A stretch of DNA of 62,734 nt, filler included, from Dugesia japonica (Eukaryota), in the NCBI GenBank assembly GCA_001938525.1. It is 5 parts of 5 records of this genome, joined end to end, with 100 filler letters (N's around TTAATTAATTAA, not from the genome) between each part and the next. Parts side by side here need not be neighbours in the genome. Positions count along the whole stretch, not along the records: positions 1 to 9,890 come from MQRL01566607.1; 4 more parts are not named here. One strand, given 5' to 3'. Below the pieces are notes generated by a model that had not been told where the DNA came from, ran no database searches, and was given only the letters and a program-made list of their open reading frames with translations. Shown here piece after piece: positions 1 to 62,734 of the stretch. Each line of letters starts with the position of its first letter. Positions within the stretch are counted from its first letter, which is position 1. A program made the translations under genes and the position numbers.

Positions 1-1
1 T

Positions 2-386
2 CATAACCCGCATAACCAGGATGCCGGAATATTAGTCGATAGCTCCAACTTACCACCGGTAGAAGCCGCTGTAAATCGTATTCAGAACTTTGGCGAGACG
101 TTAAACTACCAGCATTGGAACGGGCCGGTGCGTAATCACACTGCCCCGTTCCAGTATCAAACTCCGGCCCCACCCCCAGTCGTACAAGCATTCATCAGCA
201 ATTTGCTCTGGGGCGTTAGGGAACCCACCGGNNNNNNNNNNNNNNNNNNNNNNNNNNNNNNNNNNNNNNNNNNNNNNNNNNGTCGTACAAGCATTCATCA
301 GCAATTTGCTCTGGGGCGTTAGGGAACCCACCGGTGTCGAGGACTCCGAAAACACTGCTCCTATAACGGACGCGGCCACTAACTAA
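2..386 (+). CDS. ORF1 of the repeat family, copy A (partial; spans an N gap with duplicated flanks)
   Basis: My translation HNPHNQDAGILVDSSNLPP...YQHWNG...FISNLLWGVREP aligns with ORF 31824-32252 (NPYNRDAGVLVDCSNLP...YEWNG...FVNNTLWEIRNP). Confidence 0.7.
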
Positions 387-595
387 TAGTTTTTCATTAT
401 TTTATGTTTGAATTGATAAATACATATGTGTTTCTAGTTAGTACTAATTTGCGTAGAACTGATTCATTATTTTAATAAAGGGGAATTTCTGTTATCGTTA
501 CCATAAGAATGTTTGAGTTTCTGTCAATGAAACAAATTAATAAAAAAGGGTCTGAGTTCAATGATAATAACTTTCATTAACCGTTAATATTTTAG

Positions 596-954
596 TGCAT
601 TCCTCTCTGAACCGTCCTTCAGCTCCTACTAAGAAACTAAGAGACACCAGCGAGGACCAAGAAATCACTTGGGACCTCTATTGCCTGGCAAAACGACGCT
701 GGGAGGCGGAGATTGCCACCGCGAACAGTAAGGTCAGCCGATACAAGAAGAAATGCATGTCCTTCAAGTCTGAAGCCGAGGCATCTCATAGGTAAGGAAG
801 GCTCTGGAAGACCCAACTAGAATCTTTTACTGAGATGATTCGGTCCTACCAAGACCGCGAAAACAAATTGGTACAGGACGTCCATCGATTAAAAGCTGCT
901 ATGCCCCTCGAACCATTAATTGTCGACAAGGGTAGCCAGACCTCGCGGCCTTGA
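596..954 (+). pseudogene. ORF2 of the repeat family, copy A: coiled-coil protein ending DKGSQTSRP; one in-frame stop
   Basis: Starts after the acceptor TTTTAG|TG. The frame continues past TAA at 793-795 as GRLWKTQLESFTEMIRSYQDRENKLV..., which matches 31244-31606. Confidence 0.7.
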
Positions 955-1042
955 TACTTGTAAATTTACAAATAAGCGTTTTGTTATACCTACATTCTTC
1001 CTTCTGAATTATTCACTTGATTATCTTTTGTCTGTTTTACAG

Positions 1043-1454
1043 AAATAATTNNNNNNNNNNNNNNNNNNNNNNNNNNNNNNNNNNNNNNNNNNNNNNNNNN
1101 NNNNNNNNNNNNNNNNNNNNNNNNNNNNNNNNNNNNNNNNNNNNNTTAAAGCAGAAAGCGGATAGAGCATTGATTAAGCATTTAGACCAGCGAGATCGTC
1201 TGATCAAAAAACTTGATCAGATTGTGAAAAAGGAGAATGACTTGGCGGTGCAGACAAAGACGTTAGAAAATGAAAAAAAAATGCTATTGCAGAGGAAAAT
1301 CGATTTCCTCAAACAATATATATCCGACCTTTCCCGCCAACTAGGAAACCCTACATGGGTCCAATGGGACGACAATGATGATTCGGCGGCGTTCAACCTT
1401 TTGACGACCAATCCAGCCCAGTGGTTAGATCCGGGCGCTTTGGATCTTATCTAA
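1043..1454 (+). CDS. ORF3 of the repeat family, copy A: coiled coil with acidic tail ...QWLDPGALDLI (gapped)
   Basis: Acceptor TTTTACAG at 1035-1042. Homologous to 30734-31095 (QWFDPGALDFM) and 25778-26106. Confidence 0.7.
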
Positions 1455-2029
1455 TTTTCATTTAAAATAATTATTATTGTTCAATTCGTTCTAATCTTTG
1501 ATGAAGCCGTGGGAACAGGGAAAAGAGTGAACTCAAATTCAAAGGCCTATGGGAGCGCACCTTCCATTAAGAGAGAGGTCAACCGCTATATGCTGAATAT
1601 CTAACCTAGGGGCGTTTGGTTAAATTCTTGAAAGGGTTCCCCTGAGGGCTGTTTTTCCGCAGCCACACTTTTCTTCATCCAACTCAGGTTGGACCCCAAC
1701 GATATTAATAATAATAATAATTATAGTAATTTTATATATGAGGTATTAAAAATTACTTGTAAACTTTACATGATACTGAAGAATTATTATATGAATATTA
1801 TAATGATTTAAATACAATAATGAGATGCAGAAGGTCACAAATCACGATTAATTCTTGTAAAAAATAATTAACTTTCTTTTGATGTTCATTAAAATCTGTA
1901 GAAGTAATTATGGAATTAAATGAAAAACCCACATTTCTTTAAAAAATTTATAATAGATAATTACCATATCCATAATAGAATTCCATTTTAAAACTTTTCA
2001 ACAAAGTGCTTGTTGATGAAAAATGCAAT

Positions 2030-2815
2030 TAAATAAATAAGAAGCTGCAATATTTTATTCTAGAACCTTTTTACTAACAAACGTACAAACACCATTAAAA
2101 TGATCGACCATCTGTAGTAAAGGACTTTAAATCTTTCCATTTCAAACCTAGAGAAGCAATGGTTTCTTAAACTTTTCTAAAGATATTTATTGCAGTGGCT
2201 ATTCCTTTTAAGATACAATGAACAGCCAGTTCTTCACACAAATCATAATTACTATTAATTCCACATACACAAATTAAAAGGTGAGTAGTATCTTTGATGT
2301 CATGTGTCTCATCTAGTGCAATAAAACAACATTGAAATGAATTCACTTGTTTTTTGAAAGTTTCTAAACTATGGTTCCCTATGTGCTCAACTTGGCTCAT
2401 CATTGACCTAGCTGACAAACTCATATTATCTATTATTTTTCTTTATTTCTAGACTTATAATTTCCATAACTTCTAAAAGGCATTTTTTAAAAATCTTACA
2501 ATGAGTAGATAGTTTTCCAACAAAAAGAATCAAAATCATAATCGTATATCCAACACGAACACCTGCTTCATTTTCATTATGCATTTTAAAAAGAAATCTT
2601 GCTGATGGTTCAAAGATTGTTTTAAATTATTTATTTGAATCGTTCTTAGACTTCCTAGGAGGCAATCATATTTAACTTTATGTTGTGAGTCATAGTGCCT
2701 TACAAATTAAACCGTATGCTTTTTATTAAACTCTATGAAAATATAATCATTTGTACATTTTTCTTCAAAAATCCGTTTTTCGTCTTCTATCTTTTACTTC
2801 TTGCTACCCATTTTT
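2030..2815 (-). mobile_element. Degraded hAT transposase (GTF2IRD2/SPIN-like)
   Basis: Motifs SLSARS, FIALDETHDIKDTTHLLICVCGIN and EELA, followed by a TTDG-like motif; many stops. Confidence 0.8.
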
Positions 2816-3124
2816 GAGTAGGGAAATAGTAGTTATATTAATATTTAAATTATCATAAATAAATAAAAGTCAAAATTGATCAAAAATTAATAAGCACACC
2901 AGCACAATGCAATGAAAACATTTGTCAAATATCTTTTCTAATTAATTTCAAACACTTGTCGGTTAATGATGTCTTATTTGTCTTATTATGCCTTATTTGA
3001 AAATTTTAATAAAATTAAATAGAAAACGTTTTTATATTAATACCACACAATTTTAAAATATTGTAACTATTGTAAATAACCATACAAACAGTATTTATTT
3101 AAGTGTTTTATTATAAACTTTATA

Positions 3125-3480
3125 TTATAAACTTTTTTGCAATTCAACCATCAATGTTACAAAAGAATACAACGTTAAACGTCGTTATGAAACTAATCAC
3201 AAAGAATATGGTCTCTTAGTGGAAAAATAAGGACAGGATAAGCTTTGTTAACTTGAGAAAAGCGTTCAAAAAAACTATTTCAAAAGTAGTGAAGCGGCGG
3301 TAACAGCCAGTTCTGAAATTTTTTATATTTTAAGAAAGCATTTAAAAACCATTTAGTGACGGCTCCTTTATTAAGCAATGAGTAATGAAGACTGCACAAA
3401 TTATATACCCTGAAAAAGTCAGTTTCTTTTAAGAAATATCTTTATCTACAGTGGTAGAAAGAATAGTTGATATTTAATTA
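3125..3480 (+). mobile_element. Second hAT (GTF2IRD2-like) transposase N-terminal remnant, divergent from the first
   Basis: Reads KEYNVKRRYETNHKEY...AAVTASSEI...KPFSDGSFIKQ...EISLS..VVERI. Confidence 0.65.
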
Positions 3481-3589
3481 TTATTTTTATCATTTTTAAT
3501 AACACGTTTTGAGTCAATTAAAGACTTTTTAAAGAAATATTATTTATTGCAATTATTACATACGGTGATAAAAGTTTATTCTGGTTCCA

Positions 3590-3900
3590 TTTCCTTTGTT
3601 AATCAATCAATTTTAATAATAAGTTCTTTCATTTTTTCAACATCTACGTCTTGCATTTTGAATTCTTTTTAAACATTTTTATCATCCATTGAATTCGGTA
3701 AAAGGAATTTGACTAGTTGTTCCTCGTTAACTGGTGACGCAGAATATTATCTGCTAATTTTTCAACTTTTGAAAAAAATGAAATTGAAGATTCATTAAGT
3801 CTTTGATATTCAAAGCATTAATTTAATCATTACCAAGATCTGCAGGCTCTGAAAATGCTTCTTTACATTTTCTTTTAAAATTATCAAACTTTGAAATCAC
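3590..3900 (-). pseudogene. Possible gypsy gag remnant
   Basis: Broken frame reads ...EEQLVKFLLPNSMDDK...KEFKMQDVDVEKMKELIIKID, which resembles the gag capsid segments elsewhere in the window. Confidence 0.35.
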
Positions 3901-6363
3901 CGCTTCATATAATTTGACTGAATTTTTTGTTATAAACGCTTTTATAATTAATTTTTTTAAAANNNNNNNNNNNNNNNNNNNNNNNNNNNNNNNNNNNNNN
4001 NNNNNNNNNNNNNNNNNNNNNNNNNNNNNNNNNNNNNNNNNNNNNNNNNNNNNNNNNNNNNNNNNNNNNNNNNNNNNNNNNNNNNAATCTAATTAAGTAT
4101 GAAATATATTTATTATACAAAATAACACTGTAACAAATATATATTGCTTTTAATGAATCAGTTATGTAATAATGTTCGAGCACTAAAAAACATATACACA
4201 TTCATGCATTCAATCACGCATTAACCTTTTCTAATACATGTCAAGTTACTTTTTAAAAGGTCAATATATAAATATTATGCAATTCTCGCAGCCGTAATCA
4301 TCAATATCCAATCATTAGATCATCATAGAGAACATTGGATTGCAGTTTCCAATAAACCGGAAAATATATATTTTTATTTTATACATTTGGATTTTATTAT
4401 TTCCCAATGTTGGTCTCGCAACTATCAATGTTATCAAAGCCTATTGTGTATAACAGAATTTAATATCAAGATCAATTTAAAACAATTTGTGGACAATACT
4501 GTTTGTTATGGTTGAAATCTCGACATTGTAATTTATGTGATTAGGTTAAATAAATGTATTTTAGAAAATGTGTTTGTTATTTATTTTTTAAATTTCATAT
4601 CTAAAATCTCGCTGGAAAATAATAATACTAATAAGATTGATATTATTAATAATAATATTTTTTATTGATATTTGATAACAATTCGATATTTCGACTAAGT
4701 CTTTTTCAGGAATTGACTTTCAGGAATTGAACAAAAAATTATTATTATTATTAATTTATAATTATTTAATTACGTGAAGAATATGTCTATTAATCAATAA
4801 ATAAGAATTGTACAAACGAGAAAAATGCAACCGTGCTCTAATACGTTGTCGCTTTATGACAGACAATCAATTATTGATTTTAATTTTTATAATAACAAAA
4901 ACGAAATCAAATCGATTGTTTTTTCCACATATCGAATTACAAAAAAATATTAATTTTTTAAATCTTAAAATTCTTTCATTTAGTTATTTTTTTAACGTAG
5001 ACAAATTAAGATTTTTAAAGTAAAACGAAAAAACATCTTGTAAATAAATAATTATTTAAACGTTATGAAACATTAACAATTTCAATTCTGGCTAATCAAT
5101 TAAATTTGAGATATTCTAACAAAATATTTATAGTCGAATATTTAATGAAAGATAATTAATTTAAATTAATTCGCATTACTAATGATTTTCGTAACTTCGA
5201 ATTTAACGCTACATATATTTTGTAAATTATATTTAACCTTGTTAATTGGGAACAAAATTTTTTGAAACTCGTTTCAAACTGTGGATCTTTTCCGCAGTGA
5301 TAAATAATATCATCCCACCTCAACAAATAAAAGAAAATTGTTTGTAATTTATTGATTTTTTTATTTCCGCAAAATATTTTATGATATTTAATATATAAAT
5401 TAAGTATTTTCAATGTTCAAATAATTAATAGCTACTGGGGTTTGTAATAATTCTATAGAGTAGTTAATTAGTTTATGTAATTAAACGCAATATAATATAA
5501 CAGAGGTACTCAGAGGTTTATTTCTGGAGAGCTATTTTCGAAATTTTAAAAATTCTGTTGAGCCACAAGTTCTCGAATTTGAATTTAATTTTTTTCTTTT
5601 AAGTTTTTAATTTTATTAGTATTTATTAGGTAAAGAAAAATAAAATGGGATATTATTATTAAAAAAAAAATAAAAAAATTTATACATTTGATATCCTTAA
5701 GGGAAAAAAGTGAAAATAAACTTTATTTTTTCTGTGCATAAAATAAAAAATCAAACGAATAAGAGTGAAATTTAAAAATTATAATTGAACCACAAAATTT
5801 TGGCAAAGAGCCACACTTTTTATATGGCTGTAATATAATATATTTAATAAAAACTAAGATTATTAAGCAGTGTTAATAAAAATATTGAAAATAAATTAGA
5901 AAAATGTAAAAATAAATAACCGATTTTCGCAATTGAATTTCTTTTGTTTAAATTTCCCATTCTTTTTACAATTTCCATTTATTTTTAATTATTATATTTT
6001 TATTAAAATTTCGTTTATTAGTATGTTTTGTTGTCAAATATCTACTTTAAAGAAATCCATATTTTCCAATAATAATTTATTATTAACCAAAATATTTATT
6101 TTGTGAATTTCTTTTATTGAATTATTCCAATTATATAAATTTTTCTTTTGTCATTTGTCGAAAGTTAAATATTGATTTAATTTTTAAAATCAAGACTCAT
6201 TAACAATTAATTTTATTAAACAGGAAGTCTTAAAAAGAACAAGACTCAATATAATGAAAATGTAAATATTAATTAAAGATTGAGAAGGTTTTTAATAAAT
6301 AATAAGTAGCACGATTCCGACATTGAAACTCATGCCAACCATTAATTTTTTTCCTGTTTATTC

Positions 6364-6430
<67 letters not shown>

Positions 6431-6480
6431 NNNNNNNNNNNNNNNNNNNNNNNNNNNNNNNNNNNNNNNNNNNNNNNNNN

Positions 6481-6546
<66 letters not shown>
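6364..6546 (+). repeat. (TAA)n microsatellite with an internal gap
   Basis: Directly visible. Confidence 0.95.
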
Positions 6547-6547
<1 letters not shown>

Positions 6548-6550
6548 TAC

Positions 6551-9500
6551 TATGGGGAAATAATTATTAACTAATAATTTCACCCAATAGAAATTGAGTT
6601 ATATAAATATTAATATTGAAACGTTTGTATTTCGATATTATTTATATTATGAAACATGATTTGTAGTAGTAAAATAAATAATGTCTAAAAATATTAGTAG
6701 TGATTTACAAAATTAATTACCAATTGAAGATATACCTAACATGGTGGCAGCGGTAAATACCGATTCTATTAATTCTATTAAAAATATATAGGAAAATATA
6801 TATATCGATAATAATAATAATAAATAGTTTAACATTAATTAACAGAATATAATAATACTATGAGGAAATAATTAATTATTAATAATCTCATCCAATATAA
6901 ACTGAGTTATCTGAATTTTAATATTGAAATTCTAGTATTTCAATATTATTTATCTTATGAAACATGTGTTGTAGTAGTAAAATAAATAATTTCTAAAAAT
7001 ATTAATTGTGATTTGCAAATGAATTACCAATTGAAGATATATCAAACATGGTGGCAGTGGTAAATACCGATCTTATTACAGAGAGGTTATTGCCGAATGT
7101 GTTCTGCAGAGGAGATGATATTGAGAAATTCATCAAACGGTGTAAATTGTATTTTAAAGCTTAAAACATCACCTATACGAAACAACAGGAGAGATTAGTC
7201 TCGTGTTTGTTAAATGAAGATTTGTTGGAAGAATATGCAAAAACGTTGAAAAAAGTTGAAGGTTTTCAGGCTCGTTTACGTATGGNNNNNNNNNNNNNNN
7301 NNNNNNTTATCAAAGATTTTCAAAATTTGATTAATTACATGCGTGGAAATGAAGAGATTCAAGTTTATTTTAAAAATGTAAAAGATTTAGTAAAATGATT
7401 ATTTACAAATAAAGATTTTACTAAGAAAAAAATGGTAGCAAAGATGCTAGTATATTGTTCAGATAACAAATAAGTTTAAGAAGAAGTTACTTTGCAAAAA
7501 CGAGAGAATATAGAAGAAATTGAAGAAACAATGACGTTAGTAGATCAAGTTGAGAAAAACAAATACCGAGTTGATGCAGTTAGAAGTTACGCGAGAGTTA
7601 TAAATCGAAATTATCAGAAACCTGTAAATCATACAGTGAATAGACATGTATATGCTAAAGAAAAGAAAAACAAAATATCTAATGTTGGTCATGTCATAAG
7701 ATCAGTCATACTAAAGCAAATTAATAGACAAAAAAGTGGTAGAGTGCTGGATTTGTCATAAAACAGAATATATAAGTCGAGGCTGTCCAAACAAAAATCA
7801 ACAAAATGTTTTGGATGTAAAAAGGTTGGCCATATTAGAAGGTTATGTCAAGAAGTGAGGTGTAAACGATGTGGTAATGGTGGACATATAGCAGAAGAGT
7901 GCTACACAAATTTGAAAGCGAAAAGTACAAGTGAGAAATTTATGACTCCAGAAAGATCAGAAAACCGATATAATTGTGTTGATGCGATTGAAGATGAAGA
8001 TGTCAGTACAAACGATGGATATGAGGAAGCATATGAAAGTGATTCTGAAAGGCAGNNNNNNNNNNNNNNNNNNNNNNNNNNNNNNNNNNNNNNNNNNNNN
8101 NNNNNTTGCAAAAACGAGAGAATATAGAAGAAATTGAAGAAACAATGACGTTAGTAGATCAAGTTGAGAAAAACAAATATCGAGTTGATGCAGTTAGAAG
8201 TTACGCAAGAGTTACAAATAGTATTGATCAGAAACCTGTAAATCATACAGTGATGTGGAGCAAAGAAAAGAAAAACAAAATATCTAATGTTGGTCATGTC
8301 ATAAGATCAGTCATACTAAAGCAAATTAATCGACAAAAAAGTGGTAGAGTGCTAAATTTGTCATAAAACAGAATATATAAGTCGAGGTTGTCCAAACAAA
8401 AACCAACAAAATGTTTTGGTTGTAAAAAGGTTGGCTATATTAGAAGGTTATGTCAAGAAGTGAGGTGTAAACGATGTGGTAATAGTGGACATATAGCAGA
8501 AGAGTGCTAAACAAATTTGAAAGCGAAAAGTACAAGTGAGAAATTTATGACTCCAGAAAGATCAGAAAACCGATATAATTGAGTTGATGCGATTGAAGAT
8601 GAAGATGTCAGTACAAACGATGGATATGAGGAAGTATATGAAAGTAATTCTGAAAGGCAGTACTCAAAAGTCAGGGCTTCATCATTAGAGGAGTTGGTTG
8701 GAGCCATTCATTGTTAAATGAAGTTAGTAATTATCTTCAAGGGGTCGGAAAGTGAGATGATATCAGAAAAGTTACAGAAAAAGTATAAAGGTTCTTAAAG
8801 AGGGAAAATTCTGCAGATGAATGAATAGTAGAATGAGTTGGTACAGTGGAAACAGAAAAGAAAACAAATATTTTGTACCATAAATTGCAAAGCAGACAAA
8901 GTATTACGTTATCAATTCAAGGAAATAAAGTAGAGTGTCTATTAGGTACTGGGGCTTGAATTAACGTGATGGATTTGAGTTGTTTTAATAAATTACAAGT
9001 AAATTTAGAAGTGAGTGATGAAAAATTGCGTTGTGCAAATAATAGTACACTTGAAATTGTTAGGAAAGTTAAAACCGGAGTGATAATTGATCACATTTTC
9101 AAAGAGATTACTTTCTTAGTTGCTGAAAGAGTAACACCAGATCTGATTGCAGGAATAGATATGCAGAAGATTTTTGGANNNNNNNNNNNNNNNNNNNNNN
9201 NNNNNNNNNNNATGAAAAATTACATTTGCAATATTGAAGCGAAATTTTTAAGACAAATTAAAAAAGGAGAGCGATTGACAAGAGCCTTAAATATTTTGAA
9301 GATTTAAGAAGATCAACTGTTATTGAAAATAATTGAAAGTAAAGAAGATGCTTTATGGCAGATAAATGAGATGTAGGACGCATACATCTGACAAGACAAG
9401 CCTTTCCGATGACTAATATCGATGAAAGGCTGGACAAGTTAGATGGAGCCAAATATTTCAGTTCAATAGATTTGGGAATTGCATAATATCATGTAGAGCT

Positions 9501-9890
9501 CGAAGAAAAATCTCAAGAAAAAACAGCGTTTTCAACAAAACATGAACAATGCAATTTGGCATAGCAGCGGTACCAGGCACATTTCAAGAGATGATGACTG
9601 AACATAATTGAAAAGGAAAGAGAAGATCATGTAAACATTTCTGAGGAAACGGATTTGAGAAAGAAAATGAAAATTCCGGATGACAACTACATGAAACAAT
9701 AAAAGGCATGCATAAATTATTATATCAGCCATGAGTTGAAAAGGTGTACGAATATATGAGAAACAAATCTATTGTAAAGCATTTGTGGAGCCAAATACAG
9801 ACGATAGTTCAAACTAGTGAAATTTGTCAGAAGACCAAAGAAGTGACAACAGCAACTAAAGAGAAAACAAAGAGTTTAGAAGCTACCAAT
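6551..9890 (+). mobile_element. Degenerate Ty3/gypsy LTR retrotransposon G1 (duplicated 5' LTR plus PBS, gag, protease, deleted RT, start of integrase)
   Basis: CCHC knuckles CFGCKKVGHIRRLC and CKRCGNGGHIAEEC; protease site LLGTGA (DTGA variant); RT segment GAKYFSSIDL; integrase zinc-finger remnant at about 9720-9890. Confidence 0.9.
6742..6754 (+). promoter_or_regulatory. Primer-binding site TGGTGGCAGCGGT (tRNA-Leu type); second copy at 7049-7061
   Basis: Lies directly after an LTR end (...AACA) and is complementary to the tRNA-Leu 3' end ACCGCUGCCACCA. Confidence 0.7.
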
Positions 9891-9990
9891 NNNNNNNNNN
9901 NNNNNNNNNNNNNNNNNNNNNNNNNNNNNNNNNNTTAATTAATTAANNNNNNNNNNNNNNNNNNNNNNNNNNNNNNNNNNNNNNNNNNNN
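9891..9990. other. Artificial contig spacer N44-TTAATTAATTAA-N44
   Basis: Identical 100-nt structure occurs four times; the core has stop codons in all six frames. Confidence 0.95.
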
Positions 9991-12707
9991 GTTGTTCAGA
10001 TCCAAAAGCATAACACCTTTTTTTCTTGACAATTTCTGCTTACATGACTAATTTTGTTACAGGTTCAACACGTTATTTCTAGTCTTTCGTTGTTTCTGTT
10101 CTGTTGCATTCCTGCATTTCGACTCTTGTTGAAATTTGTTTGATCTGGACTTCGGCGAACTGCATCTCTGTAGTTAAGAACGACATTTATTTCTTCAGTT
10201 TTTACTTCGTCTTGTATGTCTTCCCACTCTTTNATTGTTTTAAATACATCGTCTACTTTTTCTATTTTTCCTGATTTGATTTTATGTTTAATCTTTCTGT
10301 CGTTGCAACTATTCATTATAAGTTCTTTTGTTAAGTCCTCTTTGTTCCATTTATGAGCCATTAACTTTTCTACCAATTCTTCAATCTTCTTATTATATAT
10401 ATTTATATGCTCTCAATTCACTCGATAATTTAAAGCTTCCTCCTTATCTTTAATCATTGTTAATGGTCTAAAGAAAGCCTTTCTGAATCTTTCTTCAGAT
10501 CCCAATGATTCGTCTTCATTTTCATAGATTTCACGCAGTTCTTTATCTATGAAAGCAACTACAAACAAACTACTTTGAACTTTCTTTGTTCCAGTTATAC
10601 CAAAATACTTTGTTATCTGCAAGATAAATTTTTCGACATCATCGCCCAATTTGATAATTCCAGGGTTCTTGGTTTCTTTTAGCAAATCAATGATGCGTTG
10701 GTCGCTATATTAGTTAAATTCAAAACTTCACAAATCTCTATAAACTGTGTTTATTATTACAAGTGTATTTGATTAACATAAAAATTATGTTAAGAATATT
10801 TCATAGAGTTAGAACATAAGATTATTACATAATGTTTATTTATTAAAATTCAAAATATAATTACAAAACTGATANNNNNNNNNNNNNNNNNNNNNNNNAA
10901 TTTATAACTGATATATAACTACTCTCTCTTCTAATTTTAAGTTTCAATCTTCTTCAGCCATTCTAATCTTCTGGGTTTGAGTTTTCCCGCAAAGTCTATA
11001 AACACCTGGTGTGGGCTTATGAATTTAATTATTTTATATGGACCTTCATATCTTAAACAGTCTTTCTTCAGCTTGTGTGGATCCACCTTTACCAATACTT
11101 CTTCCCCTTCATTTAATTGTCTATATGTTCGTCTGTCAGATTCATATTTGCTTAACTTTTTAGCCGCTTCATGTAAGTTTCCATCTGCTAATTCTTTCAT
11201 TTTTTTATGATCTGAACTTTCTTGTTGCAGTAACCCATATAAAACTATCCTTCTTCCAAAGATGATTTCGAAAGGAGATAATCCAGATGATTTCCATTGA
11301 GTCGCATTCTTAGCAAATTGTATTCTTGGTAGTAATTTGTCCCAGCTTGCTTACGAGCATCCATATTTTATCGTTGTTACCATCATATATCTTAAAGTTC
11401 TAATGCTTCTTTCTACTAAGCCATTTCATTGATGTTGATATGGCGATGCGAATTCTTGTTTTATCTCAAATTTATCTGGAAATGATTGCATTAATTTCCC
11501 TTCAAATATCTTTCCTCTATCAGTTAAAAATGACTTCGGTTTCCCAAAACGATATATCCATAGCTCTTTTATCGCATCAACCACTGACTTTTTATCTTGT
11601 TTATTCAATGCTACAAAAGAAACTAACTTACTAAATCTGTCAACCATGACGAGAACATATTTNGTCTTAGTTTGTGCTTCAGGAAAATGAGCAATATCCA
11701 TGGCAACCTGTTCTAAAGATCCAAACTCTGTTCTTGGGATAAAACGCTCTTTCGTTCTACCAGTGTATGTCTTTTTTCATATTGCATACCATACATTTTT
11801 TAATTGGTGTTCTACAATCCGTTTCATATTTGGCCAACAATAACTTACATTTAAATATTCTTTAAAATTTTGTCCTCCCACGTGACATAATTCCTCGTGA
11901 ATTAAATCAATAAGTTCTGGTATCGATTGCCCTACAAGTACTATTTTCTTTTGTTATTTTCATTGATAACTAAAATTTCATCATTCATCTCAAATTTATC
12001 CATTTTTGAAAAATATTTACTTTTCGTCACCATAGCACTCAATTTACTATCACCCTTTCCTTTTTCTATATATTCAATAATTTCTCTTGTAANNNNNNNN
12101 NNNNNNNNNNNNNNNNNNNNNNNNNATTTATCAAAATTTGTTTTATCTAATACATTGATTCTTTTAACGCGAGCTCATTCTCCCTTGGAATCTTGATGTG
12201 ACCTCTGACATTGTGAACACCAGCTTTCGCCTATTCTTGAAAGTCCATCGGCATTCCCATGTACTGCTTCTTTTCTGAATTCTAGATCGAAATTAAATTC
12301 TGCTAAATTTATTATCCATGTTTGGAACTGAGAACCAATAGGTTTACTCGACTTCGTCATAAATGTCAGAGCTTTATGATTTGTTCTTGCTCTAAATNCT
12401 TTCCGTATAAATAATGTTTGAAATACACCATGAACTCATGCAATGCCAACAACTCCTTGCGAGTTACGCAATATCATTTTTCATGATTATTTAATGGGCG
12501 AGAACTATAAGCTATTACTCGTTCTAATCCATCGTTTGTAATTTGGCTTAAAACTCCTCTAATTGCCCCAAAACTAGCATCCGTATCTAATATCATTTCA
12601 CTTTTATCATTTGGAAAAGCAAATCTTTTAAAAATACATTTTAAAATTATATTTATACAAATTAAAGAAAGATTTCTCAGATATTTAACTATGAATAATT
12701 CTTACAA
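9991..12707 (-). mobile_element. Ty3/gypsy G2: RNase H and integrase, PPT, LTR (about 10708-10920), PBS-like site, then gag of a following unit
   Basis: LDTDASFGAI and RKELLA (RNase H); VMVDRFSK, FLTDRGKIF and SPYQHQ (integrase); EGPYKI (GPY/F motif); purine tract at 10921-10933; gag ORFs at 10065-10685 with CCHC remnants. Confidence 0.9.
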
Positions 12708-15299
12708 TCATAATGTTTATTATTAAAATTATTATGATTTAATATATAAACACTCACTCATTCTAGAACGCCGATATGTTATTACTGTCAACTATTAGAA
12801 ACTAAATATTATTCATTGTATTTATACTTGTAAGTATCGATTCATGGATTTTAAATATCTGAGATTTTTTAATTTTTATTTATAATATTAAAATATGTTT
12901 TTTAAAACTTTTAAAATATAAAACAGGTTTTTTAAAATACAAATTTATTGAATAAATTCTATATTTTATATTATGTTAAATTAGAAAAATTAGGTTTAAA
13001 GTCGATATTTTATATTATGTTAAATTATAAAATTTTAAAAATTATTTTATAAAATTAGGTTTAAAAATAATTAAAGATACAGGTAAAATAAAAGTATTTT
13101 GAAATTTTCTCAGATTATTTGTTTGAATATTGTGAATTGTGCTTTATCATTTGTCTTTTTAATAAAAGACTTGCAATAATCAATAAACAATTTATGGAGA
13201 CTTGTGAGACTTTGAATTTAACTAATAATACTAAAGAAACTTTATCAGATTTTATAGAAAAATCCAAATACTAACTTCTGACATCAACTGATATTCTTAT
13301 TGGAATAATTACCTCACAAAAATTAATGACATTGTTTTAGATTTATAATAACGAAAAGAATTTTGTGGGACCTAATTGAGAATGAATCAGAAAATCAAGA
13401 CTATTTTGAAAAAACCCATCAAAGTTGAAGAATTCAAAAAAATTGAAAATTATAATTCTGTTAAAGCAGAAATCGATATAATATTTAACAATATGTTGGA
13501 TTCAAATAAAATCAATTGCTAAATGATTTTTATACAAAAATATTTATAGATCATTGTAAACAATTGTACGAAAATAATAATTCCCAGAATGTTCGTTAAA
13601 TGTTTNNNNNNNNNNNNNNNNNNNNNNNNNNNNNNNNNNNNNNNNNNNNNNNNNNNNNNNNNNNNNNNNNNNNNNNNNNNNNNNNNNNNNNNNNNNNNNN
13701 NNNNNNNNNNNNNNNNNNNNNNNNNNNNNNNNNNNNNNNNNNNNNNNNNNNNNNNNNNNNNNNNNNNNNNNNNNNNNNNNNNNNNNNNNNNNNNNNNNNN
13801 NNNNNNNNNNNNNNNNNNNNNNNNNNNNNNNNNNNNNNNNNNNNNNNNNNNNNNNNNNNNNNNNNNNNNNNNNNNNNNNNNNNNTAGATCTGTAGTAGAT
13901 CTGATTAACAGTGGCTTTTTATGTTAATTACAAGGACCGTTATTAAATGATGCAAGACAATTTCCTCCTAAGGTTGTGCATACCGAATTAATTCAGAAAA
14001 TAAATACTAACGCTTCATTGTGTGAACATTAAATTTTACTCATCTTTTCATTTAATTATTATTATTCTTTTTAAGATTGAAAATTCAAAACAATTCTAAA
14101 ATTACGGGCAACACGGGCGCAGCACTTATAAGTATTATTACTATTATAACACAAGCTTAACTTAATTCAAAAACCTTTGATTAAAGGCATTTTTTTGTAA
14201 CACACCATAAATATGTATATGATAAGATAGAATCACACGGAAAACNCCATTACAACAGTTTGGAACTTCTTCAGGACCAGGTATGCTTCGAGATGGAGTA
14301 CATTTATCACAAGCTTCGCATAGTATACAATAGTTTTCTGCAGCATTCCAAAAGTATTAAATAATAACTTCCCACAAATGCTCTTTGTTGGCACGAATTT
14401 CGTCAAGTTCAGGTGTAGAAATNNNNNNNNNNNNNNNNNNNNNNNNNNNNNNNNNNNNNNNNNNNNNNNNNNNNNNNNNNNNNNNNNNNNNNNNNNNNNN
14501 NNNNNNNNNNNNNNNNNNNNNNNNNNNNNATATATATATATATATATTAAAAAAATCCGACTTTTTAACCAGTATACCTGATAAAGTTTGAGGCTCGTGT
14601 GACAATCAGTGAAAAGAGCGAAATACGAAATTTGAAAATAACTTCTACATACTTTTAAATAATGTGCTATGGAGATTATGAATAGTCTCATGCACCTCCA
14701 ATTATGTAAAAATGATAAGCTTGTAATATATGCCAGCAAATTTACATTTGAATACACTTTAAATACCAAAGGAGTCTAAAAGCTGTTTGTATAGATCGAT
14801 ATATCACATATAGTGATAGATTACATATTGGAGAGGCTGTGCTGGAGTTTAGCAAGTTGAGAATGTTTTAATCATTATTAATATCAAAATATTTCAAAAA
14901 AGCTACTAGCTACACATCACTATAAAACTTCTCTAAAGAACATAGTATTATAGTCTATTTTGTTATAATGCATGCAAAGATTTTGTTTTCTCCATTAAAT
15001 TGTTAAGAATTGAAAACCAATTTTCTTTGTAAAATTTTTACTTAATAAATATCAAACATTGTAATTCAATATAAGATAAACTTTAAAATAATGCATGAGA
15101 TTCTATTTCTATTGTGTTTTTTCTTCTGAGTATTCTTTTCTATCATTTCGACTGGAAAAATCAAACATTAATAAAGGCAGCATCCCAAGTAGACATCCAA
15201 TTGTTATTCCAATTAAACGACCCTATAAAAATAACTCAAGTCTGAAAGTGAAATATAAAACTTAAAAAATAAAATTTCCAAATAAATTATAGTTGGAAA

Positions 15300-15700
15300 G
15301 TTTTGAAATAAAGGAGAAAATTGTTCTTTATAAGAAAATTCATGATTTGCTTTATAGAACAAAATTTGGTTTTGTAAATGTGCTTTTCATATTATTCGAA
15401 ATAGATTTTTATTACATTGACAAGTGTGCATAAAACTTTGTTGAATTTTCATTATTCCTAATGAATAACGCAGCATTCCATAAAAGTAAAATTGTAACCA
15501 AATTTATTACACGGAATGAACATGAGGTTGTTTTCTCAACCCCTTTAAGAAAGATCAGATCAAATTTCTCAGACGGATTGCAATGGATTCTATCGAAACA
15601 TGGAGAAATATATATTATCTTTATACTAGAAATAAACTGCGGACTAAATTTATGTAAATAAATCTTTTTGAATATTTTACAGTTTTTCATTAACGCTAAT
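15300..15700 (+). mobile_element. Tc1/IS630-like transposase remnant
   Basis: FLMNNAAFHKSK resembles the second catalytic motif DNAxFH; the rest is highly decayed. Confidence 0.5.
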
Positions 15701-16569
15701 TTATAAAAAAACTAAATTGAAGTTTAATAATTATAAGATAGTTTTTTAAAACAGATTTAAATTTGTCGTGTTTTAGAGAGGAATTTATTAAAGTCAAATT
15801 TGTATTTAAAATTTGTATCAAAAAAATACGTTATAAAATAAATTTTTAAAATCTAATTATGTACAACTAGGGAGTGGGAAATTTAGAATGTGTGTTGAAT
15901 ATTAAATTTCAATGTGTATTAACATTTTTAAATGAAATTTATTTTATAGTGTATTTTAGAAAATATTTGGAATATAATAAAATATAAAATGAAATAAATT
16001 AAATATGTTTTTTAGTGTATTTTAAAATTTGATAGTAATAAAATTTGAAAATTAAAATATTTAACAAATGCTGATATTTGATATTTTTCGCTTTTAAATA
16101 TGAATTTTAAATTTGTTTGAAAAAAGTAAATTTATGTTTATAGTTTTGTTTTTGAATAAATTTTCCTATGGAGTTGAATTTTGATATTGATGATCCGATG
16201 AGGACTCCAAACTCATCTAACAAAAATTATTATCAAAAACAAAAAAATTCTCATCGAAGCTTTTATTTAAATGAATACTTATATTTTATTGAATAAAAAT
16301 TTCGATTTATTTTTGCAGAACATTCGGCTGACAAGTGTCTAATATGCACCAGAAATTTTGTTACACATCCCAAAAAAATACATTTTTATTTATTAGTATT
16401 CTTAATATTTACATAACTTGAGTATTACTCTTCATGTATGACGGGAGGCTTGAACATAAAATTTAGAAAAAAAATACTTTCATGTTTGTTTTGATTATAT
16501 ATATTTGTAAATTAAAATTTTATTTTATTTATTATTTAATTACAAATTTTTAAATTAAACTTCTTTGTA

Positions 16570-17365
16570 TGTCATTTAATAGTTTTCCATGTTGAATTGT
16601 TTGTTGAATATGTACTTTTAAGTTTGACGAATGTCATGACCAAGATAAGGCTACGCAAACTTATCCATGAGAAAACACAAGAGTTTGTAGGTCAATGCCA
16701 ACGCAATGAAAGGTTTGCCCTTGAAATTTGTTAATTGTGATTGCAAACGCTGAAATAATTTGAAACTGCCTGTTTCAAAATAAATGGTAATGTTGTATCA
16801 GACGGAGCTAAATCCATTTTGATAAAAAAACAGAACTTCCTCTACAACATACAGATATGATTTTCGCTTTAATAAAATTATGAGCCAATTCTTCAATTAT
16901 CAGTCNNNNNNNNNNNNNNNNNNNNNNNNNNNNNNNNNNNNNNNNNNNNNNNNNNNNNNNTAACAACTTCTTTTTTTAATGTTAACATATGAGGATGAAG
17001 TTAGAGTATTTAAAAATTTTGTAGGATAATGTAAAGCATCATTCCTGCCATCAGTGATAATTGAATCAGAACTATGATAATATTTTGGAACATCAGGAAT
17101 CATTTCGATGATTTTATTGTTAATTTCAAGTGTGTGTACATTTGTTGGCGCAAAAATTACTCTTTTCGAAAACTTATCTTTTGTCATTTGATTGATGTTA
17201 AAAATTAATGTAATTAGATTGCCAGTATTTATCATTTCTTCTTGTATTTATATAATATCTTCCAAAATACCAGAAATTGTAGGTAAATTACCTTCCCTAA
17301 CTTTTAATAACCAACTATTATAAACAGTTTGAATATTGCTTCTCATATTACTTGCTAGCTTTAAA
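16570..17365 (-). mobile_element. Helitron PIF1-like helicase C-terminal remnant
   Basis: LKLASNMR, WLLKVREG, IFAPTN, YPTKFLNTL and RQF...[24 protein letters not shown]. Confidence 0.9.
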
Positions 17366-20300
17366 ATATCCGGATGAAATGCGGAAGTTGGCTGAAAATT
17401 CTGAAAAGAACGATAAAAATTTTGGTGGGTCACAGATAAATAAGTTGACTTACTCAGAAGTGGCAGCTGCAAGTTACAGTCCAGGAATTAAAAAAATTGA
17501 TTTGAAAGATTCTAACTATCATAAACCCAGGAATGAAATTGAAAAAACTATTCCAATTGCTGAAGAATTTAATGATTCCAAAAATAGCAGAGAAGGTCAA
17601 TTAGAAATATGCCAACAGTTTCCATGAAGTTAATTGCAAGGAAATTGTACAATAGATCAAAAGAACTCCCTCAATCAAAAGAAGAACAATTAGAAAAAGA
17701 CTCATGCTTTTGCTGTGGTAAAACGGGTCACAGTTTTAGAAGCTGTCGATTACCCAGAAATCAGATATATCAAAACAATTGTGTGAAATGCATTTCAGAA
17801 GTGGACAATGTGGATGAAAGAAATAAAGATTTAAAGATGATCAATCATGATGTTAGCTATTTAAACGAAAGAGACTCAATTGTCTCAATTTCGTCGGTGG
17901 AGTCAATTGTGAAATGTATAAGAATGATGGAAAAATTTGAAGTATGGTCAAAGTTAGAAGTAAAATGGTCAAAATGTTGTGGGATACACGTGCTTCAATA
18001 TCGTGATGCATACAAAGTTATGGAACGAGTGTGAATCTTTTCCCTTGGATAGATGCAATATTAAATTGAGTGGTGCATTTTCAAAAGAAGCAGTGAATTG
18101 TTCAGGAATTGGAAAAGTTGAAATAGAATTTGGAAATGTGAAGAGAATTGTTTACATTGTGATTGTTAATGGAATAAATCCAGAAATTATTGTTGGAATA
18201 GATATGTTTAATGCATTTAATATTCAATTAAAAATGCTTAATATACTGGATTCAGAGAACATTAACAGCAAATTCATTGATAATGATAGTTTTAAGGCAG
18301 CCTTTAAACCGGAGGATAATGATTTAAAAGAAATGCTTCCGAAGTTTTCAAATATATTTATGGCAGATACTTGTGATCTTAGAAAACATTTTGTAAAACA
18401 TTTCATTCCAACAGTTTGCAATCCTATTCTACAACAATCTCAACGTCAACCAATACATCTTGAACAGAAGATTGATGAATTGATTGAGCCACTGGTAGAA
18501 AGAGATATTATCAAAGAATGAAAAAGTGCTAGAAATTTTCCAATGGTAATTGTTGATAAAAAGAATGGCTCGATGTTGACTGATTCTACAAAAAAGTTTT
18601 CATTCCCAATGCCAGATCCACAATCCTTGTTTGATAACCTTTGTGGTTGTACAATATTTTCAACTTTGGATGTGGGACAAGCTTCTTACCCAGTAGAATT
18701 AAATGAAGATAAGATTAAAACGGCATTTTTAACAAAGAAGGGACAATATTACTACATTCGTATGCCATTTGGATTATCAACTGCTCCAGCTATATTTCAG
18801 ATTTGATGCATACAATTCGTGATGGGATTTTATTTAAAGGTGTAGTTGTATATTGACGACATTTTAATATTTGCAAAAAGTCAATCAGAACATGATAAAA
18901 TACTTGAAAATGTATTTCAAAGAATTTAGAATTTTGGTCTCAAATTCAATCCAAATAAATGTAAACTATTTGTTATTTTTGGGCTATACCGTTAGCAAAG
19001 ACGGATTGGGGCTTAATTCAGAGAAAGTATTAGAAATTGAAAAAGCAGAAATACCAAAATGTACTAAGTAATTACGTTTCTTTTTGGATATGGCAAACTA
19101 TTACAGGAAGTTTGTTAAGAATTTTTCGTTACTTGCAAAACCATTATATGCCGCAATGGAGGGCCATAAATGAAAACTCAAATGGACTGAAGAGTGCAAA
19201 ACAAGCTTTAACGAGATCAAGCAAGCTTTATGTAAAGCACCAATATTAAGTTTTTCGGATTCAAGCAACCAATTCATATTGAATACTGATGCTAGCTTTG
19301 GTGGGATCGGTGCAGTATTGAGCCAAATTCAAAACGGTCGTGAAGTGGTAATTTCATATGGCTCAAGAATATTAAATGTTCATGAAAAAGGTTATTGCGT
19401 GACACGTAAAGAACTGCTGGAGTTATATGAATTCATCAGGTATTTTCTTTATTATTAATATGGGAATAGTATTGTAGCACAAACCAATCACACGGCATTG
19501 GAATTTATTAAGCGTTCACATAAAACAATCACACCACAATTTTAAACCTGGATAACCGAATTGGCAGAATATAATTTGGAGCTTAAATATAGGAAAGGTG
19601 ACCAACACCTAAACGCATATGGTATGTCTCGTATTCTTTCAAGTTAATGTTCTCAATGTCAAACCGAACATGTGGATGCAATAGTCAAGATGTCTAAAAT
19701 AAAATATCTGAGTCTTTTAGATGATTCTGTAGGCAATGCGGATAGCTATATTAACAGATTTCACTGTCAATTTTGCAAGCACAAGAAAAGAAGTAGTGAA
19801 AAGGTTCAAGAGAAATTTATTTCGCGCGAAGTTAGTAATCCTAAGGAACAAATCGTTATGGATATATCATAGATGGATATTGGTCGATCAAATAAAATAT
19901 ATATTGTTGTCATCAATCAACTTAGTAAACTGATTAGTCTTACTGCAACAAACAATTAAAATGAAACCACTGTAAAAGCACTCCATTAAACCAAAGGATT
20001 TATAAATTTGGAAAACCACAGAAAACCGTGTCAGACCGTGGTAAAGTATTTGAATGGAAATTATTACAAAACCTAGCTAGTAAGCTTAATATTTCATGGA
20101 TTTTTACGTCTCTATATGAACATAAATCTAATGGATTAGCTGAATGAGCAATCAGGACGGTTTGAGACCTGGTAGTTACTTCAATGAAAGCGGGAAAATA
20201 GGGCAAATCTTGGGATGAATTTTTTCATAGAGTAGAGTTTGCATTCAATTGTACTGTATCAAAGTCAGTGGGATTCTCATCAATGGAAATCATTTATAGG

Positions 20301-20741
20301 AGGAAGATAAATATTCACACAAATAAGGAACACAACTTTAGAGAGAAAGAAATTAAAAATAAAGCTTACCATAATATTAAACAAGCATCGTAGAGAATGA
20401 TAAATCAAGTAAAAAACCGTGTTAGTCGCGAATTTGAAGTAGGTAAAAACGTCTTCGGAAGGAAATACCCTCAAAAAACGGAAGAAGAATGATTTATTCT
20501 ATGAAGGTCCTTATAAAATTACTGAATTTCTAACACCTCATCAAGTTCGNTAAGAAATTCCACAAGGTTCCAGATTTAGAAGAATCGATTTAGAAAGAGA
20601 GGGAGAAGTGGAATATTTAAAAAAACTAAAAATTTGTTTAAATACTGTGTTTTAAGATTTAGTTATATTTTGAAATTATTAAATAAATTTGTAATGGAAA
20701 TTAAGACTTGATTTAACTAGAAATAAAAACGTTTCAGAACA
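17366..20741 (+). mobile_element. Degenerate Ty3/gypsy G3 (5'-truncated gag, protease, RT, RNase H, integrase, PPT, 3' LTR 20609-20741)
   Basis: CFCCGKTGHSFRSC; IKTAF..RMPFGLSTAPA; frameshifted YxDD at about 18850; NTDAS; RKELL; SDRGKVF; EGPYKI; PPT AGAAAGAGAGGGAGAAG followed by TG...AACA. Confidence 0.92.
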
Positions 20742-21905
20742 AAATGGCCTAATATTTATCTAAAGAACGTCCAAATAAAACCGAAACTGAGGAAAATCAT
20801 CATCAAACAATCCAATGATTGAGCTGTGTACAAATATTATCCTTGATATGTATACTATCAGTGAGCATAATGGAATAATCGAGAAGAAACAATGATGCAT
20901 TATTGCGAAAAAACAGTTTCAGTAGAAAAGAATTTAACACATTAGAACAGCTATTATTTTACTCAACAGACGGAAATGATTGATTCAAATCAATATAATT
21001 CAATCATAAAAAATTTGAATGAAAATTATTTCTAGAGTAATTGCTGGAATTATTATCCATTGAATTCAATTTCCAATAACAAATACAAACAGTCTTCTGA
21101 TTAATATAATCTATTTCGTGAAATTTTAAATTCATTTTCTTTCGAATAATCTTTATTTGAAAATCAAAATCGAGAATTTTAACAAAAATAAGTAACATAA
21201 ATTTTATGTTGGAAACCTCAACTGATGTATTGAATTTAGATTACCAAATTTGTAAATTATCATTAATGGCAAATACAATTATTTGTTAATTAAAATACAA
21301 ATTTTATTTAGAAAAAAGTTGATCAATTTATACATATTATTTAATATTTTTTATCGATAATTCGATAAGAACTTATAATCGTCACATTATACTTAGCATA
21401 TGGGGTTTTTGCGTTATTCTAGTTTAATTTAAATTAAATTAGACTATGTGTAAATTAGCTTTAGTTATTTCGGATAAAATATTTCCAGAAATAAAATTTT
21501 AAGAATGGATCATGTTATGAATCTCCTCGAATATTGAATACCCATTAATGTGTTAATCATTACATTTATTAATGATAACTAAAAAATAAACTATAAAATT
21601 ATTTCGTCATGGTAAAAATAAATTACGACAGAGATTTATCCAATACCGCAATGGATCAATCAATAAATACAATTTTAAGATAAATGCCATTTCAGAAATG
21701 TCAAATCAGAAGTACTGATTAATAGTCATTAAAATTTACTATAAAATTTTACAACAATTGAAATTTTTATTTAGAATTTACTAAATTGTAATTTTTGAAC
21801 AAAATTAATTAAAATGGTTGGAAATTCACATAAAAAACTAATTATTAATCTTTAGGTAAACAATTTTAATAAAAGAGCCAATATGAAAAATTACAATCTA
21901 TAAGA

Positions 21906-22270
21906 GTAAATTCATCAATAATATATAGTAAATTCATCAATAATATATAGTAAATTCATCAATAATATANNNNNNNNNNNNNNNNNNNNNNNNNNNNNNN
22001 NNNNNNNNNNNNNNNNNNNNNNNNNNNNNNNNNNNNNNNNNNNNNNNNNNNNNNNNNNNNNAGTAAATTCATCAATAATATATAGTAAATTCATCAATAA
22101 TATATAGTAAATTCATCAATAATATATAGTAAATTCATCAATAATATAATATAGTAAATTCATCAATAATATAATCTAGTAAATTCATCAATAATATAAT
22201 CTAGTAAATTCATCAATAATATAATANNNNNNNNNNNNNNNNNNNNNNNNNNNNNNNTAATATAGTCAAT
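21906..22270 (+). repeat. Minisatellite with a 22-25-nt unit (AGTAAATTCATCAATAATATAT...); degenerate copies again at about 22680-22810
   Basis: Directly visible. Confidence 0.9.
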
Positions 22271-23413
22271 TGATTCTCAATATTATTCAACAAATTTCAA
22301 AAAATTTTAAAATTTGTAATTTTTATTTTTGGTTTCAAAATTTCAATTAATATAGTAAAAACTCAAGTGATATATGTTTGTTCCTTTGTTTGTGTGTGAC
22401 TCTCAAAATTTTTAATTCAAAACTAAAGCTAAATGTCAAAACCAGGCAGAGTGAACATGATCAGACATCTTCGTGAAGTAATTGATTTTACAAATAAGAT
22501 GGGTGGTTAGTGGGAAAATCAAGAAGTTCGTTGGACAACAGGAAGAAAGAGAGCGAGCGGAAGGCACTCATATCGAGCAAAAATAAGATCTCTTGAGCAA
22601 GTTCTGAGCAAACGAACGTATAAGAGGAGCCTAAATGGCGGGTGGTCATTTAGCAAACTTGCGCTCATAAAATACCTAGTAATATAATATGTTAATTTAG
22701 TCAATAATATAATATGGTAATTTAATCAATATATTATGGCAATTTAATCAATAATATACTAGGGTAAATTAATCAATAATATAATATGGTAATTTAGTCA
22801 ATAATATTTATTGTAATTAAATTTCGATTGCATTAAATAAGAAAACCTTAAAATGTCTTAAAAATTTGTTGATTAATTAAAAGGTCATAAATTACTAATT
22901 TGAATATGATAATACATGTATACAGCAAATTTTTTGAAATTTTAATTTATAATTAACTATTGAAGATTTATGTAAAAAAGATTTATTAAAAAAAACATAA
23001 TTTACAATGAAGTTCATGCTTTTTAACTTTATTCGTAGGTAGTCAATAAATAGAATTCATGTCTTATTTCGATTGAATCAATTTTTTAAAAATGAACAAC
23101 GCAATTATGAAAGAACTGACTGTACAACTGAAGATATTTTATTTTTGCTAATTGACTGACGACTTAACTTTCTTTTGTTAAAACACGGCTGGATAAACAT
23201 TAAGAGAAAAATTTTAGGTCAGCAAAGACAGGGATGTATTACAAAAATGCTGAAGCCGAATCAGGATTCACAAAATGAATCAATCCATATATATATATAT
23301 ATACATAGGGCTAGAACACAAATATAAAGAGAAAAGGGCATAAAACAATATCAAGATGTATATGATGTTATAAAAGTATTTATTATAATCGACAGCCAAT
23401 ATGAGGTAGGGAT

Positions 23414-23414
23414 A

Positions 23415-23453
<39 letters not shown>
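23414..23453 (+). repeat. (ATT)n microsatellite at a contig end
   Basis: Directly visible. Confidence 0.9.
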
Positions 23454-23553
23454 NNNNNNNNNNNNNNNNNNNNNNNNNNNNNNNNNNNNNNNNNNNNTTA
23501 ATTAATTAANNNNNNNNNNNNNNNNNNNNNNNNNNNNNNNNNNNNNNNNNNNN
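23454..23553. other. Artificial contig spacer
   Basis: N44-TTAATTAATTAA-N44. Confidence 0.95.
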
Positions 23554-23949
23554 GTCATGATAATTTTAAAAATAAATTAAAATATTTACTTCTTTGCTTT
23601 CCGTTTAGAATATTTCCGTTTATACTTTTGCGTTTCCGTTGGAAATAACAAATAACTTAAAAGTTCGGTTTAATCGACTAATATGAGCTCCAGAAAAACT
23701 GAATTTTTAAGATTGATTTTTCACTGATTTTGATTTCTTTTTATACATCACTGTATGGTCAAATTTTGACAGATACAGTTGTCGTCCACTTCAAATTTCT
23801 GCTAATGCAAGAAATCGTACGCTGCTCACCCGTAGCTTCCACATAGATGTCGAAATATGAGCGTGAATATTTTTATTTTTTGTTAATTCTGTAGCGAATT
23901 ATGTGCTTACAGATGTTCTATATTTTTTCCTCAAGTGAAGAGGCATAAA

Positions 23950-24751
23950 AAAATAATACTTTTCTTAAAAAATAACAATTTTCTAAAACTTGTATGATAT
24001 GAACACATCAACACTGAATTCTTACATAAAATTATCAGAACTTCTTCTACATATAACTTTTCTTTTATAATTCCTTCTTGCTCATTATAAATAATAATAT
24101 TTATTGAATAATAATAATTTCACATTTTTATATTTTTTTAAAAAATTATAATAATAATACAATTCTTGTAATTAAATCTGACTAATAATCTACTATTTTC
24201 TTATTTATAATGATTATGATGATTTATTCTGCTTTTTTCCCTATAGTTTCTCTTTAAAATATCAAAATATTTTAATATAATTATTTGTTTTAATCTCTCC
24301 TTTTCTCTCATCAATATAATTTTATTTTTAATACATGAATACTTTCAACACATTTATATAAATTATAAATAATAATATTTTCCTCGTTTTATTTTACATT
24401 CTCCTTTTCGACTATTTAAATACTTTGATTTATTTTCTGAGCATATTTTACCTTAGCCATCTAATTATTGATTATCTTCAATTATATATCTTTTAAAATT
24501 TAATAAATTCTTCGTTTTCTCGACAACTTATTGCATCTTTATTTTTTATATATTGCTTTACCCTAGATTTTGTTCGATATTTCTTACACTTTTTAACTTC
24601 AGTTATTATTATTTAATAATCATTTCCTTATCTTTTCATAGATAATTATTTTTTTTATTTCTAATTAATTTCTTATTCATTTTCTTACTACCCTTTAATT
24701 TATTTCCTTCTCTGTTTTTCATATTTTACGCAAGGCTGTTTCAGCTCAACA
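23950..24751 (-). mobile_element. A-rich repeat beginning TGTTGAGCTGAAACAGCC; probable 5' terminal part of an LTR-like element
   Basis: The terminus matches 39952 (TGTTGGTCTGAAACAGGCC) and both have a similar strand-biased AT-rich body. Confidence 0.5.
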
Positions 24752-24969
24752 CTTCCATGGTTATTATTATCGTTCATAATAATTTTTGGAGTTATTATCT
24801 CCATATGAATTGATGAAATTATTGCAATGTTTATCAACGATATGTTTGTTGATTTTGTTTCTAAATCATTAATAACGCTATCCCGTTAGTTTTCTTATGA
24901 TCATTGACTTGACATTGACTTGTTTATTTTATTTCTTACGAAATATCCAACTTATTTTCTTTAGTTAAC

Positions 24970-25254
24970 ATGTTCGGAGATAAAACACAGAGATAATATC
25001 CATTAGACACAGGACGTGGAATCAATAAACCCGTAACTAATACGCTAAATCTTTGTGTAGACATATTAAATGACTACTAGAATCTACCCTCAGTAGAGAG
25101 AAGAGTCCAACAAGCAAGGCCTAGATTTGAGAGTGATTTCGCTCGTTTTCGAAACCCTGGATATTTCCGGCTCACTGACCTTCCTTCGTTCCCATAATCA
25201 TGGTACACTGCTGACACAGAGGCAAACCCGTGGAACGAACGCTATACGTTGTGA
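24970..25254 (+). pseudogene. ORF1 paralogue, copy B
   Basis: TGRGINKPVTNTLNLCVDILNDY*NLP aligns without gaps to TGRLIFKRYKNPYNRDAGVLVDCSNLP; acceptor TTTCTTTAG lies upstream. Confidence 0.6.
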
Positions 25255-25391
25255 AATTGACTAATTATTTAGCTTAATTTGAATAAACTTTTGACAGTCA
25301 ACTTGTTTGCTAGTGTCGCTTTTTTGTTAACCTAAATAAATTATTGTATTGTTCAATTATCTGTTTTAAATCTATATTATGTTTTTCATAG

Positions 25392-25651
25392 TGTCTAAGT
25401 TCGCAGGTAGGATTTATGAAAATAGTACCGGTCGTACTATTTTTCGTCGGGTAGAAAACCCGTACCGCGTAGAAGCTGAGCTTTCTCATGCTCAGGAATG
25501 AATGTTGAAAGGACAGTTCGAATCGTTTGCAGAGAATATCCAATCTCTAAATGAGAGAATGAACAAGGTTTTCAATGATGTCCTGACACTACGTAAATGA
25601 ATCCAACTTAATCCGCTCTTAATAGATATGGAAGATCAGACACTGAACTGA
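25392..25651 (+). pseudogene. ORF1-N-terminus/ORF2-C-terminus chimera, copy B
   Basis: Begins at AG|TG. TGRTIFRRVENPY is in frame with EAELSHAQE*...FESFAENIQSL...NPLLIDMEDQT. Confidence 0.6.
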
Positions 25652-25777
25652 GTCTGCTTGTGTACAGTGCTACCTACTGCTTGTTAATAAATATTTTAAT
25701 TTGTTCATTCCAGCTTTCTTTATTCACATAGGATTTGTAAGCTGCTTATTCTTTTATATTATTTACTTTTGATTTAG

Positions 25778-26106
25778 TGCCTGTTATCCAGTTACCCTGG
25801 AGTTTACGGTGATGTCACAAATTATTGCGCGGACTATTTACCGAACGCAAGTATGCCAAAAGGTGTGAACGAGCTCTGACCATCAAACAAAAAAATCGAT
25901 GAATAGAGAAATTAGAAGTTGTGTCTAAAAAGCAGATGGCCACCGCCATTAATACTGCAGACAGATTCTTTAAAAAGGTCAGTTTTTTAACGCAATATAC
26001 AGCTGATTTAACGGCCAATCAAAGCCTTTGAATCATCGACCAGCTGGATTGCGAGAATGATGAAGCTCTGTTCAACTTCTCTGACGAGGCTTCAACTCAA
26101 TCTTGA
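25778..26106 (+). pseudogene. ORF3, copy B
   Basis: Begins at AG|TG and reads PVIQLPWSLR*CHKLL...ERAL...KVSFLTQYTADL...ENDEALFNF. Confidence 0.65.
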
Positions 26107-27364
26107 CTTACCCATAGTTTTTTTAATGTTGAATAAACCACACTCATTGAATTTCTGTGGTTGTTTTTTTATACGCGTTGAAATTAAGGGGAAACTTGAA
26201 CCCAAACCAAAGAAATTCGAGCAAGCACTCAAACTACGGGTTATGAGTCACTGGCTCCATCCCGAAAGTCTACCAAATGGATGTTAGATTAAGTTCTTAG
26301 CTGGGTTACACTGAGGACTGTCCCCCAGTTACAAATTAAAATCACCCAACTCAGATGGGACTTCAACAATATAAAAATTTTATTTTTTGTTGTTTACTTT
26401 GATCAGTATAAATAGTACTATTAAATAATATAAGCGGTAATCAAAGTGAGTATCATACAAAATATAAAAATGAACAAAACCGAAGAGAAACGTCCAAGCA
26501 CTCAGGTCAGTAAAAGAATCACTAACACACTCCATCTCTAAAATATTGACATGTGATACCAGATTAGATTTCCTTTAAAAAAGTCACTTGGACATCCAAC
26601 ATAATCAATTCAGGAAATCATATTGTTTCAAAAATTAAAATACAATTATCTGATTAACTGGCTTTAATAATTACTTTTAAAATGTTTTTAATCTAACTCT
26701 AAATACGAACAGAAAGATCGCTATTGTAATGACCAGAAACCCAAAAATTTCAGCTAATTTCTACAAAAAGTAACAAATCACAGCGAAATATTTTAAATTT
26801 AAAAAGATTATTTGGAATAAATATTCTTGTAGAGTAGTTTTATTTTTGATATTTATTTTACACAATTTTGTAATTGTATTTTTTCAAATTAAAATTTTGT
26901 AAAAATACAATCCAAAATAGACTAAACATCATATAACTAGAAACAAATAATATAGAAACATCTCTCTACAAAGTCGTTTATTCGTGAAGGGTTATTAAAT
27001 AGAATCTTTTTTTTATTATTCTTTTTTACGATAGTGCAACTGATTAAACTTTAAAAAGTTATCTGTAAATCTTTTTAAAAATGATTCATTATATTAGAAA
27101 AAAGTCATATTATAATAGATAATTTTTTTTGGTTGATGGATGTCATTAAATTCAATATCCACTATACGCTATAAAAAATTCGTATTTTATGATTTAAAAT
27201 TCACCATCCTTTATTTATACCACTTATAGTTGCCAAATAAAAATTATAAAAATAAATATAATACTTTTTAAATCAAAATTTGTGTCATAAAATTTCCATG
27301 CTACTTCAACATTTAAGTTTGTTTAAGTTTACTTCGATAAATTTTGAAATATATTTTTATATTG

Positions 27365-28098
27365 ATGGATATATCCATGTTAGTAAACCCGTTGAAAAGA
27401 GTAAATATGATACGTTAAAATATTGTTTAATGTTCAATAGAATATTTTATTAGGTTAAAGATTTTGTCGATTCAGAAATAAAACATAAATATCAGGTATA
27501 TAAATTCTTTACCGTTTTTTTAATAAAATTTTTAATAATCATTTTAAAGAAAGAAAATGAATCATCTTCTAATGATTGCCAGGTAAATTATAATTTTTCA
27601 CATGTCTACTTAAGAATCTGATAGATTATATCGGAAAATATACCTTCAAATCAAATAAACGCAGCGTCTCCTGTTTTACCGCCATCACTACATCCAAAAG
27701 AAAAAATGAAAATTCTGCAGGAGTGGGTAAATAGTATCCCAAGTGATTCACCGTGGGATATATGTGAAAGTAGTTCTCGCAGTAATTCTTTAACAATTAT
27801 GTCAGATGATTATACTAAACAACACGAAGAGAGTGCAAATGTTAGTGACCCAGAAATCTTACCAAATCGTCAATGCAAGAAACTATTTACTTCAACAGAA
27901 ACTCAACAGATTGTTCATTTATTTTACCATCATTTTAAGCAAGGTACACTTCCAACTATAGTAGAAGTTAGACGTCTTATTCAAAGCAGTGCAATCGGAT
28001 TAGTACGTACACCTGAATCAGTTCGTGCTAAAATCAAACGCTTGCATACTACCGGAGATTGGGCTAGCTTCTTGGGCAAGAATTTTTATACGTTATAA
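27365..28098 (+). CDS. Predicted intact 4-exon gene (27365-27400, 27454-27495, 27550-27582, 27625-28098), 194 aa, with a C-terminal Myb/SANT-like helical domain
   Basis: Three phase-0 GT-AG introns of 53, 54 and 42 nt join into one open frame. The C-terminus is KKLFTSTETQQIVHLF...LPTIVEVRRLI...RTPESVRAKIKRL. Confidence 0.6.
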
Positions 28099-29320
28099 TA
28101 AGGAAATTATTTTCTGTTCCAATTGCAATTTTCTTTTTTTTTTAATAAGATTGTAAATAAAAATTGAGTGCTTTTGAATTTGTTGACAATTTTTTTTCTG
28201 TGTTTTGATTGGTTGACGTAATATTGATTTGAAACAGTTTCAATTGAATTTTTAAAATTTGAGCTTCGCTTTAATGTTAGTGAGTTCATTAAAGTTGTGA
28301 AAGATTAGATGTTATATTTGAGATTTTTATGAATTGTAAAGTATTGTCGATACTATTTTCCCGTTGTATTATGCAATGTTGTCAAATGTTACATTTTTTA
28401 TGATCCGTAATTTCATATTAAATCGTTTATTGAAAGTATTAACGATATTTTTAAAAAATTATCAATTTCAAACATAGAATACGGCCTTTTAGTCGATTAA
28501 ACTATCTTAAATAAATAATTACTAATTTTCAAATGTGTTACATGATGTTGATTGATTATCTAATGCTTTTCGTTTGAAAAATTGTCAAGCTTTTATCACA
28601 TGAGTTTTTTGAAATGATGTAACAATTTCAGTATTAGTTCTAATCATCTACCAGTTCTAAATTAGTTAACAAGTTAGTCCTTTTATTGAATTAAGAGAAG
28701 TAAAATATTGAAGCGTTACTTTTTCTCATTTAAAGTATATGTGGAATAATATTTTTAGAAATTTAATGCCCAATACAAATAGTATTTGGTTTGATGTAGA
28801 CAATCAACGGAATTAATCAGCAAATGCCAACCCAAACGGCCGTATGTACTAGTGTATCGAGGAGGTAATGAACCTATCCCACCTTGAAGAATTACATTAT
28901 CCACATATAATTGAAATTTATATGCTTAATATTAATGTAGATAATAAGTTGATAATGAATTTTTTGTTTCATGGATTGACCAGATATTTGTTAAACCATG
29001 TTTATTTAACGCCGAATTAAATAAAACTATAATGTTTAATTATTGTTGATCATGTGAAGAAAATATCCACTTAAAATTCATGCTTCCTATCTTGGCTGTG
29101 TTTGAAAATTGAAATCCTAAAAAATGTATTGAATTTTATTCTGGTTTTGTAGAAAATACTTATTTTCCTAATGAATTCGAATTAAATGTTTACTAAATGC
29201 TTGGATTCTCGATCAATTTATTAATGTATTGAAATGTTGTGACATGATAATTATTATCTAGGTATAAACTTTATGAAAATTATATTTTAATGAAAGGTTA
29301 AGATGAAATTAAATACTTAT

Positions 29321-29358
29321 GAGTTCCTGAAGAAGACTATTGTCGAAAATTTGAACTT
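29321..29358 (+). ncRNA. Minimal type I hammerhead ribozyme motif (Penelope-like element type)
   Basis: GAGTTC-CTGAAGA-A-GAC(TATT)GTC-GAAA-AT-TT-GAACTT: stem I, the core boxes, stem II and a palindromic vestigial stem III are present. Confidence 0.6.
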
Positions 29359-30733
29359 TTTTTACAAATAAATTTTGTTTTGTTTTGATCGAAGCCTTAT
29401 CTTATTTTAATGAAAACTTATGAGTTGTTTAACAAATAATATTACTAAAATCTTTTCGCAGTTGTAATAATCGCTTTAACTTAACATGTTTCTGTTTGCA
29501 ATGCCGTTCATATTAAATTTTTTTTTAAAGATTTCAGTACTACTAACTATTTAAAAAAATTGAAATATGGATATATGGTTTTAATTTAAAAATTTGCAAT
29601 GTTTTCTGATAATAATTTGCCTAGATTGCCCTGTAACAATTTCTCTCGATTGTCGTAATAGTGAGGTAGAATATCGATTTAAATTATGATTTTATTTAGA
29701 GAATGATAGAAAAATGAACTTTTGAATCAAGTTTAGTATTTATTATAAAAAAAACATTGATTTGANACTTAAATTANACTTATTAAATGTGAAATGCCTT
29801 CATTAAGCTTGGAACACCGGGTAACCGCTCGGGGCGTCAAAACTTATTTGTAAAATTAATTTAACGTTTGTTTTTTGCAACTTTTTTCTTAATTAATGTT
29901 ATTATCAAATCAGTTATGACATAAAATTTTTTGTATTTTTGATAATTAAGTTTTACATTATATTATTTTAAATTTAAGAAATACTAATATTTTCTGTTGA
30001 AACTTTTTTTTAATGGACAACGGTCAGGGCTTCACTATTGTACTTCTTACATTTATTAAAAAAAATGGCGCTTAACGATGGGTTTTTCCGGAGCTCCCGA
30101 AAACCTTAGTTCGGTACTGACAGTCATTAAGAGTACACTCGCGATGTCAAAGTTCATAAAAAAATAATTATAGTCCTAGGAAAAGTCTCAATACTCTTCA
30201 TTCTAGTCTGAATCTATTTGAAAGTAACAATGATGTATCATCCTTATTTAAAGTACCATTATCATATTGTTTGAGTTAATTATTATTTTATTTGTGTTTC
30301 TCAATAATTTTAATTTTTCCCGATTTTATAAAATTAAAAAGCTTGTATCAAAATGTCTTGCAATCGAGAAACTTAACGGACATGCGTAATCCATATTTCC
30401 CGGTAGTTCTTCCAAATTCTCCTCCATAGCAGTTTTGGGACAAGTAAGTGATAAGATAAAGATTTGTTTTTGCACAACACAAAAATGTTGGAGTTCCACC
30501 TGAGTTGGTGTTAGAAAAAATAGTGTCTGGGGAAAAACAGCCCTCAGAGGACCCTTTCAAGAATTTATCTAATGTCCCTAATTAGATTTTCAGTATAGAG
30601 CGGTTGACTTCCATCATTTATTTGAAGTACATACTCATATGCCTTTAGTTTCGGGTTCCTTATTTTCCCTATAATTTAATTTATTAACAACAAATTAATA
30701 GTGTATGAGAACTAAAATTTTATTTCCAATTGA

Positions 30734-31095
30734 TTACATAAAATCCAGAGCACCCGGGTCAAACCACTGGGTTGGCTCTTCAGGGATGAAGCCAAAAGCC
30801 GCTTCATCATCCTCGCTGTTCNNNNNNNNNNNNNNNNNNNNNNNNNNNNNNNNNNNNNNNNNNNNNNNNNNNNNNNNNNNNAACTCGATTTTGTGCTGGA
30901 GTACTTGTTTTGTCTGTTCGGCCAAGTCGTCATGCTTTTTGACTATGATGTCAAACTTCTTAATTAACTAGTTGCGCTGGGCAAGGTGTCGTAGGAGCGC
31001 GCGTTCATTTTGTCTCTTGATATGGCACTCAAGTAATCATTTTTGAATAAGGCGGTGGCAGCGACGTAAACTGGTAGGAAGTCTGATTCTTGGCA
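30734..31095 (-). pseudogene. ORF3, copy C
   Basis: Starts at TTTGTAG|TG and reads PRIRLPTSLRRCHRLI...NERALLRHLAQRN*LIKK...QWFDPGALDFM. Confidence 0.7.
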
Positions 31096-31243
31096 CTACA
31101 AATGAAATAATTAAACTGAAATTACACTATAATGTAAAAGTAAATCGAAATTCATATTTTTCCTTACGATAAAAGAAAAGAATAAAAGAAAACCAATGAT
31201 CAAAATTATAAATGACTATTTTATTTGTACAAGACATAACATC

Positions 31244-31606
31244 TTAAGGTCGTGTAGTTTGTGTTGGTTTATCCACCATGAGAGACTCAAGGGGCATGCG
31301 TTCCCGAAGTTTGATTATATCGGTCACCAGTTTATTCTCACGGTCATGCAGGGACCGGATGATCTCCGCGAAAGATTCTACTTGTTGTTTCCACAAGCGC
31401 TCTTGTGGGTGCGAGGCCTCGGCCTCTTTTCGGAACGCCTTATATTATATTAGCTTTATATTTCTTTACCTTATTTTCTGTGATTGCAGTGTTGGCCTCC
31501 CAACGGCGCTTAGTGAGACGGTATAGGTCCCACGTCATCTCCACCTCCTCACTTGTTTCTCGCACTTTTTTAGTGGGAACCACATAACGATTTAGGGAAG
31601 AATGCA
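31244..31606 (-). pseudogene. ORF2, copy C; ends DKPTQTTRP; small frameshift near 31445
   Basis: Starts at TTTTCCAG|TG and reads HSSLNR...TWDLYRLTKRRWEA...EAEASH..ERLWKQQVESF...DRENKLV...MPLE. Confidence 0.72.
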
Positions 31607-31823
31607 CTGGAAAAGAAATGTATTTAAAATATTATATGTAAACAATGAGGAGATAAATAATTAGTCGATTTCATTGAAGTTGCAACCACATCATAATTAA
31701 TTACTTCGGGCTTGGTAAACCGTTAAATTATGATGATTAAGATCGAGAGTTAACAAAAAATGCTTAAATAAAGACTAAAATAATTTATTAACACTAAAAG
31801 TGGTCATCAAGAGATACGAATTG

Positions 31824-32252
31824 TTATATAGTCTCGTCATTAGCATCAAAAACCACATTTTTTGTGCAACCACCATTCTCAGGATTTCGGATCTCCCAAA
31901 GTGTATTATTTACAAACTCACCCAATCTGAAGAAATGTGGTAGACGGGCAGTTGAAACTGGAATCACCGAAGGGCCTTCCCGCCACTCACTGGTGGTACG
32001 AAGCTCTTCACTGTTAAACAGAGGAAAAGCCGTGGTGGAATGATATACTCCTCGATCTCGATTGGAGCCGTTCCATTCATAAAAAGCATGACACTCGGTG
32101 GCGTCCCATTGTCGCTCGTTCTCGGCCTCTTTTGTAGGCAGATTAGAACAGTCTACCAACACCCCAGCGTCTCGGTTATAGGGGTTCTTATATCGTTTGA
32201 ATATTAATCTTCCGGTACGCCGGTCTAAAAGCATTTCCCACTTATGTTCCAT
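31824..32252 (-). CDS. ORF1, copy C: intact 142-aa orphan protein
   Basis: Open ATG-to-stop frame with an acceptor (TTTTCTTTTAG) 7 nt upstream; homologues in copies A and B. Confidence 0.72.
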   Translation of the reverse strand: MEHKWEMLLDRRTGRLIFKRYKNPYNRDAGVLVDCSNLPTKEAENERQWDATECHAFYEWNGSNRDRGVYHSTTAFPLFNSEELRTTSEWREGPSVIPVSTARLPHFFRLGEFVNNTLWEIRNPENGGCTKNVVFDANDETI

Positions 32253-32574
32253 TTTTTTCCTAAAAGAAAATTACTAAGTCGAAATGAGTTAATCATTGAT
32301 TTGACGACAATTTTAGCGATAAAAGTTAATAAAAAGAGAAATGAAGTACAAATATGAGATTATTTATTTTACAGTGAAACAAAAGCGAAACACCAAAAAG
32401 TAGTCATGGTTCCTCGCCCAAGTCAACTTCCCAGGAAAGTGAATATAATTCCTTGAAGCACTGGAGATCTAACTCGTGCGGGGAGAGGACGACATTGGGG
32501 TAGAGTAAATGGCCGATTAATTTCTTACGCCGTGTCCGTTTTCTCTCCCGTCGAATGTAGTTCAACGTATCTTT

Positions 32575-34151
32575 CAAAAGAAATTTCTTCTATTGCAGTA
32601 AATTCTAACCGATTAATACCATGATCTTCATTTTTGATTCCACGATTGAATTCATTATTTTCTTTTTTTCTGTAATAACTCACATATACCAAGCAATGGG
32701 TGCACTAATAGATCGCCGAATATAAAGAAAAGAATATATAAAGAAAATTATGAGGGTTCAACAAAATCCAAACCTTATGCAATAATTATGGCGACATCCT
32801 TAATGAAAACAATATTAGCCTTAATGACATATTACCCTCAGCCTACAATATGGTACTGGCGTAATGGAATAGATGAGTTCACATTAAGAGCAGTGATTTC
32901 AATAATAGTAATAATAATAGGGGTTCTAGTAGTACTAGTAGGGGTAGGAACGACAATATTAGGGATAACAGCAGTGGTAACAGTCTTCATACCTGTGATA
33001 ATATTAACCACACTAATGTCGATAATAAGATTAATGGCAATGACAACATATACAATAATAATAACTGTAATACTATGAACAATATGAATAGTGGTAATAA
33101 TAATATTTATAATCATAATAATAACAGTAATGAGAATAATAATAAAATTAATGATAATAATGGGAATATTAACAATAGTAACAATAACTATACTAATAAT
33201 AAAAAAATAACATTAATCATAATTTTATTAATAATAAGGAGAATGCTAGTAATAACAATACTAATAATTAATGATAATTATAGAAATATATTTATAATAA
33301 TAATACTGATAAGGATGATATTGATGAGAATCATAGGAATATTCATAATAATGATAATAACGACTCATGTACCTCTGATAATGCTAGTAATGCGAACGTC
33401 GGTAATATAATTGATAGAAACCATGGTATCATTACTAACAATTTTGATCATAATAAAGTCATTACTGGACATTGACAGAATGATATTATGAATAATAGAC
33501 AAGAGTAATATTATGTGCAATGACGTCCATGGTGGTACAGATAGGGTTTATCACAATAGATTGTCGTAATAGCAACACCACTCATGAAAATTAAGCGACT
33601 CGTCATAACACTTAATATTATATTCCTGATAAAATCACTGAAAATGCTAGTAATACTGATATCAGACACTATTTCTGCTAATACTACTGATGATGGTGAA
33701 AAATCGATAGTAGTGGCTAAAACGATAAGGTTGATTATTTTTATCCGTAATTAGATGATAGTGATTATTTTGCTAACAAAAATCCACCGATGACAGTTAA
33801 TTGCTAGTTGACTCACTACATGACATGCATACTCCTCGTTATTAGTGTTGCAGGTGTTTTCATCGTACATGCCCGAATTTGAACTACAATTGGAGTGAGT
33901 AATCTCAGTAAAAAAGAAAAAATTTTTTTTGTCTTCTCTCTCTGTGATGGATTTTTACGGAATTGAACTTGATAATTCATTATCACGTAGCTTTTTGGAT
34001 TTATATTCGGCGATCTATTAGTGCACCCATTGCTTGGTATATGTGAGTTATTACAGAAAAAAAGAAAATAATGAATTCAATCGTGGAATCAAAAATNAAN
34101 ATCATGGTATTAATCGGTTAGAATTTACTGCAATAGAAGAAATTTCTTTTG
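32575..34151. repeat. 152-bp inverted repeat pair (32575-32726 and 34000-34151) enclosing Asn-rich low-complexity DNA
   Basis: The arms are reverse complements apart from two N positions. Confidence 0.9.
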
Positions 34152-35531
34152 GTATAAAACAAACCAGGTCTATTCTACATATGTTTCAGGGTTCTCTCGA
34201 TAACTATACCCGTGTTTCTCGTGAGAAAAGAATTTAACTGCATACTTAGAATTTTGGTTACATGACTATCGGGCCGAACTGGTAATTCCATAAAAAAACA
34301 TTTATAATTTTCGTTTTTCTGCTTATCATATTTTTTAAAATTAACATTTATTTAAAAATGACATAATTTTAACGATAACAGATAATTTAAGAATAACATA
34401 ATTTTTGATTACTGCATGATACATAATGGCAACACAAAATTTACTTGGTAAAATTAATTTTCAGCTTTCTGCAACGGGTAACTTCTTCCTGAAATTCATT
34501 TGATTATATTGATCGCAAGTTTCTCTTGTTTGATTTCCTTTTTTCTTGCTAGCCCAATACTTTTCCACTATAAATCCGAAACAAATGCAGTTAAAAATTT
34601 ATGAAAAATCGTGATCTTACGAATAGTAAGGTGATGGTAGATTAATCAGCTTCTCGTAAAATTTTCTTCCAAAAGAGTATAGCAGTAATATAGTTTGTTA
34701 ACTTAACAAAGTTGAGAAAAGTTTGTGTTTTACTTCTAAATTTCGGGGGGGTTTATATACCATTTGCCTTTGCACCCCAACACAGCCTTCATTGGCGTTC
34801 TATTTTTATTTTTCATTTCTTAAGTTCTATTGGTCCTGATGCCAATTTTCTGATTTTTTCTAAGAATTTTTCGTCTATTATTGATGCCTATTTTTGGAGC
34901 ACCTTGTAATTTTTTATGCCTGTTTTATTTTTCTTTTCTGGACTGCGATTGGTTTAAACCTTTAAAACCTTCTCAAGACCCTCCTATTGATAGTAGAGTT
35001 TCTCCGTTACCAAATCCTATTGCCATGTAACATTTTCTCTTCAGATTTTCTTACTGAAGCCTCTTGCAATTTTCCAGAGCAACGATATCCTTCAAAAACT
35101 CATTATTGTCTAATTTAATTTCTTTCTTGACTAAAATTAATTAATTTTCCCCTGCTAATTAATTACTTTTTCAAAAAAAATTTTCTTGTTTTTTCTTAAT
35201 AAATTAAAATTTTCTTTAATTATTGAAGTTGATCAGGGTTGAATTTATTCTTCTGACATTTTCTTTCTGCCGTTTATCTTTCTTTCTTCTCTTTTTATTA
35301 GTGTAATTATTATAATGTTTAACCAAATGATAATTAGTTCTAATTAGCTTTCTTTATACCCCTCTTTTTCATTACTTTCTGATTTGGCCCCACTGGCCTT
35401 TATGTTCTTTACCACGCGGGTGTTGCACCCCAACAAAAATATCAAAAGACAAATCAAGGACTTTACCAATCTATGATCTCATAAATTAACGAATTTAATA
35501 ATCTTTTCTTCACTTATCGAATAACTATTGT

Positions 35532-35631
35532 NNNNNNNNNNNNNNNNNNNNNNNNNNNNNNNNNNNNNNNNNNNNTTAATTAATTAANNNNNNNNNNNNN
35601 NNNNNNNNNNNNNNNNNNNNNNNNNNNNNNN
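35532..35631. other. Artificial contig spacer
   Basis: N44-TTAATTAATTAA-N44. Confidence 0.95.
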
Positions 35632-36106
35632 TAAATATTTATTATTTTATTTGATATTTTATGTAAATATTTATTATTTTATTATTATGTAATGGATGCA
35701 CACGCCCCCAGATATTTGATATAAATATAGTCAAATTCAGTATTGACACCCCATTTTTTGAAATTTCTTAAAAGCAGTCTAATACTTAAAGTAACATTAT
35801 CTGAGAATAAAATCATAACGCTTGTAATATTATATTTATCAATAAATTCTTTGAAAAGTAATCTTAATTTTATAACGTATAGGTCGACTATATAGTTTAT
35901 TTATAAATATATGGTTTTATATATTAACATTTTAAGGTACAAGGAATTAATTATATTTATATTTATAGGTGAAAATTTCATTGGATTTCTTTTAAAATAC
36001 ATCAAAAGAACTCACGTTAAAATCGTTGATNNNNNNNNNNNNNNNNNNNNNNNNNNNNNNNNNNNNNNNNNNNNNNNNNNTTTAAAATACATCAAAAGAA
36101 CTCACG

Positions 36107-36457
36107 TTAAAATCGTTGATTTGCCTTTGCGAAATCCCAAAGACATCTCAACAATTTAAAGAGTAGTTTTTGATATATCTGTTCTTGGTTATTCACTCTT
36201 TCTTGTAACTGCTTAAGCATGGTCAGTTTATTCCTTAGAGTCTCTGCCTGTTGGACAACTTGCTCTTTCAACTTGATGATCTGCACATCTTTCTGCTTGA
36301 TGCGATCCTGTGTGGTCTACCATGGATCTACATCTGTGACATCCAATCCAAGGGAATCCCATAAAGTAGGCATGCTGTTACATGGGTTTGCATTGAAGAA
36401 GCTCCTCTCGTTTCTTAGTGAATCTCTTGCGATTGTTTCCGTTTTATGACGAGGCAT
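36107..36457 (-). pseudogene. Orphan coiled-coil ORF (117 codons, one internal stop)
   Basis: TAG|ATG start; reads MPRHKTE...QDRIKQKDVQIIKLKEQVVQQAETLRNKLTMLKQLQERVNNQEQ; higher-GC island. Confidence 0.45.
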
Positions 36458-38569
36458 CTATCTATACAAAACATTTCGAGTATTAGAATATTACGAACGT
36501 TTAATCATTATTAGTATATTAATCAATCTCAACCACTTCTTATATAACAATATTCATTTAATAAAGAATTTAATTAACCAAGTTACTATTTCAGATCACT
36601 GATCATTCGTCATGAGTAGAAGGAGTTAGATCTTCTTCGTGAAACTTTTATAATTTAGCATAAGCTACATAAATTCATAAATCTGTGGTCAATTGAGGTT
36701 TCGTATTTGTCATAATCCGTATTAATCTTTATTTATTAGGTGCCACCACTTGAAAATCTATCCCCTTCATCATAACGAACGGTCCTTTTGCATTATCATA
36801 TTAAAATTTCAATTATGGAAGCATCAAATTATATTTTATAATAATTTATGTATAAACGATAATATGAAACAAAAGCATGATTAAAATAATAAAGTTCATA
36901 GATAATCAACTTAATATTTTTATTGCAGGTACAACCGCAATATCAATGTACAAAAATTAAATATCTGAATAACCATCAGATAGAATTCAACCACCACATA
37001 TCAGTAAATAGAGACATATTTATTTCTAGAATTCAACAACCCAATTCGTATNNNNNNNNNNNNNNNNNNNNNNNNNNNNNNNNNNNNNNNNNNNNNNNNN
37101 NNNNNNNNNNNNNNNNNNNNNNNNNNNNNNNNNNNNNNNNNNNNNNNNNNNNNNNNNNNNNNNNNNNNNNNNNNNNNNNNNNNNNNNAACCACTCTCATA
37201 TCCTAATATCATCTCATAATATAGTAACATCTTTCATGACTCTCATAATATAAAAACATCTTGAATGACTCTCATAATATAATGGTGGATAATCTCATAT
37301 TAATTCGGATCTCTGAGCACTGATGTCCATCGTTTCCAGCGCTGCCAGTCAACGATAAACATNNNCCCAGTCTTCCGATCATATAATTTAAATAATTAAA
37401 TAAAAATAAAAATTACTGTTCGTTTGATGAGAGTTCTTTGAAATGCAATATAAATACTACTGGTAACTTTTAACAATAAGATAGAGTAACAAATTTTAAG
37501 AGATTTATGAGATCTTTTTGTGTAAATTGTATCTCCTTTTATATCAAAATTTATCGTCATATTTTGACAGGTGGTATAGGTACCCACTTCAATTTTTCTA
37601 CAAATCTACTNAATCGTGNGATGCTCACTCGCAGATTCGTTCATAATGTCTAAATTTGGTCATGTTTTTATTTGCATTTAGATGTTCATCTTTTATCTGT
37701 AATAATTTCAATAAGCATATGAGTACCGGTGCTTATTCGGCATCATAGATTTTACAGTGTTTCTCGGTGTTCACCCGATAATTGGAGTTAGGACATCATA
37801 ACGAGACTCAGAAAAANNNNNNNNNNNNNNNNNNNNNNNNNNNNNNNNNNNNNNNNNNNNNNNNNNNNNNNNNNNNNNNNNNNNNNNNNNNNNNNNNNNN
37901 NNNNNNNNNNNNNNNNNNNNNNNNNNNNNNNNNNNAATAACCAATGAAAGGAATGGGGCTGTGAAGAGAAACCGGTATAAATACCGATGAAAATTTCACA
38001 AAAATATCAGTCTTTTTAATCTTTTATCGAAAATCCTACAGTTAGACGTAGAATTTTTCAAATATTCACAGAAGGTTACTATTTTGTACTAATTGATTAC
38101 AGTTGCAGCGATTTCCGACTTGATGAATTAAAGAAGTTATGAAATCAAAAATAATTGGCTTCGTTATGCAGATGTGGATCCGAAGTTAATGATTAAGTGG
38201 TATACAATGGGTGATCACGTTAAATCTAATAGCTCTTATGTGCTTGCTCCAGATCGGGATTGCAGTCTACGTTAGTTTTATTGATTGTCCTAATTATTAA
38301 ATAGATGTAAAACAAGTGAAAGTTTTGATAATTGATTATACTATTCACTTGTTAAATTCGTTTGTCCTTTACAACTGTAAAACATAAGGTATGGAATTTT
38401 AAACTAAAAGTTATAACGAATCAAACTCAGTTAAATATGCATGACCATGAATTAGAAGACATTATAACTGATAAAATCAAATCTAATAAACGATTTATAA
38501 CCTGAAATCCAATAAATTAAGGATTGATAAGTAGCAAGTATGATTCGAAAATCGAGCAAGTATTATGAA

Positions 38570-38738
38570 GTATAAACCCAAACCAAAGAAATGCGAGTCT
38601 GTACTCGGATTCCGAGTCAACGGCTCCGTTCCGAAGATCTGGATTTTTAGGGACGCCAGATTAAATTCTTCACGGGGTTTTACTAGGCCCTAGACTAAAT
38701 TTTCCAAAAGATTAACCCACCTAGATAAAACCCCAACA
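38570..38738 (+). mobile_element. Copy E: 3' terminal block of the orphan repeat family, ending CCCCAACA
   Basis: AACCCAAACCAAAGAAAT..GAGTCA..GGCTCC..CCGAA..AGATTAA.TTCTT is shared with 26200-26368. Confidence 0.7.
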
Positions 38739-38739
38739 A

Positions 38740-39952
38740 TACTATAATAATAATTTTAATAATATTTATCGTAAAATAATAATAATTTCGATAGTTTGTT
38801 TCTATAATGTACATAGGGATTATACACGAATAAATGTAATTAATTTAACATTCTTACAAAATCTGAAATTAACTTTTTATTACCTTTTATTACATATAAT
38901 TCTGATTTCTTAATTCTAATTCCTTCTTCATAATTAATAATATTTAACTAAAATAATAATAATATTATGTTCTACTTATTTAAATATTTTATTATAATAG
39001 TATGATTTTTCCTAACGGCCTAATAATAATTTCTTTAATGTTTTTAACTATAATAATAATACCGATCTATTTCATATATCTTTTCTATAATGATTCCAAT
39101 TAATTTTAATAAAATCTTTTATTAACATACTTTTGTTTTAATCCTACTTTCTTACATTAACTATTTTATTATATTCTAAATATCCTTTTTAATATATTTA
39201 TACTGTTATAACATAAATATAATTATAAATAATAATATATCAGAAATTCTAATTTCGATTTCATTTATTATTTCTTCTTTACTATTTCCTGACCTAATTC
39301 ATACTTTTAATTTTGGTTTATTCGAGTTTCTTTTTATTTTCGTGAGCTATATTTATATTATTTGAGCTTTTCTGCTTTTAGTTTATTGATTATTATTTCT
39401 TTGAGCATTTTATATTAAATTATATTCCTTTAATATTTCTGGTATAAAGTATTCATTAATTAATAATTGAATTATTATTCTTTTTCATTTCATGATCTCC
39501 ATTTGTTATTTAATTATTGTTCTTTTCCTTTCTAAATTTATCATTTGAGCTTTTTGGTTTATCATCTTCTTGAACACTATCTGATTTCAATTATTAATTT
39601 CTTCTTTTATTATATTTTAATTTAATGATCACTGGTTTCTGTGTTTATTTAATTTTCTCAATAATTAAATCGAAAATTTATGCAATAATTCGACTTTTGA
39701 GTTTATTCCGATGATTCCGGTTTATATGTTTCTTGTATTCTGATTATTATTTTCTATTCATTTCTCTCATTGTTATTAATTTAATTACTCAATTAATTTA
39801 TCGATTTATTGAAGCCGTTATTTTATTTTATTCGTTATCATCGCTTTTCGCTTTTCTATTCCTTTTATTACTTCATATCATTGTCTCTTCTTTTCCCTAG
39901 TTTATTTTTGTCTAAATATTTATTTTATTAACTGGCCTGTTTCAGACCAACA
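38740..39952 (-). mobile_element. A-rich repeat beginning TGTTGGTCTGAAACAGGCC (same type as 23950-24751)
   Basis: Shared terminus and base composition. Confidence 0.5.
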
Positions 39953-39999
39953 ATTTTATTAAATATATTAATATTTATTAATGGTGAAATAAATTGTGA

Positions 40000-42900
40000 A
40001 TATGTTTGAAATGAATAGTTCTGATTTAGAAAATATATTATCTTTAGAAGATTTATCTAGCATATGTGTCAGCAGTAAATATCGATTCAATTGCAGACAT
40101 TTTATTACTAAATCTGTTTAGTGGAGAAGATTAAATTGAAATATTCATAAAGCATTGTGAATTGTATTTTGATGCTAAACGCACTACACAGATGAAACAA
40201 CATGAAAGATTTCTTGTTTGTTACATGACGATTTGCTGGAAGAATATGAAAAGACGTTGAAAAACGTTTTAGGGTTTCAGACTCGTTTAAGTTTGGCATT
40301 TGAAAAAGAGAAAGATGTTATCAAAGATTTTCAAAATTTGATTAACTACAGGCTTGAAAATGAAGAGATTCAAGTTTATTTTAAAAATGTAAAAGATTTA
40401 GTAAAAAGATGATTGACAAATAAAGATTTTACTGTTGAAAAAAATGGTAGCAAAGATGATAATATTTTTCAGATAACAAAAACGTTGAAGAAGAGGTGAC
40501 TTTGTGGAACCGACAGAATATAGAAGAAATTAAAGAAACAATGACGTTAGTAGATCAAATGGCGAAAAGAAGAGATCAAGTTGATGCAGTTATAAGTTGC
40601 GCTAGATTTAAAAGTTGAAATTATCAAAAACATATAAATCATACAGTGAGTAAACATGTGAATCAAAAGAAGGAAAACGAAATATCTAATGTTAGTTATG
40701 TCTTAAGATTTGTCATGCTAAGACAAGTTGTCCGACGCAAAAAGTGGTAGGGTGTTGGACTTGTCATAACAAAGAACATATATGTCGAGTTTATCAAGAT
40801 AAAAAACCAACAAAATGCTTTGGCTGTGGAAAGTTAGGCCACATTAGAAGGTAATGTCAAGAAGTGAGTTATAAACGATTTAGAAATTTTGGGTTTATAG
40901 CAGAAGAGTGCTACACGAATTGGAAAATGAAAAGAACTATTAAGAAATTTGTGACTGCTGGAAACCCAGGAAACCGGTATGACCAAATACATTCGATTGC
41001 AGAAGAACAAGTCAATACAAACGATGGATACAATGAAGTATATGAAAGTGATTTAAAATGGCAGCACCCAAAAGACAGTGCTCCACCAGTAAAAGAGTTG
41101 GCTGAAGCCATTCATTCTTTTAAAAAGTGATTGATTATCCTCAAAAATCAAAAAGTGAAATGATATCGGGAAAATTACAGAAAAAGTAGACAGGTTCTTG
41201 AAGAGGGAAAATTTTGAGGATGATAGAAAGATAAAATGGATTGGAACAATTGAAGCAGAACATAGAACAAATATTTCGTACCATAAATTGCAAGGCAGAC
41301 CAAGTGTTACGGTATGAATTTAAGAAAATAAAGTTGAATGTCTTTTAGATACAGTGGCTCGAATTTTAACGTAATGAGTTTGAGTTGTTTTAATAAATTA
41401 CGAAACTACATTTAAAAATGAGGTATGAAAGACTGCATTGTTCAAACGATAGTACACTGAAAGTTGTTTGGTAAATTAAAACTGTAGTGACAATTGATGA
41501 AGTTTGCAAAGAAATTACCTTCTTAATTGCAGAAAGAATGACACCAGATCAGATTGTAGGAATAGATATGCAGAAGATCTTTAGATACCAGCTTGTTGAA
41601 AGAAAAACTAATGAAAAGGTTAAAAAATTATATTTGTAATATTGAAGCAAAATTTAAGGATCAAATTAAAAAGAAGAGCGATTGACAAGACTCTGAATAT
41701 TAAAGACGATGAACGGTTATTGAACATAGTTGGAAATTAATAAGATGTTTTCATTGTAGATAAATGTGATGTAGAACGCACACATTCTAGAAAAACACAA
41801 AATAATTACAAGTGGTGAACAAATCAATGTAAAGCCGTACTTAGAAGTTAAAATTGAAGAAAAAAAACATTTTTGAAAATAATATTATCCGGATATGCAA
41901 CTCTCCACTGATTTGTGTTTAAAAAAAGGAAAAGAAAGATAAAAGAATATGTTTGGATTTCAGACAACTGAATGCTGTAACGAAAATACAAGCCTTTCCG
42001 ATGCCTAACATCGATGAAATGCTGGAAAAATTTGATGGAGCAAAGTTTTTCAGTTCAATAGAATTGGGAATTGCATACTATCAAGTAGATCTCGAAGAAG
42101 AATCTCAAGAAAAATGGCGTTTCAACGAAGCACAGACAATATTGTTTTAATAGAATGCTATTTGGTATCGCAGCGGCACCAGGTACATTTCAGGAGATAA
42201 TGACAAAAGTGATAGGCGGGATAATTGGAGCCATAGTTTATCTTGAAGACATTTTGATATTTACGAACAATAACGATCAACACTGTGAAGTAAATGACAG
42301 AGTATTGATGGAAAAAATTAAGTCTGGTTTATGAATTAATCCAGAAAAGTGTCAGTTTTTTCAAGTCAAAATTAAATTTCATGGTCAAATTTTTAGTAAG
42401 GATGGTTTTAGAGCTGATCCGTCTAAAATAGAAGCAATAAGAACATTTGGCAACCTTAACTGCGTCAAGAAGTTTCTTATAAATCTGTAATTAGTGCAAG
42501 ACGTTTATAGAAAATTACGCAAGAAAATCAAGGATCATAGAACAGTTGTGTAGTGGACCAAGCAACAAGAAGTTAGAATGGATAGTTGAAATAAACTATA
42601 CTTTCGAGGGTCTGAAGAAAGCTCTAATGACTGCACCAATATTGTGTTTTTCAGACATAAANAAAGACTTTATATTAGACCCGGACTCCAGATTCAATAC
42701 AATTTGAGCAGTATTGTCACAGTGAGATAAAGTGGTAAGAGAAAGAGTTGTTGTTTATGGATCATATTCAATGAAAAGTCATGAGAACGGATATTGGATC
42801 ATACGAAAAGAGTTATTGGCTGTTTATTATTTCGGCATGCATTTCAAACATTACTTGTACGGTAGAAGATTTATTCTTAGGACAAGTCATAAAGTTCTAA

Positions 42901-43160
42901 CTTTTATGATGACAACAGAGAATCCAATTACGTCACTATAATTAACATGTCTAGACCAAGATGCGAGGTATGTGCACAATTTCAAATGTCACATGAAGAT
43001 GTTAAGATATGGAANATTAAAACAAGAGTACTGAACACAATCGAAAAGGAAAAAGAAGAGCAATTAAACATTTCTGAAGAAAAAAATACGAAAATTCTGG
43101 ATGACAAAATACATGAGACAATAGAATAAATACAAAAATTATTATGTCAATCTGGAACGT
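40000..43160 (+). mobile_element. Degenerate Ty3/gypsy G4, same family as G1
   Basis: Gag (IKDFQNLINY...IQVYFKNVKDLVK) is nearly identical to G1; LLDTVA protease site; DFRQLN; VYLEDILIF; RKELLAV. Confidence 0.92.
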
Positions 43161-44950
43161 GGTGCATCGCTATGATTGATATTTTTTTACGAAAATATCT
43201 GAATCATTTACGGCTCGTAGAATCATCAACAGCACTATCACCGTACACGGAGAATATTTTTTATGGGTCTGAGATGCATTTTTGTCCTCCTAAAAATTTT
43301 AAAGCATGGTGCACCTAAAATGTTCTTTACTATATTTTTCTTTAAATGTAAACCAATTTGNNNNNNNNNNNNNNNNNNNNNNNNNNNNNNNNNNNNNNNN
43401 NNNNNNNNNNNNNNNNTTAAAACATGTGCTAACGTTCAGTATTTTCAATTAATAAATATTTTAATAATTTCAATTAAATAAAATATTTGTAAAAAAAAAC
43501 TAGACAAACTTATGCAGACACCTAAAATTTTACAAATATAAGTTGAAGGTTTTTATATCCAAATTGTGGGATGATAAATCTTCCCAGGCTCAGTATAAAT
43601 GTTAATAAAGTAATATCAAGTAACAATCTAACGAATTAACAAGCCAAAATCCATTTAAGCTAAAAATTTCAAATCAAAAGTATTAAAATTTTTTATCATT
43701 TTAAATTTCTTAATATTTATTTATAATCAAATGAAAATATCGTAATATTTGTTTTTGTCAAAACTCTGCAATAAACTACTACAATTTATTTCAACATTTT
43801 AAACAAAGTAAAGTCAAGAAAAATCTTTCGATTATCTATTATAAATATTTTTTCTTTTTTATTAATAAATTATATATCTAAAGCTTTTATATTAAATGAA
43901 ATTATATCTAAAATTATAAAAAATAATTAAACGTAGCCATCATAAAATCAATTTCATTTTTGGTTTAAAATTGATTGAAAATTGAATGAAAAAGAATGTT
44001 TAAAAAACTTTAATGAATAAACTTATGAGCCTTATTTTATATTTTTACACTTGGTTATTAGAAACAATAACTGATTTATTAAATTTTGCAGATTTGAGAT
44101 CATAATGGATATTCACGTAACGAATCATTAAGAATTCACTCAACTGGAATTGTATTTCAACTGAATTGAGTGTGATTGGTTGTTTGTGCAGGTTGTCAAG
44201 TGTCTGTCAAGTCTAGCTTCAAAAAAGAAAATATTGATCAATCAAGATTATCAAAGAAAACAATCATTTTAAAATTTACCAATAGTAAGACTGACAGATT
44301 GTATTGAATAAATTTGGTTTTATTTTTTATAAATCATTAAATATTAATTTCAAAACAAAAATGATAAATAAAAATAAACTATTAAACGGTTATCAACAAG
44401 TTCTCAAATTTAAAATTATCCAATAAATCTTAAAGGTAGTTTTTAAAGAAACATATTTTATTTTAATTATCATAAATTTAAGTTTGTTGGTTAATGAGAA
44501 AAAGTATTTTAGAAGTATTTTTAGAACTAGAGAATTTTTCAAATTATTATAGATTTTATGATAAGTTAAAAAAAATTGAAGTATTAATAATTTTTTACAA
44601 TTGCAATTATTGCGAGAATAATTGTTGGACATAACCATTGATTGTTTTATAGAATTCATTNNNNNNNNNNNNNNNNNNNNNNNNNNNNNNNNNNNNNNNN
44701 NNNNNNNNNNCGAATTGTTATCCAATATCAATAAAAAAACCAAAATTTTGATCAAAGCTTTTATATTAAATGAATTCTATTAATAATTTGTTTAAGTCTT
44801 TTTTTACAAAGAAACAAAATAAAAATTTTAAAAACTGTAAAAGCTTAGAAAATTTTTAAAATAAAACCAAAATGTTAAGTTTGTTTAAAGAATATCAAAT
44901 AAAACTTGATTTGTTTTTTATTATTATTTTGAATTAGAATAAATTTTAAA

Positions 44951-45207
44951 ATGGATTTACTTAATGATTATGATTTTAATACTCAAACGCTGGAAACCGT
45001 TTCCCTTAACAATAAGAATGTGCCTATTAGGGTAAACATTTAGCTATTTCCTTGAATTGAAATCATATTATAAAGACCATTAAGGGTGATAGCAACGCCA
45101 GAGTTTTGCGATGTTTAATAATTCCCGGTGGAATGATAGAAAATTTAACAAAATCTTATTGGTTGCATTATAACTATGTGGTTTATGATCAGCAAGCCGC
45201 TCCGTGA
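44951..45207 (+). CDS. Possible 2-exon small ORF (44951-45031, 45076-45207), 70 aa, unknown product
   Basis: ATG, a 44-nt GT-AG intron and an in-frame second exon; no recognised motif. Confidence 0.3.
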
Positions 45208-47139
45208 TCAAAGAATGTCGTAGAAAAAAATATATTTGCAAATGTCTGTTTAACATTTTGACACAATCTTCTTATGTACCCCTCAGATATCCGGAAAACT
45301 TAAATTGAGAGTCATTGTTTTCAAATTTTCAAAGAGGGCCGGCAACCTACGAAGGGTGTATGTCTGCATCTCTAGGGGGTTACAAAATTCTTGATTGTGG
45401 TTGGCAAACTGAACGATTGAATTTTAATTTTTTCTTAAAAACCTTAATTTAAATTTTTCGTAAAAATTAAATAAGTTAAGAGTTTTTATTAAAAAAAATT
45501 TTTGAAAAAATATTCAACATAATTGTTTTAATCTTTGTTTATATACAAGTAAACATGGAGTTATTAAAACGATTTAAAATTATTTTGATAATTCGGTTAA
45601 GTTTTTATTGTACATAAATTTTAATAATTGATTTGTTCAAAGGTAATATATATTAAATTAAAATTTATTTTATAATTACAAAAAAAATAGCAAATATTAT
45701 TTTAATTAAATAAAAAACAATCTTTCAAAAAAAATTACTTATTTTAGATATTGTAATTTTAAATATTAATGTAAATAGAAATTACCATTTTTGGTAAATA
45801 ACAATGCATAAAACCTATGCATAATTTTTATGCAAATTTTTTGTCATCACAAAAATTGATGCATAATTTTATGCAAATTTACCATTTTCAAAAATGGTAT
45901 AAATACTGATTTCAAAATCAGTCAAAATTAACACAAAAAAAATTAGAAAAATTTGTAAAGCTAAATAGCAGTTTTGATTTCTACACAAATATTTTTGGCT
46001 AATTAATAGCAGTGATATTAAAAAAGTTTCTAAAGCTAAAATTTAGGTAAATTTTAATTTTTATTAAGTTAAATCAGTAATTGATTATTATTATTTCAAA
46101 CTAAATATTTAAGTAATAACACAGTGGTTTAAACACTAATTTATAACTTGTTTAGTTGTTACAAAATATCGCCCCAAATTACTCTTGTATCTATTACGTG
46201 TGGTGAGGAAATTTAGTCCAACCATTCATTTCGTAATAGGACGGTATTGTAATACCGGTATTTATCTTTCTATTAAAATCACTATAGAGTGGTTTTCGCT
46301 TTTCCTAAAATTAATCAACCCTTGTGAAAATTGTAATTTTTATTTGAAAATTATATTTGATTATTTTAATAAAGTTTATAAAATATAAAATCGTTCTCTT
46401 AGTTATTTATTGTTATTATTATATCAAATTATCTATATTCAATTAATATATCTACACGCATATTTTTAAAGCAAAATTTGGAGTCAGAAAATAAATTGTT
46501 ATTTCTACCTACGAGATCTAACAATATCTATATTAACATATTTATTATCCAGAATAGGGATTAATATAATCTAAAAACTGTTTTTATTATAATGAATAAA
46601 TTGTGCGGAAAATCATGGACCCTAATGATAATGCTTCAAATGTTCAAGTTTTGTTCGGTTTCAAGGTACAAATTTAATTTAAAATTTTCTTAATTAATTT
46701 CTAAAATTTTGATCCAAAAAATTCATTTCAATTTCATAATCTTTTTCAGTCTTTCTCAAAAATTATCCAAAATATGTTTTTCAAGATTATTTTAATTTAC
46801 TAAATTTCTTTAAAAAACCAAAGCTATCACTTTTAACATAAAAAATTATGTCTTCGAAATCTCTTTAAAATTTTGCTAGAAATTTCTTAAAAATTTTTCA
46901 TTAAAATTTCTTGTTTTTTTTAAAATTTCTTTTTATTTATTTAAGATTTTTTCTGGGGTCTTGACCAATTTATAAATGATCTTAACAACCGTAATTATTT
47001 AATTAAGCAAATCTTCTGAGCTTTTCTTACATCATTTCGCTTGTTTTATCATATATTTTAATTTTTGCTATCATTCTCTCATTAAACTTTAAAATTTTTC
47101 CAACTTCTCGTCGTGTAGTTAGCTTTTAAATTTTAATAC

Positions 47140-49360
47140 TAAGCCTGCCTTGCGTGGTCGAATGACCATTTTTCAATTTTTTTTAGAATTTCTTTATAAA
47201 AACGTTACTGTATCGCAATGTAAATTATTGACTTTTCTTATACGTACAACCCATTTTTTATTATTTAAAATTTTTCTTATTGTTTAATTTCTAAAACAAT
47301 TTAGACTGTCTAACCTATCACGAGCGGTTATTTGACAGTTTTAACAATTCATGTTATTTTCGATTATATTCTCTGGAAAACTCATTGCTGGAATTATTTT
47401 TGTTAGAGTTAAACATAACTATATTTTTTAAGCGTGAAAGATTAAATTGATTAATAAATCAGATCAATTATTAATCATACATTTTAGTTTTTACTTTATA
47501 ATGTGTGTAATCATCCCAAAAAATGTCAAGACATTCGAGGAAAATCAATTTATTAGACAAAATAAACAATAACGACGAGAATTGTTCGGAAGATGGCCAG
47601 GTTATTTCTGATATTGATAGTAATATAGTGGGAAATTATTGTGATATATTTGGCAGCGATACGAACGAAGTGAATATTTTGAATAGGGCAAAAAAGAAAG
47701 ATTTATAATTAATTCCAAAAGTGAAAATGAAGAAGATATTGAAACTGCTACAGGCGGAACTGTTTGGAAAAAATACAAGAAGTGTTTAATCGCGGAAGAC
47801 CATAGATTTATAATATTTTCAAAGAAATATCGGGAAGGACAGGCTATACTAAATGAAATATTATGAAAGGTAGAGTTAGGTCGGCATTGTACATGATTAT
47901 TGATAAGAACACAATTGAGCAAGTAATATAATACACGGAATTAGAGGCATTCCAAGAGTTGCAAACGATATGGGATATATATTGCCAAATTATATGCATT
48001 TTTTGAGCTTGTATTTGCACGCGGTGCATATGAGGCTAAATATATGAATATAGCATATTTATGGAAATGTAAATTGGGTCCGCCATATTTATCGAAAAGC
48101 TTGAACAGAAATAACTGAAGACAGCGCTTTCAAAACGATAAATTCGCTTTGATCTCTGAAGTTTAGTACAAGTTTATTGAGAACAGTCAAAACTGTTATA
48201 AACCAGAAACATCTTTCTATAGATGTACAATTGTTTCTATTAGTTAAATTGGGAACTTCACAATTTTCCATAAGTTTTATTTATTATCACAATTGTTTTA
48301 TTAAAGTTAAAAAGATACAAGAATAATCCATCATATTTAAACAAATAATATATATCAGAGAATTTAAAGTTTTATATTTAAAAATATCTATTTTCAAAAA
48401 TATACACGATAATTTTTTTTATTAATCTTTCAAGTAATTTTAAAATTTTTCAAAATCATTTTCCAATTAATTTTTACTATTTTCAAAAGATCGATAATAT
48501 AAATATTTTTAAAAATAATTCTATAATATATAAGATATTTAAACCAATTTTTAAAAACTTTCGACTTCTATTTTTCAAATCTTTTATATACTTTGTTTTT
48601 AATATAAAATATATAAAATATTTCAATAATTAATTTTAATATAATACATCAAATAATTTAATTAAAAAATTCTCAAGATATGAATAATTTATGAATAACT
48701 CTTACAGTTTCCAACGAAGGCACGTTATAAATTTACTCAGTACATGTCCAACAAACCGGACAAATTAATCATAATATTCTGGTTGGTAAGTATATTTTAG
48801 ATGACTTCCCATATTTAGGAAACGATGAAAGGAGAGAACCTACGGTCCCACTGGAGGAGTTTGCAACTTTGAAATTAGCTGAATCATTTACGGGCTTTGG
48901 GAGGAATATAAAAGCTGGTACTTTTTTATTAGCATCTCATTAGCGAGTAAACGTTTAGTAAAAAAGACAACACTTATTGGCACCGTTCTGGAAAATTGAA
49001 GAGAGCTACCAAAATTAGCAAAACAGACAAAAGATAGTATGAATAGTTTTTCAAAGTAATATATGAATCAAACCAACTTACGTTTGGGTTTACGGATTAC
49101 GAAATTGTGAGACAAAACTTTTATTTTAATTGGCAAAAGAATTTGGAACCGAATATCAGAAATAGAAACAGTTAAACAAATAATGCTCATCTAAAACAAC
49201 AACCATAGATTCATCTGGACAAAAGCTTGTCAAATAAGATATTGTAAAATCAATAAGACTAACACGATGTGTATAAAATGTAAAAAACACATGTAGTAAA
49301 TATGCCAAAAAAAATCCTGTAATTTGTAAAAAATGCGCTGAAAACGTTTAAAAATAAAAC
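47140..49360 (+). mobile_element. Degraded piggyBac (PGBD-like) transposon interrupted by a solo LTR
   Basis: CYKPETSFXIDVQLF|PTKARYKFTQYMSNKPDK; FPYLG; GRNI; TTLIGTV; C-terminal Cys cluster CQIRYC...MCIKCKKH; TTAA near the left end. Confidence 0.85.
48238..48706 (-). mobile_element. 469-bp solo LTR related to the G2 family, with 5-bp target-site duplication GTTTC
   Basis: GTTTC at 48233-48237 and 48707-48711. The ends match about 10708-10765 and about 12660-12707. Removing it restores the piggyBac motif QLFPTKAR. Confidence 0.8.
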
Positions 49361-52324
49361 GTTTCTAAAAAAAGAAAATATTTGTTCACTATGTAATTGG
49401 CTAAAATATCATTCTAAATTAGGATAATGTTTAATATAATTATGGAATCTGCTTTCATCTCTTTGTTTTCATCATCGGTATACTTTATTTTGTTTCTACA
49501 GGTTTGTTTAAAAAANNNNNNNNNNNNNNNNNNNNNNNNNNNNNNNNNNNNNNNNNATCAAATTTTTATAATTCAATTTGTATTTCTATATAATATTTAT
49601 ATAAGCCATTTATTACTTGTTATTAGATTACAAAAATTCAAGTAAATTGTACAAAAATTTATTAGAAATAATAAAACAGAAATATCAACTTTAAATAGAA
49701 CATTTTAATTTAACTAGCTTTGTAATGACATTGAAAAAAGATTGTTAACACACTAATATTCTTAAAAAATTGAATTCTACAGTTTGATTTGACTTTTAAA
49801 GTTTTTTTTTTGGAGTAAAAACATTTCTTTTTAAATGAATTAAAGAATTAGTTATGAGATATTTCTTCTGCATTTTAATATTACTGATTTGTTTTTCAAT
49901 TAAAACTTTATTTAATAATCCGGAGGGAATTGAAATTTGTCATCATGTTTGTCTTTTATTGATAAAATGTCTGTTTATTGACATAGTTTTACAATTATAG
50001 ACCGAATTTAAATTTCTTTATTGAAAAACGAAATTAGCTAGTTTGCAGACCATTAATAAATTGTGTATTGTAAACTGGTAATTAAAGAAGGTTGAATGTA
50101 CATTTTGAGTTGACATTTGGAAAATGTGAATTGGTTCACTTTTTGGTCTTTGTTTGAAAAAATTGTCGTTGATGTTGTTTGGCTCAATAGACGAAGTGGA
50201 TTTATTTTTTTGTATTAATTGACGGTCTAACAATCCGAAAATAACAATATCTGGGCAGAACAACTAGATTGAATCTGTCAGTGTTTTGTGCATTGTTATT
50301 TTTACTGTTAATTTTAGAGGTCAAATCACCTTGTTTAATAAATGGTTTAAGTTTTAAAGAGTTTTGTACTGTAATTGAAACAGACTTTTAGATAAAAAAA
50401 ATCCAAACCTGACATCTTTGTATTCATATTCAATTTTTTTTGACAGAACGAGAAATGTAAATACTTTGCTTAGAGATGAAAATGTTTTTTGTTCAGCATA
50501 TTGATGATTTTTATAATAATCCCGATAGGAATACGTAATCAGAGTAATATAATATAATACTCCGTAATAAAAGGTTTAACAAATAGAAAATTGCAAAAAT
50601 CAAATTCTTTTAATGAATAATGCTTCTATTAGAAAATATTTTGCTAATTCTGCTTTAACTATCAAATATAACTTTGTATGTTTATCTGAATCAGTGGTTT
50701 TCAACCTGTGGTATTCGTACGTTAGTGTTCACATGATAATGGCTGACAATCACAAAAGAAGTATTTATTGACAATCGTTATTATTCATGGGAAACATAAT
50801 TTTAACACTTGCATTATTAATATCAACATTTTACATGTAGTTTAATTTCTTAAACTCAAAACTTAAGTGGTTTATTATTGGTTCAAAAGATTGTCACTAA
50901 AATTATTTTATCGATTTACAAAATCACCACAATATACATGTTACTATGACGTTGGGGATCATCCATATATTATGTACGTAATTAACTCCAGATTTTGAAA
51001 GCCTTCACCCTGTTGCACCGCGAACATTTTAGCCCCTCCCCTATGCCTTCATACACATGTCTGCCTTTTACCCCAGTGTAAACATGCCTACATACACATG
51101 GCTGCCTTTAACCCCAGCGTAAACATGAATCAAATATTAATTATTTCTTCTACTTTTTCAGTGCTGGTTTCAGTAAATTCGTCAGCAACAGTAGCAGTAG
51201 TCGATGTACAGTCTGCTAATTTTTGCCCGACTGTCTCTAAAACTATTTCTATAATTGTTGTTTTAGCCTTGTTGCTGGAATCAATCAATGTTGAAGGGTT
51301 TAGGATAGTGGAACAAATCCAAAATGATATCAGTTGGATATCCTGTTGCAACGAATTTCTCAGAATGTTATCCATTACTGAACCCTAATTTTTGTCACCA
51401 CATTTAATAGCATCCACAAATGATTTGCTTCCTTCTGTTGAACCGGTTTCTTACTCTGAGGCATAGATTTGCACACGACAGTATATAGTCGGTTGTATCT
51501 ATTTGTGTTATCCATTTACTTAAATTTCTAGAATTTTGTTAATATAAGTTTTTATAGAGCAGTAATGTCCAACAATTTTAAATTTTTTTTTAAAAAAAAT
51601 TGGCCAACCTTTTATTCAAATTTTCAAAATATAACCACAGCTTGATTTTTTAAAATATTTATGCAACCTACAGATATGGTTGTTTTACATTTAAAGTTAG
51701 ATTATCTGCCATTTGAAAATATGTAGTGAAATGTTAATGAAAATGGTTCAGCATTCAGTAAATTTCTATAAATTTATTTACAATCAGGCATGGTGAAATA
51801 CATTCATCAGCTTGTCCTCTTACCATATAAGGCCGTATTATTAAGAATTCAGTTAGATGTAACTGCAAACTAGGGGGTGGAAATAATAACCAGACCATGC
51901 ATCAAAATATAATATATTCGGGGCCCTCTTATATTAGAGTAGCTACTATTACAGAATCATATCGTTATACTATGTTAACTTTTATTTTTGCGTACATACG
52001 GTTTTGTTGAAACATCTCGTTCTCCAAACGCAAATAATTCACTCGGGAAACACCCCCGTTGTTTGTAATATTTAAAAAAATTAACCAATTGAAATCATTC
52101 AGTAGTTCCTTAGCATGAACAAGGCCTCCTAAACTCACGGGGAAATTAAAAATTAATTAACTCTATGTGTACTCATCAATAGATTAAACGAGATCAGTAT
52201 TACAATGCAGGAGTACTCTGAAATGAAAAGTATACATAAGGGGTACGGAAGAAGAAAAAGAGTCGAGAGCCACTTATCTAAATAATTATAACGTGTTCAA
52301 TAAATAAAATAACTCAGTAAATAT

Positions 52325-52619
52325 TTATTTATTTTTATGAACAACAAATTGTGTGTTTTGACTACAATAAATCAAAAATGCTGATGACGCCACACGAATT
52401 TCCATTTCGGCTTGGTCGACTTCATGATACCATGGTACATTTCCCCATTTATTCACCTGTATAAAACAACTTTTTCCTTTTTATTAGTCACTTCAAATTT
52501 TACCTGATATTCAGATTCCAAACGACTCAATTTTACTGCATCTTCCACAGATAAAATATGGTCGGTTAAAGCTAATGTCAAATAAACAGATTTCAAAGTC
52601 TCAATACAATGCTGGTATC
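52325..52619 (-). CDS. ATPAF2: ATP synthase mitochondrial F1 assembly factor 2 (ATP12), last two coding exons (52619-52504 and 52456-52325)
   Basis: IETLKSVYLTLAL...VEDAVKLSRLESEYQ|VNKWGNVPWYHEVD matches the ATP12 C-terminal signature (SRLEEEYQ..KWG.VEW.HD); 47-nt GT-AG intron. Confidence 0.9.
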
Positions 52620-53586
52620 CTGTAAATTTAGGTATAGTTTTGGACAATGATATATTTAATTTAAAATGCCTTTAATTTTATTTTAATAAAATAAATGAAT
52701 GGTTCATGTGTATATATTAACTGAAATTACTCTAAATTAATATTAAATGCAGAATATTAAACTTAAAGATGACTTTAAATGGATTCAAAATACGTCTTTT
52801 TTGAAGATGTATATCGTATACAAATATCTACTAAGTCATTTTTGATAATTAGAACTAACAATGTGGAATGAACCAAAAATTTAAAGTTATAAAATTTGAA
52901 ATTTCTCGATATTTTAAAAGTTTTTATGTTCGAAAAATTATAGGGCTTTTTATAGGCAAAAAATTATTAAATGTAAATTTATATATTTTTAATTCAATAT
53001 AGAAAATTTTTCATTCAGTATAAACATTTATATAATTTTCAAAGCATTGAAGCGTATGACGAGAAACATAATTTCTAACNAAATGAGAGAACTAGTTGTT
53101 CAATGAATGGTAAGAAGGCGACAAATGCGTTTCTGAAAGACACCATTTATTAGCATCTATTAAAATAACATTAATTTACAGTATTATAAGCGAATTTTAC
53201 CATATAGGTGCGATAAAGAAATTTAAAGATAATACAGAAATAAAAATAAATATTTGTAATATACTATTAAAGGATTGTACAAGAAATTTGCACGAAATTA
53301 AAAATCAGGTTTTTAGGTAACACAACCTTGCAAAGAGCATTCAATAGTATAAATTATAGTTTCAAGGAGATTATTTATTCTCCAATATTGCTAAGGGAAT
53401 AATGTATATAACAGATTTAGAGGAGTTCATAGAAACAAAGGCTCCGAAAAATCACAGACAAAAACAAATAATGAAAATATGAATAAGGTGAAGGAACTCC
53501 AAGTTTATCCATTAGAGGAATATCTGATCTTACTGATTAGAGCACCACTTCAATATATCGAATTATCAACTCTTTATGCATTTATA

Positions 53587-53822
53587 AATTATGTGATGAA
53601 TTGTGAGGATAGGGAGGGAGATGGTCAAGAATCTACCAAATTATGTGATGATAGGAAGGGAGAGGGTCAAGAATCTGCCAAATTATGTGATGCTAGGGAG
53701 GGAGAGAGTCAAGAATCTACCAAATTATGTGATGAATTGTGATGATAGGGAGGGAGATGGTCAAGAATCTGCCAAATTATGTGATGAATTGTGATGATAG
53801 GGAGGGAGAGGGTCAAGAATCT
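53587..53822 (+). repeat. Tandem repeat with 42/51-nt units (AAATTATGTGATGA...AGGGAGGGAGATGGTCAAGAATCTRCC)
   Basis: Directly visible; runs into the contig end. Confidence 0.9.
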
Positions 53823-53922
53823 NNNNNNNNNNNNNNNNNNNNNNNNNNNNNNNNNNNNNNNNNNNNTTAATTAATTAANNNNNNNNNNNNNNNNNNNNNN
53901 NNNNNNNNNNNNNNNNNNNNNN
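53823..53922. other. Artificial contig spacer
   Basis: N44-TTAATTAATTAA-N44. Confidence 0.95.
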
Positions 53923-54830
53923 ATAAAGCTTAAAATCAAGTCTGGAAAAAAGGATAAAGTAGACGAGATATTTCAAACAATAAAAGACTGTGACAATTTA
54001 AAAGAAGAAATGAAAATGGATGATGTCAATATATTACAGACCAATAAATATTCAAAAGAGAGAATACCAGAACAAGTAGAAATAGATATTGAGCACAAGG
54101 AGAAAACAGATCAGATTATGAATAAAAAAGACGAGAAATTACGTGTTGGACCTGTGACAAGATAGGTCACGTTAGCAGAAATTGCCCAGTAAACAAAAAG
54201 AAATGTTATGCATGCGGATCGGAACAGCATTTAAGACGGGACTGTAATAAAGTCAGTTGTTTAAGGTGTATGAGAAAAGGATACCGTACTGAAGATTGTT
54301 AAACAAATATAAATAAACAAACAAGTTGCCAGAATGTTCAAGAGTCTGAAAGACGAAAAAGTGAAAACAGAAAACAGAATCATTGTACAAACAATCGAGA
54401 TGACAATATGCAACAAAATNNNNNNNNNNNNNNNNNNNNNNNNNNNNNNNNNNNNNNNNNNNNNNNNNNNNNNNNNNNNNNNNNNNNNNNNNNNNNNNNN
54501 NNNNNNNNNNNNNNNNNNNNNNNNNNNNNNNNNNNNNNNNNNNNNNNNNNTTGAAGATGTTAGAACTAAACGTTGAAAAAATTAAAAAATTTCTAAAAAG
54601 GGGGAATATTAGGTAATTTTAAAAATTTGCAAATATTTTTAAAAGTTAATGCATGTTATTAGTTTAAATTTTTTAATGTAAACAATTAGTAAAAAAATTT
54701 TTATAATTAAAATTTTTTGCTTTATTTTTTAAATTACTGCAAATTTGAAGTTTTAGATTTAAAAAAAATATTTTTAATAAATATAATAAATTTGTTTAAC
54801 TTTATTATTTATTCAAAAATTTAAATTGGG
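53923..54830 (+). mobile_element. Gypsy fragment of the G2 family (gag with zinc knuckles, gap, PPT and 3' LTR start near 54607)
   Basis: IKLKIKSGKKDKVDEIF matches 10065-10376; CWTCDKIGHVSRNC and CYACGSEQHLRRDC; PPT AAAAAGGGGGAA. Confidence 0.8.
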
Positions 54831-55111
54831 AAAGGCAAGTTTTGAAAGTAGCGTTCAAAAAGAAAGAAGAATTTNNNNNNNNNNNNNNNNNNNNNNNNNN
54901 NNNNNNNNNNNNNNNNNNNNNNNNNNNNNNNNNNNNNNNNNNNNNNNNNNNNNNNNNNNNNNNNNNNNNNNNNNNNNNNNNNNNNNNNNNNNNNNNNNNN
55001 NNNNNNNNNNNNNNNNNNNNNNNNNNNNNNNNNNNNNNNNNNNNNNNNNNNNNNNNNNNNNNNNNNNNNNNNNNNNNNNNNNNNNNNNNNNNNNNNNNNN
55101 NNNNNNNNNNN

Positions 55112-55144
<33 letters not shown>

Positions 55145-55589
55145 GTTTATTTTTAATTAAATTGATTTAAAATTAAATTGATTTTTATTATAATTTCAGC
55201 TGCTTGTCTTACTTTATTATTCAAAGGTAAATCGGTTCAAATTTATAATTTTTAAATCTTTAAACATGATGTTGCCATGCAATCCTGGAACATAGTTCAT
55301 GATGTATTTCACTTATTAAAGATTTTGTAAAAATATATCTAATTTAGTATTTCTTTCCTAAGATATTTTTTATATTACATTGATTGTGTAATTATATCAA
55401 TTTAAGATTGATTATCTATAAATATTTTATTAAAACCTTTGCCTTGAAAATGGATTTATGGTCTCTATATGTTTAAGAAATACTTTTTAACAATTTTCTT
55501 ACTTAAAGTTTATATGTTTCTTAATGATAACTTCATAAAACTGATCATTTCAAGTACATCAAGTACATTTACAAGTACATTTTTAAGGC

Positions 55590-56390
55590 TTCGACTGTTC
55601 AAACATTGCAGTTACTTCAGACAAAAACCAGCAGCTTAAATACGACAAAATCATAAATGGGGTTTCACGAGCAAAAATGACAGCTATTTCGCTGTCTATC
55701 GTTGGCGTGAGTCAAAAATGCTAAATTGATCTCGCAAAGTCATGCGCATTTGCCCAGTCAACAGCGATTTTTCATCGAGTAAGGAAATGAAAAAGAATCA
55801 ATATTAGATACCCAAACCAAGCTTACTAAGCCTGAGTCCTTCGTCAAACTCAATGAGTCCGATATCAATGCGCGTCAACATTGCCAGAGAAATGCAAGTA
55901 AGATCGTACCGTGGATTTTTTCTGTGCGCCCTGAAGAAGAAGAGCTTTTTAATCACCGCACTTTGCCTTTACATGTTCGTGGTACATGTAGCTTTACCTA
56001 TTACTGCACACACGAAGACACAGTTTATCTAGCATCCAAGAATCTGATTGCAATGGGGTTGGTTGTTTAGAGGAAACAGTTACATATCAAATGCCACAAC
56101 AGCTATTGGACAATTTTGCTTTCATTCTTTGCTTCAGTCATCTTGCAGGTCCTATCAATCTGTGAAAGCAGTTCAAAGATGACTTTAATCTCGACCTTTT
56201 GCGATCAATGTCAGATGATATGGCTTCAAATCATAGCTTGCAAGCTATCAAAAGTACACTCAAACAGCATGGGTTGAGTTGTGTAATTTCTGTTTTCACC
56301 ACTTCTCAGAGAAATGCTCCAGTTGAAAACGTGTCTTACATCATTGTACAGGAGGAATAAATGGCGCAAATCAACATTGATAAATAATTA
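55590..56390 (+). mobile_element. Helitron Rep-Hel linker region remnant
   Basis: FSVRPEEEELF..LHVRGTCSF..LEETVTYQMPQQL..FAFILCF..PINL*KQFKDD. Confidence 0.75.
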
Positions 56391-59300
56391 AAATTTTAAA
56401 TTTTTTAAATCAAATTTTTTGTGGATGAACATCACAAATTTTTAAAACTAATTTTTTCTATTTTTTTAACATATGGATATTTGTACATCAATTGATTCAG
56501 AATTTTTAGGAGTAGATATATAGTAGTGCACTGAGGCAATACAAATTCTGTACATCCTCAGAATTAGTGACATAATGAAACTTAATTCAGTTAGGAATTT
56601 CAAAAATGATGTCATATTACGAAATGGTATTAAGTAGTCCTGTATTTTCCGTATGTTTTTAGTTGGGAAAATATTTTGCACTTAAATTAAGTAATTAGAT
56701 TAATTTTATCGTCAAAATTTTTACGTAATAGGATTAAATGTCCCAATATTTTTCAGGCTTTTTTTAGCTGGCGGACAAAGTTTATGCGTAATTACATAAT
56801 TTTTAATCTTATTTTGAAGAGTTTGAGAATTTTTTTAAAATTTTGGATAAAATAGTGTGAAATGGTTAAATTTATAATTGACAATGCTCAGTTAGGGTAG
56901 TTTGTGGACAATCTTAGTCAATCATTTACTCACAAGGTTCAGTTTTAAGTGAATTTGAGTTAAATTTTTCCTCAGCCTGGTCTTTTTGGGTTGAATTTTT
57001 ACGGAAATTCGTGGGAAAAGTCGAATTCGTTTAAAATTTATAGTTTTTAAAAGATAACTTAAATTTTTTGTGGAAATTCGGGAGAATAGTCTATGTGGTT
57101 TAGATAATATTAAAAAATTTTTAATTTTTTAAATGAATTTTTTATTGGAATCCGGAGCCTCCTAAATTTTGAAAATATTTTGAAAAATTTTTATCGAGAT
57201 TTTTTTAATTAATCGATTCAAATTGACCTCGGGATCATTTCTAGTTAAAAATAATTTATTCAAAAAATATTTGATTCTAATTTAATTATAAACTAGTTTA
57301 TTCGATAGAAGATTTTCTGCTGATCATGACTTACCTAGTTAAAAATCACCAAATGTTGAGAAAAATCGGAGACAACGGAGAATTTTGACAATTTTGGAAA
57401 ATTTTTCTTCTTAAATCGACACGAAATATACATTTTTCAATAGAGAATTTTTCACTAATCAAGAAAACATCACTAAAATCGTCAAACTTAATTTTGATTG
57501 AGAGAAATTGAAAAAACATAAAAATAGGATTGGTATTTTAAATGAAATTTTACTCTTCATCAGTCACCAGTTATGAAAGCTCTGTGTTCTGACTAATAGA
57601 TTTCAATCATCAATACCCTGCTAGTTGTGAACTAAATTTTAGTTATCATTTATTTTCTCACTCTTTGTAGGTCTTCACTAATGGTAAATGTACGGTTTAA
57701 TTAGTATTTAATTATTTAACATGTTCTATTTTTTTACTTGTAATTTTGAAATTTAATTAGATTTCGTGTCTTTTCAATAAATTATTCTATTTTTATCGTA
57801 AAAATTTAATTAATGTTTAATTTATTAATTTGAATCTTTTATTAAGCATTGATTTATTGAAATAATTTCTAAACATTTTTTGAAAATAAGCCTTTTAAAT
57901 AATTGAATAAATTAAGTATGATGAATAAAATATTTTTCAATTAATTATCAGTAAAAGTATATTCAAATATTATAATAAGTATTATTAACAGGTGAATAAT
58001 ACACATTAGATAGATTGGACAGATATTTTCAAAGGACTTTATTATATTAAGGTGAAAAATATGTGAATGATTGATTGAATTTTTCGTTTGATTGAGTGAA
58101 AAATTGTTTGATTGTATGAGTAATAGAGTACCATTATGACAAACCCATAGAAAATTGAAATTTAGCTGTTCAATTGGAGGAATATTAACAATTGAAATCA
58201 ATATGCTTTATTGAGTAATTATATGAATGAATCGGTGGGTCATGAATTTTGGTAGTATTAGAACCATCATTACAGAATATATTGTTAAAATTTTAATCAG
58301 TTTTAGAAAGGTTCTAGTAAGTTTTAACTATTTTTAGATAAGATCCTGTCATTTTTCAATGAATTCAAAAAAGTTCTATTAAATTTTAGAAATAGTTTTT
58401 CATTTATTTAGAAATAAATTTTAATTTGAAAAAAATATATCATTTTTCATCAATTTTAGAAAAGATCTAGTAAATTGTAACCAATTTTAGAAAGGATCCT
58501 GTCATTTTTCAGTGATTTGAAAAACGTTTAGGTAAATTTTAGATTTAATTTCATATCTCGCTTATTCTAATCAACATTCGCATTAGCTTCCTCACACTCT
58601 TGTTCTTACTTATAATTTTATCTTACTTAAAGCAAAGAAACGTACTAAAGAATGCAGTATAACCTAGTTTGGATAAGAAATAAATTATTAAGTATTTTAC
58701 TTGTACCAATGTTGGTCTAAGTGTTGAAAATATCAATAAATCCTAATGCAGTGTATTTAATATATCTGGTTTAATGGTCTTTTATTCAATGATAAAACCG
58801 ATATTTTTATGATAAAACCATTATTTCAGTGATAACTTCTGTATTTGCCATCACCAAACCAGCATTTTCATGATAAACTCGATGTTTTTATTGATGAGAC
58901 CATAACCGAATATACTGAATCTAATATTTTCAATGTTGAGATCCATATTTCTAATGATAAGATCCGTATTTTCAACATTGAACTTCTATTTTCTAACAAT
59001 ATATCTGAATATTGGCTATCTAAAAGTAAAAGAAACCCATAAAACCAATGAATAAGTAGAGTTGCCAATGATCAAGCAGGGAAGCAGAAGGATAATCAGA
59101 CGATTAAAATTTACGGAAATAGGTATATTATTTTAAATAAGAAGCAAGTCATATTAACTCATACTCACAATCACACAGTCTTATTGTCTTCTTTTATCAC
59201 TACATGACTATATTTAAAGATTACTGAAATGAGGTCTTTAAAAATATGAAGTGCAAATATACATTAAAATCCAATAGAAAATCTATGATTTAATAGGGAA

Positions 59301-61057
59301 ATATTGGTAAAATATGATAAATAACTAAACCTATGGTAAAATATGGTAAAAAGTAAAAGGTAAAAAAATAAATTAAATGACTATATGTATAGAATAGATG
59401 TAATATAATTAGTGACTATATTTACACTATTAAATATATTCTATGTCCAAACTCATATTTTCCAATGGGAAAACTCATATTTCTTATGATAATTCCAAAC
59501 TTTTCTTATAATGAAACTCATGTTTTGTATATCAAAACCATATAATAATTTTTAAATTATAGTCTGGAGTTTGATTTTGAAAACCTATGAAAACCAAGGT
59601 GCACGCAGAGAAACTAATGATAAGGCAAAGATGAAGGCAAATAGTGAAGGATTTAATTGAAAGGAATATCTATATTTCACAAGATAAACCTCATATGTTT
59701 CCTGTTGAAACCTATATTGAAATCAAATTATAATGGACGTAATATTTTATCTAATAAAATAAACCTTGAGTTATTATTATCATTTTTCACTTAATATAAA
59801 AATATAAAGAAAATATGGGAAAATCCGGCAAATAGACCAAAAAAAGTGTAAATATGGCAAAACAAGGCAAAACAGAGTCAATAGGGTTAATTATGGTAAA
59901 TTAGAGTAAAACCAGGGTAACATAGGGTAAAACAAGGTAAACAGAGTAAAATCCTCATAGTATGAACCCACATATTCTCATAGTATGAAACCTAAGCAAC
60001 TTATGTTAATATACAGGTAAATGACTAATATTAATGAACCAGTGAAAGACTTATATTAATGTACCGGGGCGCTAAAAATGTTAATTAACCGGGATTATGT
60101 TATTATTAATAATTAATCAAGGAAATATTATTACTAAAAGATTGTGCAACAACTAATATTAATAGAATGGGGAATGTATAATGTTAATATTACCTGGCGC
60201 CATTAATGTTAACATGATCCTAGAAAAATTTAATTTCAAAAATAAAAAATTTCATTTAATTTAAACAAAAAAATTAATTTCACTTCATTTGAAGAAAAAT
60301 TAATAAAAAACCATCAATTAAAACAAAAATTAATTTTTGGAATAATTACATAATAATTTCATAACTATGATGTTATTATATTGTAATCATTATGTAATCA
60401 ACACACAAAATTTGGATCAATCAGATCGCTGAAAATATTTGTGCGATCAATAAAGCATAAAAAATTTATATTCCCGGGAGTGGGGTTTGTGGCCATGCGC
60501 CATTATATATCTACTATCCCGTGTGCTACTATCCATCTAGTCTTGCCCAATGAGGCCCTCGACTTCATAAAAATTGGATAAACATTTTTTGGAGATTCGA
60601 ATATAAAGTTTTGTAAATCCAATTGAAATGATATTTTATAACTTCACCATTAACTTCCTATATTAACACCATTTTTTCTTGTAATTCCAAAGCTGCTTCT
60701 ATATCAAACAAGACTGCGTGTAAAATATAATTAAAACGTTGTATGATAATTGGGCACAAAATTATTTTTAGTAATTTTGTCTTCTAATTTTCATTAACTT
60801 GCAATATTAATCGGTGGTTGTAAAATTTTTCATTTTAAATTCAAATTTAAATTTTGTTTGTAATTTGTGTTCCTGTTTCTTTTTGAACTTCAAATTTAAG
60901 TGTTTGCCAAAAATTCATTGTTTAATGTATATTTATTTTAAATTCATAATTTTTAATTTTTATCAATAGTTTTTGTTGACTGCAATTTATATAATAATAT
61001 TTGTCATATTATTTTTATAATCATACGTGTGTGTATGTATTTATACACACACATATA

Positions 61058-61990
61058 CAGGGTGTTCCAATTTAAGGTTACATTTAAAATTTAATTCCAT
61101 TTATTTCTGTTTTGTTTGATTAAATCAATAATTGTTGAATAAGCAATAGTAATTCATGCGGTTTTTAAAAATCAATCGTTATACCATTGAAAAAAAAGTA
61201 TTTATGGTAATAGATATTTTAAATACGGCGGAAGTTATGCCGAAGTTCGCAGAAAATTTAAATCTGAATATGAAAAAGAAAGTATTCCATCACAAGTGAC
61301 AATTTAAAAAGTTATCAAGCAATTTATAAAAAGTGGATTGATAAAAGATGAACGATGCCAAGAATATCATAAAGGTGGTCGCTCGGAATCAAATATTGCA
61401 GCTGTAGTGTGAGGGAGAAACCAAAAACGCCAATCCGTCGTCGTTCACAACAACTATCCATTCCAAGTACAATGTTATTCAGAATTTTGGATGATTATCT
61501 TCATTTTAAGCCATTCAAGAGTCAAATAACTTAACAAATAAAGCCGAGAGACTTTGAAATACGCCGAAAATTCATTAAATGGGCCATGGAAAATATGCAT
61601 GAAAATGAAACATTTTTCCTAAAAGTGATTTTTAGTGACGAAGGATATTTTGCACTAGGAGGATTTGTGAACACACAGAATTGTAGAATTTGGGGCAATG
61701 AAAACCCACATGAAATACTACAAAAAAAATTCCATTCACCAAAGTTAAATGTTTGCTGTGGTTTTTTGCCGGGTGGTGTTATCGGTCCTTATCTGTTTGA
61801 GAATGAAGCTGGGAATTCTGTAACAGTTACCGGAGCTCGATATAGTAATATGATTGGAAAATTTTTGTTTCATAAATTGAAAGATCTGGATACCCAGAAC
61901 ATGTGGTTTCAGCAGGATGGTGCCACATCTCACACGGTAAAAGAAACAATTAATCTTTTTAAAGAACGTATTGGTGAAAGAAAGATTGGA
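61058..61990 (+). mobile_element. 3'-truncated Tc1/mariner (maT/DD37D-like) transposon
   Basis: TA|CAGGGTGTTCC left end; broken helix-turn-helix region; IFSDEGYF, NTQNCRIWG, GVIGPYLF and WFQQDGATSHT; third catalytic residue missing. Confidence 0.9.
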
Positions 61991-62734
61991 AGTGTACCAA
62001 ATTATTTTGTGCCCAATTATCCAGTGTCAAATTTTTTGGTCATGAATTAAAACAGAATTTATTAAAATGTTTAAAAACATTAAAAATATAATATTCGAAT
62101 TTTAGAATGTTTTTAGAATTTTGAAAATTTCAAAAGACCAAAGCAACCAAAAAGAATATGAACTGATTAGAAGTTGTGAATTTGTTAAAAGTCACGTTAA
62201 CAGATATAAGAACTGATGTTTGAAAAAAAAGAGGACAAAATTATTTATCATTCGCGTAATTGATCCATTCAGTACTATTTGAGTTAATCATTATTGAATT
62301 ATTGAGAATATAAGAGAAAAAAAGAAGACAATTCCGACAATTGGATAATCAAAATCTAGAAATTAATCTAAAGTATGGTAAAGTCTTTAATTGCAGAGTT
62401 ATGAAAAATTATGTCCTCGAAAAATGTCAGCCAAAATATAATATATTTAACCCAGTAATCAATTTATTGTGTTTACAATATTTTTTCATGCCTTAAACAA
62501 ATATTTTCTGAAACAAAAAACCTCCTTGCAAGACAAACGATAAATTTGTGCAGTGCAATGCTGCCGTTTTCAGTAGTCTGATGGCTATTATGAATTAAAA
62601 TTATAAGTAACTAAATAAAAAGCCAAATCCTCAAAACACACGCGAGATGCGATTAATGACTCACCACTCAAAACACAATTAAAAATTATATATTTTATGT
62701 GCAAAGTAGATAGAAAGGAGGACTCGAGAACAGT

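Follow-up and report, generated by a model that had tools for sequence, protein, structure and literature searches.

In the adenovirus major late unit, one leader is spliced to alternative acceptors that have separate poly(A) sites, and in the gypsy retroelement the env ORF ends in the 3' LTR. Among planarian elements, the giant Gypsy Burro/GYPSM1 exceeds 30 kb and encodes a polyprotein of ~4,900 aa. The env gene of Drosophila gypsy is the precedent for a start codon made by splicing, in the form AT|G, and the splice-made start codon is thus in itself already known (PMC2585583). Penelope-like elements (Penelope, Naiad, Chlamys, Terminon) are described with 5'-truncated copies, with partial tandems that form a pseudo-LTR and with a 30–40 nt tail, and also with retained introns, including a 5' intron running from the pseudo-LTR into the body, and accessory coiled-coil ORFs (PMC8557442, PMC6431247); Naiads are among the elements devoid of a hammerhead (PMC8557442).

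The window analysed here is the whole stretch of 62,734 nt, filler included, joined from five records of the Dugesia japonica assembly GCA_001938525.1. It is ~25% GC, gappy and full of decayed transposons, with fragments of Gypsy reverse transcriptase, RNase H, integrase and zinc knuckle that score in Pfam. Comparison of the window with itself gave three copies of a cassette of small ORFs: A at 1-1700 (+), B at 24965-26368 (+) and C at 32574-30486 (-). What the sequence-only reading that first drew attention to these ORFs did not mention is that the cassette forms the body of a mobile element, likely a retroelement, that is present in high copy number and is terminated by a structured repeat. 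With somewhat better than even confidence, we hold that its ORFs are expressed as separate cis-spliced mRNAs from a leader ending in A. What is observed are sites resembling splice acceptors, poly(A) signals, protein-level selection that begins at the first codon, a high copy number and a structured repeat; from these we infer the splice, its donor, the promoter and the mode of replication.

Copies A and C have the ORF order ORF1, ORF2, ORF3 in common, and one 3' end is found in all three copies. Copy A (+) opens with the 3' part of ORF1 (2..386; start outside the window, N run at 232-281), which shares 45% aa identity with C ORF1 over 74 codons (pS 0.93, pN 0.40), followed by ORF2 (595..954), entered at the AG|TG at 596, with its first ATG at codon 55, a stop at codon 67 and 63-65% aa identity to C ORF2, and by the coiled-coil-like ORF3 (1043..1454). 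Copy B (+) comprises the ORF1-like ORFa (24970..25254; acceptor 24965, own ATG 5 nt downstream, three internal stops), ORFb (25391..25651; AG|TG at 25392, two internal stops), which is chimaeric, with an ORF1-like start and an ORF2-like end, and ORF3 (25777..26106; AG|TG at 25778, three internal stops), 41% identical in aa to C ORF3 from the first codon. Copy C (-) has an extra ORF0, whose 3' part lies at 32404..32574 and whose 5' part is likely 34152-34291, then ORF1 (31824..32252; open, 142 aa, acceptor 32259 with its own ATG 7 nt downstream), ORF2 (31244..31607; AG|TG at 31606, frameshift near 31445) and ORF3 (30734..31096; AG|TG at 31095, two internal stops, N run at 30822-30881). ORF0 is interrupted by a 1.6-kb element at 32575-34151, a young insertion whose interior is of low complexity and whose terminal inverted repeats of 152 nt are 99% complementary. 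With internal stops in five cassette ORFs and a frameshift in one, all three copies are decayed. A code reading stops as glutamine was considered and dropped, as all three stop codons occur inside the ORFs, opposite differing residues.

Upstream of copy C, a frame of ~115 codons at 36111-36457 (-), with one internal stop, a coiled-coil-like end and an AG|ATG start behind a T-rich run, may be a further cassette ORF, with no homology detected. Between copies B and C, an open 157-codon frame without a Pfam match (27625-28098, +) looks like an intact terminal exon. Twelve-base pieces lying between two 44-N runs, at 23498-23509, 35576-35587, 53867-53878 and 9935-9946 (TTAATTAATTAA where read), are assembly linker; whether the sequences on either side are true neighbours is uncertain, also in the case upstream of copy B.

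The sequence-only reading had placed a pyrimidine tract plus AG before eight ORFs (at 596, 1043, 24965, 25392, 25778, 31095, 31606 and 32259), and all eight positions indeed follow a YAG with a pyrimidine-rich run. The AG|TG reading frames were likewise recovered at five of them (596, 25392, 25778, 31095 and 31606). That these five ORFs have no start codon holds for four; at 25392 an in-frame genomic ATG stands four codons upstream, inside the pyrimidine tract. At 1043 the acceptor-like AG is present and the start of the ORF is hidden by an N run (1051-1145). In-frame stops occur 8-13 codons upstream of the AG|TG at all five sites. The acceptor look is common in the window, since 415 of 2336 YAG sites pass the filter that seven of the eight named sites also pass; TG after AG is uncommon (37 of the 415 filtered sites), giving P(>=5 of 8)=2.5e-4, or P 0.006 when homologous sites are counted once (AG|TG at 3 of 5).

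Could each ORF have its own small promoter and an unspliced GTG start, the acceptor-like sites being by-products of AT-rich spacers? The frequency of such sites would fit, as would two contigs of run X1 (its RNA status is a guess) that cross the acceptors 31606 and 32259 unspliced, and the kept TG would be accounted for. This explanation is nevertheless very unlikely: AG with a pyrimidine run is kept at all eight ORF starts, including those with a genomic ATG behind, the spacers of ~100-200 nt already contain a poly(A) signal, and in animals GUG is a weak and seldom used start codon.

Poly(A) signals were found where they had been reported, with AATAAA at 474, 25282, 25686 and 26132 (+) and at 31225 and 30724 (-). 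The statement that most ORFs are followed by one of their own applies to eight of ten spacers and fails behind the ORFs at 596 and 1043; both exceptions fall within 591..1500, the very part of the window on which that statement was centred, and the AATAAA at 474..479 (+), accompanied by a second at 539, belongs behind the ORF upstream of 596, that is A ORF1. Shuffled sequences had AATAAA in 1.2 spacers on average and none of 5000 shuffles reached eight; for signals at most 50 nt from the stop (7 of 10), the shuffle mean was 0.57 and again 0/5000 reached the observed number. Poly(A) signals also occur upstream of the terminal repeat in copies B and C, and the inter-ORF spacers measure 88-217 nt in seven of seven cases, with AATAAA in six. 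As the sequence-only reading had argued, the ORFs are not consecutive exons of one protein; their own stops and poly(A) signals make them separate genes.

Spacers of this length, in which an acceptor follows a poly(A) signal, would also fit an operon resolved by the spliced leader (SL) trans-splicing of the host, given the flatworm operon spacing of <=300 nt (PMC12582326) and the occurrence of SL trans-splicing in planarians (PMC10899757). The flatworm leaders described in PMC12582326 end in AUG, however, and the argument that such a leader is out of frame proved true at all five AG|TG sites. In ORF2, the frame set by an AUG-ending leader stops after 4-5 further codons. Spliced leaders end in G in most other phyla, and a G-ending leader would not supply a start codon, whereas selection is seen on the N-termini that have no ATG. 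An operon of this type is therefore quite unlikely.

How firmly are these frames established as proteins? Between copies A and C and between B and C, comparisons of ORF1, ORF2 and ORF3 gave a pS of 0.77-0.96, that is saturated synonymous sites, against a pN of 0.21-0.44, which argues that the cassette ORFs encoded real proteins. Selection extends to the initial 23 codons of ORF2, which in both copies precede the first ATG (A/C pS 0.75, pN 0.19). At the ORF2 acceptor, A/C identity is 37% in the 60 nt before the AG and 70% in the 60 nt after it; at the ORF3 acceptor no such step is seen (47% before, 50% after), and the N-terminal residues are conserved. Since ATG-less N-termini appear to be under selection and the frame is closed 8-13 codons upstream, translation must, judging from these alignments, enter the ORFs via the acceptor from an upstream exon. 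The idea of one upstream leader spliced onto alternative terminal exons is upheld by this comparison as regards entry from an upstream exon, while neither a spliced read nor a donor was found for it.

The ORF1 database search returned one relative among six candidates, P0013, which matches C ORF1 from Met1 (39/66 identical) and is the sole database relative of all cassette proteins. No match was obtained for ORF2 among one candidate or for ORF3 among 110 candidates, and an ORF2 profile run against 1.84 billion representatives gave three weak matches to unrelated repetitive or coiled-coil proteins. In Pfam, neither ORF1 nor ORF2 falls into a family and ORF3 has a single coiled-coil match below threshold; none of seven cassette proteins matched PHROGs, PDB sequences gave a single match at E 0.38, and the Atlas gave no usable match for ORF1. 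Searches of viral_contigs and metagenome_contigs by DNA pattern or protein returned no locus, and no env similarity was found in the cassette proteins by Pfam, profile or PHROGs searches.

Two leaders had been envisaged, one ending in ATG-G and one ending in A, and codon usage and the Met1 alignment favour the second, the first fitting worse. GTG makes up 12 of the 44 Val codons in the cassette ORFs, yet the G is kept at all five AG|TG sites (P 0.0015; 0.02 for three independent origins). In a Val codon this third base would be free; its constancy therefore points to A rather than G as the missing base. The split codon of ORFb at 25392 aligns ungapped to Met1 of C ORF1 and to that of P0013, with ungapped scores of 46 and 36 at offset 0 and negative scores at all eight other offsets. 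Codon usage and alignment together make it likely that the shared leader ends in A and that splicing makes an A|TG start codon. A coding leader in phase 1 (e.g. ATG-G), cis-spliced to the same alternative terminal exons, would instead make proteins that begin M-V or with a shared short peptide. The five AG|TG sites and 24965 are all in phase 1, the frame of 24965, like the genomic in-frame ATG at 25392, counting against a non-coding leader ending in A, and the invariant GT of repeat A is preceded by G, the usual last exon base before GT. Such a leader, however, explains neither the G at the third codon base in five of five sites nor the precise alignment of the split codon with Met1 of ORF1. 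At 32259 it does not fit the frame either, although this site lies in an A run that makes the phase unreliable. We hold the coding leader to be unlikely.

A terminal repeat of ~175 nt ends every cassette copy: repeat A at 1528..1700 (+), with three conserved stems, repeat B within 26183..26368 (+) and repeat C within 30486..30675 (-), the last two ranges including their purine tracts. A fourth copy, D, the putative 5' copy, lies at 38570..38738 (+) and was matched by nhmmer from single copies at E 1e-13 to 1e-4; the window contains no fifth copy. Directly upstream of repeat A stands a PPT-like purine tract (1511..1527, +; 15/16 purines). The motif AGGG(G)AAA is present in all three cassette-end copies and absent at D, and the purine share upstream of the repeat is 0.94, 0.81 and 0.75 at the cassette ends vs 0.69 at D. 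Three stems are common to the folds of the four repeats, and in 9 of 32 pairs both partners have changed (0/500 shuffles; 0-3 in slid controls), a covariation among four sequences from which the structure was itself derived; the sense (cassette) strand folds at -22.6 vs -16.2 kcal/mol for the antisense. No Rfam family reaches threshold for the repeat, and no tRNA gene was found.

Upstream of cassette B lies a T-rich stretch (24040..24964, +), a putative leader intron, and a second T-rich stretch follows repeat D (38740..39950, +) until an unrelated Gypsy fragment ends it near 40000. The two are homologous (24048-24378 with 38891-39238), with 66% identity over 365 nt and a score of 71 vs a maximum of 52 in 400 shuffles, and neither strand is open in any frame, each frame having 20-53 stops. 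This homology suggests the element order repeat, T-rich stretch, cassette, repeat, the B-D link being one through low-complexity DNA. Elsewhere, TTGCACCCCAACA occurs twice (34770-34782 and 35423-35435, +), 653 nt apart with T-rich DNA between; its end is similar to that of the terminal repeat, a likeness that does not continue into the flanks.

Where would the leader end? In the T-rich stretches of B and D, no near-consensus donor preceded by A was found. The only GT invariant in all four terminal repeats raises another explanation, that the repeat is a leader RNA gene whose initial ~50 nt, with A as the last base, are trans-spliced to the acceptors of the cassette. This GT lies in a stem, paired with an upstream AC, and follows an A in three of four copies; two more stems come after it with a conserved TAARTTCTT between them, a layout that resembles SL RNA anatomy. 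It reads GTCA, however, which is a poor U1 match and not a usual donor, and is preceded by G in copy A; ATGs lie upstream of it in all four copies, and these four sequences reach the threshold of no Rfam family. This is the least probable of the explanations considered, and we infer a leader acting in cis rather than in trans.

Under the favoured reading, a cis-spliced leader ending in A, transcription would start in or near the 5' copy of the repeat, and the T-rich stretch would be the leader intron. Every ORF would have a separate mRNA, made by cis-splicing a non-coding leader exon common to all, with A as its last base, to the acceptor of that ORF, so that an A|TG start codon would be created at the junction between leader and acceptor, and each mRNA would be cleaved at the poly(A) signal behind its ORF. 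The ORFs that have their own ATG just behind the acceptor (24965 and 32259), an arrangement that a non-coding leader would require, may use the same leader by scanning. Unspliced RNA would be devoid of start codons for the AG|TG ORFs. The spliced mRNAs would stop short of the 3' repeat; the replication signal, and hence copying, would then be reserved to unspliced read-through RNA, which would explain why the acceptors are kept in all copies.

Reads or contigs of four runs were mapped at 80% likeness on copy C only (3.2 kb). Run X20 placed 3820 contigs on it, with a summed contig depth of up to ~87,000 in the terminal repeat and 31,000 in ORF2, vs ~10 at a unique junction; we take the family to number roughly thousands of copies, the depth sum being no direct copy number. 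In contigs of relatives, the succession repeat, ORF3, ORF2 recurs within a single contig. From the oligo-dT run X22, 108 of 13.6 million reads mapped to the repeat and ORF1-3, 107 of them <95% alike, and 13 came from run X21; relatives are therefore transcribed at a low level. The sequence-only reading had called for RNA reads joined at the acceptors. Of the 33 joints on copy C, 15 are listed and show no splice-site ends; of the 757 loose ends, the 19 listed all lie away from 31095, 31606 and 32259. On these shallow data, 121 raw reads in all and copy C only, neither spliced nor spliced-leader ends appear among those listed, and splicing at the acceptors is neither shown nor excluded by them.

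To which class does the element belong? An LTR-type element is the leading candidate, at a little under an even chance, a Penelope-like element is clearly less probable and some other type somewhat less so again, and the element is filed under neither family. A polypurine tract upstream of the 3' repeat, as in LTR elements, was found in all three cassette-end copies, and the repeats start with TG in two of four copies and end with CA in three of four. No single copy has both terminal repeats, and the 5' ends are missing: D consists of the repeat and the T-rich stretch behind it, B of a T-rich stretch, the cassette and the repeat, and the T-rich homology is all that joins the two. Behind repeat A, an AT-rich, tail-like extension (1701..1745, +) resembles the sequence behind repeat D (p ~0.005 vs 3000 random window segments, at 20-60 nt), B does so at 20 nt only (p 0.011) and C does not. 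This resemblance of A and B to D beyond the CA counts against a sharp 3' LTR end, and could reflect a target preference for TAA-rich DNA rather than a tail. In the 70 nt behind D, a single decayed copy, no TGG of a tRNA primer site was found; the hammerhead core CTGANGA...GAAA is absent from all four repeats on either strand, and no reverse transcriptase or GIY-YIG endonuclease ORF stands next to the cassettes in the window.

Two assignments to neighbouring elements were rejected: repeat D as the LTR of the Gypsy gag at 40016, a fragment with its own terminal sequence near 40060, and copy B as a tail belonging to the Gypsy pol at 17.3-20.6 kb, which has its own purine tract near 20595. Because of these terminal signals of their own, the nearby Gypsy fragments are not the partner of the cassette. 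One Gypsy family of the window (6498-7078 and 40000-40100, +) has an AT-rich terminal sequence ending in AACA and then TGGTGGCAG, presumably its tRNA-Leu-type primer site, and a tandem duplication in it (6498-6771/6808-7078) adjoins an (AAT)n array. Elsewhere, fragments at 2167-2442 (-), 16900-17487 (-), 47540-49300 (+) and 61535-62050 (+) resemble hAT, Helitron helicase, piggyBac and mariner transposases, a likeness recognised by eye, with no Pfam match for the two that were scanned. The last exons of a host gene are likely at 52330-52671 (-), with an intron of ~45 nt and a 72-aa piece without Pfam match; we take the product to resemble the ATP12 chaperone.

Taken together, the cassette arrangement is genuine and not a product of chance, and belongs to an abundant mobile element that appears to be an orphan. 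A more far-reaching proposal, which we consider doubtful, is that of an undescribed class of intron-retaining retroelements, present in thousands of copies and organised as an adenovirus-late-style unit, in which a leader derived from the repeat would supply the A of the start codons and thereby block translation of unspliced RNA, internal poly(A) sites keeping spliced mRNAs from being copied back. Accessory genes with splice-split start codons, if real, would amount to a simple gate between RNA destined for copying and RNAs destined for translation, would bear on how some retroelements keep introns, and would imply several orphan protein families in an abundant repeat that gene callers would miss or fuse, their ATG not being genomic. 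In the literature searched, most subscription papers and repeat libraries lying beyond it, no retroelement has been described with several small accessory genes that each have their own acceptor, poly(A) site and splice-split start; the family could already be listed in the repeat catalogues of paper supplements.

Compared with known systems, the cassette resembles the adenovirus late unit in its working only, as it has no viral hallmark gene and no relative in viral_contigs. With Burro/GYPSM1 it shares thousands of copies, accessory ORFs and an AT-rich genome, as far as that element is outlined in PMC6431247; no Burro polyprotein domain is linked to the cassette, the two being set apart by description and not by sequence comparison, and the cassette may belong, as a part not yet described, to a repeat that has already been catalogued. 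TRIM/LARD elements, such as the taeniid ta-TRIM, are similar in their terminal repeat of ~200 nt, TG...CA-like ends, purine tract before the 3' copy and lack of gag-pol; ta-TRIM, as presented in PMC4558846, has a tRNA primer site and no ORFs >120 codons, whereas the cassette has no such site behind D and its interior encodes selected proteins. Unlike Penelope-like elements, it has no linked reverse transcriptase or GIY-YIG in the window and no hammerhead core, and a purine motif stands directly before the repeat; several acceptor-plus-poly(A) cassettes are present here and not in the Penelope-like descriptions that PMC8557442 and PMC6431247 offer. The gypsy (errantivirus) env gene is alike in being a 3' retroelement ORF whose start codon is made by splicing, from an AT donor and a G acceptor (PMC2585583). 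In contrast to this one ORF and its AT|G, the planarian cassette has three to four unrelated small ORFs, a putative start codon split as A|TG, and a poly(A) signal for each ORF.

Follow-up and report, generated by a model that had tools for sequence, protein, structure and literature searches.

The window, i.e. the whole stretch of 62,734 nucleotides analysed here, consists of five spacer-joined contigs, and, as had been originally predicted, related copies of one element are dispersed over three of them: copy A in contig 1, copies B and C in contig 3, and copy D in contig 4. In the motifs given below, the slash in AG/TG and the like marks the predicted splice point.

1..1701, plus strand: copy A, comprising the end of ORF1, ORF2, ORF3 and the end block; the 5' part is beyond the window
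Frames of copy A, plus strand: ORF1 end 2-386; ORF2 596-954 (AG/TG); ORF3 to 1454
24960..26368, plus strand: copy B, comprising a first frame, an ORF1/ORF2 fusion, ORF3 and the end block; 5' end not found
Frames of copy B, plus strand: first frame 24965-25197; ORF1 with AG/TG at 25392, fused ORF2 end to 25651; ORF3 with AG/TG at 25778
30486..35435, minus strand: copy C, the sole copy showing both ends (TGTTGG...CCAACA), flanked by AAAA at 30482-30485 and 35436-35439
38574..38738, plus strand: copy D, the end block alone

Parts of copy C, from its 5' end:
35422..35435, minus strand: 5' terminus, 11 of 14 bases inverted relative to the 3' terminus; similarity stops there
34752..34782, minus strand: second terminus-like motif (13 bases at 34782-34770) and TATA-like box (34759-34752), a candidate promoter
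34461..34567, minus strand: ORF-1, an AG/TG acceptor with 34 open codons, in copy C only
34000..34151, no strand: right arm of a 152-bp, 99% inverted duplication
32877..33410, plus strand (opposite to the cassette): Asn-rich (AAT-like) decayed frame, low copy, candidate part of the element
32575..32726, no strand: left arm of the inverted duplication; one X1 contig lacks it (joint 32576 to 32740)
32404..32574, minus strand: ORF0, open over about 55 codons, basic in its N-terminal part, GC 47%, 5' side cut by the left arm
31824..32259, minus strand: ORF1, acceptor 32259, own ATG 32252, 142 aa, AATAAA 35 nt past the stop
31244..31606, minus strand: ORF2, AG/TG start, predicted coiled coil, frameshift near 31440, AATAAA 19 nt past the stop
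30734..31095, minus strand: ORF3, AG/TG start, coiled-coil-like, two in-frame stops, AATAAA 10 nt past the stop
30486..30733, minus strand: conserved non-coding 3' terminal block, common to A-D, with the deepest X1 coverage of the element

The copies had been described as sharing the order ORF1-ORF2-ORF3 and several protein motifs. Both the order and the quoted motifs are found, but copy B does not carry the full cassette, as an internal deletion fuses the start of its ORF1 with the end of ORF2, and the motif QWxDPGALD is present in A and C only. The predicted length of about 5 kb is based on a single copy, C, which includes the 152-bp inverted duplication. The cassettes of A, B and C are each broken by stops, frameshifts or the deletion (in ORF2 of copy A there is a single stop, codon 66 in the frame scanned), and ORF3 of copy C contains an assembly gap (30822-30881). 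The frames upstream of the end block in copy D show no similarity to ORF1-3; a minus-strand frame of D as a homolog of ORF2 or ORF3, and ORF2 as a homolog of ORF3, were rejected at a probability of 0.1-2%.

The expected high copy number is seen in the DNA run X1, where 5,629 contigs match copy C, matches to the AAT repeats counted in. These contigs concentrate on the end block and the ORFs: the summed depth is 37,458 in the end block and 2,316-19,936 in ORF2, 67-108 in the spacers and 42-47 in the flank, the profile covering copy C except for its 5' 1.3 kb. Within an AT-rich genome, copy C represents an old, high-copy TG...CA family in decayed form.

All four copies have in common a non-coding 3' end of 190-250 bp, terminating at CAAC(A/G). 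A search by nhmmer with the end of copy C retrieved A (E 9e-24), B (E 2e-12) and D (E 1e-7), and the identity over the last 190 nt is 75% for A-C and 64% for B-C, compared to 48-50% for shuffles. Thus, the predicted shared block ending in (C/T)CAAC(A) stands for all four copies, but its last letter does not, as copy A terminates in CCAACG at 1701; this copy is followed by ATAT and then by AAT repeats. The short inverted TG...CA ends claimed for copy C are present. TGTTG at both ends of this single two-ended copy follows TGTNR, the pattern of gypsy LTR ends in PMC2836005. As for the proposed target-site duplication of 4-5 bp, the 4-bp AAAA matches on both sides, but the 5-bp version mismatches, and AAAA is of low complexity, accounting for 2.5% of the 4-mers in the window. 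The first 13 bases of copy C are repeated exactly at 34782, and this second terminus-like motif blurs the 5' boundary. Similarity of the 5' part of C to the DNA upstream of B or D was considered and rejected, as the local score for D exceeded that of shuffles but was not confirmed by nhmmer.

Neither a PBS nor a PPT was found at any of the five ends available in the window, and none of the copies there adjoins gag-pol. TGG does not follow the 3' end in any of the four copies, and there is no purine tract at the sole 5' end, as would be expected for solo copies. AT-rich DNA, and in no case a PBS, adjoins each of the four 3' ends as well as a further end in an X1 contig.

The absence of the left arm from one X1 contig indicates that the inverted duplication is either recent or a local mis-assembly. 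The segment 32575-34151 was rejected as a nested TIR transposon, since it shows no clean duplication and low depth, and in one X1 contig the left arm alone is missing. ORF0 has AATAAA 36 nt past its stop and is weakly homologous to the first frame of copy B. ORF-1 is not taken as independent evidence, as its frame is defined by the acceptor itself. These two candidate frames, as well as the splice acceptors and the AATAAA signals, go beyond the original prediction.

Past purifying selection on the proteins, which had been suggested from the persistence of motifs, is confirmed by the comparison of A and C on protein-guided alignments. Over 258 codons, pS is 0.88, so that synonymous sites are saturated, pN is 0.30, and pN/pS is 0.35 (95% 0.29-0.41), compared to 1.09 and 1.80 in the shifted-frame controls. 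The identity by codon position is 0.61/0.77/0.32, and the spacers are similar at the level of shuffles, as opposed to 75% identity in the end block. ORF1-3 are real genes, formerly under purifying selection.

ORF2 and ORF3 do not, contrary to what had been supposed, look like free-standing genes: in ORF2 (A, C) and ORF3 (B, C) there is no in-frame Met upstream of the conserved block, and these frames resemble spliced last exons. A pyrimidine tract followed by AG/TG opens ORF2 in A and C, ORF3 in B and C, and ORF1 in B, while in the window as a whole TG follows 33 of 328 acceptor-like sites. The split codon of ORF1 in copy B aligns without gaps on Met1 of ORF1 in copy C (score 44; runner-up 10) and on Met1 of P0001, a database homolog described below (score 34; runner-up 6); there is also an in-frame Met four codons upstream, within the pyrimidine tract. 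AATAAA occurs within 60 nt past the stop in five of ten cases (0.73 expected) and within 100 nt in seven (1.5 expected), the ten stops being picked post hoc and homologous ORFs being non-independent; the stop of ORF-1 was placed about 14 nt early in this tally and is a miss at either position, and in copy A none of three stops has the signal within 60 nt. On the opposite side, the first frame of copy B and the exon of D open with AG/TT instead of AG/TG, and in ORF3 the phase-0 frame stays open for 33 and 43 codons, as against 10 and 18 for the conserved one. Given the AG/TG openings, the Met1 register in copy B and the enrichment of AATAAA, the cassette looks like a set of alternative last exons with the ATG completed by splicing.

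None of 15 candidate donor sites could be assigned. Three RNA runs yielded 72, 466 and 126 matching reads, nearly all partial, less than 90% alike and mostly in the AAT stretch. No spliced joint was seen in these runs over the region covered, which excludes the 5' 1.3 kb, the expected site of the leader. The candidate transcription signals are those of the sequence, the TATA-like box and AATAAA; the RNA reads are sparse, partial and derived from diverged relatives.

The statements that the cassette encodes no mobility enzyme and that its proteins cannot be assigned to any family both held in the searches. No mobility domain scored above the cut-off in the scanned frames of the element; Pfam and NCBIfam gave only weak sub-cut-off matches, mostly to coiled coils, and PDB sequences gave no match under E 0.29. 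Among near-length proteins, to which the alignment searches were confined (fused forms were outside their scope), one of seven candidates for ORF1 was a homolog, P0001, an unnamed 94-aa protein on a 512-bp contig; none was found among 139 candidates for ORF2 and 15 for ORF3. A profile search of 1.84 billion representatives returned P0001 and two NHL-repeat proteins, the latter rejected as short-motif matches. In the Atlas, ORF1 lies near phage-tail-like clusters (0.91-0.94; recognition 2284, 79-134 shared features), and we consider this likeness a weak lead given these values; for ORF3 (0.79) there was nothing. AlphaFold models ORF2 as two long helices (pLDDT 79.7, pTM 0.35) and is unreliable for ORF1 (45.4); Foldseek with the ORF2 model found nothing in the PDB, the best viral match having E 3.1. 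Neither the proteins nor the end motif retrieved related loci from viral or metagenome contigs, and Rfam and tRNA scans gave no match. An informal look at ORF1-3 revealed no transmembrane FAST-like features.

Copy C is, with a probability somewhat above even, a solo LTR of a large Ty3/gypsy-type retrotransposon carrying a cassette of accessory genes. A parent element with gag-pol would insert at AT-rich sites by its own integrase, producing a 4-bp duplication, and recombination between its LTRs would leave copies like C. A promoter in the 5' part would yield a non-coding leader with A as its last base; splicing of this leader to any one of the four or five acceptors would form A/TG or reach a nearby ATG, and every message would terminate at its own poly(A) signal. 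The encoded proteins, of which two are predicted to form coiled coils, may be accessory factors for expression of the element or against its silencing rather than host genes, this being the weakest step. Several poly(A) signals within the LTR speak against the model, as genomic RNA would need to read through them.

The same ends could belong to a non-autonomous element having no internal gag-pol, where the cassette is the whole unit and an integrase-type enzyme moves it in trans. This variant, which we regard as rather unlikely, would agree with the scanned ORFs having no mobility domain, with the AT-rich DNA and no PBS next to all four 3' ends and the X1 end, and with selection across many subfamilies, which requires copying of the element as a whole. 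However, the inverted ends of about 14 nt are short relative to 40-270 bp in Ginger1 and 50-180 bp in Ginger2 (PMC2836005, partial text), and a long conserved block at one end, not mirrored at the other, better fits an LTR. Only slightly less probable is that the cassette represents the 3' accessory region and short LTR of a larger element, similarly to the additional ORFs that plant elements carry downstream of pol, before the 3' LTR, or to spliced retroviral accessory genes, with the TGTTGG 5' end and AAAA flank of C being a nested piece or a coincidence. Indeed, only the last 190-250 nt are common to all four copies, the frames of D differ upstream, just one 5' end is known, and additional ORFs close to the 3' LTR are a well-documented feature (PMC7264820). 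Vice versa, the first 14 nt of C mirror its end, with a matching 4-bp flank, no purine tract between ORF3 and the end block was noticed by eye, and neither in B nor in C is the cassette preceded by a pol remnant.

Two further readings concern the genes themselves. The succession of stop, AATAAA, short AT-rich spacer and acceptor has an operon-like layout, and flatworm spliced leaders have ATG at the end (PMC12582326); still, spliced-leader trans-splicing of a polycistronic unit, or unspliced GTG starts, seems very improbable. A leader contributing the complete ATG would set phase 0, but in ORF2 of A and C this phase is closed after four codons, the conserved frame being phase 1; ORF2 and ORF3 have no Met of their own upstream of the conserved block, and GTG starts leave the pyrimidine tracts unexplained. 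Exons of an ordinary host multigene family are the least probable reading: spliceosomal signals, poly(A) signals and purifying selection would suit host genes, but there is a single sharp non-coding terminus of the TG...CA type between flanks that are unrelated, none of the three cassettes is intact, and the matching contigs number in the thousands.

LTRs are usually viewed as non-coding and solo LTRs as spent. Among accessory genes, MMTV sag and HIV nef extend into the LTR. Returning to the solo LTR, we suggest, tentatively and at clearly less than even chances, that the terminal repeat is a self-contained multi-gene unit with one promoter and leader and four or five splice-started last exons, so that thousands of copies could each make accessory proteins conserved across subfamilies with saturated silent sites. 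If true, a retrotransposon end would employ a virus-like strategy of expression, with several selected genes, acceptor choice as a switch and a splice-built start codon. It would also add several protein families overlooked by ATG-based gene callers, which may explain the lack of database relatives for ORF2 and ORF3. In the case of a planarian host, it would be relevant to the interaction of giant retroelements with PIWI silencing in stem cells. A multi-ORF spliced cassette within an invertebrate LTR was not described in the literature searched, the main Burro papers and Repbase reports being outside this search.

The known systems are compared by the partial texts of the cited papers. Ginger1 and Ginger2 share with the element TGTNR ends, 4-bp duplications and introns (the last two being predicted here), and Ginger2 prefers AT-rich targets, but both have the longer inverted repeats (40-270 bp) and an integrase-like transposase, neither of which is seen here (PMC2836005). 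A Ginger-type DNA transposon is disfavoured, as the inverted repeats are about 14 nt, no integrase-like transposase domain exceeds the cut-off in the scanned frames and the candidate duplication is AAAA, not of the CCGG type of Ginger1. Plant aORFs (PMC7264820) and sORF1/2 of the MDG1 group (PMC11952523) are likewise short conserved extra genes, some with their own poly(A) site, but there are one or two of them per element, mostly outside the LTR. GLT2 is a Repbase-annotated planarian transposon de-repressed on PIWI loss (PMC8532177, PMC10954484). The reverse strand of its probe (PMC8532177), inspected by eye over about 400 of 485 letters, contains a pyrimidine tract, AG/TG and, in the same phase, an open stretch of about 80 codons, with no evident similarity to ORF1-3. 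This likeness, a lead only, makes it more probable that Repbase already contains related DNA.

The planarian giant gypsy element Burro/GYPSM1 exists in thousands of copies, with several kb contributed by its LTR pair on top of a 25-kb interior, and resembles the element considered here in high copy number, accessory ORFs and AT-rich host (PMC6431247). The composition of the window agrees with a planarian host, although it is not diagnostic of one. Compared by description only, the two differ in that the accessory domains of Burro/GYPSM1 reside in the polyprotein (about 4,900 aa, with BIR, MATH and ankyrin) or an upstream ORF, while here several spliced genes would lie inside the LTR. In Drosophila gypsy, a 5' leader is spliced to a downstream acceptor, so that splicing builds the start codon of env from AT and G (PMC2585583), and a start codon would be assembled similarly here. 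However, env is a single interior gene split as AT/G, whereas here several short non-env ORFs, apparently within the terminal unit, would be started by A/TG.

A non-coding block of 190-250 bp ending in CAAC(A/G) is common to four places in the window (five contigs with spacers between them, GC about 27%), which bears out the suggestion that the repeat copies share a 3' block.

Termini of the end block in the repeat copies, located by sequence comparison
30486, minus strand: terminus in copy C
1701, plus strand: terminus in copy A
26368, plus strand: terminus in copy B
38738, plus strand: terminus in copy D

Copies A and C carry the conserved reading frames in the identical order ORF1-ORF2-ORF3, and in B this order is kept, but a deletion fuses the start of ORF1 to the end of ORF2; the order originally predicted for all three copies thus stands in full for A and C, and for B in the deletion-fused form. 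The end block is the sole part that D has in common with the others. The 5' end is visible in C only, matching the inverted 3' end of this copy at 11 of 14 positions, and AAAA, a low-complexity candidate for the target-site duplication, flanks C at both sides. The first 13 bases of C recur at 34782, immediately ahead of a TATA-like box. A 152-bp inverted duplication contributes to the length of C, and one contig of X1, a DNA sequencing run matched to C, lacks the left arm of this duplication; in one X1 contig the family end adjoins an AAT repeat, resembling the flank of A. Beyond their 3' ends, A, B and D each continue with ATA(T/C) (1702-1705, 26369-26372, 38739-38742), which may point to a preference for AT-alternating targets, and C continues with a T run.

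For the 258 codons aligned between A and C, identity by codon position is 0.61/0.77/0.32, and pN/pS is 0.35 (bootstrap 0.29-0.41; pN 0.30, pS 0.88), dS being undefined because this pS is saturated. The same columns in shifted frames, used as a control, yield 1.09 and 1.80, and hence the proteins have been under purifying selection, as had been proposed; the reverse-strand frames yield 1.02, 0.45 and 1.85, where 0.45 is presumably the frame with shared third positions. ORF2 comparisons involving B agree with the A-C value (0.35, 0.49), the ORF1 comparison of B covers 18 codons with a pN/pS interval up to 1.02, and that of ORF3 just 4 aligned codons. GC content is 45-47% in the ORFs and 20-27% in the spacers, and spacer similarity is at the shuffle level in three spacer pairs. 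The cassette ORFs are real genes.

The X1 depth, summed at 80% likeness and not equal to copy number, has its peaks on the end block, at 37,458, and on ORF2, where it reaches 19,936; it is smaller on ORF3 (682-913) and ORF1 (271-839), and minimal on the spacers (67-108) and flank (42-47). This pattern shows a large family with conserved coding parts and end.

Protein searches with ORF1-3 found no relative besides P0001, a 94-aa protein related to ORF1, and family scans gave zero families above the cut-off, so that these proteins are indeed not assignable to any family. ORF2 is predicted to fold into a short basic tail and two long helices, and fold searches with this model gave no matches; ORF3 matched coiled-coil models only, all below the cut-off, and no reliable structure model was obtained for ORF1. 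Since the ORFs persist on a mobile unit, we infer that their products regulate the parent element in an accessory role.

In ORF2 (A, C) and ORF3 (B, C), a pyrimidine tract and AG immediately precede the conserved frame, which itself opens with TG, and the stretch ahead of it contains no in-frame Met. ORF1 of B likewise opens after a pyrimidine tract at AG|TG, and that of C has its own ATG 7 nt past the acceptor; in a gap-free alignment the incomplete first codon of B ORF1 sits exactly on Met1 of C ORF1 and of P0001. As only 33 of the 328 acceptor-like sites in the window precede TG, three different ORFs with an in-frame TG are unlikely to have arisen by chance (roughly 1 in 1,000 before counting phase). 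AATAAA follows the stop within 60 nt in 5 of 10 cases (shuffle expectation 0.73) and within 100 nt in 7 of 10; it is present for ORF1-3 and the further candidate frame ORF0 of C, and weak in A. Judged from the sequence, acceptors, split starts and AATAAA are together arranged as in a set of alternative last exons. The simplest reading of the AG|TG starts would be an upstream exon supplying the A: one such exon would be spliced to the TG acceptors, building the ATG of the cassette ORFs. A start codon made by splicing is described for gypsy env (PMC2585583). A flatworm spliced leader has a terminal ATG (PMC12582326), and joined to ORF2 it would give the wrong frame. No splice donor for the cassette acceptors was assignable from sequence, and RNA runs over C without its 5' 1.3 kb gave few, partial and diverged reads and no splice joint.

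Several other features lie elsewhere in the window. Decayed compact gypsy elements (7003-9727; 10065-12600, minus strand; 17301-19600; 40016-43149) contain pieces of zinc-knuckle gag, RT, RNase H and integrase, none attached to A-D in the window. The region 38739-39952 (minus strand) starts with TGTTGG at 39952, 11/14 like the C 5' end; the next 1.2 kb, up to the end of D, is A-rich, and a portion of it is 66% similar to 24048-24378, which lies upstream of B. The region may be the 5' portion of a further LTR-like element, and nhmmer gave no link to C. A 116-codon coiled-coil-like frame (36107-36457, minus strand) lies upstream of D on the other strand; it has an AG|ATG opening and one stop, gave no Pfam match and resembles neither ORF2 nor ORF3. 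Directly upstream of the D end block, a broken frame (38042-38280, plus strand) opens with AG|TT in the phase of the cassette exons; the D subfamily may have different genes in a cassette-like layout. Three further frames show resemblances when read by eye: the C-terminal part of a 157-codon orphan frame (27625-28098, plus strand; no Pfam match) resembles a Myb/SANT-type helical domain, and those at 61535-62050 (plus strand) and 16900-17247 (minus strand), both with no Pfam match at E 0.01, resemble pieces of a Tc1/mariner transposase and a PIF1-type helicase (Helitron), respectively.

The element is real, old and high-copy, with selected orphan genes, and functions in the manner of an LTR that carries accessory genes. 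That C is a solo LTR of a large gypsy-type retrotransposon, and that the accessory cassette in its repeat is alternatively spliced and has split start codons, has in our view slightly better than even chances. The ends and the dispersion are those of a gypsy solo LTR; the ends of the copies in the window showed no PBS, no PPT and no connection to gag-pol, and no related loci were found in viral and metagenome contig collections. A Ginger DNA transposon was ruled out, the inverted ends being too short for one (PMC2836005).

The literature searched holds no account of this gene layout, and the primary Burro texts and supplements, outside that scope, could bear on its novelty. The nearest described giants are the Burro elements, planarian giant gypsy retrotransposons (PMC6431247). 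The GLT2 planarian transposon probe (Table S1 of PMC8532177), read by eye, has an AG|TG-plus-open-frame module as in the cassette, and therefore DNA related to the cassette may already be catalogued.
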